Shown: positions 1-57,730 of the stretch, piece by piece
How positions within the stretch are numbered: the first letter of the stretch is position 1
Layout: every line of letters starts with the position of its first letter
DNA from: a virus
Taxonomy: Duplodnaviria; Caudoviricetes
Direction: 5' to 3' (one strand)
Length of the DNA stretch: 57,730 bases
Virus record (IMG/VR): IMGVR_UViG_3300037755_000790
Span: 1 to 57,730 of that record
Translations under genes and position numbers: made by a program
The notes under the pieces: generated by a model
The model's input: the letters and a program-made list of their open reading frames with translations, nothing else
Told to the model about the DNA's origin: nothing
Databases searched by the model: none

Positions 1-37
1 CGGCCGAGCGCGCGCAGCAGCTGGCGCCAGAAGATCT

Positions 38-559
38 TCACGCGAAGGCTCCTATCCGCTGGCTGTCCACGAGAGAGTCGATCGCGGCGTTCATCCGCCG
101 GTCCCGTCGCCGCTGCTCCTCGCTGACGGCATCGGCGAGGTAGACGCCCCACTCCCCGGTCGGCATGGCCCACGACGGCAGCGTCTCGGCGCGGTGTCGG
201 GTGCGTGGCGGTAGGTCGTGGTCGGTCCACCCCGGCGCCTCGAACCGGCCCAGCCACACAGCGGCGCGGTCGAGACGCTGGCCGGGCCACGTGTCCCAGA
301 ACCCACCCGACGCGACATCGCAGGCGAAGACCAGCACCGGGAACAGCGACCGCTGCCAGTACGGCCACAGGTCCTCCGGCGACTCCTCCACGGGCACGGC
401 GGGACGGACGAGCTCCACGGCGTCGAGGGGCATGCGCTCCTCGTCCGCGTGGAACGTGTCCCACATGCGGTCTGAGGCGCGGAAGCCGGCACCGTAGGCG
501 AACACCCACGAGGTACCGAAGCCAGCGGCGAAGACGATTCCCAACACGATGGCGGTCAT
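38..559 (-). CDS. hypothetical membrane-anchored phage protein
   Basis: ATG at 559 overlaps the upstream stop (ATGA); hydrophobic N-terminus MTAIVLGIVFAAGFG. Confidence 0.6.
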   Translation of the reverse strand: MTAIVLGIVFAAGFGTSWVFAYGAGFRASDRMWDTFHADEERMPLDAVELVRPAVPVEESPEDLWPYWQRSLFPVLVFACDVASGGFWDTWPGQRLDRAAVWLGRFEAPGWTDHDLPPRTRHRAETLPSWAMPTGEWGVYLADAVSEEQRRRDRRMNAAIDSLVDSQRIGAFA

Positions 560-831
560 GACTTGCTCGCTGGAGCCGGCGAGCGGGAGAAGACGCCACG
601 CAGCAGAGCCACCGCGACGACCGACCACCAGTAGCCGATCGTCGGCAGTGCGGACCACCAGTGCGCGGACAGGACAGCGACGCCGAGCATGAACATCCAG
701 CCGCTGAAGAACGCGGCGATGATCGACGTGAGCAGTGCCGTGATGCAGCCCTGGATCGCCTTGCCGCGCTGCTCAGCCCTACGGCCGAGCTTCACCAGCC
801 GAACTACTTCGCTGTAGTTGCCGTTGCTCAT
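556..831 (-). CDS. small membrane protein
   Basis: ATGA-coupled; two hydrophobic segments (LLTSIIAAFFSGWMFMLGVAVL, IGYWWSVVAVALL). Confidence 0.65.
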   Translation of the reverse strand: MSNGNYSEVVRLVKLGRRAEQRGKAIQGCITALLTSIIAAFFSGWMFMLGVAVLSAHWWSALPTIGYWWSVVAVALLRGVFSRSPAPASKS

Positions 832-938
832 TTCTGTCCAATCCAGAGTCGGGCGCCACCGATGAACGCCAAGGCACAGGCACCGGATGCGACGAACCAG
901 AGGGCGGGATCCCACATCAGGTCAGAGAGCCAGTTCAC
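828..938 (-). CDS. 36-aa membrane peptide
   Basis: GTGA overlap with the upstream gene; single hydrophobic helix. Confidence 0.45.
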   Translation of the reverse strand: MNWLSDLMWDPALWFVASGACALAFIGGARLWIGQK

Positions 939-1117
939 GCCGCTCTCGCCGCCGTCCACACGTGGTGGTGCGGGAAGCACACGCCGCAGGCGGCGAGGTT
1001 GTAGACGCGGGCCTGCAACGGTGTCACCGGCACCCGGACGGGCTGGTCGCGAACGTTGGCGCAAGCGTGGTCGGCGTCGTGGACAACGCCGAGCGAGGCG
1101 ATGATGACGAGGGTCAT
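935..1117 (-). CDS. small Cys/His protein
   Basis: ATGA-coupled; VH..C and ACGVCF motifs. Confidence 0.5.
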   Translation of the reverse strand: MTLVIIASLGVVHDADHACANVRDQPVRVPVTPLQARVYNLAACGVCFPHHHVWTAARAA

Positions 1118-1389
1118 GAACCCTCCACGGGAGCGAGCGGGAGAGCGGCGGAGTCGGGCGACAACATGGCGAGCACGACCTCGATGTCGGACGGGAAGCG
1201 GTGGCCGCACTGCGGGCACTTCTCGCCGGCCCAGATCTCCCGCTGCCGCTCCGCGGTGAACCGGCGCCGGATGATGTCCTCCGAGCCGTGCCAAGATCGC
1301 GAGCAGTCGGAAGGGTTCCGGCACACGGCCTGCTCCGCCATACGTGGAGTCATGCGTCCGAGGATCACGTCAGCGGTGAGGTAGGTCAT
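1114..1389 (-). CDS. small zinc-ribbon protein
   Basis: CRNPSDC and CPQCGH; coupled at both ends. Confidence 0.6.
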   Translation of the reverse strand: MTYLTADVILGRMTPRMAEQAVCRNPSDCSRSWHGSEDIIRRRFTAERQREIWAGEKCPQCGHRFPSDIEVVLAMLSPDSAALPLAPVEGS

Positions 1390-1730
1390 GACGGAACCTC
1401 GATCTCCGACAGGTCGTCGCCAGCCTCAAGCGCTGCGACCACCTGGGCATGACCGGCCTCGGCCGCCGCCTTCGTGGCGTACCGGGCGCAGAACAGATCA
1501 GCGAACGAGTCGCCGTCCGACTTGTCGAACACCATGGTTTCGAACAGGATCGGCGGGCCCTCCCCGTACTGATGATTGATGATCAGGAAGACCGTCGACA
1601 CCTCGAAGGTGCCGACCTGCGTCAGCCCGATTCGGCGCGCATCGGGCTCCCAGTTGGCCGCCCGAATGTCCGGTGTCGGCTCGGTAGATCCGTCGGCGTT
1701 GAGTCGCCAGTACATGCCGCGAGATCTCAT
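1386..1730 (-). CDS. conserved hypothetical phage protein
   Basis: VSTVFL..H...PILFETMVF...RY....A..GH pattern; coupled overlaps. Confidence 0.7.
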   Translation of the reverse strand: MRSRGMYWRLNADGSTEPTPDIRAANWEPDARRIGLTQVGTFEVSTVFLIINHQYGEGPPILFETMVFDKSDGDSFADLFCARYATKAAAEAGHAQVVAALEAGDDLSEIEVPS

Positions 1731-2035
1731 GACGTCCCGCCGATCGCGTCCAGCACCGCACGAGGCTCCGGCTCAACCGGTGCGAGAGCAGGTTCAGGCT
1801 TCGCGAGAGCGTCAGCGGCAAGCAGGTAGCGGCGGGCGTCGTACTGCTGGGCCGGGTGCCTCAGCAGCCGCTCTGACTCTTCGCGGAAGAGTTCGCGTAC
1901 CGCGACGATCGCGGCGTCTGTTGCCCTGTCGAGGTCGTCGGGCGGGATGCCGATGTTGTCGAGGGCGTACCCGATCGCGTCGTGGAAGTCCGCGTAGTTG
2001 ATCGGGCTTTCCCTTGGTGCGGTTACGATGTCCAT
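1727..2035 (-). CDS. hypothetical protein
   Basis: GAGGAG RBS upstream; coupled stop. Confidence 0.6.
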   Translation of the reverse strand: MDIVTAPRESPINYADFHDAIGYALDNIGIPPDDLDRATDAAIVAVRELFREESERLLRHPAQQYDARRYLLAADALAKPEPALAPVEPEPRAVLDAIGGTS

Positions 2036-2106
2036 GGACGATCACTCCTCGTCTCTCCCGGCCCGGCTGGTCACGCAGCGCGGGCCGGACCTGTGTCTGG
2101 GTGGGG

Positions 2107-2607
2107 TCAGTGGAAGCGGACGATGCCGCCGTCAGCGGCCAACTCGAATGCGCGCGTCCACTTCTGGTACGTGTCGGGGCTGTAGTACTCCGGCGGCACG
2201 TAGCGCTCGGCGTGCTCGGTGAAGTCGGCCAGCAGGTCGGCGGCAGCCTCCGGCCCGATCGAGCCCTCGTTGTCGGCGAACCAGATCAGCTCGTAGAACG
2301 GCCTGTCCGACTCGCGGGCATGGTTGAACTGCGCCTGCAGGTCGGCGCGCCAGCGGTTGTAGCCGGTGTACGAGCCAGCCCGGAAACCGATCGTCTCGGT
2401 CTCGTCGGTCTCCTCGTAGCAGCCGCCTTCGAGGAACTTCTCACCGCTGCCGACCGTCCTTGTCTCCAGGACCGGGATGCCGCGGAACGACTGCGGGAAC
2501 GAGTCGTAGGCGAACACCTGAATGTGCTCCTCGTCCTCGCACCAGTCCGCGTCGGTGTGCTTGCCGAGAGCCTTCAGGTGGCTGTAGGCGGTGATGTCGA
2601 GTCCCAT
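2107..2607 (-). CDS. conserved hypothetical phage protein (MGLDI...F.D.EG.IG type)
   Basis: GGAGAGG RBS; MGLDI start, FRAGSY.GYN.WR and FADNEG.IG motifs. Confidence 0.75.
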   Translation of the reverse strand: MGLDITAYSHLKALGKHTDADWCEDEEHIQVFAYDSFPQSFRGIPVLETRTVGSGEKFLEGGCYEETDETETIGFRAGSYTGYNRWRADLQAQFNHARESDRPFYELIWFADNEGSIGPEAAADLLADFTEHAERYVPPEYYSPDTYQKWTRAFELAADGGIVRFH

Positions 2608-2681
2608 GTTCGGTAACCTCTCCGTGTCGGCCAGCCGCTTGGCGACGAACCTTCTGCGGCTGGCTGGCTCTATGTCTGGGT

Positions 2682-2870
2682 TCAGGCCTTCACGAGCGCG
2701 AGCACGACGGCCGGGTTGTCACGGATGGCGTGCGCGATCCTGATAGCGAGGTCGCAGGCTTCGAGGTGGTGGTCCGGCTCGATCTCGCCGTCCTCGTTGA
2801 GGTCGTCCTCGGCGTGCGACTCGGCGCCGTCAACGACGAGTGCGATCGCGTACTCCTCGATCGTCTTCAC
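2682..2870 (-). CDS. small acidic hypothetical protein
   Basis: AAGGAG RBS, GTG start. Confidence 0.6.
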   Translation of the reverse strand: MKTIEEYAIALVVDGAESHAEDDLNEDGEIEPDHHLEACDLAIRIAHAIRDNPAVVLALVKA

Positions 2871-2954
2871 TGCGTTCTCCTTCAGGTCGGTACCGACGGG
2901 GTGGGGTCAAACAGCCGAGGCGTCGAATGGAGGACACCCAGCCCCGCCGGAGAT

Positions 2955-3593
2955 TCAGTCGTCCTCGCCGAGTCCGACCGTGGCGGCGGCGACAGCGGCA
3001 CCCACGTCACGGGCGACACCCGTCTCGGCGTACACGACGGTCGCCATGCTCAGACCGGAGTACGACGAGGCCGTTCCCTTCGACGTCCCGGCGACGCCGA
3101 CAACCTGCGTCGAGGCGCCGAAGCGGGAACCCTGCTCCCACGCCGTCACTCCCTGACCGAGGTAGACGATCGACCACTTGCCGGTCCTCTCCCGCTCGTC
3201 GAGGAGGGTGCGGATCTTCTCCCACGTCCACTCCCGCGACGAGTTCTCCCCACCGTCGGTCTGGATGACCAACAGGACCCGGTCGTCGTCGCCGAGGGTG
3301 GTGGCGGTGTCGAACTCGCCGACCGTCCGGCCGACCGCGTCGAGCAGCGCCGTCATGCCGGTGGGCGCGTAGTTGGCTTGGGTGAAATCGGGAACATCGG
3401 CCAACTCCGCGGCGACGCACAGCGGCATGAACCGGGTATCGAACACCGTCACCGACATGCGGTAGTCGGTGCCGTTCGCCTCAACGTCCTTGCGAAGGTC
3501 GGCGAGGTAGGTGTTGAACCCGCCCCGCACATCCTCGGCGAGGTCGTGCATCGAGCCGCTCATATCGGTGACGAACAAGACGTGCGTGGTCAC
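2955..3593 (-). CDS. vWA (MIDAS) domain protein
   Basis: DMSGSM, GMTALLDA and IQTDGGEN motifs. Confidence 0.85.
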   Translation of the reverse strand: MTTHVLFVTDMSGSMHDLAEDVRGGFNTYLADLRKDVEANGTDYRMSVTVFDTRFMPLCVAAELADVPDFTQANYAPTGMTALLDAVGRTVGEFDTATTLGDDDRVLLVIQTDGGENSSREWTWEKIRTLLDERERTGKWSIVYLGQGVTAWEQGSRFGASTQVVGVAGTSKGTASSYSGLSMATVVYAETGVARDVGAAVAAATVGLGEDD

Positions 3594-3607
3594 GACGCTC
3601 CTTCAGG

Positions 3608-3877
3608 TCAGGTGGGTCGTTGCTCGATGAGGTGCCAGACCAGAAACCCGCCGGGAGCCACGGCCGTACCGTGGTACCGGACACGACCGGCGGGCATCGG
3701 GTGGCCAGTCCCGACGGCGATGAACCGGTAGGCGGGACCGGGGGATTCGTCGTGGTGCCAAGCCCAGAACTCGACGACGCCGGTGTCGCGGCAGCCGACA
3801 GCGAGCGGGTCTGAGTGCAGCGTGAACTCGTGCGACTGGCCGTCGACGGGCACCTCGTAGCGGTAGATGGCGCTCAC
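3608..3877 (-). CDS. conserved small phage protein
   Basis: IYRY.VP...GTGH.....Y.GT......VWHL pattern. Confidence 0.7.
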   Translation of the reverse strand: MSAIYRYEVPVDGQSHEFTLHSDPLAVGCRDTGVVEFWAWHHDESPGPAYRFIAVGTGHPMPAGRVRYHGTAVAPGGFLVWHLIEQRPT

Positions 3878-4632
3878 GTCACACCACCCAGGGGCACGGC
3901 TCCCGGGCTGGCCGTCCCCAACCAGCCCGGGGCCGCCGGCGGGACGGTGTTCGGACCGTCCGCGCCAACCGCCGAGACGTCGCGAAACTCCACGGCGGGC
4001 ATCTGTTGGGCCACGGCCTCCGAGCCTCGGGGAAGAAGACTCGGGGCCGCGACCGTCTTGGGTGGGCGAAAGTCGCGGCGCTTGGCCTTCGCCCTACGTC
4101 CGTCGGGGTGGTGCCAGACGACGCCCTCCCACGCCTCGTGCCCGTGCAGCCATTCGCCGAGATCGTCGAAGCCCATCGGGATCTGATTGGCCACGCGTGA
4201 GTCGGTGGCGGACATGTATCCGTGGCGGATGAGCATGTGCTCGACCAGCTTCTCCGGATTGCCGTTGATCTTCGGTCCACACAGTTCATACGTGGCGCCG
4301 AGCACGGGGCCCGGGTAGGTGTCGACGACGCGCTTCAACGCCTCGTCGTGGAACTTGGCGAACGGCGACGACGTCATCGGCTCCCAACCGACGGTCTTGC
4401 CCGTCACGGAGTCGAGTTCGACGATGAGGTAGCCGGGCGGCTGGAGCTTGCCGGGCTTCACTTCGCGCCGAGCCCACCACTGCTGACCGTCGTACGACAC
4501 GCACGTCCCGTCGTACTTCCGCGTCGCTACGCCCTCGCCGGCGAACACCCACGCGCAGCCTGGGTGCCGCTTGCGGGTGACGTACTTCGGGTCCGCCTCG
4601 TCGCGGAGGTAGATGGTCGGGATCTTCCTCAT
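3874..4632 (-). CDS. RNA ligase-like nucleotidyltransferase (DUF5565-like)
   Basis: motif I TRKYDGT, YELCGPKINGNP, motif IV EGVVW, terminal KAK. Confidence 0.75.
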   Translation of the reverse strand: MRKIPTIYLRDEADPKYVTRKRHPGCAWVFAGEGVATRKYDGTCVSYDGQQWWARREVKPGKLQPPGYLIVELDSVTGKTVGWEPMTSSPFAKFHDEALKRVVDTYPGPVLGATYELCGPKINGNPEKLVEHMLIRHGYMSATDSRVANQIPMGFDDLGEWLHGHEAWEGVVWHHPDGRRAKAKRRDFRPPKTVAAPSLLPRGSEAVAQQMPAVEFRDVSAVGADGPNTVPPAAPGWLGTASPGAVPLGGVT

Positions 4633-4754
4633 GACTTCGTCACCCGCTTCCACGCACCTCGAGCGACAGCGGCGAGGACATATAGCGGCAGGAACATGGC
4701 CGTCACGGCGCAGACCGACCGCAGTCGGCGGCCGAGGGACTCTTCGGGCCTCAT
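4629..4754 (-). CDS. small membrane peptide
   Basis: ATGA overlaps at both ends; hydrophobic core. Confidence 0.45.
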   Translation of the reverse strand: MRPEESLGRRLRSVCAVTAMFLPLYVLAAVARGAWKRVTKS

Positions 4755-5041
4755 CGGGTCACCTCGACGTTCATGCGCTCGACGAGGGCGGCGATGCCGT
4801 ACATGAGGCATGCCTGCTGGTGGCCGTTGCGGCTCGACTGCGCGCGCTTGTACCAGAAGTCACCGTCAAGATCGCGGGTCACGAAGTACTCATCAGAGGT
4901 CTGCGCGAACTGGGCTGAGGCGGGACGGCCGGCGTGCTGCCGACGAACGCGTACGCGCGCCTCGGCTTCGATCTCGGCGCACTTCTTCTGCCACGTCTCG
5001 TACGCGGCGAGGTGTTCGGCCATCTTGTCGACGTGGCTCAT
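4751..5041 (-). CDS. hypothetical protein
   Basis: AGGAGG RBS, coupled. Confidence 0.6.
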   Translation of the reverse strand: MSHVDKMAEHLAAYETWQKKCAEIEAEARVRVRRQHAGRPASAQFAQTSDEYFVTRDLDGDFWYKRAQSSRNGHQQACLMYGIAALVERMNVEVTR

Positions 5042-5202
5042 CGGGACCTCCTCAGCACGCGGGTCTGCTCGCCACGGCGGATGTAGACGTCACCGCGATG
5101 AGGTAGGTCTTCCCGCATGCACCAGACCGAGGCGCCGGAGTGTCCGGCGTAGGCGTTCACGGACAGGCCGTAGGCGTGGATCGTCAGCCGGTCGACGTTC
5201 AC
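5038..5202 (-). CDS. 54-aa hypothetical protein
   Basis: fills the gap exactly with GTGA/ATGA overlaps (translated by hand; below the ORF-track cutoff). Confidence 0.45.
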   Translation of the reverse strand: MNVDRLTIHAYGLSVNAYAGHSGASVWCMREDLPHRGDVYIRRGEQTRVLRRSR

Positions 5203-5681
5203 GCGGCACCGTCGTTGTCACGGCGCCACGCTTCGAAGGCGGTCGGAACCGTGACGGTCTCGTCGATCATGTATGGCAGCAGGCGCGCCATCTTCTCCTG
5301 TTCGCGAGCGAACGCGTCGGCGGCGAGGGAGAGGTTTGTGGCACGAAGGCCAAGGCGCGCGTAGACGTCGGGCTTCGTCGCGTGGCGGGCCTGAACCCGC
5401 TCGCCCCCGCCGAGCGCCCACACGGCATCGAAGGCCGCGTCCTCGCCGGAGAAGAGGTCAAGCTGGCGGGAATCTCCCGCCCTCGTGCGCTTCTTGTCCT
5501 CGGCCGCCAGCAGCCCGTCAACGAAGTCATCCACGATGTCGTCGGTGACACCCTGCGAGAGGATCTCCTCGACCAGCACGTCCCGGACGTCCTCGACATC
5601 GAACCGGCCGCCGACCTCCTGCATCACGCGCTCGTAGCACTCGGCCGCGATCTTGCGGTAGCGCGACTCCTTGTCGCTCAT
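5199..5681 (-). CDS. hypothetical protein coupled to the ParB-like gene
   Basis: ATGA coupling; helical acidic protein. Confidence 0.65.
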   Translation of the reverse strand: MSDKESRYRKIAAECYERVMQEVGGRFDVEDVRDVLVEEILSQGVTDDIVDDFVDGLLAAEDKKRTRAGDSRQLDLFSGEDAAFDAVWALGGGERVQARHATKPDVYARLGLRATNLSLAADAFAREQEKMARLLPYMIDETVTVPTAFEAWRRDNDGAA

Positions 5682-6622
5682 AGGAGGTCGCTCCCCTCTT
5701 CGTCGAGATGGTCCGCGAGGGCGGACAGATGGTCGGACAGCCGCCGAACGGCCTTGGCGCTGAAGAAGTCGCGGACGTTGGGCAACTCGCGGTGCGGGTT
5801 GGCGTAGGGGTCCCACGTCCGGGAGAGGAAGCCGACCGGGTCGGGGTCGAGGACCGACATGAGGCCGACGAGGTTCGTGCCGAAGCCGGACGACAGACGC
5901 CGCCGCCTGTCCTGCTCGATCTCGGCCTGCCGCTCCTGCTCGCTGGCGAGGGCGGCGGCCTGTTGACGTGCCGCCTCATCGCGCTCAGCTTCGTCTTGGC
6001 GGACCTTCGCCTCGCGGGCATCGAGCGCGGCGACCGCGTCATCGGCGTTCATGCGCTCCTCATCGACCAAGGTCGCGAGGTCGAGTGCGTCGGCACGCAG
6101 TCGGTCCATCTTGGACTTAAGCGCCTCGGCCTCGGCCTTGCGCTCCCGCGCCGTCTCCAGCGCCCGACTCAGCGGTTGGGCGCCAGCAATCACTGCATCG
6201 GCCAAATCCGGCGCCCAGTCGAGGACGATCTTCGCCTCGGAGATCCGGGGGCGGTTGTACAAATTTGTACAACCGGCGATCTTCTCTTGCGTGCCGGCGC
6301 CCGCTCGGTACGCTTTCGCCGCGATTACCGCGCGGGCTCCTGTGGTCAGATGCCGACGGGCGATGTTGACGGCGAGCGCGTAGCCGTCCGGGTCGTCGCC
6401 GTCGTACGTGACGAACGCCGGCTCGACCCCAGCGATCTCGCACGCAGCGAGGCGGTTCCGGCCGTCGAGGATCGCGCCGGACGGGTCGAGGACGATCGGC
6501 TGGAGCAGTCCGCGTTGCCGAATGTCTTCGGCGAGTTCGGCGAGTTCGTCGTCGGCGAGCATCGGGAAAAGATCGGCGACGGGATGGACGGCGCGCACGA
6601 TTGGCGCCTTGGTCCGGCTCAT
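5678..6622 (-). CDS. ParB/Srx N-terminal domain protein
   Basis: HPVADLFP, LAEDIRQRGLLQPI, ILDGRNRL, N..RRHLT. Confidence 0.85.
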   Translation of the reverse strand: MSRTKAPIVRAVHPVADLFPMLADDELAELAEDIRQRGLLQPIVLDPSGAILDGRNRLAACEIAGVEPAFVTYDGDDPDGYALAVNIARRHLTTGARAVIAAKAYRAGAGTQEKIAGCTNLYNRPRISEAKIVLDWAPDLADAVIAGAQPLSRALETARERKAEAEALKSKMDRLRADALDLATLVDEERMNADDAVAALDAREAKVRQDEAERDEAARQQAAALASEQERQAEIEQDRRRRLSSGFGTNLVGLMSVLDPDPVGFLSRTWDPYANPHRELPNVRDFFSAKAVRRLSDHLSALADHLDEEGSDLL

Positions 6623-6804
6623 CGGGCACCGACCAGTGCGAGCGTCAGCGGCATGCCGACGAGGACGACGGAGGCCGGGGCTAGGACGACGACGGAGCAG
6701 ATGCCGCCGCCCTTCTTGCCGCCGCCACCGGAGGAGCGGGAGGGCTTGCGGGCCTTCGGCCGGGGCCGGCGGGCGTGGGGACGGCGGGTGCCTCGGGCGT
6801 TCAC
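6619..6804 (-). CDS. small basic protein with C-terminal hydrophobic segment
   Basis: GTGA/ATGA coupling. Confidence 0.45.
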   Translation of the reverse strand: MNARGTRRPHARRPRPKARKPSRSSGGGGKKGGGICSVVVLAPASVVLVGMPLTLALVGAR

Positions 6805-6992
6805 GCGGCACCCGACTCGGCGCGAGTCCCCGTCACGAGGCCCTCGATGTAGGAACGGTGGAACCGCTTCACGCCGAGCACGTCGACGAAGTCGAGGCGG
6901 CCTTCGCGGCACCAGCGATGGATGGTCTCGTCGGTGAGCCGCAGTGCCTCGGCTACCTCGGCAACTGTCAGAAGTGCGGGAAGCTGTCCCAT
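6801..6992 (-). CDS. excisionase/Cro-like HTH_17 DNA-binding protein
   Basis: LLTVAEVAEALRLTDETIHRW..EGRL; leaderless ATG 7 nt after the -10 box. Confidence 0.85.
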   Translation of the reverse strand: MGQLPALLTVAEVAEALRLTDETIHRWCREGRLDFVDVLGVKRFHRSYIEGLVTGTRAESGAA

Positions 6993-6999
6993 GGGCAGG

Positions 7000-7028
7000 A
7001 ACATAGCCAGAGTTTAGGCATGTGTCAA
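7000..7028 (-). promoter_or_regulatory. strong housekeeping-sigma promoter for the early leftward operon
   Basis: TTGACA-17 nt-TATGTT on the minus strand; adjacent palindrome GGACA-n6-TGTCC at 7029-7044 (candidate operator). Confidence 0.8.
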
Positions 7029-7051
7029 GGACAGCTATATGTCCAGACCTC

Positions 7052-7079
7052 TTGCGTTCCGTGTCATTGTCGGTAGTCT
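7052..7079 (+). promoter_or_regulatory. divergent promoter for the repressor (leaderless)
   Basis: TTGCGT-16 nt-TAGTCT, ATG 7 nt downstream. Confidence 0.55.
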
Positions 7080-7086
7080 GTGGCTC

Positions 7087-7536
7087 ATGACGATCGAGAC
7101 GACCGGAACCAAAGTCCCGTCCTGGATACCCTCGGACACCGACTTCGGCTCGCGGCTGGCGCTCGTCCGCCACCGCATGGGCTGGAACATCAAAGAGGCC
7201 GCTCGGGAGTGCGGCGTGGCCGCGGCAACGTGGCGACTATGGGAGGTCGACGGCGCCCGGCCACGCAGCCTCATCACGATCGCGCTGACCATCGCCACCC
7301 GAACCGGCTGCGACTACCTGTGGCTCGTCCACGGACCTGATCGTGGGGGGGCGGTACGTACAACTTCGTACGGCACGGGAGAGCGCCTCATCGGCGCGAT
7401 CGGGAAGCCCGGAACGACATCCACCAGACCGGGCACCCGCCCCACTGATCGAGGACGGTCACACACCCGACCGGTGCGGCAGACCCGCCCTGTCGCCGGA
7501 GTGTCGACCCGGCCGCGCACACCACTCACCGTCTAG
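7087..7536 (+). CDS. XRE-family HTH immunity repressor
   Basis: FGSRLALVRHRMGWNIKEAARECGVAAATWRLWE; divergent from the cro/xis gene; low-complexity C-terminal tail. Confidence 0.85.
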   Translation: MTIETTGTKVPSWIPSDTDFGSRLALVRHRMGWNIKEAARECGVAAATWRLWEVDGARPRSLITIALTIATRTGCDYLWLVHGPDRGGAVRTTSYGTGERLIGAIGKPGTTSTRPGTRPTDRGRSHTRPVRQTRPVAGVSTRPRTPLTV

Positions 7537-7546
7537 GGGATTGCGC

Positions 7547-8401
7547 ATGTTAACGGCAAGTAACGACGATCTCCGAATGAGTTACCTCATCGAGCTCCAC
7601 CTCGACGACCTCAGGGCGGCGGGGAAGTCCCCCGCGACGATCGCGGCGAGAAGCAACGTCATCCGCCGCCTCCACGACGCGTTGCCGTTCGGCATCGCCT
7701 ACGGAGCCACCGAACTCATCCAGCAGTGGATGGCCAACCCCGCGTGGGGCCGCTGGTGCCGCGCCACCTACGACTACCACGTCCGCGGCTTTTACCGGTG
7801 GGCCACCGAGTCCGGGATTCTCGACGGCGACCCCACGAAGGCGATGGGGCGCCCAAAACCACCGAGGCTCATCCCCCGGCCCGCGAGCGAAGACGACCTC
7901 GAGCTCCTGCTCGCCCAGGCCGGGGAACCCCTGTTCACCATCGCGGTCCTGGGCGGCTTCGCCGGCATGCGCGTCGGTGAGATGTCCCGCTGCCGGCGGG
8001 AGCACATCACCGAGGAGCGGATCTACATCCCACTGGGCAAGGGCGGCGACCCCGGTACGGTCCCAACCCACCCGTTCCTATGGGAGTCGCTCCGCGACCG
8101 CCCGCCGGGGCTCCTCATCGTCGACCGCCACGGAGAGCCAGTGATCGGCCACTGGATCTCCCAGACGGCGCGGCGTCACCTCGACAAGCTCGGCCTGCCG
8201 GACCTGCACAGCCATCTGCTGCGCCATCGATACGGAACTACCATCCAACGGACATTCGGGAACATCAGGATCACCCAGCAGTGCCTACGTCACGTGCGGG
8301 TGAGCAGCACCGAGGGCTACACGCTCGTCACCAGCGAAGAGTGCGAGACGGCCGTCGCCGCGCTGCCCGTACCAGGAAGGACAGGACCCGCCAGCGCGTA
8401 A
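7547..8401 (+). CDS. int: tyrosine integrase/recombinase (short, 284 aa)
   Basis: GMRVGE (R), GKGG (K), HLLRH (HxxR), LRH, TEGY (Y); AGGGGA RBS. Confidence 0.9.
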   Translation: MLTASNDDLRMSYLIELHLDDLRAAGKSPATIAARSNVIRRLHDALPFGIAYGATELIQQWMANPAWGRWCRATYDYHVRGFYRWATESGILDGDPTKAMGRPKPPRLIPRPASEDDLELLLAQAGEPLFTIAVLGGFAGMRVGEMSRCRREHITEERIYIPLGKGGDPGTVPTHPFLWESLRDRPPGLLIVDRHGEPVIGHWISQTARRHLDKLGLPDLHSHLLRHRYGTTIQRTFGNIRITQQCLRHVRVSSTEGYTLVTSEECETAVAALPVPGRTGPASA

Positions 8402-8433
8402 CTGGCAGGTCCCGTCTATAGACAGCATTGCAT

Positions 8434-8477
8434 GCCCACCACCTCCCTGGACCCCGGAGGTTGGTGGGCTTGTCTGT
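8434..8477 (+). terminator. hairpin terminator between convergent int and GntR genes
   Basis: GCCCACCA-CCTCC ... GGAGG-T-TGGTGGGC followed by TTGTCTGT. Confidence 0.6.
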
Positions 8478-8510
8478 GCCGGAACGGGTCTTGACGTCCG
8501 GCGACCACAC

Positions 8511-8747
8511 TTAGGTGGCTACCTCCGGCGGGTACACCACGAAGTTCCCCACGCCCAGTTGGCCACGGATCAGACCCCGCTCACGGAGGATCCGCAGTGC
8601 CGACTGTGCCGTGGTCACCGACACGGAGTAGATCTCGGCGATGGCACGGTATGAGGGCAGCATGACGCCCGCCGGGTACTCCCCGGAACGGATCCGGGCG
8701 TCGAGGTCGGCGGCGATGTCCTTGTACGTGAGGCGTGCGGGCGGCAT
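8511..8747 (-). CDS. GntR-family winged-HTH regulator (KorSA-like, DNA-binding domain only)
   Basis: YKDIAADL..RI.SGEY.AG..LPS...IA..Y.VS..T...AL..L...GL. Confidence 0.9.
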   Translation of the reverse strand: MPPARLTYKDIAADLDARIRSGEYPAGVMLPSYRAIAEIYSVSVTTAQSALRILRERGLIRGQLGVGNFVVYPPEVAT

Positions 8748-9064
8748 GACGGCGGTACTCCCAGGTCGACCCTCAGAGTCGATCACAGCCTCACCTACTC
8801 ACTCAAGTACCTATTCCACCTAGGCACTTAGGTACGGTACTCTCTCTTCAGACCGGCCCCAGGTCGACACTGCGGGACGGTTCGGGGCGGCTGGCCTTTA
8901 CGTAGCCCGTCGGGGCCGGCCCCCTCTCCGCCCCTCGTGGAGACCGGGGGTCCGTGACACAGCTCCGGGCCCTCGGGAGGAGACCAAGTGCTACCTCACG
9001 ACCTCGACGACTGGATCGAGGCCTGGATCGAACGGCGCCACGCCACCCGCACCGAGGAGGAGCC

Positions 9065-9205
9065 ATGCGACTGCCCCGACGTTCCACCCTCGTCGAGCGC
9101 CTCGCCCGCAGGATCGTCGGACTCCGAGGCAACCTCGTCGACGAGCTCGCCGGTTGGGTAGCGCGCGAGGAGTCCCGGCTGATGTGGCGCTGGCTGGAGA
9201 ACTAG
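9065..9205 (+). CDS. 46-aa hypothetical protein
   Basis: GGAGGAG RBS before the ATG. Confidence 0.5.
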   Translation: MRLPRRSTLVERLARRIVGLRGNLVDELAGWVAREESRLMWRWLEN

Positions 9206-9705
9206 TAACCTCGCCTCGCGCACTGGGTCAGCATCTCCGTGACCGCGTTCATCACGCCGAGGTTCAGTTCGAACTCCATGCTTGTCCCCTTGCCCGCCTC
9301 GGCCAGCTCGGCGAGGTCAAGGGCCATGTTCGCGGCGAACGCGAACTCAAAGATCCCCGACCGGTAGGCGGGGTCGACGGCCTTGGTCAGGGTGGCGCTG
9401 CTGTAGTCGCTCGCGTCGTCGGCCGCCCGCGTGGTGTCGCACGCCTTCGTGGCGTCCGGGTTGGCGTAGTGCGTCGCGGTCGGGGACGTGGTCGTGGATG
9501 GCTGAGCGGGCGTGTCGTCCGGCGAGAAGAGATCAAGCCCGACGGCCACGCCAGCCCCGACGACGCCGACGGCGGCGAGCGTGGCCACCACCACCTTCCA
9601 GGTCGCCACGCCTCGCTTCGGTGCCTGCTGCCACGGTGGTACTCCGGGTACGTGCTGAGGGTTGGGCATGTCACCGGGTACGACGGGGATCGACGGATCG
9701 GTCAT
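9202..9705 (-). CDS. single-pass membrane protein (possible superinfection exclusion)
   Basis: Pro-rich N-terminus, one TM helix, Thr/Pro linker, two Cys. Confidence 0.6.
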   Translation of the reverse strand: MTDPSIPVVPGDMPNPQHVPGVPPWQQAPKRGVATWKVVVATLAAVGVVGAGVAVGLDLFSPDDTPAQPSTTTSPTATHYANPDATKACDTTRAADDASDYSSATLTKAVDPAYRSGIFEFAFAANMALDLAELAEAGKGTSMEFELNLGVMNAVTEMLTQCARRGY

Positions 9706-9762
9706 GTCGTGGAGTGTGGGACCCGGGACACATGATCGCCACGGGACGAACGGCCAGCGCCG

Positions 9763-9792
9763 TGGACACACCCCCGGCATGGAGGGTAGGAT
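9763..9792 (+). promoter_or_regulatory. promoter for a leaderless HTH gene
   Basis: TGGACA-18 nt-TAGGAT, ATG 6 nt downstream. Confidence 0.65.
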
Positions 9793-9798
9793 GTGCGC

Positions 9799-10044
9799 AT
9801 GGGTTGGCGCTCACTCGATGAGTTGCTGGCGTGGCTGGCTGAACGGCCGCCAGCCGAGGCGGTGCGCCTGTCCCGACTTCTCGCCGACACGAAGACCGCT
9901 GGTGCGCTGCGTGAGTACGCGGACCGGATCGTCTACGACATGACGCGTGAGGCGACGTACAAGCGGGTCGGCGAAGAGTTGGCTCTGGGCCGCAAGCAGG
10001 TCATGAGCGCGGTTGAGCGGGAGAGCGCACGCCGTTCCGCCTGA
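9799..10044 (+). CDS. small HTH regulator
   Basis: C-terminal ATYKRVGEELALGRKQVMSAV HTH-like segment. Confidence 0.65.
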   Translation: MGWRSLDELLAWLAERPPAEAVRLSRLLADTKTAGALREYADRIVYDMTREATYKRVGEELALGRKQVMSAVERESARRSA

Positions 10045-10092
10045 TCTGTCAGGTACCCGACATGCGAGGTTGCACGTCCCCTTGTCTTACCC

Positions 10093-10122
10093 TTGCATCC
10101 CACCCCCCATGGGGGGTATAGT
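10093..10122 (+). promoter_or_regulatory. strong promoter with palindromic spacer
   Basis: TTGCAT-18 nt-TATAGT; spacer contains CCCCCCATGGGGGG. Confidence 0.8.
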
Positions 10123-10165
10123 AAGAGGTGTCAGGGGGAAGCGCCCCCGGCAGGAAGGCACCGAG

Positions 10166-10390
10166 ATGAGCACTGTTCAGGCTTGCCACGACAACGGCGA
10201 CTGGTCCTGCTCCGAGCACGGTGGCTGGATCTGCGACCTCGACCACGGGCACGACGGCGACCACCGTTGCGTCCGCTGCCCCAAGCCGATGAAGCCGGGC
10301 TGGTCGAACGCGGCGAAGGCCCGCGCCGGACAGATCGACGCCAGCGAGGCGGCAATGCGGGCCGAGGTCGAGACCTCGCCCGACATCTAG
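10166..10390 (+). CDS. Cys/His-rich small metal-binding protein
   Basis: AGGAAGG RBS; CDLDHGHDGDHRCVRC. Confidence 0.65.
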   Translation: MSTVQACHDNGDWSCSEHGGWICDLDHGHDGDHRCVRCPKPMKPGWSNAAKARAGQIDASEAAMRAEVETSPDI

Positions 10391-10455
10391 TCCTGACCCA
10401 TCCGGGAGGTGCTCGGCCCGCAAGGTCCGAGCATCCCCGAAGCCGTCAGGCCACA

Positions 10456-10474
10456 CCTTGAAAACTCAACAGCG
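10456..10474 (+). promoter_or_regulatory. boxA-like antitermination motif
   Basis: CCTTGAAAACTCAACAGCG resembles the actinobacterial rRNA-leader motif TTGAGAACTCAACAG. Confidence 0.6.
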
Positions 10475-10597
10475 GCAAGGGACGACCGCGGCGAGACGCC
10501 GAGCCCCGGAACCGCCGGGGTAGGGGCAGGTGAGGCAGCGAGAGCGCCCCTGTCCACTACCGCCGCCATCCGAGCGGCCAAGGCCGAGGAGGCCACC

Positions 10598-10768
10598 ATG
10601 ACCGAACAGCTCACCGAACAGCAGGCCCTCGCCAGGGCCGACCACCTCATCGCGGACATCGACTACGCGGAGCGGGCCGGCCTGAGCAGGGACATGGTCG
10701 ACCGGTTGTACCGGATGTTCGACCGGCTGGACGCGAAGGCGATCGCGGCGGGCTTCGGCCCACTGTGA
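10598..10768 (+). CDS. 56-aa hypothetical protein
   Basis: GAGGAGG RBS. Confidence 0.7.
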   Translation: MTEQLTEQQALARADHLIADIDYAERAGLSRDMVDRLYRMFDRLDAKAIAAGFGPL

Positions 10769-10775
10769 CGGTCGA

Positions 10776-10828
10776 GGAGCGAGCACCGGGACCGGCCGGC
10801 GCACCCAGGTTCAAGCCCTGGCGCTCCA
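10776..10828 (+). ncRNA. tRNA-like element 1
   Basis: GGAGCG/CGCTCC-A acceptor-like stem plus T-arm CCAGG-TTCAAGC-CCTGG. Confidence 0.55.
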
Positions 10829-11008
10829 CGCAGCAACGCAGTTAGCCCGGTTAGATGCGTAGAACGGAAACCGGGATGGCCTAGCAGCTGAGCCACGATC
10901 AGCGCGGACGCCCATCACGTGACGAGGGCTAGGGATTCCGCTGAATCTGGAGTAGCCGAGTCGGAGCGACATCCGTGATCGCCGGCCGGGAGCGCATCCC
11001 GGCACCCC

Positions 11009-11096
11009 GTCCCCCACTCACAAGGTGTGAGGTCCGCGAGCAGATGGCGCCGAGCGCGTACTGACACGGACGACGGTTCGATCCCGTTGGGGGACA
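11009..11096 (+). ncRNA. tRNA-like element 2
   Basis: 7-bp GTCCCCC/GGGGGAC stem, CTCAC/GTGAG arm, GTCCG/CGGAC arm with long loop, T-arm GACGG-TTCGATC-CCGTT. Confidence 0.6.
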
Positions 11097-11099
11097 CAA

Positions 11100-11182
11100 G
11101 GGCGGCAGAGGCACTGTCGGGCTCCCGAAGCGCAGAGGCGCGGAGGTCCCCGGCTGGCGGTGTTCGACTCACCGGCCGCCCA
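11100..11182 (+). ncRNA. tRNA-like element 3
   Basis: 7-bp GGGCGGC/GCCGCCC-A stem plus T-arm CGGTG-TTCGACT-CACCG. Confidence 0.6.
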
Positions 11183-11211
11183 CGTAGCAACCCCCGATGA
11201 AGGGAGCACCG

Positions 11212-11457
11212 ATGGACAGTGACTGGAGCCAGCAGTACGACAAGATCTTCGCCAGTGGTCGCCATAGCGGCTACAGCGACGCGGTCACCGAGCTTTGGCG
11301 AATCGCGCATGAGGCGATCGAAGCGGACGACCGGGACCGATACGCGCTGCTTGCCGATCTCGCCCGCGAGATCAGTGGCCGGCGCGCGGCGGTAGAGGCG
11401 AGATTCCTGCACTTCCAGGCCGAGGCGCGCGTCGCGCGGCCGGCCGACGAGTCCTGA
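11212..11457 (+). CDS. hypothetical protein
   Basis: AAGGGAG RBS. Confidence 0.65.
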   Translation: MDSDWSQQYDKIFASGRHSGYSDAVTELWRIAHEAIEADDRDRYALLADLAREISGRRAAVEARFLHFQAEARVARPADES

Positions 11458-11534
11458 CCACTACCGGTGGGGCTCGAGAGCTACCACAGTCCCGAGCCCG
11501 CGCCGTGGCCGTCAGGCCAGGAAGGGAGGCCATC

Positions 11535-11759
11535 GTGGCCACCATCAACAGCAGGTGCTGCGTTCAGTGCGACAACGGCGGGGCCGTAGCGCTGGATGAG
11601 CACGGCGGCGAAGTCGAGACCGTGGCCATGGCGATCGCCGAGGCTGCCGGCTCGCAGGTCTTCAAGCCCCTGCGCGACAACGCCGACGACGCGTCGATCC
11701 GCAACCTGTACCGCGAACTCGCGCAGACCGCGATCGCGCTCACCCTCGACGAGTCCTGA
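11535..11759 (+). CDS. small Cys-containing hypothetical protein
   Basis: AAGGGAGG RBS, GTG start; CCVQC. Confidence 0.6.
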   Translation: MATINSRCCVQCDNGGAVALDEHGGEVETVAMAIAEAAGSQVFKPLRDNADDASIRNLYRELAQTAIALTLDES

Positions 11760-11766
11760 ACCACCC

Positions 11767-11811
11767 GCCCTGACTGGCAGGCACCCGGGTTCAAGCCCCG
11801 GCAGGGCACCA
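11767..11811 (+). ncRNA. tRNA-like element 4 (minihelix ending ACCA)
   Basis: GCCCTG/CAGGGC-ACCA plus T-arm CCGGG-TTCAAGC-CCCGG. Confidence 0.55.
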
Positions 11812-11909
11812 CTCCACAGCCCGTGCGGCAGCCGCGAGAGCGAGCAGCGCCGGGCCGGCAAGTCGCCGCGGGGGCGACTTGCCCCCTACATGGAAGGAGG
11901 TGTCCAGAG

Positions 11910-12485
11910 ATGGATACCGCCAAGATTCGCGCTTTTGTCTCGTCCCGTCGCTTCGCCACCGCATCGTCGGTCGGCATGGTGGCGCTCGTAGCGGGTTACA
12001 ACTCCTACGGGCACCAGTACGACGTGGCGATCATGGCGCACCAGCCGTCGCACTTCGCGGCGGCACTCCCGTTCTCCGTGGACGGGATGCTCCTCGCCGC
12101 CTCGGTCGCCATGGCCGAGGACAAGTCCGAGGGGCGCAGGCCCAGGCTCTGGGCCGTGATCGCGTTCTGGCTGGGTGCCGCTGTGTCGGTGTCCGCCAAC
12201 GTGGCGAGCGTGATCGTGCACTACGGGTTCGACTGGTTGGCGATCGGTGTGTCGGCGTGGCCGCCGATCGCGCTGCTGATCACCGTCGAAGTCTTGTCCC
12301 GCAAGGGCAAGCCGGTGAAGAACCCGAACCGCGTCGAGGGTGGCCGCCGGGCCGCCGCGGCGAGGGCCACGAAGAAGCGGCCGGCCACGCGTCGGCGTAA
12401 GCCGGTGGCCGCGCCGGTCAGCCCCGCCGGGCCGACCAGCAAGCCCGTCCCGACCCTGGAAGAGGTCGAGGCTGCGGTAGCGTGA
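11910..12485 (+). CDS. DUF2637-like four-TM membrane protein
   Basis: SY.H......., LP.SVDG, S..ANV, AWPP.ALL...E motifs; AAGGAGG RBS. Confidence 0.8.
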   Translation: MDTAKIRAFVSSRRFATASSVGMVALVAGYNSYGHQYDVAIMAHQPSHFAAALPFSVDGMLLAASVAMAEDKSEGRRPRLWAVIAFWLGAAVSVSANVASVIVHYGFDWLAIGVSAWPPIALLITVEVLSRKGKPVKNPNRVEGGRRAAAARATKKRPATRRRKPVAAPVSPAGPTSKPVPTLEEVEAAVA

Positions 12486-12525
12486 CGTCAGATGGCACTC
12501 CGGCCGGGTGCCACCCGACAGCGAG

Positions 12526-12579
12526 AAGGGCGCTGGCCCGAGGAAGTGATTCCTCGTGGCCAGCGCCCTTTTTGCGTTT
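12526..12579 (+). terminator. intrinsic terminator
   Basis: AAGGGCGCTGGCC...GGCCAGCGCCCTT followed by TTTGCGTTT. Confidence 0.8.
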
Positions 12580-12709
12580 GTGGCTTACCTCTGCCCGCCG
12601 ACAGTTCCCGGTAGCCATTCGGGTGACCCACCGCGCCGAATGCTTGCCCGTGTATGCTTCTGCGAGGTTGCTTGCTCGTGCAGGTAATCAAGCATGAGAG
12701 GAGATCGGT

Positions 12710-13768
12710 ATGACGAGGAAGGACACCGATGCGGCCGCATCGGAGGCCGCGAAGACGCTGTCACGGCTCGGCGCCAAGAAGGGCGGAACGGCGCGCGCCA
12801 ATGTCCTGACGTCGGACGAGCGGAGCTCCATCGCGAAACGGGCCGCACAGATCAGGTGGCAGAAGGAAGAGGATGACCCCGGCGCGAAGACCCCGGCGCC
12901 GAAACCACGCCGCTCCGACGACGATCCGACACCGTTCTCACTGTTCCGAGGGACGCTCACGGTGGGCGACGTCAGCTTCGAGTGCCACGTACTGAACGAC
13001 CATCGCCGCGTACTCACCCAGCGCGAGGTGGTTCGGATCGTTTCGGGCGGGCGTGAGAGCGGGAACCTAGCGCGGTACCTGCAGCGGAACCCGCTCTACA
13101 ACGGCGACCTCGAGGCCAGGACGATCCAGTTCCGCATACCCGGCGCCCCCAACACGCCGGCCCCCGCGGCGATCGGGTACGAGGCCACACTGCTCATCGA
13201 GATCTGTGACCTGTACCTGCGCGCGCGGGACGCAGACCTTCTCAAGCCGAGCCAACTCCGCCTCGCGCAAATGGCAGAGCTGGTTGTCCGGGCTTGCGCC
13301 AAGGTGGGGATCATCGCACTGGTCGACGAGGCCACCGGCTACCAGGAGGTACGGGCCAAGCAGGCTCTCCGGCTCAAGCTGCAGGCGTTCATCGCCGACG
13401 ACATGCAGGAGTGGGCGAAGATGTTCCCCGATGACTTCTGGTACGAGCTCGCCCGGCTGGAGGGCGTTCGGTACTCCGCTCGCAACCGCCCGCTGCGATG
13501 GGGCAGGTATGTCATGGCGTTCGTCTATGACGCGATCGACGGTGACGTGGGCAAGGAGCTCCGCTCGAAGAACCCGAACCCCCGCTACGGCAAGAACCAC
13601 CACCAGTGGCTGAAGGACTTCGGCCGGGAGCGCGTCAACAACCAGATCCAGCAGGTGATCGCGATCATGAAGCTCTGCGACGACATGCCCGAGTTCAGGC
13701 GCAAGTTCGACCGCGTCTTCAGCAAGTCCCCATACCGACAGTTAGAGTTCGGCCTGTTCGATGGCTGA
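12710..13768 (+). CDS. P63C domain protein
   Basis: KGG.ARA..LT..ER..IAK.AA..RW N-terminus; GIIALVDEATGYQ; W.K.FP..FW; K.HHQWL. Confidence 0.85.
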   Translation: MTRKDTDAAASEAAKTLSRLGAKKGGTARANVLTSDERSSIAKRAAQIRWQKEEDDPGAKTPAPKPRRSDDDPTPFSLFRGTLTVGDVSFECHVLNDHRRVLTQREVVRIVSGGRESGNLARYLQRNPLYNGDLEARTIQFRIPGAPNTPAPAAIGYEATLLIEICDLYLRARDADLLKPSQLRLAQMAELVVRACAKVGIIALVDEATGYQEVRAKQALRLKLQAFIADDMQEWAKMFPDDFWYELARLEGVRYSARNRPLRWGRYVMAFVYDAIDGDVGKELRSKNPNPRYGKNHHQWLKDFGRERVNNQIQQVIAIMKLCDDMPEFRRKFDRVFSKSPYRQLEFGLFDG

Positions 13769-14014
13769 GCAAGCATGGCACCCGGCGGGCCCGACCCACG
13801 CGCGGCGGCGGCGGGCGAGCCCTGTCTGACCCAGAGGTTTTCGCTGGTCAGCAAGCATTCGGGCGGCGGGCCCGAACTATCCAGGACGCAGCGACGCGCC
13901 CCGTTGACAGATGAGCGAATCATCTGTCAACGGGGCGTCTCTGTCTACTCAGCCGTTCGGTTAACCTTCGCTACATCGCGGAGTTGTCGCGCGTACGAAG
14001 CCCGCGCGCTGGCG

Positions 14015-14179
14015 TCAGACCGCGGAGTTGAACGCCGACACGGCACGCTGCGGCCTGCCCTCGGCCGCCTCGGTGACACGTCGGATCGCCTGCGACAGGA
14101 CGTCCCCGTCGAGGGTCCACAGGTCCTTCAGCGGTACGTGGGTGACGTCGATCAGACCGCGTGTGGTCGTCTCGGTCAT
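14015..14179 (-). CDS. fxsA: FxSxx-COOH RiPP precursor-like peptide (54 aa)
   Basis: GGAGG RBS, ATGA-coupled to the HNH gene; leader LIDVTHVPLKDL...VLSQAIRRV and C-terminus AFNSAV. Confidence 0.8.
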   Translation of the reverse strand: MTETTTRGLIDVTHVPLKDLWTLDGDVLSQAIRRVTEAAEGRPQRAVSAFNSAV

Positions 14180-14796
14180 GATGCCTCCCGTTCGATGGCC
14201 AGACTGGCTAGCCTCTCCGCTTTCTGGCGGTGGTACAGCGCTCGATTGGCGATGCGACCGCACTCGCGGCAGATCCGATGCGGGATCCCCCGACGGCTGA
14301 CCTTGATGATGGTATTTGGCTCATCGAAGGGGTGGCCCCGAACGCAGTGGGTGCGGCGGGCGTTGACCGCCGACGGATTGGTCCGCGAGCGCAGAACATT
14401 CTCGCGATGGGTGACCGGCTCTAGGTGCGAGGGGTTGACGCAGTTCCGAACGAAGCACAGGTGGTCAAGGTCCAGTCCCTGCGGGATGTACCCGCCGGCA
14501 TCGACATAGCCCCAGCGGTGCGCCTGGAAGCGACGACGACTCACGTCGAAGTAGCCGTACCCGGGTTTCCCGACGGTTCCCAGGAAAAGCCAGCATTGGC
14601 CAAGATGCGGGGCATCGGCCGGGATGGGTCCATCCCGGTCAACCTTGGACCAGAACCGCTCCGACTGGGATGGCCTTGGCGGCGCTAGCCCGAGCGGGTC
14701 GCCGTGAAGGCGCCAGCGCTGATAGTGAGCCGGACACCATCCGCGGGCGATCTCTTTCCTTACGCAGCCCTCGATCGTGCAGATACGCTTGCCCAT
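14176..14796 (-). CDS. HNH homing endonuclease
   Basis: C.IEGC...GWC..HY.RW, RFWSKV, AHR, DHLC..R.CVNP.HLE.VT..EN, THC..GH. Confidence 0.9.
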   Translation of the reverse strand: MGKRICTIEGCVRKEIARGWCPAHYQRWRLHGDPLGLAPPRPSQSERFWSKVDRDGPIPADAPHLGQCWLFLGTVGKPGYGYFDVSRRRFQAHRWGYVDAGGYIPQGLDLDHLCFVRNCVNPSHLEPVTHRENVLRSRTNPSAVNARRTHCVRGHPFDEPNTIIKVSRRGIPHRICRECGRIANRALYHRQKAERLASLAIEREAS

Positions 14797-14881
14797 GTGG
14801 GCACCTCCGAGATAGGTGGACACGAAAGAGCCCCGTCGGCGTTGGATGCCTACGGGGCTCTGCTGTGCGATATGGGTGGTG

Positions 14882-16213
14882 CTACGGGGTGACCTGCCGG
14901 CCGTCGGTGTAGACGTTGTCGGTTCCCCAGAAGTAGCCCGGGTTGCTGGGATACCAGCTGTGGACCGGGCCGGCCGCGCCGCAGTTGCGGTAGTACTTGG
15001 TCGAGAAGACGTTGCCCTCGTAACGGACGTTGCGCCCGGTCGGGCCACCGGTGTACGTGCAGTACTGGCCGGCGGTCGCGAGCTTGTTGTTCTTGATCAG
15101 CAGTCCGTCGAGGGTGCCCTCGTCGTAGATGCTGATCGCCGAAGAGCAGCCCTGCGGCCCGTCGATCGCGCCCGGTCCGGTGTACGGCGGGACGTTCCAG
15201 CGGGAGCAGTCGGCCGTGTTGTGCTCGATCCGGCCGGATCCGTGGTTCCAGCCGATCGCGGCCTGATGCGCCCCGGCGGTGTACGTCATGTCGTGGATGT
15301 AGGAGTCCAGGATCACGACGTTGAACCCGCCACCGATGCCCGTCGAGGTGTGGTGGACGTGGACGCGGATGGCGGTGTAGTTCGACCCGTCCGCGATCGG
15401 CGCCTGATCACCGGGGTTGCCGTTCGTCTCACCGTGCGTGAACTCGGTGTCGATGACCGTCAGGCCCAGGTAGGTGCCGGGCGTCATCCAGTGCGGCGCG
15501 ATGCTGCCGATGATCAGCGAGTTCTTGATGGTGATGTTCGCCGCGCGGATCCGCAGCAGACCGCCGAAGACGCAGCCGTCATAGACCGCGTTGGCCTTCT
15601 GCAGGTGGTTGTCCTGCTCGCCATCGCCCTCGTCGCAGACCTTCAGGTCGCTCATGGTCCGGCCCGTGTGCTTGTACCCGGTGCAGTGCTCGTCCGGGAA
15701 GGCCGGGAACGGCGCGCAGAACAGGGTGTCGCCTGGCGGAGGTGTCGGGTCCGGTGTCGGTGGAGGTGTCGTCACGGGCGGTGTAGTGGTCACTGGCGGC
15801 GTTGTGACCGGTGGTGTGGTCGTCACCGGCGGAGTCGTCGAGGGTGGCACGGTGGCTGTGGGGGTGGCCGTCGGGGTCACCGTGGGACCGACAGTGGGGG
15901 ATGGTGACCCCGACGGGGACGGTGTTGGCGACAGGTCCGCCACCTCGCGCTGCCACATGGCGCACAGGTCCGCGCGCAGCTGCCGCTGACGTGCGTTCGT
16001 GGCGTCGTCGACGAGGTCCGTGCAGTACAGCTGTACCTGCTGCTGCGCGTAGGCGAGACGCTGGTCGGCGACGTCGGCGGACGCGCCGGGAGTGCGGAAA
16101 GCGACCGCCCCGAGGGCGAGGACCGCGGCGAGGGACAGCACGGCGAAGACTCGACCACGCGTGATCCGGCTCGGCTGGTGCTCGGCTCTGTGGCCGCGTA
16201 TCTCGTGATCCAT
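14882..16213 (-). CDS. exported protein: Pro/Thr linker plus right-handed beta-helix-like domain
   Basis: hydrophobic signal/TM segment, (TTPPV)n linker, FPDE..TG, ANITIKNS, DSYIHD repeats. Confidence 0.7.
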   Translation of the reverse strand: MDHEIRGHRAEHQPSRITRGRVFAVLSLAAVLALGAVAFRTPGASADVADQRLAYAQQQVQLYCTDLVDDATNARQRQLRADLCAMWQREVADLSPTPSPSGSPSPTVGPTVTPTATPTATVPPSTTPPVTTTPPVTTPPVTTTPPVTTPPPTPDPTPPPGDTLFCAPFPAFPDEHCTGYKHTGRTMSDLKVCDEGDGEQDNHLQKANAVYDGCVFGGLLRIRAANITIKNSLIIGSIAPHWMTPGTYLGLTVIDTEFTHGETNGNPGDQAPIADGSNYTAIRVHVHHTSTGIGGGFNVVILDSYIHDMTYTAGAHQAAIGWNHGSGRIEHNTADCSRWNVPPYTGPGAIDGPQGCSSAISIYDEGTLDGLLIKNNKLATAGQYCTYTGGPTGRNVRYEGNVFSTKYYRNCGAAGPVHSWYPSNPGYFWGTDNVYTDGRQVTP

Positions 16214-16608
16214 CAGGACTCCACTCGCTCGGGCCAATGCCAAGTGCCACCGGCGTAGGACGCTTCACGCCATCCGCAGGCGCAGTATCGGAACGGGTTG
16301 CCGTGCGTCTGCGCGTCAACGCAGGACGGCGTGCCCGCGTGCTCGGTTCCCTCGTCGTACTTGCAGACGTTGAAGAACTCGCCGGTGGGGTTGAGTACCG
16401 CCAGGCTCACGGCGTCGTCGTAGAACCATTGCTCGGCGTTGCGAATCGGCCGTCCCTCGCTGGTGCTGTAGCTCTCCGCCGGCTTCGTTTCGACGGTGAT
16501 CCAGGCGCCCACCTCGGTCACCATGGCCGCGCGGCACTGCGCGGTGTACTCGCCACCCGGCGTGCCAAACGAGCGATAGTGCACGACCCGACCAACGCTC
16601 GGCTTCAT
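16213..16608 (-). CDS. conserved actinophage hypothetical protein
   Basis: MKPSVGRVVHY...RAA.VTEV...L.VLNP.G.FF...GTWHWP; GAGGAG RBS. Confidence 0.75.
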   Translation of the reverse strand: MKPSVGRVVHYRSFGTPGGEYTAQCRAAMVTEVGAWITVETKPAESYSTSEGRPIRNAEQWFYDDAVSLAVLNPTGEFFNVCKYDEGTEHAGTPSCVDAQTHGNPFRYCACGWREASYAGGTWHWPERVES

Positions 16609-16616
16609 GTCGCTCC

Positions 16617-17246
16617 TCACTTGATGATCCTTCGTGCGGTCAGGAAGGCATAGATGATCTGCTTCTTGACCCGCTGGCCCGACTGCGGCGCCACAACGAC
16701 CATGTTGTTGCCGATGTAGATGCCGACGTGCGAACGCGAGAGGAAGACAAGATCGCCTAGCCGCAGATTGGCTCTCGACACGCGGACGCCACGGCTGATC
16801 AGCGCGCCGGTCTGGTGCGGCAGCTTGATCCCGATGCGGGCGTAGGAGGCGACGACGAGGCCGGAGCAGTCGAAAGCGTTCGGGCCGGCGGCACCCCACC
16901 GGTACGGGTCGCCGACTTGCGCGAGGGCGTAGTTGACGACGGTCCGGATCCGCGACGTGGCGACCGGCTTGGTCGCTGGCTTCTTCGCCGCCGGTGCCGC
17001 TGTCGGACGGGCGCAGGTGAGGCGGAGTCGGTGGCCGGCGTAGATGCGTGAGGGATTCGAGATCCCGTTGCCGGTGGCGAGCGCGGTGTAGGCCTTGGCG
17101 GTGCCGCAGTGGCGGGCGGCGATACCGGTAAGGGTGTCACCGGAGTGGATGGTGATCGTCACGGTCTTGGTCTGGGCGGCTTGGGCGGGGGTGGCGACGG
17201 TCAGCGTCGCGGCGATCGCGACTACGGCGATCAAGGGTCGTAACAC
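16617..17246 (-). CDS. secreted LysM-NlpC/P60 peptidoglycan endopeptidase
   Basis: signal peptide ending AQA; IHSGDTL..IA LysM; PYRWG...FDCSGL and SHVGIY. Confidence 0.9.
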   Translation of the reverse strand: MLRPLIAVVAIAATLTVATPAQAAQTKTVTITIHSGDTLTGIAARHCGTAKAYTALATGNGISNPSRIYAGHRLRLTCARPTAAPAAKKPATKPVATSRIRTVVNYALAQVGDPYRWGAAGPNAFDCSGLVVASYARIGIKLPHQTGALISRGVRVSRANLRLGDLVFLSRSHVGIYIGNNMVVVAPQSGQRVKKQIIYAFLTARRIIK

Positions 17247-17407
17247 GGGTGCTCCCGGGGTCGGCCCGGGGCTCTCGTGCGCACATCACCCAGACTCAAC
17301 GACCGACGGGGATCCGACCCGGACATGTGAAGTTGAAGTGAAGTTGAAGTCTCGGAGTCTGCCACTCGCTGGCGATCGACTTCTGTTTGCGCTGCTCAGT
17401 CAGCGTG

Positions 17408-17548
17408 TCAGCCGCGTGCGGCTGTGGTGCGTAGGCAGTTACGGCACGTGACCACGGCGAGGCTTTTGCTGCTGGTGACCATCTGACTTCCCCAACGCCG
17501 GCCGCCACCGCAGGCGTAGCCGTGAGGCAGTCGCCAGTGCACCGCCAT
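17408..17548 (-). CDS. small Zn-binding peptide
   Basis: VH...ACG...VTC..C; TGATG coupling. Confidence 0.5.
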   Translation of the reverse strand: MAVHWRLPHGYACGGGRRWGSQMVTSSKSLAVVTCRNCLRTTAARG

Positions 17549-17742
17549 CAGTCGCCTACCGCGCCCATCACGTCGAACTCGCCGGCCTTGACGCCGGCCG
17601 CGAACGCCGACCACTCGGCCGGCGTCAACCGGACCACGGGGCCTTCCGGGTCGCGGGAGTTGCGGATCAGGACCTCGCCGCCGAAGTAGGCCACCTCACC
17701 GCACGCGCCGGTGTCACATGCCATGGAGCGGCGCCAGATCAC
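17548..17742 (-). CDS. DUF397 family protein
   Basis: WRRS..C..G.C.EVA.....IRNS.DP.GP.......W.AF..GVK.GEF. Confidence 0.85.
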   Translation of the reverse strand: MIWRRSMACDTGACGEVAYFGGEVLIRNSRDPEGPVVRLTPAEWSAFAAGVKAGEFDVMGAVGD

Positions 17743-17966
17743 CGGTCGGTCACCAGCGACGGGGACGATGAGTCCCCGACCCGCGACGAGACGACCGACG
17801 TCAGCACCGACAGGGCCGCGGCGCCGAGTGCGATCGAGCCCGCCGCGCCCCAGTTGGCGTGCCACGCGTCGAAGACCTGATCGCCTCCGAGATAGACGAG
17901 GAGACCCTGCGCGGCGGACTTGGCGGCGCGCTCGAGTGTTTCCGTCCAGAACTTCACGGTGAGCAT
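17739..17966 (-). CDS. holin (r1t-like)
   Basis: FW....ERA.K..AQ...SVLTS.VS....SPSL; AGGAGG RBS. Confidence 0.85.
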   Translation of the reverse strand: MLTVKFWTETLERAAKSAAQGLLVYLGGDQVFDAWHANWGAAGSIALGAAALSVLTSVVSSRVGDSSSPSLVTDR

Positions 17967-17989
17967 TACTACCTCCTAGTTGCCGGGGA

Positions 17990-18346
17990 TCACGCGTAGT
18001 CGACCCAGACGATGCGGCCGTTGAGCCAGCCGAGGTTGTCGCGCTTCCGGTCGCCGACATGCGTCAAGCCGATCGCGTCGAACTCCTCGGCGGTCAGATC
18101 CGTCGTGACCGGCTCGCAGCGCGGGTAGACGTTGACGACGCCGAGGAACGACCACAGCACCGGGCACGCGCCCGGCATACAGGACCACTCCAACTCGGTC
18201 AGGTTCGCCGCGATGCCCCAAGCGATCGACCGCATCCGGCCGTGTGGACTCTTCGCGTCGACCGAGCCACCGCGTAGCGATGGGACCTTGATCGCGTACC
18301 GGCGGGTCAGGAACACGGTCCTTGTGACACCTCGCCGGACATCCAC
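17990..18346 (-). CDS. minimal protein-kinase-like protein
   Basis: G..R.V, YAIK, N..E, DRKRDNLG, VDY motifs in 118 aa. Confidence 0.6.
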   Translation of the reverse strand: MDVRRGVTRTVFLTRRYAIKVPSLRGGSVDAKSPHGRMRSIAWGIAANLTELEWSCMPGACPVLWSFLGVVNVYPRCEPVTTDLTAEEFDAIGLTHVGDRKRDNLGWLNGRIVWVDYA

Positions 18347-18368
18347 AACCGCTCCTGTCGTAGTTGGC

Positions 18369-18650
18369 CTAGCGGCGGTGGCGGGGTGGAGGACGTCGAC
18401 CGGACGGCGGTATGCCGTTCGGCTGCGGCTGCACCCACGTCGGGATCGACGGTGGTGGAGGCTCGTGGTAGCCGGCCACGTGGTCTTCCACCTCGGCGCG
18501 GATGATGGCCGGCAGGTTGTCGAGTGCCTCATTGGCCCGGTCGAGTTTGCGTCCGATGTGCCATAGCCAACGCACAGCCGCTCCGATCAGCCCCAGCGCG
18601 ACAAGCACCACGCTGAGGTCGCCAGCGAAGTCGACTACCGCGTCAGGCAT
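18369..18650 (-). CDS. membrane protein of the lysis cassette
   Basis: N-terminal TM helix plus short coiled coil. Confidence 0.6.
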   Translation of the reverse strand: MPDAVVDFAGDLSVVLVALGLIGAAVRWLWHIGRKLDRANEALDNLPAIIRAEVEDHVAGYHEPPPPSIPTWVQPQPNGIPPSGRRPPPRHRR

Positions 18651-18710
18651 GTGGGGTCCACTTCGGTCCGTGCGTGCCGTCGGCGGGGGCTAGGCCGAGG
18701 CGGGATGTTG

Positions 18711-19226
18711 TCAGTTCGACGCGACGATGACGGCCACGACCACGCCGATCAGGGTCAGGATCAGGCCGCCGAGACCGAACATCATCGCCCAACTGGCGTT
18801 GACGCCCGCGCCCCGTTGGCGGAAGCCGAACAACTCCTCCTTGAGAGCGTTGACGACCTTCTCCAGCGCCTCGACCTGCTCCCGAGTGGCGACGCCCACC
18901 CGCAACTCATTGAGCAGCTCAAAGCGCTTGTCGTCCGCCACCCGCGCGGTGGACATGGCCTTGTCGGAGGCGGCCATGGCCTTCTCGCCAGCCCGCTCGG
19001 CGGCGTCCATGGCTGCCTTCATGGCGGTCTGGGATGCGGTCATGGCGGTTTTGACGGCCTCGGTCTGTGCGTCGTAGCGTTGCTGGTCGCGCTTGTCCTT
19101 CTCCGCGAGGAGTGCGTTGATGCGTCGGTCCTGCTCGTCGAGGAGCTTCTGGAAGTGTTCCGGCCACGACGGGCCGGACGCGTCGTAGCCAAGCGCGGCG
19201 GCGTCCAGGGTCCGCTTACGCCCCAC
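18711..19226 (-). CDS. coiled-coil protein with C-terminal TM helix (lysis accessory)
   Basis: Ala-rich coiled coil and hydrophobic C-terminus; position after the endolysin. Confidence 0.65.
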   Translation of the reverse strand: MGRKRTLDAAALGYDASGPSWPEHFQKLLDEQDRRINALLAEKDKRDQQRYDAQTEAVKTAMTASQTAMKAAMDAAERAGEKAMAASDKAMSTARVADDKRFELLNELRVGVATREQVEALEKVVNALKEELFGFRQRGAGVNASWAMMFGLGGLILTLIGVVVAVIVASN

Positions 19227-19250
19227 GGCTCGCCCCCGGTTTCCTCGGCG

Positions 19251-20129
19251 CTACGGGGCGTCAGCGCGTACAGCCGGGGCGCCACCCTCAAGGGCGTCCG
19301 CTACGGCGTCGCGGGTGTCGGTCTCGGTCGCGGCCCGCAGCGACGCGAGCCGGTTGTCGACTCCGGCGAGGATCGCCGCCGTGTCGACCGTTCCGCCACC
19401 GGCTGTGATCGCCGCGGCGAGCTGCTCGACGACGACGGACAGCGCCTTTACCGCGGCGACGGTCCCGTTGGCCGTCGTCAACGCCGGGAACTTGTCCCCG
19501 TTCGACGCGGTGAACGCCGGCACGGTCACCGACGCCTTGCCGGACAGGACCCCCTCAAGCCGGTAGTTGATGACATGGAGTACGTACTCCTGGCGCGGGG
19601 TCATGTCGTCGTCCTCTCCGGTGATGATGTCGCCGAGCAGGTCCATCTGTCCGGCGTCGTCGCAGAACGCCGTCCAGACACCCACGTGCAGGTGGTACAG
19701 GTGACTCGAGTCCGACGACGACACGTGCCCGTCGAACCAGCCGGTTACGTGTGTGCCGTCCTTGGTACCGAACCACTCCGCGACGGACGGCAGCCGGCCG
19801 GCCTTGACGGCGGCGTCGAGTTGGGCGGATGCGGCGCGGAGCTCGGCGCCGGAGATCCCGACGTCGGTGGCGCGGAGCCAGTTCGCGTCGCCGGCCTTGT
19901 CCCGGGCGTCGCGGTTGCCGTACGTCCGATCGGTGCAGTAGGCCGAGTTCGCCACCCAGGCGCGGGAGCGGTGCCGGCCGCGCAGGTGGTTTTGGTCCCC
20001 TTTAGACCCGGTTTCGGCGCGAGTATGGCCATAGTGCTCGCGCAACCGGGCGTTGAACGCGGCGTGCGCCGGTGCCTCGCGCTCGGCGCCCCACCACGGT
20101 TCTTGCTCGAGTTGGAGTCTCGTCGGCAC
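19251..20129 (-). CDS. putative endolysin (His-rich Zn peptidase, M15-like)
   Basis: GD..H..G.H, A.D and SDSSHLYHLH motifs; first gene of the lysis cassette. Confidence 0.7.
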   Translation of the reverse strand: MPTRLQLEQEPWWGAEREAPAHAAFNARLREHYGHTRAETGSKGDQNHLRGRHRSRAWVANSAYCTDRTYGNRDARDKAGDANWLRATDVGISGAELRAASAQLDAAVKAGRLPSVAEWFGTKDGTHVTGWFDGHVSSSDSSHLYHLHVGVWTAFCDDAGQMDLLGDIITGEDDDMTPRQEYVLHVINYRLEGVLSGKASVTVPAFTASNGDKFPALTTANGTVAAVKALSVVVEQLAAAITAGGGTVDTAAILAGVDNRLASLRAATETDTRDAVADALEGGAPAVRADAP

Positions 20130-20141
20130 GGTTTTGCCTCC

Positions 20142-20402
20142 TCAGCAGACCTGGGCGTTGTGGGAGGCGTAGTAGGCGGACTGGGCGATCTGAACGTGGG
20201 TCGCGCTGGTGAGGAACGTGTCGAACTCGGTCAGCCACTGGTCGCCGAGGACACACCACTGGGTCGTACCGGGTTCGGTCTCGAACTGGGCCACGGCGGT
20301 TCCAGCGCGTGTGTGCCACTCGTCGGCCCGTGCGGCCGAGGCGGGAGACGCGACGAGCAGTGACGCGAGGACGACGACGAGGCACGCCCAGACGCGCCTC
20401 AT
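20142..20402 (-). CDS. small secreted protein
   Basis: signal peptide ending ASA/ARA; two Cys in the mature part; ATGA-coupled. Confidence 0.55.
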   Translation of the reverse strand: MRRVWACLVVVLASLLVASPASAARADEWHTRAGTAVAQFETEPGTTQWCVLGDQWLTEFDTFLTSATHVQIAQSAYYASHNAQVC

Positions 20403-20935
20403 GCCACTTGGTCGAGTCGCAGTTTCGAACTGGCCTTGACGGTGGTCACGTTGCCCCCGGATGTGTTCTGCGCCGCCATGACCTGGAGGCTGCCGGCCGC
20501 GGAACCGACAGTCAGGCGGAACGGGATGATGATGTTGGAGTTGCTGGTGCCCAGGCCGAACGGTCGGGCGGTGGAAGCGGACGTCGCCGCAGGCGTCGCG
20601 ACCCAGGTGCCCTGCGCGTTGGTGCCCGTCGCCGCCGTCTCCGGGCCGATGTTGAAGAAGTCGAAGGTGGCGTCGGTCGGGAACGAGAACGCGATCTTGA
20701 TGTCTTCGGTGGTGCCGGCCGCGTTGACGGCGACGATGATCAGCTCGCCGTCGTAGGACCGGTTCGCCTCGACCGGTGCGACCAGGTCGTCGACGTCGAC
20801 GAGCGTCGTCGACGACGCGGCGAGGGCCTGGTCGGACGCCATCCGCGCCACGATCGGCCGGACCTCGACGATCAGCCGCCCAAAGACGGAGGCGCGGATC
20901 TTCGCCCCGGCGGGTGGGATCGCGGTCAGCGCCAC
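20399..20935 (-). CDS. minor tail protein
   Basis: PAGAKIRAS N-terminus, beta-rich body; follows the large tail gene. Confidence 0.7.
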   Translation of the reverse strand: MALTAIPPAGAKIRASVFGRLIVEVRPIVARMASDQALAASSTTLVDVDDLVAPVEANRSYDGELIIVAVNAAGTTEDIKIAFSFPTDATFDFFNIGPETAATGTNAQGTWVATPAATSASTARPFGLGTSNSNIIIPFRLTVGSAAGSLQVMAAQNTSGGNVTTVKASSKLRLDQVA

Positions 20936-20941
20936 GACGAC

Positions 20942-23900
20942 TCACAAGGCCTGGACATAAGACTGCACCTCGATTTTCGTTCCAGCCGAATGCGCTTTGG
21001 TGACGCCGTTCGTAGCGCGGGTGGTGACGGTCAGGGTCTGGTAGCCGGCGGCCAACGCGACGACGGCGCCACGGGAGATCGCCGTCCCACCACCGGTGGT
21101 GACGACAAGGCTTCCCTCGTTGATCACGAGGGGTGTCGTGTCAATCCGGTAGGCCAGATACAGGCCTTGGTCGTTCGCCGTGGTGGACGACGCCTCCAGC
21201 GCCTCGGTCCAACCCGACGGGACGGCGATGGACGTGTAGTCGTCCTGCCGCCACCCGACCAGCAGGTTGATACAGCCCTCCACGAGGCGGGTGTACAGGC
21301 CGGGGTAGGCGATGTTCGTCGCCGCGGCGTTGAGCAGTGTCAGTGAGTCGACGACGATATCGGCGAGGTTGGTCAGTGTGGACGGTGTGCCACGGAACCC
21401 GGCGGTGAACGCGGTCACGGTGTCGCCGGCGGCACCGCCGGACGGTGTGACGGTCGGGTTTGACTCCGATCCCGTGTGGACCTTCGCGAACAGTTGGACG
21501 TTGTCGACGGCGTTGAACACCGGCAGGCGGGTGTAGCCGGTCGGGGTGGCCAGGGTTCCGGTGCCGGAGGAACGGATCGCGGCCACGATCACGATCAGGT
21601 CCCGTGTCGATCCGCCCGCGTACAGGGCCGGGGTGACGGCGGCGTTGTCGGCGCTGGAGGCCGCGCCGACGGCGACGAACGTGCCGGGGGTGGTCGTGAT
21701 CGCCGACACGGTGGCCGTCTCACCGCCGCCGGCGATGGTCGGTCCGCCGGACACGAGACGGATGTTGAGGGGGAAGTCGTCCGGATCGCCACCGGCCCCG
21801 TCGGAGACACCGACGTTGTCCCACGACATCGTGATCGGGACGTTGGTGTTGCCGGCCTCGGCCCGGCTCCCGACGGCGATGAGCGTGCCCGACGTCAGGT
21901 CGGGGGTGGTGTCCTCGTAGGACGCCATCCACGACACCGGGTCGTCCTCGGACGCCGGGATCCACGCGCGGGCGCCCATGACGAGTTTGCCGCTGGCCTC
22001 GGTGCGGCCGGCGAACCGCACCCGGTAGATCGTGTCCGCGACGTATGAGCTGTCCACGGTGAACGTGGTGACGAGCGTCGTCAGGACGGTCGCGACACGC
22101 TGGTTGAGACTCATCACCACGACGCCGGCGGTGTTCAGGTCCAGCCGGCAGACGTAGTAGTTGGCGGTGTCGGTGTACCGGCCGCAGATCCACCGGGTCA
22201 GTGACGCCGTCGTGGCCGAGTTCACCGGCCACGACAAGTCGACGGTGATGTCCCAGTTGATCGACGAAATGTCGAGGGTCGACTCGCGCAGTACGTTCGC
22301 CACGGCGTGGACGTGCTGGCCCTGGGTGCCGCTGACGGTGAACGTGGACGCGACACCACCGGCGGCGCCCCACACCTGCCCGCCGTCGCTCGTTCCCCAC
22401 GCGGACGACGAGGAGCGGGTGAACGTGTCCCAGCCGAGGCGGGTCGTCCACCGTTGCCGGTTCGGGTCGATCTCGACACTCAGGCCGGAGTCGGTGATCG
22501 CCTGCCGGATGGCGGCCGGCTCGTCCTCGGCGTACCGGCCGATCCACTCATTCGCGTCACCGTTCTCGCCCGCGTACTCGCCGACCTTGTACGGGGCGAA
22601 CGGGGCGCAGTTGAGGGTGGCACTCCACCCGAACGGGCCGAACGTTTCCGCCCAGCCTTCGACGATGACGTCGATCGGCTCGCGCGACAGGCCGGTGGGG
22701 GGGTTGGCGACAGTGATCCGGGAACCGACCTCTATGCCGATCCAGTCGGGGATCAGCGACGGGTTGCGGGCGAAGTCGAGCGTCAACCGCGGGAACCGCA
22801 ACCCCTCAACAGTGCCGAGGTTCACCCGCCAGCCGGCTTGGTGGATGAGGTCGGAGTCGAGTTCGACGTTGACGGTGACCGAGTCGTCGTAGGTGCCGAT
22901 CAGGGCGGGGGTGAGTCTGCCGTAGTCCTTGACGTACCGGGCCGACGAACCTGACGGTGTTGTCGGGTTGGACGACCCACCCGACCTGCTGGCTGTGACG
23001 TCGTTGCGGATCCACTGGTCGTCGTCCTGCGGATCGAACGGCGGGTTCAGGTGTTTGAGGTCGTGGTCGAGTGCCATGTCGACGGCGCGGTTCTCGATGT
23101 CGGTGTGATAGAAGATCCGCAGTTGTGAGCCGAAGGCCGTTGGGTCGCGGTTGTCGAGCAGTCGGCCGTCGGTCACTGCTTCCGCCTCGCGGAGAATCTG
23201 CATGAGGGTCGCGACCGGCTGCGGACCCATGGTGTCCACGGTGATCGAGTCGGGCTCGACGCTTATGCCCTCTTCGTCGGTAAGCCGCAGTACCCGAGCG
23301 AAGGCTAGCTCTCCGTCATACCCGTTGAGCGACGTCGAGTCGAGGTCTGCGAAGTTGAACGGATCCAGTGACACGTCCCACGCCGCCCAGTGGCCCACGT
23401 GGATTCCGTTGAGTTTGTCGCTGGCGGGCAGACCCACCCGCAGCACAGTGCCCGTGATCCCGGATGTCGATGCGATCACGCCGCTACCGCTGCCGTCGTC
23501 GAGGTTCCACGATGCCGTGTAGTCGATGTTGGTACCGTTTTGCACCGCGCTGGCCGCGTAGAGGATCCAGAGGCCGTACGGTTCGGTAACGGTGTTGATG
23601 ACGAACTGGTTGACGTCGTTCAGCTGCCGAACGCCGCTGGAGTCGTAGGCCTCCAGTGAGATCGTGTCCGGCGAACCCGGGGCCAACACCAACTGCCACA
23701 TCGGCAGGGACCCGCTGGTGTACCAGCGCAGAATCGCCGTCTCGGCGGTGACGGCGGCCGGGAAGTTAAGGACGTTGGCGACCATCCACTCGCCGGTGGC
23801 GGTGTGGGTGGGGACCACACCGTTGAGGGTGGGGTGCGTGACGAACACCGGAAGCGGCGCCGACCCGTCGGGGCCGTCGTCGGCGAGCGTGATCCCGTCG

Positions 23901-24454
23901 CCGAACTCCATCGGTTTACCGCCGAAGAACTCGGCGAACGACGTGGAACCCGACGGGTCCTCGCACGGCCAGTACGCCTTTGGCGGTGTCGACGTGCCGG
24001 AGATCGATCGTGTCAACGCCGACCGCAGTGGCGACTTGTTCCGCCCCAACCGGCGGGTGACCCCGGCCGCCGTTACCCGCACGTACCGGTCGGTTTCCTT
24101 GTCGTTCCACGACGGCGGTAGTGCGGCGACGAAGGCCGTGATGCGGATGGACGGCGTTCCCTCGGACACCGTGAACCGGACCGGCGTCCCCAACCCGATC
24201 TGCCCGTACCAGGCGCCGATCGGATTGTGGGCACACCACCGGCCGTCACGGTTGTCGACGGTGAAATTGAGTTGATCCGGCGCGGCCTGGAGTACGCCAC
24301 CCAAACGGCCGTGGGTGAACATGACCGGGTTTGCTTCCACGATCCGCACGTAGTCGGTGACGTCCGTCCACGCCCAGTCCGACGGGTCGGCGGTCAGGTC
24401 GGCGCCGAGCGCCGCCTCGGCCAGGATCGGCAGGCGCGTACCGGGGAACGCCAT
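20942..24454 (-). CDS. large minor tail / tail-tip protein
   Basis: follows the tape measure gene; WTDVT.YV, LDNRDGR, AYWPCED (LamG-like), R..NGV.KAH..G end. Confidence 0.85.
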   Translation of the reverse strand: MAFPGTRLPILAEAALGADLTADPSDWAWTDVTDYVRIVEANPVMFTHGRLGGVLQAAPDQLNFTVDNRDGRWCAHNPIGAWYGQIGLGTPVRFTVSEGTPSIRITAFVAALPPSWNDKETDRYVRVTAAGVTRRLGRNKSPLRSALTRSISGTSTPPKAYWPCEDPSGSTSFAEFFGGKPMEFGDGITLADDGPDGSAPLPVFVTHPTLNGVVPTHTATGEWMVANVLNFPAAVTAETAILRWYTSGSLPMWQLVLAPGSPDTISLEAYDSSGVRQLNDVNQFVINTVTEPYGLWILYAASAVQNGTNIDYTASWNLDDGSGSGVIASTSGITGTVLRVGLPASDKLNGIHVGHWAAWDVSLDPFNFADLDSTSLNGYDGELAFARVLRLTDEEGISVEPDSITVDTMGPQPVATLMQILREAEAVTDGRLLDNRDPTAFGSQLRIFYHTDIENRAVDMALDHDLKHLNPPFDPQDDDQWIRNDVTASRSGGSSNPTTPSGSSARYVKDYGRLTPALIGTYDDSVTVNVELDSDLIHQAGWRVNLGTVEGLRFPRLTLDFARNPSLIPDWIGIEVGSRITVANPPTGLSREPIDVIVEGWAETFGPFGWSATLNCAPFAPYKVGEYAGENGDANEWIGRYAEDEPAAIRQAITDSGLSVEIDPNRQRWTTRLGWDTFTRSSSSAWGTSDGGQVWGAAGGVASTFTVSGTQGQHVHAVANVLRESTLDISSINWDITVDLSWPVNSATTASLTRWICGRYTDTANYYVCRLDLNTAGVVVMSLNQRVATVLTTLVTTFTVDSSYVADTIYRVRFAGRTEASGKLVMGARAWIPASEDDPVSWMASYEDTTPDLTSGTLIAVGSRAEAGNTNVPITMSWDNVGVSDGAGGDPDDFPLNIRLVSGGPTIAGGGETATVSAITTTPGTFVAVGAASSADNAAVTPALYAGGSTRDLIVIVAAIRSSGTGTLATPTGYTRLPVFNAVDNVQLFAKVHTGSESNPTVTPSGGAAGDTVTAFTAGFRGTPSTLTNLADIVVDSLTLLNAAATNIAYPGLYTRLVEGCINLLVGWRQDDYTSIAVPSGWTEALEASSTTANDQGLYLAYRIDTTPLVINEGSLVVTTGGGTAISRGAVVALAAGYQTLTVTTRATNGVTKAHSAGTKIEVQSYVQAL

Positions 24455-26431
24455 CTAGTCCCGGATCCCCAACACGGCCAGCGTTCCACCGCGCGCCTGA
24501 ACCTGCTCAGAGAACCACGAGAAGAACAGGTGCTCCATGCTCCCGGTGAAGTAGGCCGGACGGGCGGACATCTGACTCCCACCGCTCACCGGGGACAGGT
24601 TCGCCGGATGGACCATCCCGTTGGCGGGGAACGTCACCCGCTCCTTCGCGTTCTCGTTGATGTCATAACTCACGCCCGCCATGACCGTACCGCCGGCCGC
24701 CTTCCCGCCACCGTAGATCGTCACCGGGACCGTCACCGGGACCTCGCTCTGACGTTCCTGGTTGCGGAGCGTCGACCACGCCATGACCTGCTTGCCGACA
24801 GCGGTCTGACGGAAGATGAACTCCACCTTGTACGTACCGGCGAGGTCGGCGATGACGTCCGCGGACGCGCCCGCGGCGTCGGCCATCTCCTCGAGTTTCT
24901 TGATTCCCTTGTCGTAGGCGGCGTTGGCCTTCTTGATCGACGCCTCGGAGCCGTCGCCCGCCGCGATGTCCGCGTCTCGCTTGTCCTTCAACGCCTGCAC
25001 CTGGTCGAGGAGCATCTGCCGGTGCTTCAGACCTTCATCCGTGCTTTCCCGCCAGTCGACCTTGCCCTTCTTGAACTCTTCCTTGAGTTCCATCAGGCCC
25101 CGCTTCAACGCGAGGTTCGCCTCGTCGACGCTCATCGCGATGCCGAACATCTTGTCGAATTCCTTGTTGGACGCCGCCAGGGCGTCGGCGAGGCGCTCGG
25201 CGTCCTTGGACGTGTCGAGCGTCGCCGCGCCGAACTCGAGGACGGTCACCATCGCGCTCGGCATGCGGTCCTTGAAGTCGGTCACCATCTGGCTGAGGCC
25301 GTGGAAGATCCCGCCAAGTCCACCCTCGCCGAGAGCATCGGCCGCGTCGCCGATGAACCGCGTCGTGTCCTCGATCATGTTGAGCATGTCCATGTAGCGG
25401 TCCGAGAACCACTCCAGAACCGTGCCCGTCGTCGTGATCGTCGCCGCGAGGAAGTCGAATAGCGCTTGCAGCCCAGCTAGCGCGCCCTCCGACCGCGACG
25501 ACTTGTCGAAGAAGTTCCCCAGTGCCGTGCCGATGTCCCCCATGCCGGCGGCGAAGACCACGGCGAACGGCGTCGCGCGTTCCAGCATCTTGTTGAAGCC
25601 GGGCATGAAGTTGCGGGCCAGGTCCGCGATACCCTCGGCAACGAGTTCGATCGACGGCGCCGCCAACTCGAACGAGTGCGCCAAGTTCAGGTCCGAGAAC
25701 GCGGCTCTGAGGATCGACAGCGACTTAATGACCTCGGGAACCAGCCCAGCCCCGGCGGCGACGAACACGTCCCCGATAGCCGAGCCCATCTCCGCCGCGG
25801 CCTCTTTGACACCCGGCGACTGGAACGCGGCGATGACACCGCCGGCCACACCCAGTGTTCCACCGAGACCGGCGACCGAACCGGCGAGCATGGCACCGAT
25901 GGCCGGGCCGGCTATGACGGCCGCCTCGACCAGACCCACGATCAGACCGGCCATCACCGCCTGCCCGATGGCGCCGGTCGAACTAGCCAGATCGCCCAAC
26001 CCGGCGGCGACTCCTGAGCCGAGTCTGGCCGCGGCGGCGCCGGTCGTGGCCATGTCGGACCCCAGGTCGACGATCTCGCGTCGGACCCGGCGGACACTGT
26101 CGCCACCCTCGTCGCCGAGCTCCGCCAAGCCTTTGGTGATCCGGCCCGGGATGATGGGCACGTCGTCGCCGAGGTCGCGGAGACTCTTCGCGGCCTTGTC
26201 GGTCTTGGCGGCGGTCCGGTCGAACTCGATGCCCAACTCGTGGATGTGATCCGTGAGTTCCTCGGTCTGGGCGTCGAGGGCCTTCGACTCCTTGCCCGTC
26301 GCCTTGAACGAAGCGCCGAGATCGTCGGAGGATTCGGTGGTGTCGTCGAGCTGGTCGGCGGCCTTCGTCAGCCCCTTACCGTCCGCCGTCGTGGCGACGT
26401 GGAGCTCCAGGTCACTCCGCCCAGCTACCAT
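24455..26431 (-). CDS. tape measure protein
   Basis: Ala/Gly-rich helical protein after the tail chaperone; C-terminal A.GG.V..G..Y.INE...E. Confidence 0.85.
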   Translation of the reverse strand: MVAGRSDLELHVATTADGKGLTKAADQLDDTTESSDDLGASFKATGKESKALDAQTEELTDHIHELGIEFDRTAAKTDKAAKSLRDLGDDVPIIPGRITKGLAELGDEGGDSVRRVRREIVDLGSDMATTGAAAARLGSGVAAGLGDLASSTGAIGQAVMAGLIVGLVEAAVIAGPAIGAMLAGSVAGLGGTLGVAGGVIAAFQSPGVKEAAAEMGSAIGDVFVAAGAGLVPEVIKSLSILRAAFSDLNLAHSFELAAPSIELVAEGIADLARNFMPGFNKMLERATPFAVVFAAGMGDIGTALGNFFDKSSRSEGALAGLQALFDFLAATITTTGTVLEWFSDRYMDMLNMIEDTTRFIGDAADALGEGGLGGIFHGLSQMVTDFKDRMPSAMVTVLEFGAATLDTSKDAERLADALAASNKEFDKMFGIAMSVDEANLALKRGLMELKEEFKKGKVDWRESTDEGLKHRQMLLDQVQALKDKRDADIAAGDGSEASIKKANAAYDKGIKKLEEMADAAGASADVIADLAGTYKVEFIFRQTAVGKQVMAWSTLRNQERQSEVPVTVPVTIYGGGKAAGGTVMAGVSYDINENAKERVTFPANGMVHPANLSPVSGGSQMSARPAYFTGSMEHLFFSWFSEQVQARGGTLAVLGIRD

Positions 26432-26630
26432 CCTCGTCCCCCCAGTCCTCGCCTACGTCGGGGGTTTTCAGGCCCAACTTCCAATCGACGAAGCGGCGGC
26501 GTTCCCACCACTCCGACCACGGCATTCGGTCTACGACTTCGCGCGTGACCTGCGGCCAGATGTGCTCGAAGGCGTAGTCGTAGAGCTGGCGCGTGGTCTG
26601 GAGACTTTCGCCGGGATGGAGTCTTTTCCC
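26412..26630 (-). other. programmed -1 frameshift (GGGAAAA at 26624-26630) and GT extension
   Basis: in-frame G GGA AAA; the -1 frame is open for 70 codons (RLHPGESLQ...SWAE) to a TGA at 26412-26414. Confidence 0.85.
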
Positions 26631-26980
26631 GGACTCTCGGGTGGCTCTTCGCCCGGCTTGTACTTACGCCAACCCACGTGGAGCATCCGGGCTGTCCCGG
26701 CCTCGTCCCACGGCACCGGGGTTCCGTTCTGCCGCAACGTCAGCCACACCATGGCCTGGACCTGCCACCTCGGCGCCACCCGCTGCGCGTCCGGGCTACC
26801 GGCCTGCTCGAACGGGATCGCGCCGAAGAACGGCTCCGGCCACTCCATGTAGTCGAACCCGTGCCGCTCCGACAACTCCTGCAAATCCACGATGGAGATG
26901 TCGGCGAGGTCGAACTCCAGCCACTCCTCGGTCAGGCCCCAACGGGCCCGGTCCTTGTCCCCGAACGAGATGTACGGCAA
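26531..26980 (-). CDS. tail assembly chaperone (G product)
   Basis: position before the tape measure gene; contains CCG GGA AAA. Confidence 0.8.
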   Translation of the reverse strand: MPYISFGDKDRARWGLTEEWLEFDLADISIVDLQELSERHGFDYMEWPEPFFGAIPFEQAGSPDAQRVAPRWQVQAMVWLTLRQNGTPVPWDEAGTARMLHVGWRKYKPGEEPPESPGKDSIPAKVSRPRASSTTTPSSTSGRRSRAKS

Positions 26981-26984
26981 ATCC

Positions 26985-27449
26985 TCAGCCCCTCACTATG
27001 TCCGCTGCGATCTTGCCGATTTCACGGTCGAGCCCGTCGACGATCTGGCCCTTGACCAACTTCAGCGCGCCCTTCGCCAACCCCGCCTTGGTCCGGGTGA
27101 CGAACCAGTGGGACCGGTTGCCGAACAGCGGATGTCTTACGACGCCGCGTTCCAGCGCCGGCAGCTGCCGGCCCTTCGGCCCACCCGTAGGCGCCGACAG
27201 ATGGGCTGTGACACCCGGGTTACCGGCGAACGACACCGACGTGCGGACCTCAAGGTCTTTCACCAGTACCGGCGCGTAGCCGCTGGGCATGTACACCGGG
27301 GCCAGTTCTTTGACCTTCGGCAGGTAGACCTTCGTCACCACCCGGCCGGCGGCTGACACGATCCGACGCTGGATCCTCGCACCCTCGCGGCGTAGCGCCA
27401 TGGCTGTCTCGGAGACGTTCGCGACGCGAATGTCCAACGTGACAGCCAT
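26985..27449 (-). CDS. neck/tail-completion protein (HK97 gp10-like position)
   Basis: basic; G.VRHPLFGNR..W motif; synteny. Confidence 0.65.
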   Translation of the reverse strand: MAVTLDIRVANVSETAMALRREGARIQRRIVSAAGRVVTKVYLPKVKELAPVYMPSGYAPVLVKDLEVRTSVSFAGNPGVTAHLSAPTGGPKGRQLPALERGVVRHPLFGNRSHWFVTRTKAGLAKGALKLVKGQIVDGLDREIGKIAADIVRG

Positions 27450-27452
27450 GCG

Positions 27453-27854
27453 CTATCCGACCTTGGCGACGTCGCTCGCGGCGCTCCAGGACGCGTCGAA
27501 TGTGACGGGGCCATCGACGCCGCCAGCGACCGTGATGTCGAAGATGGCCGTGCCGAACCAGTACTGAGTGTTGGTCAGGATGCTCGGGTACAGGTAGAAC
27601 TTTCTCGCCAAGCCGTCGATGGCGGCCGTGTAGGTCTGCGCGGTCGAGTCGTCGTAGAAGCCCGACACGGATCCCGATGCATCGGGCATGCCGGAGACGT
27701 AGATCTTGTTGGTGTCACCCATCGCGGTGACCTCGGCTTTGTCGGTCGCCTGCTGTAAAGTCCACTTGGCGACGAAGGGCAGAGGAGACGCGGCCCCACC
27801 GCCCGCAGGGTCGAAGTAGAACCTGCCCTTGCGTCCATGCAAACGGCCGCTCAT
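27453..27854 (-). CDS. major tail (tube) protein
   Basis: HG.KG, W.L, EVT..GD....Y..G..DASG..SG.YD, YLYP, Y..G.A. Confidence 0.8.
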
Positions 27855-28480
27855 GATTTGTCTCCCTCGTCTGGCCAGAGCGACGGTTGCTCTGTCGGTG
27901 GCTTCATGGTGATAAGGCGTCGGGCACGCAGGATCGCGGCCATCTCGCGCGGATAGTGATCGGCGATGAACTGGAGCAGATCGGCGACCCGCTGCCCCTT
28001 CGGCTGCCTCGCGGATACGCCTCGCGTCACGGACGGCGCGGCCCACAACTCGAGGTTCTCGGGCCGGTTGTCCTCACGGAGGCCGTTCTTGTGATGGACG
28101 TGTTCGAACTCCATCAGCGGACGACCAAGGGTCGCCTCCATGACGACTCGATGCTCGGGCCGTCGCGGCTGGCCGTAATCGCCGACGCGCATGTATCCGC
28201 TGCCGTCCAGATGGCGCGAACCGGCCCCCGTTGGCCGTCGCTTCGTGACCTCAGCCGAGCCGTGTCGGTACCAACGCAGGTAGTGCATCTGGCACCAGCC
28301 GCGAGCCCATCGCACCCGTCCACAGGCCGCGATGACGCAGATACCGGTCTGACGCGTCCGATATTCCTTGCCGCCGAGCGGGTCGCCGTAGCGCTGAAAT
28401 CGATGGAGGTGCGAGTTGCAGAAACCCTTGGCGTGAGCGGCTTTGACGCAGCCGTCAGCGGCGCAGATAGTCTTGGCCAT
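27851..28480 (-). CDS. HNH homing endonuclease
   Basis: two C...C....G.C..H..R repeats; EHR.VME..LGR.L...E.VHHKNG.R.DNR.ENLELW. Confidence 0.9.
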
Positions 28481-28550
28481 GTCGGCACCCTCCACGGTGT
28501 CCGTCCGGGCCCTCGGCTGTTACAGGCAGCGCGAGGGCCAACTAATTCGT

Positions 28551-29577
28551 TCAGGGGTCGAGCAGTCGCAGAAGTCCGGCGGCATTGTTTCGAAATGTCC
28601 GATCCGCGACCGCTGCCCGCGCCTTCGCGGCGATGCGCGCCCGTTCGTCCTCATGGGACAGTAGCCACCGAAGCACGTCGGTCGCGGCCTCGGGCGAGTC
28701 GAAGGTTGGCAGCATGTCTAGTATCTCATCGCCCTCACCGCGCGGGTCGCGGAGGAACGGCAGCCCACAGGCCGCCATCTCAACCTCACGCGGACCCATC
28801 GACCAACCCGCCGACAGTTCGGGACGTTCGGCCTCGCGCCGGTAAAGGTTGATCCCGAGCTTCGCCGAGCGGTACACATCCGCGGCGTCGGCGTTGTCGA
28901 CGCACTCGTCCAGGTCGTGACCGATGAACGGGTACAGCGGCGATTCCTCGCTAAGGAGGTTCCAGTTGCCGCCGAGCGTCACGTCGACGTCGGACAGATC
29001 CATCCGCTCGAAGAAGTCGATCCGTGACGGGAACCCGGTGCCGACGAACGCGAGGTCGGTCGCCAACTCCGGCTTGCCGGGACCGGGGTGGTGCACCGAC
29101 GGCCGGTAGGCGTGCGGCACGTACCGGGTCGTGGCCAGCGCGGCGAACCGTTCCAGGTTGATCGGATCGTTGATCAGGTTGACGTCCGCGAACGGCGCCA
29201 GTTTCAGCTGTCGGTCGTCCTCGTACGGCGACTCGGTGTGGACGATCACCACACGCGTGCGGGTACGGCGGGCGCGCACAAGCAGGTCGGCGGGGATGAA
29301 GAACCCCGAGATGACGAGCAGGACATCAGGCCACGCCTTGTAGAGGGTGCTGTGCAGCCCGTCGGCCGCGAGTTCGTAGGCCTGCTCAGCGGTCAACGCC
29401 CGCCGGAACACACCCTCCCGATCGGACTCCCGAAGCATCGCCGAGAAGAACGTCAACCTGTCGTCGAGGTTGTACTCGATGACGTGCTGCCCCAGTTCGC
29501 GCAACGCCTCGCACCAGCCGGTGTGAATGTCTTGCACCGAGAAACGAAGGTCCCGGGTGGGCTACGACTACCCGCAT
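28551..29577 (-). pseudogene. glycosyltransferase (CgeB/GT-B-like), frameshifted near the 5' end
   Basis: MRVVVAHPGPSF and SVQDIHTGW lie in different frames (extra T at 29542-29544); TESPYED, FVGT, R..E.AACG motifs. Confidence 0.7.
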
Positions 29578-29716
29578 GTACCCTTCCTCGTTTTGTCGAT
29601 GCAGTAGTGTCGGCGCCATCGGATGGCAGCGCCGCCTAGTCGCGGCCGGACCGGAAGCTCGCCAACCCGGACCCGATGTTGAAGCGCGGGCGTGATGAGG
29701 CGTCCGCGCTTCGTCG

Positions 29717-30127
29717 TCAGGACACGCCGACGGTGACGGGCAGGGTGAAGCCGAGATACACCTGAGCCCCGTCACCGGCGCCGAACGTGTAGTCGCCGTA
29801 GTCGGTGGGGTTGCCGGCCATGCAGAAGTCCCAGTCGGCGGTGGCTCCCGTGTCCACGGCGTCGCGGACGGTCCACGCGTAGGCGTCGAGCGCGTCCTGT
29901 GCGACCGCGACGGCGCCGGTGGACCTCGTCACCAGCACGACGACGTTGTAGCTGAAGTCGTGGCAGTCGTCCATGGTGACCTGCGCGTCGAACGGCGAAC
30001 CGGGGACCACCATGGCCAGTGGTGTGACGATGGAGTCCGGGACGGTGTCCGACGCGCGTAACCCGTCAACGGTCTCAAGGAGTGTCTTGAGCCTGTCCCG
30101 GACGGCGCTGATGGTGGTGGCGTCCAC
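29717..30127 (-). CDS. tail terminator-like protein
   Basis: I..VRD.L...L..V.GL; acidic; synteny. Confidence 0.65.
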   Translation of the reverse strand: MDATTISAVRDRLKTLLETVDGLRASDTVPDSIVTPLAMVVPGSPFDAQVTMDDCHDFSYNVVVLVTRSTGAVAVAQDALDAYAWTVRDAVDTGATADWDFCMAGNPTDYGDYTFGAGDGAQVYLGFTLPVTVGVS

Positions 30128-31024
30128 TCAGGCCACCATCACCGGGTGGCGCTGGTAGCGCTGGAGGAGCCTCGCGGCCATCGGGTTGTCACGGACGCGA
30201 ATCACACCAAACGGGCCGTAGCCACCGACCCCGAACGGCGAGTCTTTCAGGGCGAACGCCTCGTTGGCGAGGATCAGCGCCGCCTCGTGGACGGGGTCGG
30301 GAACGCGGTCCCAACCCCACCGGGCGGTCACCTGGACGGTCGGCCGGGTCATCGGTAGCGGCCACACGGACTGGACGGCGCGGATCTTCCGGTACGGCCA
30401 GCCGGTCTCACCGTCGACGATGCCGTTCAACGGTTCCAGCTGGTAGAAGGTCGACGTGATCGTGGTGGGGTAGGTTCCCGTGTCCCCGGAGTCGGTGGCG
30501 ATCGCCAGGTCGGTGGTGGTGTAGAAGTCGTCGACCTCGACCAGGCACGCGTCACGTGGGTAGTACTGCCGTGCGGTCGCGGTTACTTGGCGGGTGAACA
30601 CCCGGCCGCAGAACCCGTTGATACCGCGGGTCACCGAGCCTAGTTTTGTCAGGATCTCGAAGTCGTACGCCGTCTCCGTCTGCGCGATCCCGACCCTCGA
30701 CTTGACCTCTTCGAGGGTGCAGTAGCCCTGCTCCCCAACGGGTTGAACAGTCCACGTCCCGGCCACGGCGTCGGACGCTGTCCCGGTGCCGACCCACAGG
30801 TACAGCCACACCCCGGAGATCGAGCAGGGAATGTCCTTGGTGTAGATCCCGGCGGAGGTGCGGGTGATCGTCGCAGCCGCGTAGGTGTACGTCGTCGCGG
30901 TCCCGTCGGGGTCGGTGACGGTGAGGCTGACGGTAGTGGGATCGGTCGCGACGGAGCTGACCGAGAACGTATTGGTCAACGTCGCCAGCTCGGACGCGGA
31001 CTTGTAGAAGACGGTCGACGCCAC
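30128..31024 (-). CDS. head-tail adaptor fused to an N-terminal Ig-like domain
   Basis: DPT.V.L.V.DPDG...GIY..DI; YCTLEE.K, CGR.F, WGW..VP.PV.EA. Confidence 0.8.
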   Translation of the reverse strand: MASTVFYKSASELATLTNTFSVSSVATDPTTVSLTVTDPDGTATTYTYAAATITRTSAGIYTKDIPCSISGVWLYLWVGTGTASDAVAGTWTVQPVGEQGYCTLEEVKSRVGIAQTETAYDFEILTKLGSVTRGINGFCGRVFTRQVTATARQYYPRDACLVEVDDFYTTTDLAIATDSGDTGTYPTTITSTFYQLEPLNGIVDGETGWPYRKIRAVQSVWPLPMTRPTVQVTARWGWDRVPDPVHEAALILANEAFALKDSPFGVGGYGPFGVIRVRDNPMAARLLQRYQRHPVMVA

Positions 31025-31025
31025 G

Positions 31026-32546
31026 TCAGCCTCCCGTCACGGTTGGGGTGGAGGTGCGGGTAGCGCTCGTCGTGGCGGTCGAGGTGCGCTTCGCCGTCGC
31101 CGTCGGCGCGGAAGTGCGCGTCGCCGTCACGGTGGTGACCGACGTAGCGCGCGCCGTTCCCGTGTCTGCGGTCACGCCGATCGTGGCGAGAGCCGACAGG
31201 CTCGCGGCGACGGCGAAGTCGGCCAGTGCCCCGGCGGCGACGGCCGCGGTGCATGTGAGCGAGGCCGACGCCGCGCGGTCCACGGCGCAAGTCGCCGTAA
31301 TCAAACCGGTGACCGTCAGGGTCGTGTCGACGTCGACGCGACCGACGATCTCCGCCTCGGCGCCGAGCGTGGCCGTGATCGTGATCGTGGTGTTGGCCGA
31401 CCGGTCGACGTTGGCCGAGGCGGATAGGGACGCCGTCACCGTTGTGGCATTCTGCGCCGCGCGGTCCACGGATGCGGTGGATGTAACCGTTCCAGTCGCG
31501 GTGAGGTCAGCGGCCACGACGCGGGCCACGGTGGCGGTGGCCGCGAGTGTCGCCGTCGCGGTCAGTGTTCCGCTGGCGGGTAGGTCAATAGCGGCCGTAG
31601 GTGTGACGGTGGCGGTGGCCGCCATCGACGCGTCGGCTGGTCGGTCGACCGCGGCCGTCCCCGAGACGGTTCCGGTGGTCGTGACGCTCGACGTCGCGGC
31701 GCGATCCACCGCGGCGGTCGGCGTGACCGTTCCCGTCGCGGTCAACGTGGTCGAAGCGGCGCGGTCAACAGCCGCGGTACCGGTGATCGTCGCCGTGACG
31801 GTGAGGCTGGCGTCGGCATCGACCGTCGCGCCACCCGCGGCGGCGGCTGACGACGAGAGGACGATGACGTCGTGGCCGTAGCCGAATACCGGCACCGAGT
31901 TGGCGGAGACCGTCGTGCCGGTCAACGCGGACTGATTGGCCCCGTTGCCGGTCAGGTCACCGACGCTCTGCGTGGTCAGGGACTGGTCGAGCAACCACAA
32001 CGCGTCCGGGGCGGTGGCGTACCAGCCCGTCAACGAGAACGGCAGTAGTTCGATCTCAGCGTCGGAGAGACTCCGGCTCAACCACGCGCCGGCGACGGCG
32101 ATGTCGCCGTTGAAGTCGTCGGTGCCTTCCCACAGCCCGATGCGCATCGTGCTCGACGCACCCGGGGCGGTGGAGTTCGTGGCCGTACCGGAGGTGTCCT
32201 CGTGCGTCCACGTGTTCGTCGAGTACACGTACTTGTGACACCGCACGTTCGCCGTACCCGTGGCCTTGCCCATGGCGACGAAGACCCAGCCGTCGGCGTT
32301 GACCACCGTGAGGGTAGAGCTGACGAACATGCCGTCGTACTGCCATTGCAGGTGGTTGCCGTCGCCGTTGGACTGGAGCTCGATGCCCGCCCGGCTGGTA
32401 CCGCCGGACGTGTGCAACGTCATCAGGTTGCCGTACGTGGTTTGATTCCGTTTGCAGATGGCGGCCATGGTCCCGAACGTCCACGTACTCAGCGTCCCGC
32501 TGGACGTTGTGAGGATGTCCCCGGCGCCGTCGAAGTTACGGGCTAT
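31026..32546 (-). CDS. LamG-like domain plus Ala/Thr-rich repeat virion protein
   Basis: F.GDIA...W...LS.AEI; about 23-aa T/A repeats ending AAVDR; probable ATA start (first ATG at 32468). Confidence 0.75.
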   Translation of the reverse strand: MARNFDGAGDILTTSSGTLSTWTFGTMAAICKRNQTTYGNLMTLHTSGGTSRAGIELQSNGDGNHLQWQYDGMFVSSTLTVVNADGWVFVAMGKATGTANVRCHKYVYSTNTWTHEDTSGTATNSTAPGASSTMRIGLWEGTDDFNGDIAVAGAWLSRSLSDAEIELLPFSLTGWYATAPDALWLLDQSLTTQSVGDLTGNGANQSALTGTTVSANSVPVFGYGHDVIVLSSSAAAAGGATVDADASLTVTATITGTAAVDRAASTTLTATGTVTPTAAVDRAATSSVTTTGTVSGTAAVDRPADASMAATATVTPTAAIDLPASGTLTATATLAATATVARVVAADLTATGTVTSTASVDRAAQNATTVTASLSASANVDRSANTTITITATLGAEAEIVGRVDVDTTLTVTGLITATCAVDRAASASLTCTAAVAAGALADFAVAASLSALATIGVTADTGTARATSVTTVTATRTSAPTATAKRTSTATTSATRTSTPTVTGG

Positions 32547-32575
32547 GACGCACCCCCATCAGCCCGTGCGGGCGG

Positions 32576-32857
32576 TCAGTCGCCCTGAGGGAAGGGCATC
32601 CCGGCCCGCACCCAGGCCACCAACCCGAGCAGCAACGTCTTCTGCTCGGTCGTCGCGTTGGTGCGGAACGTCACGTTCAAGGCCGTGTTGTAGGACGTCG
32701 CCGGGATCGACCCACCGGCCGACTCGGCCCAGTCGTCGGCGTTGTCCACCGCGGTCCGCAGGATCGTCTTCACGAACGCGGACGGCTGGCCGGAAATCCC
32801 GATGCGCATGAAGCCCCGGTAGACCTGATCGCGCTGGTTGGTCGTCAGTACAGCCAT
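32576..32857 (-). CDS. hypothetical virion-associated protein
   Basis: in the structural operon. Confidence 0.6.
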   Translation of the reverse strand: MAVLTTNQRDQVYRGFMRIGISGQPSAFVKTILRTAVDNADDWAESAGGSIPATSYNTALNVTFRTNATTEQKTLLLGLVAWVRAGMPFPQGD

Positions 32858-32870
32858 CGACCCATCTCAA

Positions 32871-33401
32871 TCATGCGGTAGTGTAGACGAGGGCGCACGC
32901 GATGACCTCCATGTCACCGGTGGCGTTGTCAGTCGCGTTCGTGGAGTCCGCGTCCCGCCTGAGGCTGACCACCACGAAGTCCCCGGCCGCGACTGAGTCC
33001 GCGTTAGTCAACGTCACCGAGATCTCGTCGAGGAACCCCGCCGTGCCCGGCACGGTGATCGCGCTGGACGCGTTCGTCGTCGCGAGCGCCTTGGCGTCGA
33101 CGTCCGTCGAGTCACCGTCGGACACCGCCGCCACCCGCGCCTCGATGACAACCGTCCCCGACGTCGCCGAGGCCATCTTGTACTGGCACTTGAACACCGG
33201 CGCCGACGCGTAGTCCGCCGGCATACGGAACTGCCAATAGCACATCTCATCCGTCGCCGCGTCAAACGCCATCTGGGTGAAGTGGATCGACGGGGCCGCC
33301 GCGGAGGACTTGACCCGCTGCATCGCCGGAAAGGCGTTCGACGCCGAACCGTCGGGCATGATCGCCGAACTGGGATTGAGCAGGATCGAGCCGGTGGCCA
33401 C
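32871..33401 (-). CDS. beta-rich structural protein
   Basis: FD....E...WQF.MP.DY, AGD.V...L.RDA...D. Confidence 0.65.
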   Translation of the reverse strand: MATGSILLNPSSAIMPDGSASNAFPAMQRVKSSAAAPSIHFTQMAFDAATDEMCYWQFRMPADYASAPVFKCQYKMASATSGTVVIEARVAAVSDGDSTDVDAKALATTNASSAITVPGTAGFLDEISVTLTNADSVAAGDFVVVSLRRDADSTNATDNATGDMEVIACALVYTTA

Positions 33402-33402
33402 G

Positions 33403-33795
33403 TTATGCCGCCAGTGGCGTCAGCGCGAACGTCAACGCCGTCAGGTTCAGGGTGTCGCCGTTGGTGATGGCCTTCGATACGGTCAACGCGGCGGAGAACA
33501 GGAAGTTGCCGGCGGTCAGGTTGTCCCACACCGAGATGTGCGAGATCGTCTCCGACCCGGCCGCCCACGTCGCCCACTGCGGCAGGGTCGCCGTGATGGC
33601 CTTCGACCCGGACGCGGCGACCGCCCACGCCAGGATCACGCGAGTCGTGTTCGCCGACGCGGCCGTCGCGCCCGCCGAGCCCGGATCCGCGGTGTGGAGT
33701 TTGACGTACGTGTTCGCCGGGGCCGTGAACGCGCTGGCGCCCAGCATGTCGAGCCATTCGTTCGCCAGGTTTACGGTTGACATGCCTACGGTCAC
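33403..33795 (-). CDS. small virion structural protein (fibre/decoration type)
   Basis: YVKLHTADPG..G, ISH.SVWD....GNFL, GDTL. Confidence 0.75.
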   Translation of the reverse strand: MTVGMSTVNLANEWLDMLGASAFTAPANTYVKLHTADPGSAGATAASANTTRVILAWAVAASGSKAITATLPQWATWAAGSETISHISVWDNLTAGNFLFSAALTVSKAITNGDTLNLTALTFALTPLAA

Positions 33796-33893
33796 GACTG
33801 GTCCTCGTCTTCGCTCGAGTTTTCAGGGTCCGGTGGTGGGTCGCCGGGAATCACTTCGGCCTCGGCGGTGATGACGATTTCCCAGCGCGTCAC
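33792..33893 (-). CDS. 33-aa acidic peptide
   Basis: GTGA overlaps at both ends; AEAEVI motif. Confidence 0.5.
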   Translation of the reverse strand: MTRWEIVITAEAEVIPGDPPPDPENSSEDEDQS

Positions 33894-34501
33894 GGCGTAC
33901 CCCACTTCTCCCGGAACCGGGTCACGTTGTCGGCCCACCCAGCCAGTTGGGTGACGTCGGCTGAGCCACGGGTGTTGTGCCGCACCAGTTCGTGGCCGCG
34001 GTCCAGGCACCAGTTCGGCAGGCCCTTGTCCGTCATCTGGCGGCAGATGTCGTGGTCGTAGAGGTGGAAGCCCCGGTACGTCTCGTCCCACACCAGCGTC
34101 TGCGCGGTGGCGAGAAGTAGCCCGTCGAGGTGGGCGCATTCACCGCCGGGGCCGAAGTCGAGCAGCCCCATGCGGGCGTCGACGACAGAGCCGCAGGTGT
34201 CGCCCTCCCACCACGGGAGGATCGGGGTGCGGGAGCCAACGACCCCGACGATCCCGACGGCCGAGGTGCAGTGCTCGATCAGCTCGGCCCGCAGCCGGAC
34301 CGGGTCGACGATCGCGACGTCGGAGTGGACGTAGCAGCGGATCGGGTTCCTGGCCCTGGCTTGGCCCTCGTTGTAGGCCTCGGCTATCGAGGCGGGATGC
34401 TCGACGAGGACGATCTCGTCGTCGTCGACACCACGAACTGTCGCGGCGAGGTTGGCCATCAGCACGTCGGGCTGGTTCGACGCGACGATGTAGGAGATCA
34501 C
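33890..34501 (-). CDS. glycosyltransferase-like protein (GT-A)
   Basis: SIAEAYN.G, YVHSDV, G.VG..G, LDGLLL, FH.YD.D.C. Confidence 0.8.
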   Translation of the reverse strand: MISYIVASNQPDVLMANLAATVRGVDDDEIVLVEHPASIAEAYNEGQARARNPIRCYVHSDVAIVDPVRLRAELIEHCTSAVGIVGVVGSRTPILPWWEGDTCGSVVDARMGLLDFGPGGECAHLDGLLLATAQTLVWDETYRGFHLYDHDICRQMTDKGLPNWCLDRGHELVRHNTRGSADVTQLAGWADNVTRFREKWGTP

Positions 34502-34634
34502 TCCGGGCGGTCCGTGACAGTTGCGCGGGCCGCCTTGTTGTCACGGTCTAGGCCGCGCCAACCAGACGGACGCGCGCCTACGCTATCGACATGATTACCG
34601 CCCACAGCACGGGCCGATCCGCACGGATCGCACC

Positions 34635-34838
34635 GTGACGCCTGACGAGATTCGCGCATGGCCGGCAACGGTGGACCTCGTGACCGGACTCGCTCCATGG
34701 GGTGTGGGCCGTGACGCGGCGTACCGCCTCGCCGCCGCCGATGAGGCGCCGGTCCCAATCCTTCGCATCGGCCGTCGACTCCGAATATCCCGCGCCGCGG
34801 TCATGGCCGCACTCGGCATCGCCGACGAGCCGACGTAG
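34635..34838 (+). CDS. excisionase-like HTH protein, antisense within the late operon
   Basis: PATVDL.....GVGR..AY.L......PVP.LRIGRR.R. Confidence 0.7.
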   Translation: MTPDEIRAWPATVDLVTGLAPWGVGRDAAYRLAAADEAPVPILRIGRRLRISRAAVMAALGIADEPT

Positions 34839-34842
34839 GAGA

Positions 34843-35412
34843 TCACCGGTTGAAGTTCCGCCGATGCCGCCAGCGGTAGAACAGCAGCGTGTCCGACAGG
34901 TTGGCGAAGGACGCGCCCGCGCCACGCATGCGGCCGAACATGACGGAGTCTTCCTCCGTGTTCGTGTTGCCGCTGGCCTCGTAGCACCCCACCGCTCGGG
35001 CCTTGGCGACGTTGTACAGGGAACTGCCGTGAGGCACGTCCACCACCCAACGCACGGGTACGCCACTCTGCACCAACCAAGCCGCGTACGACACGATGTC
35101 CGCGTCAACAGCGGACGTCACCTCGAGCGCGGTGTGGTCCAGCCAGTTGTCCGCACCGAGGAACATGCACCGGTCGGTTTCGACCCGGGCGAGCATGTCG
35201 TTGAAGTTCGCGACGATGCCCATCCGTGCGGGTCGCAGGACGAACTCGACCTCCGGGTAGATGTCAGGCAGGTGGCCGCAGTCGCCCACGCCGTCGTCGA
35301 CGAACAGGACCCGGTCGAAGCCGCGGGTCTGGTGCAGCACGCTTTCGATGGCCTGCGCCGCCAGATGGCCGTACCTGTAGCTCGCGATCACGCACGTGAC
35401 ACCCATCAGCAC
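34843..35412 (-). CDS. glycosyltransferase family 2
   Basis: VI.SY.YG..A.QAIESV..QT, FVDDG, FLGADN, ED. Confidence 0.85.
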   Translation of the reverse strand: MLMGVTCVIASYRYGHLAAQAIESVLHQTRGFDRVLFVDDGVGDCGHLPDIYPEVEFVLRPARMGIVANFNDMLARVETDRCMFLGADNWLDHTALEVTSAVDADIVSYAAWLVQSGVPVRWVVDVPHGSSLYNVAKARAVGCYEASGNTNTEEDSVMFGRMRGAGASFANLSDTLLFYRWRHRRNFNR

Positions 35413-36047
35413 CCCGCCACCGTCCCGGCCCGGAATCCGTTCATGTAGTACTGCCTCGGACAGTTGGACTGGTTACGTTCGCTGCCGTGGACGACCGTGT
35501 TCGACCACGTCAACACGTCGCCCGCCGAACCGAACAACTTGACGCCCCGCCGGCCGCCCCGGATGAAGGCCCTCAGGTCACCCGAGTTCACGAACGCCTG
35601 CTCGTGGGAGCCGGGGATGAACTCGACGGCGCTGTTCGCCGCCGTCCAGTCGTCCACGAGGACGGCGGTCTGTAGGTACAGGTTCCCGACGCCCGGCCGG
35701 AACCGTTCGTCGCTGTGCCAGGCGAACTCGTCAGGGTCGCCCGGCAGGTGGAAGTAGTACTGCTGGGTCTCCAGCTCGTAGCGTTCGTGGCCGTAGTAGG
35801 CGGACACGATGTCCAGCAACCGCCGATCCGCCGACAGGGCCCGCATGTACGGACTGCTCGGCCGGAACAGGATCGTGGGGTAGCCGCCCAGTATCTCCAC
35901 GTTGGAGTCGCCGCGGCAGGACAGGACCGCCTCGGCCCGGAGGCGGTTGACCTCGTCGGTACGGAAGACCCCGGGGATCCTCGCGAAGCCGTCACGCCGG
36001 CAGGCGGCGACGTGCTCAGATGTAGGCGCGGTAGATGGCGAACGCAT
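35406..36047 (-). CDS. PhyH-family 2OG-Fe(II) dioxygenase
   Basis: RDGF, WHSD, IPGSH, AGDV, HGS..N....R. Confidence 0.85.
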   Translation of the reverse strand: MRSPSTAPTSEHVAACRRDGFARIPGVFRTDEVNRLRAEAVLSCRGDSNVEILGGYPTILFRPSSPYMRALSADRRLLDIVSAYYGHERYELETQQYYFHLPGDPDEFAWHSDERFRPGVGNLYLQTAVLVDDWTAANSAVEFIPGSHEQAFVNSGDLRAFIRGGRRGVKLFGSAGDVLTWSNTVVHGSERNQSNCPRQYYMNGFRAGTVAGC

Positions 36048-36492
36048 CGCCGTTGCCCTGCGTCGTCGAGTAGGCCTTGCCGTAGCCGGCGGCCTTCACC
36101 AGGCCGATCACGCGCTCGGTGAAGTCGCCGTACGGATACGCGAACGCGTCCCGAGGCATCCAGTCGGGACACTCCAACTCCCGCAGGACCTCACTATCGC
36201 TGAGCCTCGTCATGTCCGGATGCGACCACGTATGCCAACCCAACCGGCAGCCGTACTCGTCCACCAGAGTCCGCAGCTGCGACAGGTCGACGAAGCCTTC
36301 CTTGCCGATGGTGTCGCCGGCGGGGAACAGCCACACCCCGCCGATCTCGCCGATCTCGGCCCGGTGATCCCAGACGCTGGTGTAGATGCCGTCGAACGTC
36401 ACCTCGCCGACGAACGAGCGGATCTGCTCCATCGAGTTGGTGAACGTCGCCGGGTCCGGGGTTCCGATCCGGTGGAACACGCCTACCGCCAC
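36016..36492 (-). CDS. polysaccharide deacetylase (CE4/NodB-like)
   Basis: VTFDG, HTWSHPDM, FAYPYG. Confidence 0.85.
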   Translation of the reverse strand: MAVGVFHRIGTPDPATFTNSMEQIRSFVGEVTFDGIYTSVWDHRAEIGEIGGVWLFPAGDTIGKEGFVDLSQLRTLVDEYGCRLGWHTWSHPDMTRLSDSEVLRELECPDWMPRDAFAYPYGDFTERVIGLVKAAGYGKAYSTTQGNGDAFAIYRAYI

Positions 36493-36962
36493 CGGAACCT
36501 CCGCAGCACCTGGACGTACTCCCGGTACGGGAACTCCTCGACCAGCTCGGCCTCGCCGGGCAGTGGCCGCTCCAGGTCCTTGATGTGGCAGGTGAGCACC
36601 ACCGCGCCCTTGGCCGCGTGCTTACGCACCAGGTCGACGAGCGCCCCATGGTCGTACTGGTCGTACAGGACGCCCGTCAAGAGCACCAGGTCGTACCTCT
36701 GCGTCGGTGCGTCCACCGCGACCACGGGCTTGGGGATCCTGGCCCGAGCCGCCTCGCTCAGCTCGAATCCGTGGATGACGCCGGCGGGCAGGTCCTTGGT
36801 GATCCACCCCTCGCCGCAGCCGATGTCCAGCGCCCGCTTGAACCTGCCGGGGATGGCGGCGAGAATGCGGCGCTTACGATCCTGGTCATCCGGGTGGGTT
36901 TCGAAACCCCACGGATCCGGGACGTTGTACCACCGCTCAAGATCGTCCCTGCTCTGCGTCAC
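36483..36962 (-). CDS. SAM-dependent methyltransferase (NodS-like)
   Basis: Y...DPW.F, ALDIGCGEG, YDLV...GVLY. Confidence 0.8.
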   Translation of the reverse strand: MTQSRDDLERWYNVPDPWGFETHPDDQDRKRRILAAIPGRFKRALDIGCGEGWITKDLPAGVIHGFELSEAARARIPKPVVAVDAPTQRYDLVLLTGVLYDQYDHGALVDLVRKHAAKGAVVLTCHIKDLERPLPGEAELVEEFPYREYVQVLRRFRWR

Positions 36963-37285
36963 TCCGCCACCTCGGGATGCGTCGTCGGCTCCAGCCGACG
37001 GCTGCCTTTGCCGCCACCCGGGCGACCATCGGCGATCTGCTGGACCCGGTTACGGTGCAAGCCGAGACTCGCGCCGATCTGGCCGTACGTCATCCCGGCC
37101 GCCCGCATCTCCAGGACGGCGCCTTGCCGGATCCGTCGCAGCTCGGCGGCGAGCGGCGGCAACGCGTTAAGCCGCAGCCCGACATCGAGGGCCCGCTCGA
37201 CCGGATCGGGGATCTCAGCGACGCCGCCGAGAAGCTCTCGGCTGATCGCGGCCACGATGTCGTCACGCAAGTCCGGGTCGGTCAT
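36959..37285 (-). CDS. small HTH protein
   Basis: GMTYGQIGASLGLHRNRVQQI. Confidence 0.7.
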   Translation of the reverse strand: MTDPDLRDDIVAAISRELLGGVAEIPDPVERALDVGLRLNALPPLAAELRRIRQGAVLEMRAAGMTYGQIGASLGLHRNRVQQIADGRPGGGKGSRRLEPTTHPEVAE

Positions 37286-37560
37286 CGCACACGCTCACAG
37301 ACGACGACGCGGGCACCCTCAACGGGCAGCTTGGACGTCAGGCCCAGCGCTGGCGCCACGAAACGCGTCGGCCGGTACCTGTACGCGGGATCCCCGCCGA
37401 GCCACAACAGCCCGTCATCACCGACCAGCAGCCCGAAACCAAGCGCCTCGGCGAGCAGCTCGACGCTGATCCCGATGACCTCATCGGCGCGCACTACCTT
37501 GAGCGTGCCGTCTTCGCGGCGAACGACCTCCGCGGCGCCGTAGCTGTCCTGGCCGATCAC
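37282..37560 (-). CDS. hypothetical protein
   Basis: coupled overlaps. Confidence 0.55.
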   Translation of the reverse strand: MIGQDSYGAAEVVRREDGTLKVVRADEVIGISVELLAEALGFGLLVGDDGLLWLGGDPAYRYRPTRFVAPALGLTSKLPVEGARVVVCERVR

Positions 37561-37778
37561 GTGGACACCTTGGGTGGTCCGAGAAGGAAGTCAGCCCGGT
37601 CGGCGTCGAGCCTGTCCGTCAATAGTTCCCGAGCACGCTCCACGTCGCACTCAACGCTACCGAGCGTGCAGAACGGCCCGGTCACCATCGACAGCCCGAC
37701 GGCGGAGTCGCCGAGTGGCACCGACCGGTACTCCACCACCAGTTCGCCGGCTGGGGTCCTGAACCGCATGGTGCTCAC
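37557..37778 (-). CDS. hypothetical protein
   Basis: GTGA-coupled. Confidence 0.45.
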   Translation of the reverse strand: MSTMRFRTPAGELVVEYRSVPLGDSAVGLSMVTGPFCTLGSVECDVERARELLTDRLDADRADFLLGPPKVST

Positions 37779-37972
37779 GAGGCCACCGCCGCTTCGTCGC
37801 CCTCGCGGGCCGTGACGACGCGCCCGTAGGCTCCGCACGTACAGGTCAGGTGATGGGTGGTCACAAGCGCACAGTCGGGCTCATGTCTCGGTATCTGCCG
37901 GATGGACTCTTCGGACAGTCCGTAGTAGTCGGCCGCCGCACGAATCTGGTCTTCGGTGAGATCGGTTGTCAT
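37775..37972 (-). CDS. small His/Cys protein
   Basis: H..DC.......CTC; coupled. Confidence 0.55.
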   Translation of the reverse strand: MTTDLTEDQIRAAADYYGLSEESIRQIPRHEPDCALVTTHHLTCTCGAYGRVVTAREGDEAAVAS

Positions 37973-38691
37973 CGGGCGTTCGCCACCATCCGGGACTGGA
38001 ACAGGTCTCGGTCCGCGTCACCGGACGCCCAGCCGAGTCGGTACGTGTCGTCTAGTTCGGCCTTGTGGACGATCGGGTTCAGATGCTCCACGACCGAGTC
38101 CAACGCCATGGCGAAAACGCCCAACTGCTTGGCTTTCGTGACCACCTCGTCGTCACTGAACATGTGGCCGTAGCACTCCGGCCACGCCCAGCCCGGACCG
38201 TCCCACGACGCGCCCACGTCGGCGATGTACTGCCGGTCGATGAGCATGTGCGTCGCGTGCTCCCCCCGCATCACCCTCGGGTTGGCGAGATCGTTGGTCC
38301 CGATCACCGACGGACGGCGGCCGGCCTTCTCCGCCGCCACACCCACGACCCGGATCAACTCATCAGCCCAGCCGGCGTGGAAACGCACGTCGTCGCCGGT
38401 GACGAACAGCCACGACTCGCCCGTGCTGCGGTAGGCGTGATTCACTTTCGGGCCGAACGGGTGATCCCACGTCGTCAAGACGTTGGCGCCCGCCGCGGTC
38501 CACGCCGAGACGCATTCCGCCTCGTCCGCGTGACACACCGCGTACGCCCGGCACCGATCCGTCGACTCCCGCAGCGAATCCATGAACGGGCCGGCGTGAC
38601 CCGGCCGGCCGCGCGTCGGCACCACCACCGCGATGTCGATCGGCTGCGGAGACAGACGCAGCCCAGGACCCTTGAAACCCTTCCACGCCAT
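37969..38691 (-). CDS. glycosyltransferase family 2
   Basis: VVVPTRGRP, FVTGDD..F..GW, Y.H.F.D.E, VEH. Confidence 0.85.
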   Translation of the reverse strand: MAWKGFKGPGLRLSPQPIDIAVVVPTRGRPGHAGPFMDSLRESTDRCRAYAVCHADEAECVSAWTAAGANVLTTWDHPFGPKVNHAYRSTGESWLFVTGDDVRFHAGWADELIRVVGVAAEKAGRRPSVIGTNDLANPRVMRGEHATHMLIDRQYIADVGASWDGPGWAWPECYGHMFSDDEVVTKAKQLGVFAMALDSVVEHLNPIVHKAELDDTYRLGWASGDADRDLFQSRMVANAR

Positions 38692-38957
38692 CAGGCACCG
38701 TCCGGGCGGCCAGCGAAGGCGGCAACGTAGTCCGGCGTGAAGTCGCCGCCGCGCACGATCTCGTCCGGGTCGAGGCCGCGACGTACGAGCATCTCATCGG
38801 CTTGGACGAAGACGACGCTGACGCCGGGCAGCTTCTCCGCGAACGTCGCCCTCGCCGCGTCCGCCTCGTCCGCACTGAACGGGCGGGCCACGCGGACCAC
38901 GAGTGTGTCGCCCTGCCGCAGGACGGTCGCCTCGGCGAACTCCGGTAGGTCAGCCAC
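38691..38957 (-). CDS. hypothetical protein
   Basis: L..GD.LVVR motif; coupled. Confidence 0.55.
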   Translation of the reverse strand: MADLPEFAEATVLRQGDTLVVRVARPFSADEADAARATFAEKLPGVSVVFVQADEMLVRRGLDPDEIVRGGDFTPDYVAAFAGRPDGA

Positions 38958-39195
38958 GGCGACCACGGGTCCCACGTCGGTCCTTCACCACGAGCGCCTC
39001 GTCCGCCGGCGGTTCCTCCGGTGACGCGACAGGCTCCGGCTCAACGACCGGCGGCGTTGGATCCCCACCGGCCGGGTAGAACATGCCCGGCGCCGCCAGC
39101 ACCACCGGGTCGTCGTCGGCGTAGTCGTGGTTCCTCTGCACCAACACCGGCACACCGTCGACGGCCACGAAGCCCCGGTCCCGTGAGCGCATCAT
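38950..39195 (-). CDS. small head-associated protein
   Basis: DPVV...P..F followed by a Pro/Glu linker and basic tail, typical of genes after the MCP. Confidence 0.55.
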   Translation of the reverse strand: MMRSRDRGFVAVDGVPVLVQRNHDYADDDPVVLAAPGMFYPAGGDPTPPVVEPEPVASPEEPPADEALVVKDRRGTRGRRG

Positions 39196-39512
39196 CGGAC
39201 CGCCCCGTTCTCGACACCGGCGAGGATCGCGGTGATCGACGAGATGCACCCGTGCGTCCACTCCACCGACTCCGGCGGCGGTGGAGCCTGGTACAGCATC
39301 GCGTCCACGTTCTTCGACGTTTCCTCGAAGCCCAACTCAAGGTGGTGGTAGCACAGGGAGTTGACGAGCGTCCCGCCAAGGCTGTGACGGCTCTGCGTGG
39401 CCATGCCCTCGCCGGTGTTGACGTAGATCAGCATCAGCAGAAGCCGGCGGGTCTCGTCGAGGTCCCGACGTACAGCCTCGGACAGCGTCGGCTTGCGGCG
39501 GAAGAGGCTCAT
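39192..39512 (-). CDS. hypothetical protein
   Basis: ATGA-coupled. Confidence 0.55.
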   Translation of the reverse strand: MSLFRRKPTLSEAVRRDLDETRRLLLMLIYVNTGEGMATQSRHSLGGTLVNSLCYHHLELGFEETSKNVDAMLYQAPPPPESVEWTHGCISSITAILAGVENGAVR

Positions 39513-40348
39513 GACGCCACCCGCTCGTCCTCGTCGGCGCTGCGCCGCTCGGCTTCACGTTGCGCTTCGATGATCGCCTGCTGCGCCATGTACCGGTCAT
39601 ACGTCAACGAGAACGTCTTGATGTGACCGAGCTTCACGGCCGTGTTCACCCATATGGGGATACCGGCGAAGCCAGCCCGGAAGCAGAACGTGATGTCCTC
39701 GGACATGCGCCGGCCGTAGAAGTCCGTCTCCTGGAACCAGGGGTACGCGTCAGAGAACCCCACCATCCCCGGCCGCTTCGGGGTTCGGAAGTCCCGCACC
39801 CTCGCCAGCACCGACCGGTGGATCAGCAGGCAAGCCGCGCCGGTGGCGTGCACCTCGAACATGGAGTCCAGCGGAAAACGCTTGTAGCGGATGAACTCCG
39901 GCCGCTCCAGCGTACCGACCACGTCATAGAGCGTTGGCTCCAGTTCCGCCGTCTCCGACAGGGTGAAACAAAGGCCGCCGATGATCGGGGCCTTGTCCTC
40001 GTCGGCGAACTCGAGGAGCTTCTCCACGGTGTCCGGCTCGAACGTCATGTCCGAGTCCAGGAACAGCAGCCACGGCGCCGAGGAGTACTTCAGGAACTTC
40101 TCGCACACCTCGTTACGGGCCGCGCTGACGTTCGCTGAGGACACCTGCGACACGAACCCGCCTCGGCCACCGGTCACGTGCTTAGGGCCACGCGTCGACT
40201 CGTAGTCCACGAGGCCCAGGACGGACTCCATGAACTCACCGTTCACGTGACTCGGGCGCACCCAGGCCACGACGACTCCCTCAGCCTCCGCCTCGGCCGG
40301 CTCGTCGCACGCGGACGCGTCGGTGGGACTTACTTCCACTTCGGACAT
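39509..40348 (-). CDS. glycosyltransferase (GT-A, DxD)
   Basis: ARN....FL, LFLDSDM, G..CLLIHR.V, SEDI.FC, GHIK. Confidence 0.85.
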   Translation of the reverse strand: MSEVEVSPTDASACDEPAEAEAEGVVVAWVRPSHVNGEFMESVLGLVDYESTRGPKHVTGGRGGFVSQVSSANVSAARNEVCEKFLKYSSAPWLLFLDSDMTFEPDTVEKLLEFADEDKAPIIGGLCFTLSETAELEPTLYDVVGTLERPEFIRYKRFPLDSMFEVHATGAACLLIHRSVLARVRDFRTPKRPGMVGFSDAYPWFQETDFYGRRMSEDITFCFRAGFAGIPIWVNTAVKLGHIKTFSLTYDRYMAQQAIIEAQREAERRSADEDERVAS

Positions 40349-40457
40349 TAGGGACCTCCAGGTAGGCGGGGTTCCCGGACTCCTGGCGTCCGGGAACCCC
40401 TTCCCACAGGGGCGACCTGTGGGGCACGTCTCGCTCGCTCGGATGAGAAAAGCGAAG

Positions 40458-40463
40458 TACTAT
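40458..40463 (+). promoter_or_regulatory. -10 box for the pentamer-array cassette
   Basis: TACTAT in an AT-rich patch 11 nt before the first GGC unit; -35 weak (TCGCTC). Confidence 0.5.
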
Positions 40464-40474
40464 GAAGCGACGGG

Positions 40475-40587
40475 GGCGTGGCATGGCAAGGATGGCTGGG
40501 CCGGGCGCGGCATGGCAGGGCGTGGCAGGCGCGGCTGGGCGTGGGTTGGCGGGGCAGGGATAGGCGAGGCGTGGCCTGGCGCGGCCC
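40475..40587 (+). repeat. GGY-NN pentamer array A (putative guide RNA)
   Basis: 23 units, mostly GGC+NN: GT AT AA (A)T TG CG GC AT AG GT [A] GC TG GT TT GG AG TA GA GT CT GC CC. Confidence 0.9.
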
Positions 40588-40632
40588 ACAAAAGAAACAC
40601 TTCGAACCGAACGGACCCAGGGAGGGCTAGCA

Positions 40633-41181
40633 GTGAGCACAGATCAGCAGGTCTCCGACGACGAGACAGCCGTCGAGACCGAACAGGTCGCCGAGACGCA
40701 GCACCAGCAGAAGGAGCGACTCTCGGCCGAGGAACACGACGCGCTCGAACGAGTCGCGAAGGACGACGTTGACGGGCTCATCCAGCCCGAGATGGTGGTG
40801 GAGATGGCATCGGACCCGGCGTCGCCGCTGCACAAACACTTCGAGTGGGACGACGGCAAGGCCGCACACGCCCACCGGATCGCTCAGGCCCGGTACCTCA
40901 TCGCCCGTTACACGATCACCCGCATCGACGAGGGGCCGAAGTACGTCAACATCACGATCCGCAAGGACGACGGATCGTCGCGCCGCGGCTACGTCGCCGT
41001 GGAACGGGCCGTCGCGGACCCCGACCTCTGCGGCCAGATCATGGCCGACGCGAAGCGAGGGATCGTCGCCTACCGCAACCGGCTCTCGGCCTTCGAACGG
41101 TCACGAGCGGTCGTCGGAGCGCTGGATGAGGCCATCGGTCGCATCGACGAGGTCGTCCAGGACCTGAGCGAGGCGGCTTAG
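40633..41181 (+). CDS. partner protein of the RAMP-like cassette
   Basis: GGGAGG RBS; P..VV..A.DP.SPLH..FEWDD..AA..HR..QAR.LI motif. Confidence 0.8.
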   Translation: MSTDQQVSDDETAVETEQVAETQHQQKERLSAEEHDALERVAKDDVDGLIQPEMVVEMASDPASPLHKHFEWDDGKAAHAHRIAQARYLIARYTITRIDEGPKYVNITIRKDDGSSRRGYVAVERAVADPDLCGQIMADAKRGIVAYRNRLSAFERSRAVVGALDEAIGRIDEVVQDLSEAA

Positions 41182-41183
41182 CC

Positions 41184-41786
41184 ATGCCCGAGATCAGGCT
41201 GGAAGTCGTTCAGCGGGAGGTAATCGACGTCGAGATCATCGGCGTGAGTCCGCTGATCCCGCACAAGTGGTCGGAGAAGTCGCTCCGCATGATGCGCGAG
41301 TCGCAATCCGGCAGCAAGGCCCGCAAGAAGCACGACCCGAAGGTGCCGGTCGACGAGGCCGAAGGGGCGCTGTACCGGCTCGCCGATGGTCGCCCGGCGA
41401 TGCCGGCGACGGCCTTCAAGGCGGCCATGGTCGGCGCGGCCCGACTGTTCCAAGGCGTCACGATGACCGCGCTCAAGGCGGCGGTGTTCGTGCACGGCGA
41501 AGGATCGGACCAACTCGTCCCGATCGAGGGCGAGATGACGCTGCGGGAGGACACGCCGCGCAACGCGACCGGGGTGGCGGACCTGCGGTACCGGTACGCG
41601 TTCTGGCCGTGGCAGACCACGCTCCAGATCGAGTACCTGACCGCGATGGTCGACAAGGACTCGGTCGTCGCGCTCGTCGACGCGGCCGGCAACGGCGGAG
41701 TCGGTGACTGGCGGCCGTCGGCCCCCAAGTCGCTCACGGGGACGTTTGGAAGGTTCCGGGTGGCATCACTCGGCGCTGTGGGATGA
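41184..41786 (+). CDS. RAMP/Cas7-like protein
   Basis: first strand I.G.SPL, P..AFK.A...AA helix, R.R..F..W, and C-terminal Gly-rich loop AG.GGVGDWRP.....G.FGRF.V. Confidence 0.7.
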   Translation: MPEIRLEVVQREVIDVEIIGVSPLIPHKWSEKSLRMMRESQSGSKARKKHDPKVPVDEAEGALYRLADGRPAMPATAFKAAMVGAARLFQGVTMTALKAAVFVHGEGSDQLVPIEGEMTLREDTPRNATGVADLRYRYAFWPWQTTLQIEYLTAMVDKDSVVALVDAAGNGGVGDWRPSAPKSLTGTFGRFRVASLGAVG

Positions 41787-41793
41787 TCGCCCG

Positions 41794-41975
41794 GACGAGG
41801 CGTGGCCTGGCTGGGTAGGGCGAGGCTTGGCAAGGCCGTCAAGGCCAGGAATGGCGCGGCGGGCTTGGCGTGGTAAGGCATGGCACGGCGAGGCGGGGCT
41901 CGGTAGGGCGTGGCAGGCTAGGCGAGGCTGGACTCGGCACGGCATGGCGGGTCAGGGCGTGGAATGGCACGGTGC
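41794..41975 (+). repeat. GGY-NN pentamer array B (putative guide RNA)
   Basis: 37 units: GA GT CT TG AG GA TT AA [C] AA CA AT GC [G] TT GT AA AT AC GA GG TC AG GT [A] TA GA TG TC AC AT GG AG GT AT AC GC. Confidence 0.9.
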
Positions 41976-42009
41976 AGGCCCCGGAGTTTCGGCTCCGGGG
42001 CCTGCTTCG
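41974..42009. terminator. hairpin between array B and the convergent MCP stop
   Basis: GCAGGCCCCGGAG-TTTCGG-CTCCGGGGCCTGC, perfect 13-bp stem. Confidence 0.8.
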
Positions 42010-42012
42010 TCG

Positions 42013-43720
42013 TTATGCCAAGGCCGTGAAGGCCGGAGTGGTGTGCAAGGTCAACATTCTGAAAGCCGCTGGGTCGACCGTGTCTGCCCCCACGCGCCAG
42101 AAGCCATACCACCCGGCCTGGCCGGTCGGCCGCTGGTTCGAGCCCTTGACCATCGGCTCGTACATCATCGAGAACCCGATACGATCGACGATGACGTATC
42201 TCTCGAAGTTGCCAGCAAGCAAAATGTTGGCCGACGTGGTGACCACCGAACCCATGGTGCTGCACTCGTACTGCGGCTGGCCGAGAAGCAGCGACGGGAC
42301 GCCCATGCCCATCGACGCCCAGAACGCGCTGCCGCCACTGGTATCGAACTGGCGGACCAGATTGTAAATCGTTTTGTTCGCAATCCACGACGCCTTGCTC
42401 GCGTCACGAGGACGGAGAGCGTTGGCGACCCGGTACACGTCGCCGGACACGAACGCCGTGATAGTGGCGGACGACACCAGGGACGCGGTGACGGCCGCGA
42501 CAGCGGCGACGATGCCGCGGGGGATGGTCGCGCCGGTGTTCCCGGTCGCGAAGGCGGCCGCTTCCAGGTTGGCCTTAGCGTCGGCCATGAGCATCGACAG
42601 CTCCGACGCGAAGCCCGAATCGGCGAGAACCTCGTAGGAGCCGACAACCCAAGCGTCGGCCTTCTTGGGTGTGATCGTGGGCTGCGTGAAGGTCGGGGAC
42701 GCGTCGGCGGCCTCGGTTCCTTCACCGGTCCATTCCGCCGTGACGCCGGCGCTCGTGACGCCGTTCCAGTCATCGGTGACGATCTGCTTGACCGTCGAGA
42801 TGGACCGGATCGGGTCCTGTGTACCGGCGTTCGTGAGGATGATCGTCGGGTCGAGCGTAAACGGGACGAGATACATTGTTGTTACTCGATACCTTGCGGT
42901 ACCGGGCCCGGTCATTTCTGCCGGGCTCTGCATCTTTTCCATCGATGCAGATCGGACTATATCTTCAGCTCCAGTCCCGACCAGCTATACCGGCTGGGCG
43001 GACCTCTCGGAGTTGCCACGCGTGTAGTCTCTACGGACTCCCCGGTACGGGTTGCCTCGGTATTCCCCTGCTTTGGTGGGGTTCACCGATACAGCGCGGT
43101 TTATTACCTCCGGGTCACCCGCAGAGGACGGCCACTCGACCGCCGTTGGCGCCGGTGAGGGACAGGGCGGCACGCATGAGCTGCCCCGGGTACGTCCCCA
43201 TCGACTGCCAGTACTCCTCGAACTCGCGGTGGTACTCGTCCGAGCCCGTCATCAGCAGGTGGCGGGCGATGCCCGACGTCTGCGGTGACGGCTTGTCGAG
43301 CAGCCGCATGACGTGCTCACGACCCGCGTCGTCCATGTGGCCGGGTGCGATCTCGACGGCCTTCTTCGCCCGCGAGATCATGTCGGCTTTCGGTGCGAGT
43401 TCGGCCCGGACGACCTCGTAGTTGTCGTACGGGTCGACGGTCCGCATGATCTCCGGTCCCTTGCGGGCCAGAGCGGTAGCTCCGTCGCCGGACTCGCGGT
43501 GTGGGCTGGCGAGGACGGCGCTGCGGACAGCCTCCGCCTTCGTCTCCCACGCCTCGGCCTTGGTCCGCTCGGCCTCGAGCTGAGCGAACTCGTCGGGGAT
43601 CTCCTCGGAGCGGGCGATGTCGTCGTCTTCCCAGTCCTGCTTGTCGGTCAGCTCCGCCAGTTCGGCGCGGAGCACCTCCATGTCGGCGGCGTACTCCGCT
43701 GACGTCTTTCGCTTAGCCAC
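42013..43720 (-). CDS. HK97-fold major capsid protein (exons 43139-43720 and 42013-42873; 480 aa spliced)
   Basis: splicing restores NGG|YLVP; W.GE, LLG.P, GNF..Y.IVDRIG, R.G....DP.AF; N-terminal delta domain. Confidence 0.92.
42874..43138 (-). mobile_element. group I intron (265 nt, no ORF)
   Basis: P1 GGCGGU/GCCGUC with U.G at the 5' splice site; core elements GUAUCGGUGAA, AAUACCGAG, GUAGAGACUA, AAGAUAUAGUCC; terminal G. Confidence 0.92.
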
Positions 43721-44453
43721 GGGGGGCTTCCTTTCGGGCCAGCCACATGCGCGCTTGCGCACGGGCGAGGTAGTAGTCCCGGTCGGAGTGCCCGTTGGGC
43801 GGCTCTTCGGCGTCGGCGTCCATGGTGGACGTGACGGGATACGTCTCCGGCTCCTGTGGAGTGGTGGACGGTCTGAGCGCGGCGAACAGGTCCGTCACGC
43901 GTGAGCGGACGGCGAGGATCGCCGCGGCGGCGTTGACCGGTACGGGGGTGGGGCCGTAGTCGGACAGGCCGAGTTCGTGGCGGGTGACGGTCGGTAGGTT
44001 CCCGGTACGTCCCCGTGGTATCTGCGTCGGGGTCGAACGGACGATCTTGCCCCGGAAGGACTGGGACCGGATGGCGCCGTTGTCGATCGCCTCGAGGATC
44101 CGGTCGATCTCCGGGCCCCGGTTGTAGCGGGTGATCGTCTTGAGGCCCTTGGAGTCGGGGGTGATCTCCAGTGGTGTGCCGATCGGCACCGACCACGTGT
44201 CAGATGGCGATCCGTGGACCGTGAGTCCGTGGTTGTACAAGCACATGACCCTGGAGATCCCGCCGTCTTTCAGCGTCTTGTTGAACGCGGACCGTTCGAC
44301 GACCTCCATGTAGTGCCCGTGCTGGTCTTTGACCTCGTACGGGTGGTTGAAGACGGCGGCGTACGCCTCGACGGTGCGGCCGTCGGTGTGGGCGCGGGAG
44401 ATCTCGATGTCCTCCAGGGGCCACCAACGTTCGTAGCGAAGGATTTCAGCCAC
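43713..44453 (-). CDS. HK97-family prohead protease
   Basis: AYAAVFN, E.....AF.KT, LYNHG, QSFRG, L..YGP...P. Confidence 0.9.
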   Translation of the reverse strand: MAEILRYERWWPLEDIEISRAHTDGRTVEAYAAVFNHPYEVKDQHGHYMEVVERSAFNKTLKDGGISRVMCLYNHGLTVHGSPSDTWSVPIGTPLEITPDSKGLKTITRYNRGPEIDRILEAIDNGAIRSQSFRGKIVRSTPTQIPRGRTGNLPTVTRHELGLSDYGPTPVPVNAAAAILAVRSRVTDLFAALRPSTTPQEPETYPVTSTMDADAEEPPNGHSDRDYYLARAQARMWLARKEAPRG

Positions 44454-44474
44454 GGTCGCCCCTTTCCGGGCTGT

Positions 44475-47400
44475 TCATGATGCGAAGACGTCGATGACGC
44501 AGCGGGTGGCCACTTCGGCGGACAGCAGCTCCCCGAGGTCGGGTGCTAGGCGGTCCTGGAGTACGGCCCACGGGGTGGGGGAGGTGGCCCACAGGTTCAG
44601 GCCGTCGCCCTCCGTCCAGAAGGTGAGGTCGGACCGGTAGGTCATCCGCCGCCGATGGGTGCGCCGAGCCGGGGTCGTGGGCGTCTTGGCGCGGGTCATG
44701 GCGGCCATGGACATCAGCGAGTCGGGTGGGTCCTCGTCCATCTCGCGATAGAGGGACACGATCTTGCGTGCCGCTGACCGCTTCTGATCAGCCGACGCGT
44801 CGACGGCGGACAGTCGGCCGGCGGCGGCGTGGACGCCGTTGCGGTTCAGCGTCCCGTCGGGCTCACGGACGGGTAGCTTGCACAGTTCCTTGCTGTACTC
44901 GTCCTGGCCTTCCGCCGGCTCATCGTGGATCAGGCACGCGGCTCGCCACTGCTCGTCGTCGTAGTCGGCCTGCGTGAACTGCGACCACGGGGTGTCCGAG
45001 AACGACCGGGACCGGTACTCCTCGTCGGGTTCCTCGCCCATCTCGGCCGCGTCCTCGACGTCCGTTTCGTCTTCTTCGCCGAGGGGGATGTCGGTCACCT
45101 CGTCGCCGAACGCGACCCGGATGTGGGTCAACGTCACCGGGCCGGCGAGGTCGACGAGGTCCTCGAGCTCGGCCGGGTCGTCGGTGTACAGCAGCGTGAT
45201 GTGCGGATGCCAGGGCGTGTGCTGGTCGGGGAGGTCGAAGTCCAGGTCGTCGATCTCGTCCTCGACGAGGGCATGGGCGGATGCCAGATCCTCACCGGAG
45301 ATGAGGAGGACGTCGCACGGCTCGTCGCCGTTGGGGTTGAACATGGCCAGCGAGAAACCGTCGACCTCGAGCACGTCTTCGAGGTCGTCGGCGACCGTCC
45401 GCGCGGCGTCGATGATGGCGGCACGCTGGTCCTCGTCGTAGTCGTCCGCCTTGCCGAGGAACAGGAGCGTGACGTGGAGCTGGTCGGCGTCCTCCCCACC
45501 TTCGACGGCGAGGCGTTCGAGGTCCGCCGGGGACGGGACGAGGGCGATCATCGCGCCGGTGTTCTCATCCGGGTACTCGGCGCGGGTGATGTCGACGTCG
45601 TCCGGATCGGTGATGGAGCGCTTCGCGTCGCGCTTGAGGAACTCATCGAGCGGAAGGGTGGAGACCAGATACCGGGATGCCGCCTGATGGCCGAGCCCGG
45701 CCGCGATGGCCTCACGGTACTTGTTCGGCCGGCCGTCGTTCGGGTCGGGCAGTTCGACAACCGCTCGGTGCAGAATCTCCTCTAGCCGTTTGGACGTCGG
45801 CGAGGCGACCCCGCGATTCCGGCTGGTCTCCTCATCGATGGCGCGCCCTAGTGCGGCGATGCCGGCCTCCGACCCGACGCCCTGCTGTAGCGCGTGGCGC
45901 AGGTCGAGTTGTGTCGGTTTGGTCAGGCCGTCTCCGCCGGAGAACGCCTTCACGCTGACGCCGAGCTCGCCGGACGTCGCCACCGTAGACGGAGCGGGCG
46001 AGTCGTTGTCGAGGATGGACTGGATGTCCGCCTCAAGTTGGCGGGTGACCGCCCAGTGCGCTGGTTCCTCCCACTCCTCCGGCGACGGCGCGTCGCCGGT
46101 TGTCTCCCGTGCTACCTGGAGTACCCGGTCCCGGTCGGTGCCGCCACCCGTCCGGGCCTGGTAGGCGTCCATCGACTGGAGGATGTGACGGATCCGCGCC
46201 TCGCGTGACCGTGCCGACGACGGGATCGGGGGGAGGTTCAGCGCGACGTTGATGCGCTTCAACTCGGCCGCGGACTTGGTGTGCAGGACCGTTTCGGCTT
46301 CGTCCATCGGGCCGCCGAGAACAGACTCGCGGGCCTTCGGGGCCGCCTTCGCCGGGGATGCCTTGGTGGGCGGGCCGCCCACGGCGTCGAGGCGGTCCGC
46401 GAGTTCGACGTACCTGTCGGCGCGGCCGAGAGCGCCCTGCCGGGTGCCCTGCCGGGGGCTGATCGACGCGACGGGCAGCCTGGCCGCGCCTTCGCGCATC
46501 CCGGCGGCTTCCTCGCGCAACGCGGCGGCAATGGACTTGGGGCTGTCGCCGTCGTCGAGTCGGGCCTGCACCTCGTCGAGTACGCCACGGTCGATGTCCA
46601 TGTCCTTGGCGATCTCGCGGGCGTTCAGACGCGGAGTGGAGTCCGATGGCGTCGTGGTGGTCTTCGGGGCGACCGCCTTGGTGGCAGCCTTCGCGACCTT
46701 CTTTGGCGCGGCCGGCTTGGCCGCGTCGGAAGCGAGGGCCCGCATGGCGACCTTGATCTGGTCGGTGTCTTTGTCCTGCTCGTCCTTCGGCAGCTCGGCG
46801 AAGGGGACGTCCAGATCCCCGCCGGCAGCCCAGTCGTTGCGTGACAGCCACGCCTTGTGGATCTCTTCGCCAACCTCCAGGCGTGTCTTCTCGTCGCTCA
46901 GGTCTACGGTGCCGCCGCGCTGCTTGAGGATGCGCTGGACGACTTCGCCGGCGGCCTTGTTCTCGGCCTGCCAGTCGCCGGGCAGATCGTCGTAGCTGGT
47001 GTTGGCGATGTCCACTTCATCGGAGTCGTGCGCGTCGATCCACTTCTGGTCCTTGGTCTTCTTGACGCGTGGCTCGAATGTCCCGTCCGCCTGCTTGCGG
47101 GTCTTGCGCCAGTCCTCATGCAACGCGTTGGCGATCTTGGCGGACTCGACCTGATCCGCACTCCCAGTCGACTTCTTGGCGGGCGTCGCCTTCTCCGCGG
47201 CGGGCCGCACCGTGTCGTGCGTCGCCGGAACGTTGCCGATGAACGTCTGATCCGGACGGTGTAAAGAGGGGCCGTCGATGTCCCATCCGCCGGGCAGACC
47301 ACGATCGCGGGCGAAGTGCTCCGCGATGTGGAGCTGCAGCGCGCTCTTGGCTTGCAAAATGCCCGGCGGGACGTCGATGCCCAGTCCGTCGGCGACCTTG

Positions 47401-47903
47401 CGGAGCTTCGCTGACGTGAGGCGCGTGTCGCCGCTCAGTAGCGCGATGACCTCGGCCTCGGACTGGGCCGCGGACACCTTGGCCACCGCGTCGGCCACCT
47501 CTACGGCGGCGGCCTGCTGGGCCTTCGTCTTCGCCGCCGGCTTGGCTTCTACCGCGGCCTTCTCCACCGACTTCTTCGCGGGCGCCTTCTTCGCCCCGGC
47601 GGCCTTCATCGCGGCCGGATGTGTGGCGCCCTTCACGCGCTCGGCCTGATACCGCTTCCGGTCATCTGGCGACAGGGCGTCGTACTGCTCCCGCTGCGGC
47701 ACGGTGAGCTTTCGCATGCCCGACGGGATGGTCACGCCGATCGCCAGCCCGTAGTGTGCCGCGCCCTCGGCGCTGATCACCTGCCGGCCGGGGGCCGGGT
47801 TGCTCCTCCCGCCACGGGCGCGCGCGATCTCGCCATCCATCCGCATCCGCACCAGCGCCATCCGCGCCACCGCGCGTGCCCGAGGAACCGTGGACGTGGT
47901 CAT
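44475..47903 (-). CDS. polyvalent head-associated protein with 2H phosphoesterase and RyR-repeat-like domains
   Basis: LHVTL and PHITL (2H); H..W...Y..LP / H..W...VPF.EL...EQ.KD repeats; CKLPV.EP.G.LNRNGVHAAA domain. Confidence 0.8.
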   Translation of the reverse strand: MTTSTVPRARAVARMALVRMRMDGEIARARGGRSNPAPGRQVISAEGAAHYGLAIGVTIPSGMRKLTVPQREQYDALSPDDRKRYQAERVKGATHPAAMKAAGAKKAPAKKSVEKAAVEAKPAAKTKAQQAAAVEVADAVAKVSAAQSEAEVIALLSGDTRLTSAKLRKVADGLGIDVPPGILQAKSALQLHIAEHFARDRGLPGGWDIDGPSLHRPDQTFIGNVPATHDTVRPAAEKATPAKKSTGSADQVESAKIANALHEDWRKTRKQADGTFEPRVKKTKDQKWIDAHDSDEVDIANTSYDDLPGDWQAENKAAGEVVQRILKQRGGTVDLSDEKTRLEVGEEIHKAWLSRNDWAAGGDLDVPFAELPKDEQDKDTDQIKVAMRALASDAAKPAAPKKVAKAATKAVAPKTTTTPSDSTPRLNAREIAKDMDIDRGVLDEVQARLDDGDSPKSIAAALREEAAGMREGAARLPVASISPRQGTRQGALGRADRYVELADRLDAVGGPPTKASPAKAAPKARESVLGGPMDEAETVLHTKSAAELKRINVALNLPPIPSSARSREARIRHILQSMDAYQARTGGGTDRDRVLQVARETTGDAPSPEEWEEPAHWAVTRQLEADIQSILDNDSPAPSTVATSGELGVSVKAFSGGDGLTKPTQLDLRHALQQGVGSEAGIAALGRAIDEETSRNRGVASPTSKRLEEILHRAVVELPDPNDGRPNKYREAIAAGLGHQAASRYLVSTLPLDEFLKRDAKRSITDPDDVDITRAEYPDENTGAMIALVPSPADLERLAVEGGEDADQLHVTLLFLGKADDYDEDQRAAIIDAARTVADDLEDVLEVDGFSLAMFNPNGDEPCDVLLISGEDLASAHALVEDEIDDLDFDLPDQHTPWHPHITLLYTDDPAELEDLVDLAGPVTLTHIRVAFGDEVTDIPLGEEDETDVEDAAEMGEEPDEEYRSRSFSDTPWSQFTQADYDDEQWRAACLIHDEPAEGQDEYSKELCKLPVREPDGTLNRNGVHAAAGRLSAVDASADQKRSAARKIVSLYREMDEDPPDSLMSMAAMTRAKTPTTPARRTHRRRMTYRSDLTFWTEGDGLNLWATSPTPWAVLQDRLAPDLGELLSAEVATRCVIDVFAS

Positions 47904-47956
47904 GCCACCCCCGAACATGGTTGAGCCCCGTTGGAGGCTGAGGAACGGAGGAAGGG

Positions 47957-48241
47957 TCAGTTGTCGAGTAGCTGGGTGACGCGGTCGATCTGCGCCCGGA
48001 CCCACGCGTCCGGGGCGTTGAGCCACGGACCCTCGACGAGTTCCAGCAGGATCGGGCCGCTCGCGTCCGGGTCGAGGCCCGCGCCGTGGTGGGCGAGTGC
48101 GTTGATCAGCGTCCCGATCAACTCGTACCGCTTGGTGCGGCCGGCGTACAGCGCGCCGTACAGCAGCCGGCGGGTCTCGTCGAGGTCCTTCGACTTCGAC
48201 GCGTCACGCGTCGTCAGCGTGTAGTCATCCCACGCGGCCAT
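47957..48241 (-). CDS. hypothetical protein
   Basis: GGGAG RBS. Confidence 0.6.
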   Translation of the reverse strand: MAAWDDYTLTTRDASKSKDLDETRRLLYGALYAGRTKRYELIGTLINALAHHGAGLDPDASGPILLELVEGPWLNAPDAWVRAQIDRVTQLLDN

Positions 48242-48267
48242 GCGGTTCTCCCTCTATCGTCGTAGGC

Positions 48268-48510
48268 ATGAGACTGTTCGAGTGGATCCGCGCGAGGTGG
48301 GGCGTCAAGTGCCCGAAGTGCTCCGGCTCGGGAACTTGGTCGGGCTTCTCGCCGAGCGCGCGGCTATCGACGGTGCGGCCGTGGGTGAGCATGCGGTGCC
48401 CCAGTTGCGATGGCTCGGGCCGCATGAGCCTTGAGCGGAAGTCGGAGTGGGATCGCGCTGAGGACTTCTGGCGGTCCGGCCGGTGGAGAGACGCCCTACA
48501 ACGCGATTGA
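48268..48510 (+). CDS. small DnaJ-type zinc-finger protein, antisense within the head operon
   Basis: CPKCSGSG and CPSCDGSG; TATCGT -10 box 7 nt before the ATG. Confidence 0.6.
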   Translation: MRLFEWIRARWGVKCPKCSGSGTWSGFSPSARLSTVRPWVSMRCPSCDGSGRMSLERKSEWDRAEDFWRSGRWRDALQRD

Positions 48511-48541
48511 TGGCCCCCGCTCCTTGCTCGAATAGGAAGGT

Positions 48542-49057
48542 CTAGCCGGGGCCGATGAGTTTGCCGCGGGGTTTGCCGCCCTGGGCCACCCGATGGGCGT
48601 CGGATCCGGCCCACAAGCCAGTCACGCTGTGCAGCCACTGGGATGCCATGCGTTTAGCCCTGGCCGAGCCGACATGCCGACGCAGCAATCTATAGAGGGT
48701 TGTCCATTGGTGGCGGGACTTGATCCACCGTTTTAGTCCGGCCCCGTGGGTCCAGTACTCGCGGAGCTTGTACCGGTTCCCACCCATGGCCCGCAGGATC
48801 TCGTCGTCCTCGTCGAGACCTTCAGCCCGCGACAGTTCGTCGAGTAGCGCCTCATCCAACTCCGCCGCGAAGCCGTCGGCCGTCCAGCCGGAGGCGAGCG
48901 CGTCGAAGGTCCGGTCGTCGTCCCAGCCGTTCGCCGACTGCGCTGACCGGAACAGGTCCCAGCCGGGAGCGTCGAAGAACTCAACACCATCGTCGGTGGC
49001 CGCGATCGTGCCAACCGTGGCGCCGGTCGATGTCTCAACGATGGCGAGCCGGATCAT
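48542..49057 (-). CDS. head-associated protein (acidic N-half, basic LREYWT.G.G...W domain)
   Basis: ATGA-coupled to the portal gene. Confidence 0.7.
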   Translation of the reverse strand: MIRLAIVETSTGATVGTIAATDDGVEFFDAPGWDLFRSAQSANGWDDDRTFDALASGWTADGFAAELDEALLDELSRAEGLDEDDEILRAMGGNRYKLREYWTHGAGLKRWIKSRHQWTTLYRLLRRHVGSARAKRMASQWLHSVTGLWAGSDAHRVAQGGKPRGKLIGPG

Positions 49058-52000
49058 GGTCTACCCACCGTCCACTGGATGATCAAGTCGACCAGTTGGG
49101 CCTTCGTCGACTTCGACCCGTAGGCGATCTCCGCCGAGTCGGCTATGGCCTTGAGTTGGTCACGGGTCCCGGTGAGCATGGCGCGGGCGTCGTTGCGGCT
49201 CGTCGCAGTGCGGAGTTTCGCCACCGTGTCCGCTGGTGACTCGGTGGCCTTCGCGGCCTTGGTGGTAGCCACTGTGAACTGATCGCGGGACAGGTACTCG
49301 GTCGTACGACGCCCGTCCTGCGCGACCGCGTCCACCTCGTAGATGGCCTCGGCGCCTTCGCCGGTCACCGACCTGACCGTGCCCGAAGTGGCGTAGCTCC
49401 CGGCGTTCGGCTTGAGCGCCACACGGCTACCGACCAATGCGCTGGCTCCGGTGGCCTTTGCTGCTCGGGGTGCTCTCTTCGTAGTGGGGGGCGCGGGGGA
49501 CGCCTTGGTGGGTGCGGCCATGGACCGGAACTCGGCGACGAGTCGAGCCGCCGCGTCGGCGCCTACCTGTTCGCTGACACGGACGACCTCTTCGCTCTGG
49601 TCGCCGGGGAGGTCGGCCCACTCCTGCCGGTCGATGAGCCTCTTCGGCCCCGGTTCGCCGCCACTCACGGCTCGCCACACCGCCAACGCCACGTCCCGCT
49701 GACGGTCGAAGGCGATCACCGACTCCGGGCCGGCGGAGGTAGGGCCCTCGACGCGTTTAAGTGCCGCCTCGACATTGCGGCGGGTGAAGGCGCTCAGGTC
49801 CGGATTGGCCAGTTCGGCGCGCGCCACCTCGGCTTGCAGTGCGTTGTTCCTCGCCGCCGCCCGCGCTCTGGCGGCCGTCTCGATGGCCCATACCGCGGAC
49901 CGTGCGGCGTACTGCTGGGACTCGGGTAGCCGCTTGATCGCCGCGTCACCCGGAATACCGTTGGCCTTCTTCAGCTCCGCGCGCTCAGCCCGGATGGCCT
50001 CGTCCTGGCTCACGAGTCCGCCCGCCGCTTCGATGGCCGCGCGCATACGCGCCAACGACGCCGCGTGGCCGGCCCGGTCGAGTTCGGTTCCGTGGCTGTA
50101 CTCAGACTGCGACGGGAGCGCTTCCGCCGTGCGTCGTGCCGTGGCGGCGCGTTCGGCCAACGCGTTGAACGCCTCGGCCTCGTCGCGGTCGTCGGCGTTG
50201 GAGTCCGCCCACTGTCGCAGGTCCCGTTCAAGCCTCGTGAGGCCGGCCACGGTCGAGTCCTTGTTGTGAATCCACCCGGTAGCGGACGCGCGGTCAAGGT
50301 CTCGTTCGTGGCTGGTGAGGGCGCCGCCGAGTTGGGTCCGGGCCTGGGTGTTCATCTCGCGCAGCGGGTTGGCCGGCGTAGTGGGCGCCGCCTTCGCTGC
50401 TTTCGGGGCTCGTCCTGCGGCTACCTTCTTCACCGCGGGAGATGGAGAGGATGGCTCGAAGGTGAGTTCGCTGACGTCGGTCGGGTCGAGCTGTTGGCGT
50501 CGGCCGCCTTCCCAGTCGACGAAGATCTTCGTGCCGGTCCGTGTCACCTTGCCCCGGACGGGTTCCTCGCCGCGGGGCGCCCACACCGCCGTGTCCCCCG
50601 TCTTAACGTCCGGCAGCAGCCCCTTCGCCGAAGGGATCACCCTACGCGGTGGTGGGGGTAGCTTCGGTGCCGCCACGTAGCCCGACAGACGATCAGCGGA
50701 CACCATGCCGCCAGTGCCGTCCGCGAACTCGACCCACTGAGCACTGCCGCCGCCCGCCGTTCCGGACGGGTCACGGTCGTCGGGGCCAAGGTAGGTGACC
50801 TCACCCTTGGTGTCGTGGATCAGCTTGTCGCCCGGCTTCCAGCCCGACAGGATCTGAACATCCTTCGCGACGTGGCCGGTCAGCGCCTGCTTGGCTTCTC
50901 CTCCGTCTGGGGTACCGGGGACAGCGGGGAGTGGTGTCGGGGTACCGGGGAGTGGGCGAGGAGATGGGTCGTCGATCCAGAGCCAGTTCTTGTCCTGGCC
51001 ACCGATCCGAGCCGACGCGGCGCTCTGCTGTTCGTCGGGCATGCCGACCACCCGGTCCGGGGTCAGGTTCACGCCCGGCTGGACCATCATGCGCTTCAGC
51101 GCGGCATCTACCTCAGCCCTCGGCAGGTCCCTCAGTCCAGGCTCCGCACGGAGATCGGAAAGCAACACCGCGCCGGTGTCCCGAAGGTCGACGTTGGACA
51201 GCGGAGTGTGGGGTCGCGCCTTCAGCGCGGCGGCCGCCTCTCGGATACGGTTCTCTACCTGCACCTGACGTACGGCTGGATCACTCGACAGGGGCTCGTG
51301 GGCACCCTTCGGTGCTGGGTCGGCGTTCTCGATCGCGTCAGCCAAGCGCCGCAGCGTCTTGACGTCGTCGTCGCGGATCGCGTCAAGGTGCCGCTGTCCC
51401 GGCTCAACGTTGACCTGAGCCTCACCGGGCAGGATCGGGCGGCCTTCCAGCGCGTCCGCGGCTTGGCGCAGTCGCGCGGCGACGTCGCGCGGGTCCTTGC
51501 CGGTGCTGTATCCCCTACGCGCATCCCCGACCGCTTCTTGGCCGGGTCTGGTGAAGCCGTCGCTTTCCTGGCCGAGGAGCGCCCTGAACGCCTTCCGGCG
51601 CTGCGCCTGAACTGTCGGGTCAGCGGATACCTCTCCCGGCGTCGCGGTCTGCACGACGGCCTTCGCTACTGAGACCCGTTCCCCGTCGAGGTCTACGTCA
51701 TACCCTGGCCGCACCACCGTGACCTGCGTGCCGGACGGGATGTCCTTGCCGATGGGCTTGTGCCTGCCACGGTCGAACGGCTCCACGGCGCCCGCTGGGC
51801 CGGTGACGCGGTGCAGGCCATGCGCAGCTGCGATCCGGTCGATGGCCGCGTCTACCCGGGTACGGTCACCGGACGTGCCCGCCTGGACCAGGTCGTCGAT
51901 CAGCGCCGGGTCGAGGTTGTTGAGCTTCCCGCGGGTGCGGATACGGGACTCCATGGCCCTCGCGGAGGCGCCGTTGGAGGACAGTTCGTCGAGTTCGGAC

Positions 52001-55000
52001 AGTGTCTCGGCGACGCCACGGGCCTTGTCCGCTCGGACTTGACGCTCCCGTGCGGCGTCCTCCAACGGGTTGACGTCAACGTCCGCTACGGTTCCCGGTC
52101 CGACACCCGGCGTACCAAGATCAGCGTCGGTGTCGGGCTTGTCCGGGACGCCGCCCTTGCTCTTCAGCTCCGGGTGACGTTCGCCGTAGCGTCGCGCCCA
52201 GTCGGCCAGCTGCGTCTCGCCACGGTTCCTGGCCCATGCCTCAAGGTCGTCGAAGTCGTCGACGGTGACGACCCGCTTGTCCCGCGTCGCTGTCTTCGGC
52301 CCCGCCGAGCCGGTACGTAGCGTGGTGACCGCCACCTTGCCGTCGCGGGTGCCGTGGACGAGGACGTCCCGACGTGTTCCGTCCTCGTCGCGGATCGTCA
52401 GCAGCGGAATCGGCGCCTTGTCCGGGTCGGTCTTGTCGACCTTGCGGTACGACTCCCGCGCGTCGGCGAGCAACGCGTCTTTGATGTCGTCGATCGTCGC
52501 GCCCCGCCGGAGCTTGATTCCCGGCCGGCCCTGGGCGACCTTGCGCAGCGACTCGCGGTTCGTGAACTCGCGTAGCGGATCGTCGTCGCCTTCACCGCGC
52601 AGCCACCCGGCGAGGGCTGTCGCGACCCGTTCGGCGACGGTTCGGAACTTCCCCTCCCGGCCACGTGGGTGCATGGCCTCCTGCGCCGGCGTCCAACCAC
52701 GTGTCGCGTCGGGGATCGGGGTCTCGTCGCCGTCAACCTCGTCGAGGCTCTCGTCGGCGGGGACCGACTTGTGATCTTCGGTGATGTACGCCATGTCCCG
52801 CAGCGCCTGCGCCACATCCCGCGCGTCGGCGTCGGCGAGCTCTACCTCGTGGTCGCCGAAGCGGACCGCCACTCCACCCTCGTACGGTTCGCTGGCGAAG
52901 GAGTGGCGGGTGTACGGCTGACCGGACTCGATCGCGTCAGCCCAACGCCGCGCCTCAACAGCGGACGGGACAGCGTGGATCGCGACGTCGGAACCCGAGT
53001 CCGACTCGACGGTGACGTCCCGCTCCCGGGCCACGATCCGGGCCCGGTCGCCGAACTCGACCGAGTCGACCTCCCGGCCGTACTCATCGTCAACCGACTC
53101 CGCCGGCAGCAGCGCCAACGGTGTGGTCGGGATCCAACCATGGCGGTAGCGGTACCCGCGGGTGATCTCTTCGACGTGGTCCCACACCCACGCCAACGCC
53201 CGCGTGGACACGTCGTCCTCGACGGGCTCCGCGTCCGTCGGCTCTTCGTGGGCTGGTGTGCCGTCGGAGTAGACAGGCCCATCGATGACAGGCTCACCAC
53301 CCTCAGCGGGTGGGGTCAGCTGCACCGACGTCAGGCCGGTGTGGACGAGGACCGTGATGTCGTCGTTGTGGACCATGTCCACCGAAGACGCCGGCGTGAA
53401 CCCCTCACGGGTGAGCGACGCGATAACCGACGCCCGCGTCTGCTGGATCTCGGCGAGGTCCTTGGCGTCCTCGTGCAGGAACGGGATGTCACGGGCGTCG
53501 TACCAGAGCCGGTGCTTCGGCTCCGGCGGCGGGAACAGGACCTGAATCGACCCGCACCAGTTCTGCCACAAATCCCGCATCGTGGTGTCGACGAAGTTGC
53601 GCTTCGCCGACACGTAGTTGCCGGCGTTCAGGCTGGAGCCCTGCATGCCCTCGGAGAACGACAGCAGCGTCGGGGGAACCCCGCCGCGATTCGCGATGCG
53701 TGTGTTGTGCGTGGGTACGAGGCCCTCGCCCGCGAGGAAGAGGTGGTCGGCGGTATCAACCGCGATACAGCGAACCGGGACGGACGCGACGGGCTCGATC
53801 GAGACCACCGACCGGGACCACGTGGATGGGTCGCCCGCCATTTCGCAGCGATCAACCTTGCGCGGGAGCAGGAACGGGATCCGGTCCATCTCCACGCGGA
53901 ACGTGACGAGCCAGTGCTCGCCCGTACGGGACCTGGCGTCCGGCTTGCGACGTAGCGAGGCGCGGTAGCCGAGCGAGCGAACGAGTTCCGCCACCTGCCG
54001 GCCCAGTGCCTCAAGTTTGCTGCTGAACTGGCACTGCCCCTGCACGCCGACAGTGCCATCCGTGTCCATGAGACCGCGTAGAAGTTCCAGGCGCTGCGCG
54101 GCAGATCCGCGCAGATACCGGCCGGGGACGTGCTTGTTCCCCAGTACGCCCTCCGCGCGGAGGGCGTGGAGCAGGCCGCCGGGGACGCCGATCACGTCGA
54201 CCTTGTCGGCAGCCGTCGACCATGATGTCGTCGTGTAGCCGCGGGCTTCCAACTCGCAGGCGATGAACTTCAGATCATCGCGGGCGCCGCAGATCGCGGC
54301 TCCCGCGGTCTGGCCATCGCCCAGCCAAGCACCCAATACATACGGATCTATCAGCAAGTCGGCGTCCGGCAGTTCCAATACCGGCGTACGTGGCAGCGAG
54401 AAGCGGTGACCACCGACACCGTTGGGGTACGGAGCGCCGAGGATATCGAACATCTCCTGCGTGGAGTACACCCGCTCGGCACGGCTCGCGGTACCCCTGT
54501 CGGTCGCAACCCACAGGTGTGTGGCGTCAGCAACGATCGACGTACGGTCCTTGAGCATCACCCGGTAGCAGGCTCGGCCCTCATGGATCGGACCGACCTG
54601 AAGCACCGTCCCCGGCCGCCCATCGCGGCCCATGACCTGATCGCCAACACGGACCTCGCCCATCGTGGTCCAGCCGGTCGGAGTCGGAATCGGCGTGTTA
54701 AGCGCCAGAGGTTCGCCCTTGCCCTGGACCGCGGCGAAGTCCATCTGCCGCATGTCGCCGCCGATGACCGTCACGTCCGCCCCGCCGGCCGTGTACAGGG
54801 TCTTGCCCACGTTCGCCGGGCCTTTGTGGGCGGCGTCCATCGCGTCGACGAACTCTTTGAACTGGTCCGGGGTCATCTGCTGCGGCACCGAAACGGCGAG
54901 GTTAGGCGATGCTGAGTTCTCAAAATAGGTGACTTTGTGCTCGCTGGCCTGCCTGTCGGCCTGGACCTCGCGGACGATCGGCGTGAGCCACGACATGCCC

Positions 55001-55665
55001 CGGTACGTCGCGAGCGGGTCGGGGAGGTCGGAAATGAAGTGCGCGTACTCGCCGCGCAGGAACGGCACCGGGATACCCGAACCCGGCCCGCCTTCGGTGT
55101 AGGAGATCGCGACCTGCCGCCAGCCGACCTGAGCCGACCCCACCATCCGCGGCTCAAGGATGATCTCCACCCAGTCGGGGCGGAGGACAACCACCTCATC
55201 GTCGAGGACGACGAGGTAGGCGTTGCCGCCGAAGTCGGAGTACAGCAGGGAACGTTTCAGCAGGTCAGAGGTGGTGCCGCCCGGCCACGGGGTCCGTAGC
55301 AGGTCGAGCGACTCGTCGTCGTACAGGTCACCGGGCCGGCCGTTCTCCCGCATCTGGAACAACAACGGCGCCTGGCCGAACACCCGCAGCCGGTACGCCT
55401 CCACCGACGCGACCGGGCCGTCGCGGTACAGCATGCCCTCGACGTAGCCCTGGAAGCTGTTGCCGACCGGTTCGGCGGTCTGGCCGTTCTGGGTTGTGGT
55501 GACACCCTGCGCCCCGGTCGGGTACAGGTTCCCGCCGAAGCTCCAGGCGTCCTGCCGCCACGACAGGTAGTCCGACAGCGAGTAGGCCCGCTCAGCTGTT
55601 TTCCCGTTGGTGCCGAGGATCGGGACGTTATCCCCACGCCACGGTGCGAGTTGGAGGGTCATCAC
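49054..55665 (-). CDS. portal protein with intein and about 1400-aa C-terminal extension
   Basis: GNAY, LRPDW, RGMSW, YFEN.A.P, GE|TRIA...GVP portal motifs; follows terL. Confidence 0.88.
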   Translation of the reverse strand: MMTLQLAPWRGDNVPILGTNGKTAERAYSLSDYLSWRQDAWSFGGNLYPTGAQGVTTTQNGQTAEPVGNSFQGYVEGMLYRDGPVASVEAYRLRVFGQAPLLFQMRENGRPGDLYDDESLDLLRTPWPGGTTSDLLKRSLLYSDFGGNAYLVVLDDEVVVLRPDWVEIILEPRMVGSAQVGWRQVAISYTEGGPGSGIPVPFLRGEYAHFISDLPDPLATYRGMSWLTPIVREVQADRQASEHKVTYFENSASPNLAVSVPQQMTPDQFKEFVDAMDAAHKGPANVGKTLYTAGGADVTVIGGDMRQMDFAAVQGKGEPLALNTPIPTPTGWTTMGEVRVGDQVMGRDGRPGTVLQVGPIHEGRACYRVMLKDRTSIVADATHLWVATDRGTASRAERVYSTQEMFDILGAPYPNGVGGHRFSLPRTPVLELPDADLLIDPYVLGAWLGDGQTAGAAICGARDDLKFIACELEARGYTTTSWSTAADKVDVIGVPGGLLHALRAEGVLGNKHVPGRYLRGSAAQRLELLRGLMDTDGTVGVQGQCQFSSKLEALGRQVAELVRSLGYRASLRRKPDARSRTGEHWLVTFRVEMDRIPFLLPRKVDRCEMAGDPSTWSRSVVSIEPVASVPVRCIAVDTADHLFLAGEGLVPTHNTRIANRGGVPPTLLSFSEGMQGSSLNAGNYVSAKRNFVDTTMRDLWQNWCGSIQVLFPPPEPKHRLWYDARDIPFLHEDAKDLAEIQQTRASVIASLTREGFTPASSVDMVHNDDITVLVHTGLTSVQLTPPAEGGEPVIDGPVYSDGTPAHEEPTDAEPVEDDVSTRALAWVWDHVEEITRGYRYRHGWIPTTPLALLPAESVDDEYGREVDSVEFGDRARIVARERDVTVESDSGSDVAIHAVPSAVEARRWADAIESGQPYTRHSFASEPYEGGVAVRFGDHEVELADADARDVAQALRDMAYITEDHKSVPADESLDEVDGDETPIPDATRGWTPAQEAMHPRGREGKFRTVAERVATALAGWLRGEGDDDPLREFTNRESLRKVAQGRPGIKLRRGATIDDIKDALLADARESYRKVDKTDPDKAPIPLLTIRDEDGTRRDVLVHGTRDGKVAVTTLRTGSAGPKTATRDKRVVTVDDFDDLEAWARNRGETQLADWARRYGERHPELKSKGGVPDKPDTDADLGTPGVGPGTVADVDVNPLEDAARERQVRADKARGVAETLSELDELSSNGASARAMESRIRTRGKLNNLDPALIDDLVQAGTSGDRTRVDAAIDRIAAAHGLHRVTGPAGAVEPFDRGRHKPIGKDIPSGTQVTVVRPGYDVDLDGERVSVAKAVVQTATPGEVSADPTVQAQRRKAFRALLGQESDGFTRPGQEAVGDARRGYSTGKDPRDVAARLRQAADALEGRPILPGEAQVNVEPGQRHLDAIRDDDVKTLRRLADAIENADPAPKGAHEPLSSDPAVRQVQVENRIREAAAALKARPHTPLSNVDLRDTGAVLLSDLRAEPGLRDLPRAEVDAALKRMMVQPGVNLTPDRVVGMPDEQQSAASARIGGQDKNWLWIDDPSPRPLPGTPTPLPAVPGTPDGGEAKQALTGHVAKDVQILSGWKPGDKLIHDTKGEVTYLGPDDRDPSGTAGGGSAQWVEFADGTGGMVSADRLSGYVAAPKLPPPPRRVIPSAKGLLPDVKTGDTAVWAPRGEEPVRGKVTRTGTKIFVDWEGGRRQQLDPTDVSELTFEPSSPSPAVKKVAAGRAPKAAKAAPTTPANPLREMNTQARTQLGGALTSHERDLDRASATGWIHNKDSTVAGLTRLERDLRQWADSNADDRDEAEAFNALAERAATARRTAEALPSQSEYSHGTELDRAGHAASLARMRAAIEAAGGLVSQDEAIRAERAELKKANGIPGDAAIKRLPESQQYAARSAVWAIETAARARAAARNNALQAEVARAELANPDLSAFTRRNVEAALKRVEGPTSAGPESVIAFDRQRDVALAVWRAVSGGEPGPKRLIDRQEWADLPGDQSEEVVRVSEQVGADAAARLVAEFRSMAAPTKASPAPPTTKRAPRAAKATGASALVGSRVALKPNAGSYATSGTVRSVTGEGAEAIYEVDAVAQDGRRTTEYLSRDQFTVATTKAAKATESPADTVAKLRTATSRNDARAMLTGTRDQLKAIADSAEIAYGSKSTKAQLVDLIIQWTVGRP
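53704..54711 (-). mobile_element. class 3-type intein with LAGLIDADG endonuclease (336 aa)
   Basis: PLALNTPIPTPTGW start, HLW, LGAWLGDG, LRGLMDTDG, VRCIAV, PTHN|T. Confidence 0.9.
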
Positions 55666-55675
55666 ACCCCCGGCC

Positions 55676-57277
55676 TTAGCGCCACGCGACGAGAGGAACG
55701 GAACTGTTGGGCGGGGGTTCGGGTGCGGTCACGAACCCGTAGACGGCGTTCGTCGCGGCCACCAAGGGGCTGATGTCGACGGACTGATGGCGGCGGTCCC
55801 ACGACGTCCCGTCACCCACACGTCGCTTCGCCGCCCCGGCGACGGCGAGAGTCAACGCCGGATGCGGACGGACCTTGACGTCACGGACCACGACGGGCTC
55901 AACGTCCCCGGACGCGGGTTCCGGATCCGAGTCGATCGACGGCTCATGGACTGGGTCGTCCTCGGCGTCCGGCTCGCTCGACACCCCGTCGCGGAACATT
56001 CCGTACGCCGCCGCGACCTGCCGGCCGGTGAGTTTCGTCAACTCGATCCCGAGCGGCTTCAAGCCCTCTTCGATGTCCGGGATCAACGACCCAGCCGCGC
56101 CCGCCGGGTCGACGACTACCGCGCACGGCTTCCACCGTCGGCACAACTCCACCAGCCGGCCGACGGCCCACGACGTCCCGGGCCGATGGTCGACGACCTC
56201 GGCGTGCAGATCCCCGTCCGCTCTCGAGCCGGCCACCGCGATGGACGAGGCGGAGCGTTCGGGATTCAGGTCCAGTGCGAACGCCACCCGACCGGCCGCC
56301 GAGGTTTGACCGTCCTTCGTCGCCTCGAGCCAGTCGGCTTCGGAGATGACCTTCCAGAACGTCGTCCCGACCGACGTCGCGACATTGCCGTACGCCCGCC
56401 GGAACTCCATCGGCTCCATCTCGGCGCGCTCCTGGCGGATCGCGTCCAAGGATGTGATCGTGTGCCGCCACGCCTCGCCCCTACCCGCACAGCGGCACGG
56501 AGGGCGCGGACACAGCGCCGGCATGAACGTGTAGTACGACTCCTCGTCGTCCGGATCCCAGTCCTTCGGCGCCGACCATTCGAAGTACGCCACCCCGACA
56601 CCGACGTCCGCCTCCACCGAAGCCCGCCCGGTGTCGACCTTGCGGTTCAGGATCAGCGACGCCTCAGTCCCGGCCGTGGAGCACACCAGCAGCTGCGCGT
56701 CCGGGATGGTGATCATCGCCGGGCGGAGGCCCTGCTCCCGGCGGTCGTCGGTGTCGTGCCAGACCTCGTCCATCACGGCCTGATGCAGCGTCTTGCTGTG
56801 ACCCGACGACGTGGACGTGGAGAGCAGCCGTATCAACGAGCCGGTCTTGAACCGGATCGACTCGTTACCCATCCCCTCGTTGATCACCAGACGGGACCCC
56901 GTCGTCGCGACGAGACTCTTCAGCTGCGAGTTACGGATCAGCGGGAACAGCTCGTCGATCCACTTGTCCCGCGCGTCCTTGCCGGTCTGCGCGGTGAACG
57001 CCGAACGCTGCGGATGCCGCCAGCGACGAGAAACACAGCGATTGATCTGCCACGACAAGAACAGCGAAGTCTTGCCACTCTGCCGCGGCACTGTGACCCG
57101 GACCTCGCGGTACGCCGGCAACCCCGTGACCGGATCGATCTCCCCGCCGACATCCGCCACCAGGTGCTGCCACGGCATGAACGGCTGGCCGAGCTTCTCG
57201 GCGACGACCGCCAGCTCCGGCCCGAACGTCTCCCGCTCAGGTCTACGGCGAGTCGCGTACCGGGGCGGACAACTCAT
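55676..57277 (-). CDS. terL: terminase large subunit
   Basis: MPWQ, Walker A VPRQSGKT, Walker B AVMDE, STAG, FALD, DISPL.A. Confidence 0.92.
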   Translation of the reverse strand: MSCPPRYATRRRPERETFGPELAVVAEKLGQPFMPWQHLVADVGGEIDPVTGLPAYREVRVTVPRQSGKTSLFLSWQINRCVSRRWRHPQRSAFTAQTGKDARDKWIDELFPLIRNSQLKSLVATTGSRLVINEGMGNESIRFKTGSLIRLLSTSTSSGHSKTLHQAVMDEVWHDTDDRREQGLRPAMITIPDAQLLVCSTAGTEASLILNRKVDTGRASVEADVGVGVAYFEWSAPKDWDPDDEESYYTFMPALCPRPPCRCAGRGEAWRHTITSLDAIRQERAEMEPMEFRRAYGNVATSVGTTFWKVISEADWLEATKDGQTSAAGRVAFALDLNPERSASSIAVAGSRADGDLHAEVVDHRPGTSWAVGRLVELCRRWKPCAVVVDPAGAAGSLIPDIEEGLKPLGIELTKLTGRQVAAAYGMFRDGVSSEPDAEDDPVHEPSIDSDPEPASGDVEPVVVRDVKVRPHPALTLAVAGAAKRRVGDGTSWDRRHQSVDISPLVAATNAVYGFVTAPEPPPNSSVPLVAWR

Positions 57278-57590
57278 CGATGAGATCGTCGATGGAACCA
57301 GAACCGCCGTCACTGGCCGTCAACCCCTCAATGGCCTCGCGGTACTCGCGCCACATCTGCGAGTTGAAGGGGTTCTGATCCAACGCCGACGCCATTGATC
57401 CGAGCGCCACAACCCGCGCCTCGTCGACCGTCTCCAACCGGCCCATGCGCCGCAGCTCCGAAAGGGTGACGGCGATCGCCTTCGCGTTGGGACCGAGAGC
57501 GGCCCCGGGTTCGGCCTGGTGCCGCCGGCGCCGGTGGGCGGCGAGACCCGCGGCTGTCTTCGCGTCGAACGGGCAGTCGGGGCACTTCAT
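57243..57590 (-). CDS. terS: terminase small subunit with N-terminal C2H2 finger
   Basis: upstream of terL; A..LD....REYR..I..L, IDDL; CPDC-x12-H-x4-H. Confidence 0.7.
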   Translation of the reverse strand: MKCPDCPFDAKTAAGLAAHRRRRHQAEPGAALGPNAKAIAVTLSELRRMGRLETVDEARVVALGSMASALDQNPFNSQMWREYREAIEGLTASDGGSGSIDDLIDELSAPVRDSP

Positions 57591-57730
57591 GGACTGATGT
57601 CACGTTCTGTGCACACTTGACGCTCCGTAACCGTCCCTAGTGGACGCTCTACTTAGGACTGATCGCGACGTTTCCGCAGGTCAGAGCCCTACGCATGCAC
57701 AAGGGCGGGCCGTGTAAAAAACGGAGCCAC

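What the first reader, a model, noticed from the sequence alone, without database searches (positions are those of the whole stretch)
41916..41975. Array B last segment decodes to capsid peptide YECSTMGSV(I)T
The NN string TA GA TG TC AC AT GG AG GT AT AC GC gives Y-E-C-S-T-M-G-S-V-I-T-A. The MCP sense strand at 42270-42235 reads TAc GAg TGc AGc ACc ATg GGt TCg GTg GTc ACc ACg (YECSTMGSVVTT). Eight of 12 dinucleotides are identical and 10 of 12 residues are compatible. The two complete mismatches are both serines written in the opposite codon family.
Basis: seen in the sequence. Interest (0 to 1): 0.92.

Follow-up and report, generated by a model that had tools for sequence, protein, structure and literature searches.

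The report
VIPR guide RNA targeting capsid genes
The repeat is a guide RNA of the recently described phage "VIPR" gene-silencing system; its variable letters match the capsid gene of this phage's relatives (and its own less well) while skipping every third base, so the apparent "peptide code" is a by-product of that pairing rule.

Summary
The 12 GGCNN units at 41916-41975 carry NN dinucleotides that equal codon positions 1-2 of the phage's own capsid (MCP) gene at 42270-42235(-) in 8 of 12 units, in frame. This is the only such hit in the window, and permuted guides never reach it.

It is not a peptide code. The locus is a VIPR system, described in three 2026 bioRxiv preprints:
- a Cas7-like Vipr protein (41184-41786);
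- an accessory gene (40633-41181);
- two flanking "staggered" arrays of GGY/NN guide RNAs (vrRNAs), which pair with DNA two bases at a time and skip every third, usually the wobble base.

The guide fits MCP alleles of related phages better (21/24 informative bases) than its own (18/24). Sister guide A-iii (40528-40587) has perfect 22/22 targets in four metagenomic MCP genes. A third guide, B-iii, hits the antisense strand of the same gene.

The "serine swaps" are ordinary allele differences, because both serine codon families occur at those columns in relatives. No perfect target was found for the finding's own guide, and no RNA data exist.

Verdict: a new member of a known kind. The modest new points are capsid-gene targeting among sibling phages and near-self matches of 75-86%.

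The parts
40475..40587 (+). vrRNA array A, 5' of the accessory gene. It holds staggered guides A-i 40475-40494 (4 units), A-ii 40494-40528 (7 units) and A-iii 40528-40587 (12 units). Neighbouring guides share one G.
   Evidence: GGC at 5-base spacing occurs only on the + strand and only at the two arrays in the window. Parse with 4-base 'stagger' units.
40528..40587 (+). Guide A-iii. [quoted passage not shown]
   Evidence: 22/22 in L063, L067, L147 and L155; 20/22 in 32 loci; own gene 19/22. Last unit matches 0/99 relatives.
40633..41181 (+). Candidate vipr-accessory (vap) gene, 182 aa, phrog_15946.
   Evidence: PHROG E 1e-27. A homolog lies next to vipr in 10 of 17 related loci, downstream of vipr there. 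AF2 model pLDDT 79.8 with no significant PDB fold match, best E 0.15.
41184..41786 (+). vipr gene, 200 aa, a Cas7-like single-RRM RAMP (phrog_4652).
   Evidence: A profile of 14 homologs hits PDB 36pp_D 'SUSP1 Vipr protein' at E 1.7e-7, with the G-loop GVGDWRP identical. AF2 model pLDDT 80.9. Top PDB folds are Csm3/Cas7 at E 2e-6, and 73 matches have E<=0.001.
41794..41975 (+). vrRNA array B, 3' of vipr. It holds staggered guides B-i 41794-41838 (9 units), B-ii 41838-41862 (5), B-iii 41862-41916 (11) and B-iv 41916-41975 (12).
41916..41975 (+). Guide B-iv, the finding itself.
   Evidence: Own MCP 18/24 bases (8/12 units). Best relatives 21/24 (10/12 units). Shuffled-guide maximum 16-18 in 905 kb.
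41862..41916 (+). Guide B-iii. It matches the antisense strand of the conserved MCP motif FTLDPTIILT, and the skipped bases again fall on wobble positions.
   Evidence: 20/22 in L145, L148 and L152; 19/22 in 14 loci; 18/22 in 77 loci and in the own gene. Shuffled-guide maximum 15-17.
41974..42005 (+). GC-rich 14-bp hairpin shared by the converging VIPR and MCP transcription units. It is a likely terminator and/or the 3' end of the last vrRNA.
   Evidence: RNA fold of 41955-42015: -38.6 kcal/mol, z -4.75, 0 of 200 shuffles as good. The consensus terminator scan did not call it.
42235..42270 (-). Imperfect own-gene protospacer of B-iv in the MCP gene (YECSTMGSVVTT).
42619..42654 (-). Imperfect own-gene protospacer of A-iii in the MCP gene (AWVVGSYEVLAD).
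42830..42862 (+). Imperfect own-gene protospacer of B-iii, antisense to MCP codons 27-38 of the 309-codon ORF.
42013..42942 (-). HK97-type major capsid protein ORF, the gene family that three of the seven guides match.
   Evidence: Pfam PF05065 E 7e-39; PHROG major head protein.

Best explanation
The stretch 41916-41975 is the last guide (B-iv) of a staggered vrRNA array of a VIPR (Viral Interference Programmable Repeat) system carried by a temperate actinobacteriophage.

Mechanism, taken from the literature on the SUSP1 system and not shown here: Vipr protomers polymerise on the RNA, one per GGYNN unit. They bury GGY and present NN. The NN pairs bind double-stranded DNA two bases at a time, and every third target base is flipped out. 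Binding represses transcription.

Shown here: the locus has the Vipr protein, an accessory gene and GGC/NN arrays on the coding strand. Three of its seven guides match the HK97-type capsid gene family by the 1-nt skip rule, with the skip on the wobble base.

Inferred: the cassette is an insertion between the capsid and glycosyltransferase genes. It serves to silence the capsid gene of related, competing phages. The carrier's own capsid gene is a poorer match (75-86% of informative bases) and presumably escapes.
For: 1. Protein. A profile of 14 homologs of the 41184-41786 product hits 'SUSP1 Vipr protein' (PDB 36pp_D) at E 1.7e-7. The motif GVGDWRP is identical, and an arginine aligns with SUSP1 R138. 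According to paper 10.64898/2026.04.26.720927 (section 4, part 1 read), D177, W178, R179 and R138 contact the two guanines and the pyrimidine. The AF2 model has pLDDT 80.9 and its best PDB matches are Csm3/Cas7 at E 2e-6.

2. RNA. GGC at 5-base spacing occurs only at the two arrays, only on the + strand, flanking the two genes. 16 of 17 loci with a Vipr homolog carry such arrays, always on the gene's strand. Segments between 4-base stagger units (GGCA in 62 of about 87) are mostly 9-13 units long. This fits the published range of 9-16 units and the 'staggered arrays' with 1-nt overlap.

3. Targets.
- B-iv: 21/24 in L026/L027/L138, L035/L136, L056, L057 and L060; own gene 18/24.
- A-iii: 22/22 in four loci; own gene 19/22.
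- B-iii: 20/22 in three loci.
- Shuffled-guide maxima are 15-19.
All three are wobble-aligned. The paper reports the same bias.

4. Where the guides disagree with the own gene, relatives carry the guide's state: TCC/TCG Ser, ATC Ile and TTC Phe.

5. Insertion. In L026 (MCP 80% identical) the MCP gene is followed directly by the glycosyltransferase homolog (60% identity), with no arrays. 0 of 105 MCP-relative loci have arrays, vipr or vap within their flanks of at most 1.5 kb.
Against: - No perfect target for B-iv. The best is 21/24. The exact pattern of its first 9 units gives 0 hits in viral contigs. It gives 3 hits in genome contigs, all with an in-frame stop in unrelated low-GC genomes.
- No RNA evidence. 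No RNA run holds the stretch, so transcription, processing at the stagger points and Vipr binding are not shown.
- The consensus scan found no promoter or terminator.
- Two guides match the carrier's own MCP at 82-86% of informative bases. That is above the >=80% cut-off at which the discoverers found no self-hit. Self-silencing is therefore not excluded, and mismatch tolerance is unknown.
- Own-unique codon states are not enriched in the three protospacers: 1/34 against 7/250, Fisher p 0.64. There is no statistical sign that the own gene evolved away from the guides.
- The accessory protein has no significant structural match, and I could not show that it belongs to vap1-6.
- Guides of five related whole records show no above-null match in their own genomes. 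That fits non-self targeting, but their targets were not sought.
Confidence: 0.87

Rival explanations
1. Self-regulation. The guides are meant for the phage's own capsid gene. VIPR would throttle or time its late expression, for example by keeping it off in the lysogen.
For: Three guides have their best in-window hits in the own MCP gene at 75%, 82% and 86% of informative bases. Two of these exceed the 80% cut-off used in the discovery paper. The cassette sits next to the gene and the phage has an integrase.
Against: Other alleles fit better than the own gene for all three guides: 22/22 against 19/22, 21/24 against 18/24, and 20/22 against 18/22. In the published systems the natural targets are competitors and no self-hits were found. 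Phages with the closest MCP genes manage without the cassette.
Confidence: 0.1
2. B-iv is a decayed or outdated guide with no living target. It is carried along in an array whose working guides are others.
For: No perfect target in 105 MCP relatives or in the exact-pattern scans. Its unit 8 (AG) occurs in only 5/96 relatives and its unit 12 (GC) in 10/95.
Against: Every one of its 12 dinucleotides exists at the right column in some natural allele. The 21/24 match is far above the shuffled-guide maximum of 16-18. The sampled collections are small compared with natural diversity.
Confidence: 0.1
3. Amino-acid code. The NN dinucleotides specify a peptide.
For: 10/12 units are compatible at the amino-acid level against 8/12 identical. 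Both full mismatches are Ser against Ser.
Against: The guide's serine states (TC, AG) and its AT and TT units are the actual codon states of other MCP alleles. One guide matches the antisense strand, where no capsid peptide is read. A nucleic-acid mechanism with exactly this geometry has been solved. No decoding machinery is known.
Confidence: 0.01
4. Chance resemblance between a GC-rich repeat and a GC-rich gene.
Against: The hit is unique in the window. 0/1500 permutations reach 9 compatible and 1/3000 random guides reach 10. Two further guides hit the same gene family. Perfect 22/22 matches exist in independent metagenomes.
Confidence: 0.01

Closest known systems
Type II VIPR of Escherichia phage SUSP1 and the Pseudomonas fulva prophage (bioRxiv 10.64898/2026.04.26.720920, 10.64898/2026.04.26.720927, 10.64898/2026.10.15.759431)
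   Same: A small Cas7-like Vipr protein with the same G-loop motif, plus one accessory gene. GGY/NN pentamer guides lie upstream and downstream of the genes on the same strand. Targets follow the 1-nt skip rule with wobble alignment, lie on either DNA strand, and belong to competing mobile elements.
   Different: Only 49 profile positions align significantly with SUSP1 Vipr. No conserved 3' tail or pseudoknot lies between guides; instead the guides abut with a 1-base overlap. The host is an actinobacterium-type high-GC phage. The targets are capsid genes of sibling phages rather than a satellite recombinase, prophage regulators or vipr genes. The carrier's own gene is a near-match at 75-86%.
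VIPR 'staggered vrRNA arrays' (legend of fig. S18 of 10.64898/2026.04.26.720920; figure not held)
   Same: Neighbouring guides overlap by one nucleotide, so the end of one is the start of the next. Here GGCA(G) is followed by GGC.. at 40494, 40528, 41838, 41862 and 41916. Relatives show the same pattern.
   Different: The paper states that the ribozyme-interspersed and single-vrRNA forms were confirmed by sRNA-seq, but not the staggered form. I could not see which VIPR type or taxa the figure shows. Here the perfect A-iii match starts at the first unit after the stagger point and stops after unit 11. That is computational support for these boundaries.
Class 1 CRISPR backbone proteins (Cas7/Csm3) on crRNA
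   Same: RRM/RAMP fold with a G-rich loop and a thumb. One protomer binds per fixed number of guide bases, and pairing is interrupted periodically. The top fold matches of the model are Csm3 chains.
   Different: CRISPR flips every 6th base of a contiguous spacer. VIPR hides 3 of every 5 guide bases and skips 1 of every 3 target bases. There is no repeat-spacer array, no Cas1/Cas2 and no other cas genes in the window region examined.

Membership tests
VIPR system | Vipr protein: a minimal RAMP (single RRM, G-loop, thumb) of about 20 kDa | tested here: met
   200 aa. Profile hit to SUSP1 Vipr (36pp_D) at E 1.7e-7 with GVGDWRP identical and an arginine aligned to R138. AF2 model pLDDT 80.9, best folds Csm3/Cas7 at E 2e-6.
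VIPR system | Tandem GGY/NN (YNNGG) pentanucleotide repeats in the intergenic regions flanking vipr, on its strand, 9-16 units per vrRNA | tested here: met
   Arrays at 40475-40587 and 41794-41975, + strand only. Segments have 4 to 12 units, four of them with 9-12. Arrays are present in 16/17 related loci.
VIPR system | Natural targets found by the 1-nt skip rule at >=80% NN match, with skip bases on wobble positions | tested here: met
   A-iii 22/22 (4 loci), B-iv 21/24 = 88% (5 distinct relatives), B-iii 20/22 = 91% (3 loci). All are wobble-aligned and lie above shuffled-guide maxima.
VIPR system | Adjacent vipr-accessory (vap) gene | tested here: inconclusive
   A 182-aa gene abuts vipr and its homolog neighbours vipr in 10/17 related loci. 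No significant fold match.
VIPR system | vrRNAs are expressed, processed and bound by Vipr; the complex binds DNA and represses transcription | not testable with these tools
   No RNA run holds the stretch. This needs sRNA-seq, pull-down and reporter assays.
VIPR type II (SUSP1 clade) | Each vrRNA ends in a conserved structured 3' tail (a pseudoknot in the SUSP1 clade) | tested here: not met
   Guides abut with a 1-base overlap and no tail between them. Only array B ends in a hairpin. The locus therefore works like type II but is not filed as type II. Its type (I-VII) could not be assigned.
VIPR staggered-array architecture | Successive vrRNAs share one nucleotide at their junction | tested here: met
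   4-base units (mostly GGCA) precede a new GGC register at five junctions in the window and at 62 GGCA junctions in the parsed arrays. The A-iii match is bounded by the junction.
CRISPR-Cas | Repeat-spacer array with contiguous spacers and cas genes | tested here: not met
   No such array in the tandem-repeat scan. PADLOC gives no hit for the two proteins.

The most novel reading that the evidence does not exclude
This locus shows near-self targeting. Three of its seven guides are aimed at the capsid gene family of the carrier itself. The carrier's own gene sits at 75-86% identity of informative bases, and two guides are above the 80% line at which the discoverers saw no self-hits.

If the own gene really escapes, then VIPR tells self from sibling by only 2-4 mismatched units. 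These include synonymous serine family swaps (AGY/TCN). Such swaps are a class of silent change, shared with Leu and Arg, that a wobble-skipping guide cannot ignore. They would therefore be a predictable escape route for targets.

If the own gene does not escape, the phage uses VIPR on its own late gene.
Probability: 0.3. Interest if true: 0.6.

Novelty: new member of a known kind. Interest (0 to 1): 0.42.

Why it matters
The finding rediscovers, from raw sequence, the noncontiguous VIPR guide code, so the mechanism itself is not new. This locus adds four things:
- a natural case in a high-GC temperate phage where the targets are the major capsid genes of sibling phages, a target class not mentioned in the parts of the three VIPR papers that I read;
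- computational support for the guide boundaries of 'staggered' arrays, which the discovery paper did not list among the array forms it confirmed by sRNA-seq: a perfect 11-unit match starts at the stagger point;
- a ready test bed for mismatch tolerance and self/non-self discrimination, since own sites at 75-86% can be compared with sibling sites at 88-100%;
- a pointer that 27 Mycobacterium phage records carry 68%-identical Vipr genes annotated only as hypothetical proteins.

Tried and rejected
- **Ring-protein or G-quadruplex idea.** Before the protein was identified I considered a TRAP-like ring protein binding GGC triplets, a small-terminase or centromere DNA site, a Rho-loading site on the opposite strand, and two-tetrad G-quadruplexes. 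All were from recall only. I dropped them when the NN strings proved non-random and the protein matched Vipr.
- **Planted or artefactual sequence.** Rejected. The guide's deviations from the own gene coincide with natural alleles, and an independent contig is identical.
- **Nearby database matches.** Megablast of 40000-43200 against the phage collection gave no match. Rfam on 40300-42100 gave only a sub-threshold SAM-Chlorobi hit at the hairpin, E 0.47. PADLOC gave no hit.
- **Self-decoding in relatives.** In 17 related loci and 5 whole related records nothing exceeds the permutation null.
- **Self-avoidance test.** Own-unique codon states in protospacers are 1/34 against 7/250 outside, p 0.64, so no support. 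The only own-unique state there is F100V: GTC against TTC in 37/37 close relatives.
- **Exact 9-unit pattern of B-iv.** 0 hits in viral contigs. The 3 hits in genome contigs are chance hits with in-frame stops.
- **Eight-unit pattern including the upstream CA.** 11 stretches matched. Only 2 are MCP relatives and the rest are AT-rich chance hits.
- **Expression.** No RNA holder is listed. Run X2 holds only a small share of the stretch, three 151-base contigs in and just upstream of the accessory gene. I draw nothing from it.
- **Promoter/terminator consensus scan.** 0 sites.
- **Accessory protein.** No PDB sequence hit. Best fold match E 0.15. The weak hits, to O-methyltransferase, PadR-type regulator and BLM RQC chains, are not significant.
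- **Closed or unseen material.** Supplements of the three papers are closed. Data S3/S4 and figs S16-S18 may already list this clade, its type and capsid targets. Of paper 10.64898/2026.04.26.720927 I read the abstract and part 1 of section 4 only. For paper 10.64898/2026.10.15.759431 I read the abstract, sections 9 and 17, and found passages. For paper 10.64898/2026.04.26.720920 I read sections 4, 10, 20 and 27 and found passages. For 10.64898/2026.10.21.760802 I saw the search listing only.

Full report
**What is there.**
The window is a whole IMG/VR virus record of 57,730 bases. At 41916-41975 the + strand reads as twelve five-base units of the form GGCNN, three of them degenerate: GAC, GTC and GGA/GGT. 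They are the end of a longer array at 41794-41975. A second array lies at 40475-40587. In a scan of both strands for GGC at five-base spacing, these two arrays are the only such regions, and both are on the + strand.

Between the arrays lie two + strand genes, 40633-41181 (phrog_15946) and 41184-41786 (phrog_4652). Neither has a significant Pfam match; the only listed hit is below its cut-off. On the minus strand the neighbours are:
- an HK97-type major capsid gene, ORF 42942..42013, Pfam Phage_capsid E 7e-39;
- a prohead protease;
- on the other side of the cassette, a family-2 glycosyltransferase.

A 14-bp GC-rich hairpin at 41974-42005 closes array B and faces the end of the capsid gene. 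Its fold energy is -38.6 kcal/mol, z -4.75.

**The observation.**
The capsid stretch 42270..42235 is in frame, since 42942-42270 = 672. Eight of 12 NN dinucleotides equal codon positions 1-2, and ten of 12 are compatible at the amino-acid level.

An exhaustive scan of every position on both strands finds this 8/12 hit once, and the next best is 6/12, seen twice. At the amino-acid level the hit is 10/12 against a next best of 6/12. No permutation of the NN string (0 of 1500) reaches 9 compatible. One of 3000 random 12-mers from the arrays' NN pool reaches 10.

The last run of array A independently hits the same gene in frame at 42654(-), with 9/12 identical and 10/12 compatible. So the match is not chance.

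**What it is.**
A profile of 14 homologs of the 41184-41786 protein matches one PDB sequence, 36pp_D 'SUSP1 Vipr protein', at E 1.7e-7. The motif GVGDWRP is identical and an arginine aligns with R138. The AlphaFold model (pLDDT 80.9) is most like the Csm3/Cas7 backbone proteins of type III CRISPR complexes, with a top E of 2e-6 and 73 matches at E <= 0.001.

A literature search on the PDB name led to three bioRxiv preprints of 2026 on VIPR systems:
- The discovery paper (10.64898/2026.04.26.720920; sections 4, 10, 20 and 27 read) describes a Cas7-like Vipr protein, an accessory vap gene, and flanking vrRNAs of 9-16 YNNGG repeats. Their NN bases pair with double-stranded DNA by a '1-nt skip rule'. 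The skipped base 'overwhelmingly' aligns to the wobble position, targets lie on either strand, and natural targets are competing phages and satellites.
- The structure paper (10.64898/2026.04.26.720927; abstract and section 4 part 1 read) shows one protomer per repeat. GGY is buried by residues that include D177, W178, R179 and R138, and one target base is flipped out per unit.
- The third paper (10.64898/2026.10.15.759431; abstract, sections 9 and 17, and found passages) gives the in vivo role. It notes that some guides score lower on self than on rivals.

**Array architecture.**
The arrays have no tails between guides. Instead a four-base unit, mostly GGCA, is followed by a new GGC register, so neighbouring guides share one G. 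The legend of fig. S18 of the discovery paper describes such 'staggered' arrays with 1-nt overlaps. The figure itself is not held.

In the window this parse gives seven guides:
- A-i, A-ii and A-iii with 4, 7 and 12 units;
- B-i to B-iv with 9, 5, 11 and 12 units.

In related loci the segment lengths peak at 12-13 units. 16 of 17 loci with a Vipr homolog carry arrays, always on the gene's strand, and some run for hundreds of bases. The accessory gene's homolog neighbours vipr in 10 of 17 loci, but downstream of it.

**Targets.**
I fetched 105 loci with relatives of the capsid protein, 80 from metagenomes and 25 from viral contigs. After removing identical DNA, 100 remained.

| Guide | Best matches in relatives | Own gene |
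|---|---|---|
| B-iv | 21/24 informative bases (10/12 units) in five distinct relatives: L026/L027/L138, L035/L136, L056, L057, L060 | 18/24 |
| A-iii, first 11 units | 22/22 in L063, L067, L147, L155; 20/22 in 32 loci | 19/22 |
| B-iii | 20/22 in three loci; 19/22 in 14; 18/22 in 77 | 18/22 |

B-iii matches the antisense strand of the conserved FTLDPTIILT motif, again with the skipped bases on wobble positions. Shuffled guides reach at most 15-19.

The twelfth unit of A-iii matches 0 of 99 alleles, so it probably does not pair.

Where B-iv and A-iii disagree with the own gene, relatives carry the guide's state: TCC/TCG serine, ATC isoleucine and TTC phenylalanine. Both serine codon families occur at each of the three serine columns:
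- codon 102: TCN 87, AGY 4;
- codon 228: TCN 54, AGY 8;
- codon 232: TCN 11, AGY 5.

The 'opposite-family serines' are therefore allele differences, not a device.

**Context.**
In the closest capsid relative (L026, 80% identity) the capsid gene is followed directly by the glycosyltransferase homolog (60% identity), with no arrays. None of the 105 capsid loci has arrays, vipr or vap within its flanks. The cassette is therefore an insertion in opposite orientation.

The phage has a tyrosine integrase at 7343-8401, so it is probably temperate.

My reading, which is inference: the cassette silences the capsid gene of related phages that meet the carrier in the same cell.

**Results against, or left open.**
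- No perfect target was found for B-iv.
- There is no RNA evidence and no consensus promoter or terminator.
- Two guides match the own gene above the 80% cut-off at which the discoverers found no self-hits. Self-silencing is not excluded.
- Own-unique codon states are not enriched in the protospacers: 1/34 against 7/250, p 0.64.
- The accessory protein has no significant fold match.
- The VIPR type could not be assigned because the supplements are closed.
- Guides of five related whole records show no above-null hit in their own genomes. I did not search for their targets.

**Verdict.**
The mechanism has been in print since April 2026, so this is a new member of a known kind. The locus is still useful for three reasons: capsid-gene targets among sibling phages, near-self matches that could calibrate mismatch tolerance, and support for the guide boundaries of staggered arrays.

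Noticed in passing
window 42874-43138 (-), inside the capsid gene: The capsid gene seems to be split by a group I intron. Rfam RF00028 matches 42928-43148(-) over the full model at E 9.5e-9, but at 40 bits it is below the gathering score of 50. The upstream ORF 43762..43115 aligns with the N-terminal 193 residues of the 480-aa L026 capsid protein up to ...NGG. The 309-aa ORF aligns only from LVPFTLDP onward. The roughly 265 bases between begin after a T and end in G. L026 and L035 have uninterrupted ORFs. The B-iii protospacer starts about 12 bases after the inferred 3' splice site.
   Followed up: partly
L053:14052-14078 (+), that is record G005 at about 54052: Guide B-i (9 units) has its best hit, 16/18 informative bases and in frame, in a terminase large subunit gene (phrog_2, E 3e-19) of a provirus that itself carries VIPR arrays. 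Shuffled guides reach 13-15 in 10 trials, so this is borderline.
   Followed up: partly
public phage records, e.g. hits H31-H57: 27 Mycobacterium phage records and 5 Gordonia phage records encode Vipr homologs: 68% identity in the Mycobacterium records listed and 42-43% in the three Gordonia records listed. All the listed ones are annotated 'hypothetical protein'. The window's capsid protein has no isolate relative above 45% identity.
   Followed up: no
L022 2707-6004 and L018 4062-4749: Some related loci carry very long guide arrays. L022 has ten array blocks spread over 3.3 kb around vipr. L018 has about 690 bases of units, including a repeated block. Their targets were not sought.
   Followed up: no
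window 49054-55665 (-): A single 2203-aa ORF has PHROG matches to portal protein (residues 99-311) and to families labelled terminase large subunit (residues 253-658). It lies next to a separate 545-aa terminase large subunit ORF at 55676-57313. This is an unusually large fused head-morphogenesis gene.
   Followed up: no
window 44475-48026 (-): A 1183-aa ORF beside the prohead protease carries a 2'-5' RNA ligase / LigT phosphoesterase domain at residues about 820-986.
   Followed up: no
window 7343-8401 (+): Tyrosine integrase (phrog_1, E 5e-27). The phage is probably temperate.
   Followed up: no

Follow-up and report, generated by a model that had tools for sequence, protein, structure and literature searches.

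VIPR guides in a Caudoviricetes phage match capsid genes of its relatives and, less closely, that of the carrier itself

Results

Organization of the locus

The window analysed here is a 57,730-nucleotide stretch of a Caudoviricetes virus (IMG/VR record IMGVR_UViG_3300037755_000790, positions 1 to 57,730). It carries a VIPR cassette that adjoins the capsid (MCP) gene in convergent orientation, forming an opposite-orientation insert between MCP and the next structural gene (Table 1). The hairpin that separates array B from the MCP stop codon has no T tract and was missed by a terminator scan; a promoter and terminator consensus scan of 40250-42100 returned 0 sites, and no phage record matched the region by megablast.

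Table 1 Features of the VIPR cassette and the adjoining capsid gene (coordinates of the window).
Feature	Position	Strand	Description
Array A (vrRNA)	40473..40585	+	NNGGC pentamers and 4-nt register-shifting units TGGC, AGGC; includes A3
Guide segment A3	40531-40585	+	11 units, inside array A
Candidate vap-like accessory gene	40633..41181	+	182 aa, phrog_15946, PHROG E 1e-27
vipr gene	41184..41786	+	200 aa RAMP protein, phrog_4652
Array B (vrRNA)	41797..41975	+	Holds B1, B2, B3, B4
Guide segment B3	41865-41914	+	10 units, inside array B
Guide segment B4	41919-41973	+	11 units, inside array B
Segments A1 and B2			4 units each
GC-rich hairpin	41975..42004	.	Separates array B from the stop codon of convergent MCP; read from sequence
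MCP exon 2	42013..42873	-	HK97-fold Phage_capsid domain; stop codon included; Pfam PF05065, E 7e-39
Footprint of B4	42239..42270	-	YECSTMGSVVT; 17/22 read bases
Footprint of A3	42623..42654	-	AWVVGSYEVLA; 19/22 read bases
Footprint of B3	42830..42858	+ (non-coding strand of MCP)	TLDPTIILTN; 17/20 read bases
Putative group I intron	42874..43138	-	265 nt; splits MCP between ...GANGG and YLVPF...
MCP exon 1	43139..43720	-	N-terminal scaffold-like domain; frame open from 43762

Judging from its sequence, the MCP gene is interrupted by a group I intron. Rfam model RF00028 is covered over positions 1-253 of 253 (40 bits, E 6.8e-8, below the gathering score of 50), and the boundaries lie after a T at the end of exon 1 (...GGCGGT) and after a G at the end of the intron (...CAATG). 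This agrees with group I splicing, where U is the last base of the 5' exon and G that of the intron. The predicted spliced product, which joins ...GANGG to YLVPFTLDP, corresponds to the uninterrupted ...ANGGYLVPFTLDP... of relatives, and in one complete relative genome the exon 1 homologue is contiguous with the capsid domain. The MCP start codon is probably the GTG at 43720. The encoded protein shares 45% amino-acid identity with Gordonia phage MCPs and 51-80% with the 80 IMG/VR relatives, out of 213 detected, that were compared here.

Assignment of the cassette to VIPR

The cassette is a new locus of a known system, VIPR (Viral Interference Programmable Repeat), described in 2026 preprints. 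In the preprint text covered, VIPR comprises Vipr, a minimal RAMP protein (RRM core, G-loop, thumb), vrRNAs built of conserved GGY and variable NN in alternation, and an accessory vap gene (vap1-6) adjoining vipr (10.64898/2026.04.26.720920; companions 10.64898/2026.04.26.720927 and 10.64898/2026.10.15.759431). A profile of 15 vipr homologues matched PDB entry 36pp_D, "SUSP1 Vipr protein", with an E value of 2e-7 over profile positions 131-179 only, and the best Foldseek matches of an AF2 model (pLDDT 81.2), searched against a library older than the Vipr structure entry, were Csm3 and type VII Cas7 RAMPs (E 9e-6 to 1e-4). The vipr frame is intact, and 26 columns are invariant in all 15 aligned homologues, hence in this protein too; searches of Pfam, NCBIfam and PADLOC with vipr returned nothing. 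For the vap-like gene, there was no match in Pfam, NCBIfam, PADLOC or PDB sequences, and no Foldseek match of its AF2 model (pLDDT 75.6) at E ≤ 0.001. A phrog_15946 homologue adjoins vipr in 13 of 20 homologous loci, and NNGGC arrays adjoin the vipr homologue, on its strand, in all 20.

Among the 54 parsed array units, 52 were of the GGN type (43 GGC, 4 GGT, 4 GGA and 1 GGG), the remainder being 1 GAC and 1 GTC. Guides abut via 4-nt units (AGGC, TGGC, GGGC) and share no common 3' tail, unlike those of the SUSP1 clade. These 4-nt units fit published arrangements, since a figure legend in 10.64898/2026.04.26.720920 names "staggered arrays with 1-nt overlap", and the 3' tail therefore marks one clade and not the whole VIPR family. 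Other identities considered for the arrays, i.e., a TRAP-like ring-binding RNA, a translated glycine-rich repeat, or an iteron, were dropped after the codon-register matches described below emerged.

Guides match the carrier's capsid gene with the wobble base skipped

The NN dinucleotides of guides A3, B4, and B3 match codon positions 1-2 of the carrier's own MCP gene when a single base is skipped for every unit. For A3 (42654-42623), the observed score was reached by 0/2000 shuffled-order guides across the window and by 0/5000 within exon 2 of MCP when only the wobble-skipping phase was counted; the corresponding numbers were 24/2000 and 6/5000 for B4 (42270-42239), and 1/2000 and 0/5000 for B3, which runs antisense to MCP. 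The skipped base was codon position 3 in all three footprints, including the one on the opposite strand, which bears out the reading in the initial annotation that these guides read two bases in three and are blind to wobble changes. Only a one-base skip gave a signal: skips of 0 or 2 scored 13-16, i.e., at chance level, while a 3-base skip merely recovered the array itself.

Three of the five segments of at least 7 units thus map to the carrier's MCP, and A2 and B1 gave nothing above shuffles in 1.13 Mb of sequence. Matches had initially been placed across 42235-43276; the footprints within MCP exon 2 stand, while the right end of that range (43260-43276, a 6-unit match of A2 scoring 9/12) is at chance level.

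Mismatches between guides and the carrier's gene fall on a small set of codons, namely Val GTC (guide TT) and Ser TCC (guide AG) for A3, Ser AGC (TC), Ser TCG (AG), and Val GTC (AT) for B4, and Thr ACG (TC), Ile ATC (GT), and Leu CTC (TT) for B3. As first noticed, all three covered serines use the codon family opposite to the guide, and the remaining differences are conservative (V/F, V/I, I/V, T/S). Two leucine CTN/TT swaps had also been proposed, of which the one in B3 was recovered and the second was not found in the significant footprints. Silent Ser/Leu family differences make up 7 of the 11 mismatched bases.

Targets in related phages

The exact A3 pattern (22/22) occurs in four IMG/VR contigs, each time inside an MCP homologue and wobble-aligned, and 36 of the 80 relatives agree with A3 at 90% or more of the read bases. 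The best scores for B4 (20/22) and B3 (19/20) were obtained in the two closest relatives and in three relatives, respectively. These values for relatives, 22/22, 20/22, and 19/20, belong to the one-base skip, and skips of 0 or 2 reached only 14-16. Exact-only scans, in which near-targets are missed, found B4 in none of the viral, metagenome, and genome collections and B3 nowhere in the viral one; two guides taken from arrays of cluster F mycobacteriophages likewise gave no match. The proposal that these guides target the MCPs of related phages is thus upheld by the exact A3 targets, and agrees with published VIPR logic, in which guides target competing phages with the wobble base skipped (10.64898/2026.04.26.720920, sections 4 and 10, as far as the text covered).

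Natural targets were seen for guides of this phage only. When 457 nine-unit windows drawn from all arrays were scanned, all against all, the A3 matches were the only ones to emerge. Among 46 guide segments of at least 9 units from eight other VIPR contigs (a ninth, whose only segment has 7 units, was left out), one scored above shuffles; this match lies inside another contig's G-rich array and was discarded as compositional. When segments were compared with the genome that carries them, 0/50 from 10 other VIPR-bearing contigs exceeded the shuffle maximum. Within the MCP family itself, vipr is present in only 2 of the 80 relatives' contigs, and the guides of these two miss this MCP family.

Codon states at guide-read positions

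We compared the states of the carrier's gene and of the guides across the 80 relatives. At three of the four silent sites, the carrier's family was the more common one: TCN at the A3 serine in 66/80 relatives (guide AG in 12), CTN at the B3 leucine in 68/80 (guide TT in 11), and the carrier's family at the second B4 serine in 11 relatives (guide AG in 4). The first B4 serine (position 4 of the guide) shows the reverse, with the carrier's AGC in 6/80 relatives vs. the guide's TC in 58/80. At amino-acid-changing sites, the carrier's state prevailed over the guide's for the B4 valine (44 vs. 24 of 80), the B3 isoleucine (69 vs. 11 of 80), and the B3 threonine at position 5 (80/80, guide TC in 0/80), while the carrier's Val GTC at A3 position 4 was found in 0/80 relatives and the guide's TT in 52/80. 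At the bases read by B3, 52/80 relatives do not differ from the carrier, and B3 therefore cannot tell self from most relatives.

A cassette-free set of eight vipr-free genomes, each at least 90% complete, gave a similar picture. The A3 serine was TCN in 7/8 and the B3 leucine CTN in 8/8, both as in the carrier, and the second B4 serine was TCG in 3/8 and AGC in 1/8, while the carrier's AGC at the first B4 serine was found in 0/8. Cassette-free genomes thus agree with the carrier at three of the four silent-swap sites, the outcome that the initial annotation had named as refuting its reading, and only the first B4 serine differs. In both sets, the carrier's family is the majority at two of the three serines and at the leucine.

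Broader comparisons likewise pointed to ordinary variation. The carrier's summed match to the three guides (53/64) equals the median of the 36 relatives with at least 70% amino-acid identity (range 48-57). Changes specific to the carrier's lineage affect 2/15 footprint columns and 12/108 columns outside (p 0.68, no enrichment), and carrier-specific silent family swaps occur outside footprints in three columns (Leu, Arg, Leu). Serine family switching affected 3/16 and 5/17 of the conserved MCP serines and 31/110 and 15/82 in other shared minus-strand genes (sums that omit five plus-strand rows, two of them evident shadow frames), so that a hint of unusually high serine switching in MCP vanished with other genes as the control. 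The chance of three opposite serines out of three is ~0.13 based on the carrier's MCP serine usage (5 AGY, 18 TCN), and ~0.04 if guides are drawn randomly from the variants of the 80 relatives (12/78 x 58/64 x 4/15); neither value is corrected for the post hoc choice of the pattern, which is not clearly beyond chance.

Discussion

Guide choice as the likely basis of any self-sparing

The identity of the system, the guide matches, their register, and the perfect targets in relatives are established here. The VIPR silencing mechanism was demonstrated for E. coli phage SUSP1 in the preprint text covered (10.64898/2026.04.26.720920 and companions). By analogy, Vipr protomers in the present phage would bind the vrRNA at every GGY, leaving the NN bases exposed to pair with double-stranded DNA in such a way that every third base is skipped, and the bound filament would block transcription; we infer that such silencing operates in this phage, with some tolerance of mismatches and with selection acting on guides. 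The reading we favor, and hold to be fairly probable, is that the guides are aimed at relatives' MCPs, that the carrier's own MCP is near-cognate as a homologue of these targets, and that guide choice, rather than recoding, spares it. A3, B4, and B3 would each be directed at a different sub-clade of relatives' MCP genes, and the carrier's gene matches them at 77-86% because it is homologous to the targeted genes. Sparing of the carrier, if any, would come from keeping only guides that differ from its gene. The differences lie where a conserved protein still varies at codon positions 1-2, i.e., between Ser or Leu codon families and in V/I/F/T/S exchanges, and at most sites the carrier holds the family's majority state and the guide a minority variant. 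The codon differences that spare the carrier's gene look like ordinary family variation and not like deliberate recoding, with only the AGC at the first B4 serine and the unique Phe-to-Val change under A3 fitting escape.

Some observations go against this guide-choice reading. These two states, both rare on guide-read bases, fit escape of the carrier's own gene. B3 and B4 have no exact target, and the TC read by B3 at position 5 occurs in none of the 80 relatives. A3 also matches the carrier's gene at 86% of read bases vs. only 91% in most relatives, and if mismatch tolerance were near the 80% threshold given in the preprint text covered, the carrier's gene would be bound by A3 too.

The initial annotation had instead proposed that the phage avoids self-targeting through swaps in its own gene, i.e., that MCP was recoded under selection, by Ser and Leu family swaps and conservative substitutions, to escape wobble-blind guides while relatives remained targets. 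The three opposite serines, the rarity of AGC at the first B4 serine in relatives and vipr-free genomes alike, the unique valine, and the large silent share of the mismatches would all suit such recoding. We nevertheless judge it unlikely, because the carrier's family is also the relatives' at the A3 serine, the second B4 serine, and the B3 leucine, its total match is the median of close relatives, carrier-specific changes are not enriched in footprints and include silent swaps elsewhere, serine switching is equally frequent in untargeted genes, and the B3 read bases are shared with most relatives. A related scenario starts from the six-fold degenerate codons (Ser, Leu, Arg) as the sole silent way out of a wobble-blind code; an arms race at these codons, in which guides were retuned to minority variants (A3-Ser AG in 12/80, B4-Ser2 AG in 4/80, B3-Leu TT in 11/80) and the carrier escaped at the first B4 serine and A3 position 4, seems to us a little more plausible, if still rather improbable.

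Guides might also be relics or imports, if the cassette was horizontally transferred from a phage with a different capsid, to which this MCP family was foreign, and its guides drifted, or only mismatched ones were tolerated, leaving B3 and B4 possibly targetless. The near-absence of vipr from the MCP family, the failure of the two relatives' guides to reach that family, the missing exact targets, and the oppositely oriented insertion of the cassette all point this way; A3 is still exact on four contigs, however, and the vipr frame and its 26 invariant columns are kept. We regard this possibility, which overlaps the guide-choice reading and is not cleanly separable from it, as distinctly unlikely. 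The suggestion that partial matches tune the phage's own late expression, with the VIPR complex binding MCP weakly to damp or time it, has in its favor the convergent position of the cassette directly beside MCP, the three of five segments that map there, and the fact that A3 (86%) and B3 (85%) exceed the preprint's 80% NN level for natural targets. It drew no support from the 10 other VIPR contigs (0/50 segments), perfect or better matches sit in other phages although a regulator would be free to match its target perfectly, and in other phages the cassette is not beside MCP (in Saal, for instance, it lies beside the immunity region); this makes autoregulation very unlikely. Finally, a chance resemblance between repeat spacers and a capsid gene could be entertained for B4, whose score is reached somewhere in the window by 24/2000 shuffles, but is already refuted by three segments that all map to a single gene of 0.86 kb with the wobble base skipped, and by an exact 22-base pattern found four times in IMG/VR, every time in an MCP homologue.

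Relation to known systems and significance

The cassette shares with the SUSP1 system a ~20 kDa RAMP protein linked by sequence to SUSP1 Vipr, a small candidate accessory gene, arrays flanking the genes, GGY/NN pentamers, guides of 10-11 units, a wobble-aligned one-base skip, targets on either strand, and competing phages as targets. It differs in a host range that is actinobacterial, as judged from the nearest phage relatives, and in its staggered arrays, which have junction units of 4 nt and lack any obvious conserved 3' tail, whereas SUSP1 vrRNAs are tailed. The targets also differ, being MCPs of the carrier's own relatives here and satellite recombinases, prophage regulators, and vipr genes in the preprint main texts covered. 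Lastly, two guides match the carrier genome at 85-86%, whereas in the covered text of 10.64898/2026.04.26.720920, where natural targets are called at 80% NN, the sets checked had no self match at ≥80%.

Compared to Class 1 CRISPR-Cas effectors (Cas7, Csm3, Cmr4), the RAMP fold is the same, and in both cases protomers are arrayed along an RNA guide whose pairing they break at regular intervals, while CRISPR repeats, other cas genes, and an adaptation module are absent from this locus, guide information resides in 2 of 5 bases, and the target is read at 2 bases in 3. As with phage-borne CRISPR and self-targeting spacers, the anti-competitor guides of a mobile element must miss self, and mismatches to self are a condition for keeping a guide. 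What differs is that the competitor gene is homologous to an essential gene of the carrier, so that self and target differ by only 1-5 of 20-22 read bases, and the preprint text covered does not mention, for VIPR, a further check comparable to a PAM.

The VIPR code, with two bases read and the wobble base skipped, was deduced in the initial annotation from raw sequence alone; this code is already in print, and the cassette itself is thus not new. In the preprint text covered, escape from VIPR needs amino-acid-changing mutations; that of the first preprint does not mention serine, and that of the third mentions serine once, as a catalytic residue, and does not mention six-fold codons, leucine, or arginine. 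To that extent, the silent loophole offered by Ser, Leu, and Arg appears to be undiscussed. The pattern in this one MCP gene does not demonstrate selection for silent escape, yet the locus draws attention to family swaps at Ser, Leu, and Arg, by which a code that is described as admitting no synonymous escape could be evaded silently. It also adds a natural case in which the guides of a VIPR phage are directed against an essential gene common to itself and its targets, and since two of these guides exceed, on the carrier's own genome, the 80% threshold for natural targets in the preprint text covered, mismatch tolerance, for which that text gives no quantitative value, becomes a concrete, testable question.

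A VIPR cassette adjoins the capsid gene

The plus strand of this 57.7-kb IMG/VR virus record (67.5% G+C) carries a cassette of NNGGC repeat arrays and two genes, convergent with the major capsid protein (MCP) gene and directly downstream of it. Homologues of the 200-aa protein were identified in 34 phage records (27 Mycobacterium, 5 Gordonia) and 17 IMG/VR loci; NNGGC arrays adjoined its gene on the same strand in all 20 loci examined, and a homologue of the 182-aa gene accompanied it in 13 of these. A profile built from 15 homologues of the 200-aa protein matched one PDB sequence, 36pp_D (“SUSP1 Vipr protein”, E 2e-7), and its predicted structure (pLDDT 81.2) was similar to Csm3/Cas7 RAMPs. 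In VIPR, as described in the texts of three preprints, Vipr protomers bind the GGY of every YNNGG repeat in the vrRNA, whose NN bases pair with double-stranded DNA while one base per step, mostly the wobble base, is skipped; either strand can be targeted, no PAM is required, and competing phages and satellites are transcriptionally silenced (10.64898/2026.04.26.720920, 10.64898/2026.04.26.720927, 10.64898/2026.10.15.759431). The “staggered” arrays of a figure legend, with a 1-nt overlap between neighbouring vrRNAs (10.64898/2026.04.26.720920), agree with the 4-nt units (AGGC, TGGC, and GGGC) at which the register changes in the window. Since the homologue arrays, the SUSP1 Vipr match, the RAMP-like model, and these published features all agree, we identify the cassette from sequence and predicted structure as a VIPR system, with putative silencing activity.

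Features of the VIPR cassette and the adjoining capsid gene
Feature	Position	Strand	Remark
Array A, NNGGC pentamers	40473-40585	+	
182-aa gene	40633-41181	+	
200-aa gene (vipr)	41184-41786	+	
Array B	41797-41975	+	
GC-rich hairpin	41975-42004		Between array B and the MCP stop codon
HK97-type MCP	42013-42942	-	Pfam Phage_capsid, E 7e-39
Group I intron, 265 nt, in MCP gene	42874-43138	-	Rfam 40 bits, E 7e-8; gathering score 50 not reached

The MCP shares 45% identity with Gordonia phage MCPs, and the intron in its gene separates an N-terminal scaffold-like domain from the capsid domain. T ends the 5′ exon and G ends the intron, and joining the exons yields GANGG/YLVPFTLDP, which is uninterrupted in relatives; the bases at both splice sites and the conserved junction thus recovered fit the group I reading of this sub-gathering match. 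The MCP loci of 19 relatives gave no Rfam group I match at E ≤ 0.001.

VIPR loci of other phages differed in setting and size. In Mycobacterium phage Saal (Cheoctovirus; locus L002, 2092-3549), the cassette lies between antirepressor and excisionase, adjoining the immunity repressor and away from the capsid gene, a position that would suit prophage or early-infection expression. An 84-kb provirus contig (L025, 2715-5996) has a vipr relative with four arrays around it; these comprise 37, 157, 30, and 44 repeat units (at least 268 together), a guide set far larger than that of the window. Gordonia phage Pipp gene 43 (L004, 3111-3380) overlaps an NNGGC array (3111-3339), and the 5′ end of Saal gene 51 (L002, 2333-2500) meets another (2092-2342); as NNGGC-type repeats are nearly without stops in all frames, both annotations probably reflect vrRNA arrays taken for ORFs. 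A guide segment of another VIPR-bearing contig (G009, 9156, +) matched a cluster F mycobacteriophage (G001, contig 36999, +) at 19/22, at a site within its vrRNA array; this could reflect G-rich composition or a vrRNA-against-array match as in the text of 10.64898/2026.10.15.759431.

Guides match the phage’s own capsid gene imperfectly

Guides were read from in-register runs, taking the variable dinucleotide of each pentamer. For three segments of arrays A and B (A3, B4, and B3), the top match window-wide was the phage’s own MCP gene, with codon position 3 skipped every time. The third-codon-base-blind code proposed in the initial annotation is correct, and already in print in the texts of the VIPR preprints. 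The A3 bases (GC TG GT TT GG AG TA GA GT CT GC) decode as A W V F/L G S/R Y D/E V L A (own MCP, AWVVGSYEVLA), B4 as Y D/E C/W S T I/M G S/R V I/M T (own, YECSTMGSVVT), and the reverse complement of B3 as T L D/E P S V I/M F/L T K/N (own, TLDPTIILTN), with 19/22, 17/22, and 17/20 bases matching, respectively. Shuffles of dinucleotide order reached these scores in 0, 24, and 1 of 2000 trials across the whole window, and in 0, 6, and 0 of 5000 when confined to the wobble-skipping phase of the MCP gene, while a 0- or 2-base skip gave no signal for the guides. The match at 43260-43276, which had set the right end of the annotated range, is at chance level (9/12).

A further near-match of A3 in the own genome (53698-53730, +; 18/22, 82%) lies within a 2203-aa minus-strand ORF; it skips codon position 1, has no wobble alignment, and is missing from three relatives’ contigs (two complete); it is probably due to chance, though none of 2000 A3 order shuffles scored above 18.

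As initially described, all three serines under the footprints use the family opposite to the guide (own/guide TCC/AG, AGC/TC, and TCG/AG), and, leucine aside, the other differences are conservative (V/F, V/I, I/V, and T/S). One of two reported leucine swaps was recovered (own CTC, guide TT); the second was not found.

Related phages carry the better-matched targets

All 22 specified bases of A3 were matched exactly in four IMG/VR contigs, always within MCP homologues (481-534 aa) and in codon phase, which supports the proposed targeting of capsid genes in related phages; exact-match scans of the same kind found neither the B4 nor the B3 pattern in the collections scanned. A profile search yielded 213 MCP relatives, mostly on contig fragments. 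Among the best 80 of the 213, A3 matched at least 90% of read bases at the homologous footprint in 36 and 100% in 4, and top matches were 20/22 for B4 (in the two relatives nearest to the phage, at 78-80% aa identity) and 19/20 for B3 (in three). Only 2 of these 80 relatives’ contigs carried vipr; it was not found in eight relatives’ contigs that are each at least 90% complete, nor were arrays in three covered mostly or wholly (two are 100% complete).

Codon states in relatives argue against recoding of the capsid gene

Codon positions 1-2 at guide mismatches, with counts among the best 80 of 213 MCP relatives
Site	Guide	Own	Relatives
A3-Ser	AG	TC	TC 66, AG 12
B3-Leu	TT	CT	CT 68, TT 11
B4-Ser2	AG	TC	TC 11, AG 4, Gly 45
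B3 position 5	TC	AC	AC 80, TC 0
B4-Ser1	TC	AG	TC 58, AG 6
A3 position 4	TT	GT	TT 52, GT 0

The initial annotation inferred that codon-family swaps let the phage’s own gene avoid its own guides. In eight complete vipr-free genomes, A3-Ser was TCN in 7, B3-Leu CTN in 8, and B4-Ser2 TCG in 3, and B4-Ser1 was TCN in 7 and AGC in none. Own codons in cassette-free relatives, the outcome that the initial annotation had named as refuting its inference, were thus observed at three of four silent-swap positions, the exception being AGC at B4-Ser1. The summed guide match is 53/64 for the own gene and has a median of 53 (range 48-57) across the 36 relatives at 70% aa identity or more among the best 80 of 213, 11 of them higher and 25 equal or lower; for B3, 52 of the 80 are identical to the own gene throughout the read bases. 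In columns on which seven relatives agree, own-lineage changes at codon positions 1-2 were not enriched under footprints (2/15 inside vs. 12/108 outside, Fisher p 0.68), and three more own-specific silent family swaps lie outside them.

Against the two closest relatives with long contigs, serine family differed at 3/16 and 5/17 conserved MCP serines and at 31/110 and 15/82 in other shared minus-strand genes (five plus-strand rows, two of them shadow frames, were omitted); such switching is thus common across these genomes. Across all genes shared with relatives G015 and G016 (26-81% aa identity per aligned segment), the TCN/AGY family differs at 18-28% of conserved serines, making it a weak marker of relatedness here.

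Selection on guides as the most economical account

In the preprint text, natural targets are called at 80% or more of read bases, with no self match at that level in the sets checked (10.64898/2026.04.26.720920); unlike these, A3 (86%) and B3 (85%) lie above it on their own genome. None of 50 segments of at least nine units in 10 VIPR-bearing contigs of other carriers exceeded the shuffle maximum in its own genome. Mismatch tolerance is not mentioned in the text of 10.64898/2026.04.26.720927, and two mismatch passages in that of 10.64898/2026.04.26.720920 concern the search method rather than tolerance. Silent escape at six-fold codons was not found in the main text of 10.64898/2026.10.15.759431, whose single mention of serine is a catalytic residue, and the main text of 10.64898/2026.04.26.720920 never mentions serine.

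Val at A3 position 4 and AGC at B4-Ser1 are rare enough among the compared sequences to be candidates for escape of the own gene, two sites being no more than expected from the gene-wide rate. The most economical account of the own-MCP mismatches is selection acting on the guides. Guides against homologues of the carrier’s essential gene would be retained only when they mismatch the carrier’s copy, and in a conserved protein such mismatches would be confined to conservative substitutions and to the choice of Ser, Leu, or Arg codon family; the mismatches observed are of those kinds, with the minority state mostly on the guide side. The VIPR system itself is already known, and the window represents a new actinophage member, with targets in the MCP genes of relatives and near-self matches.
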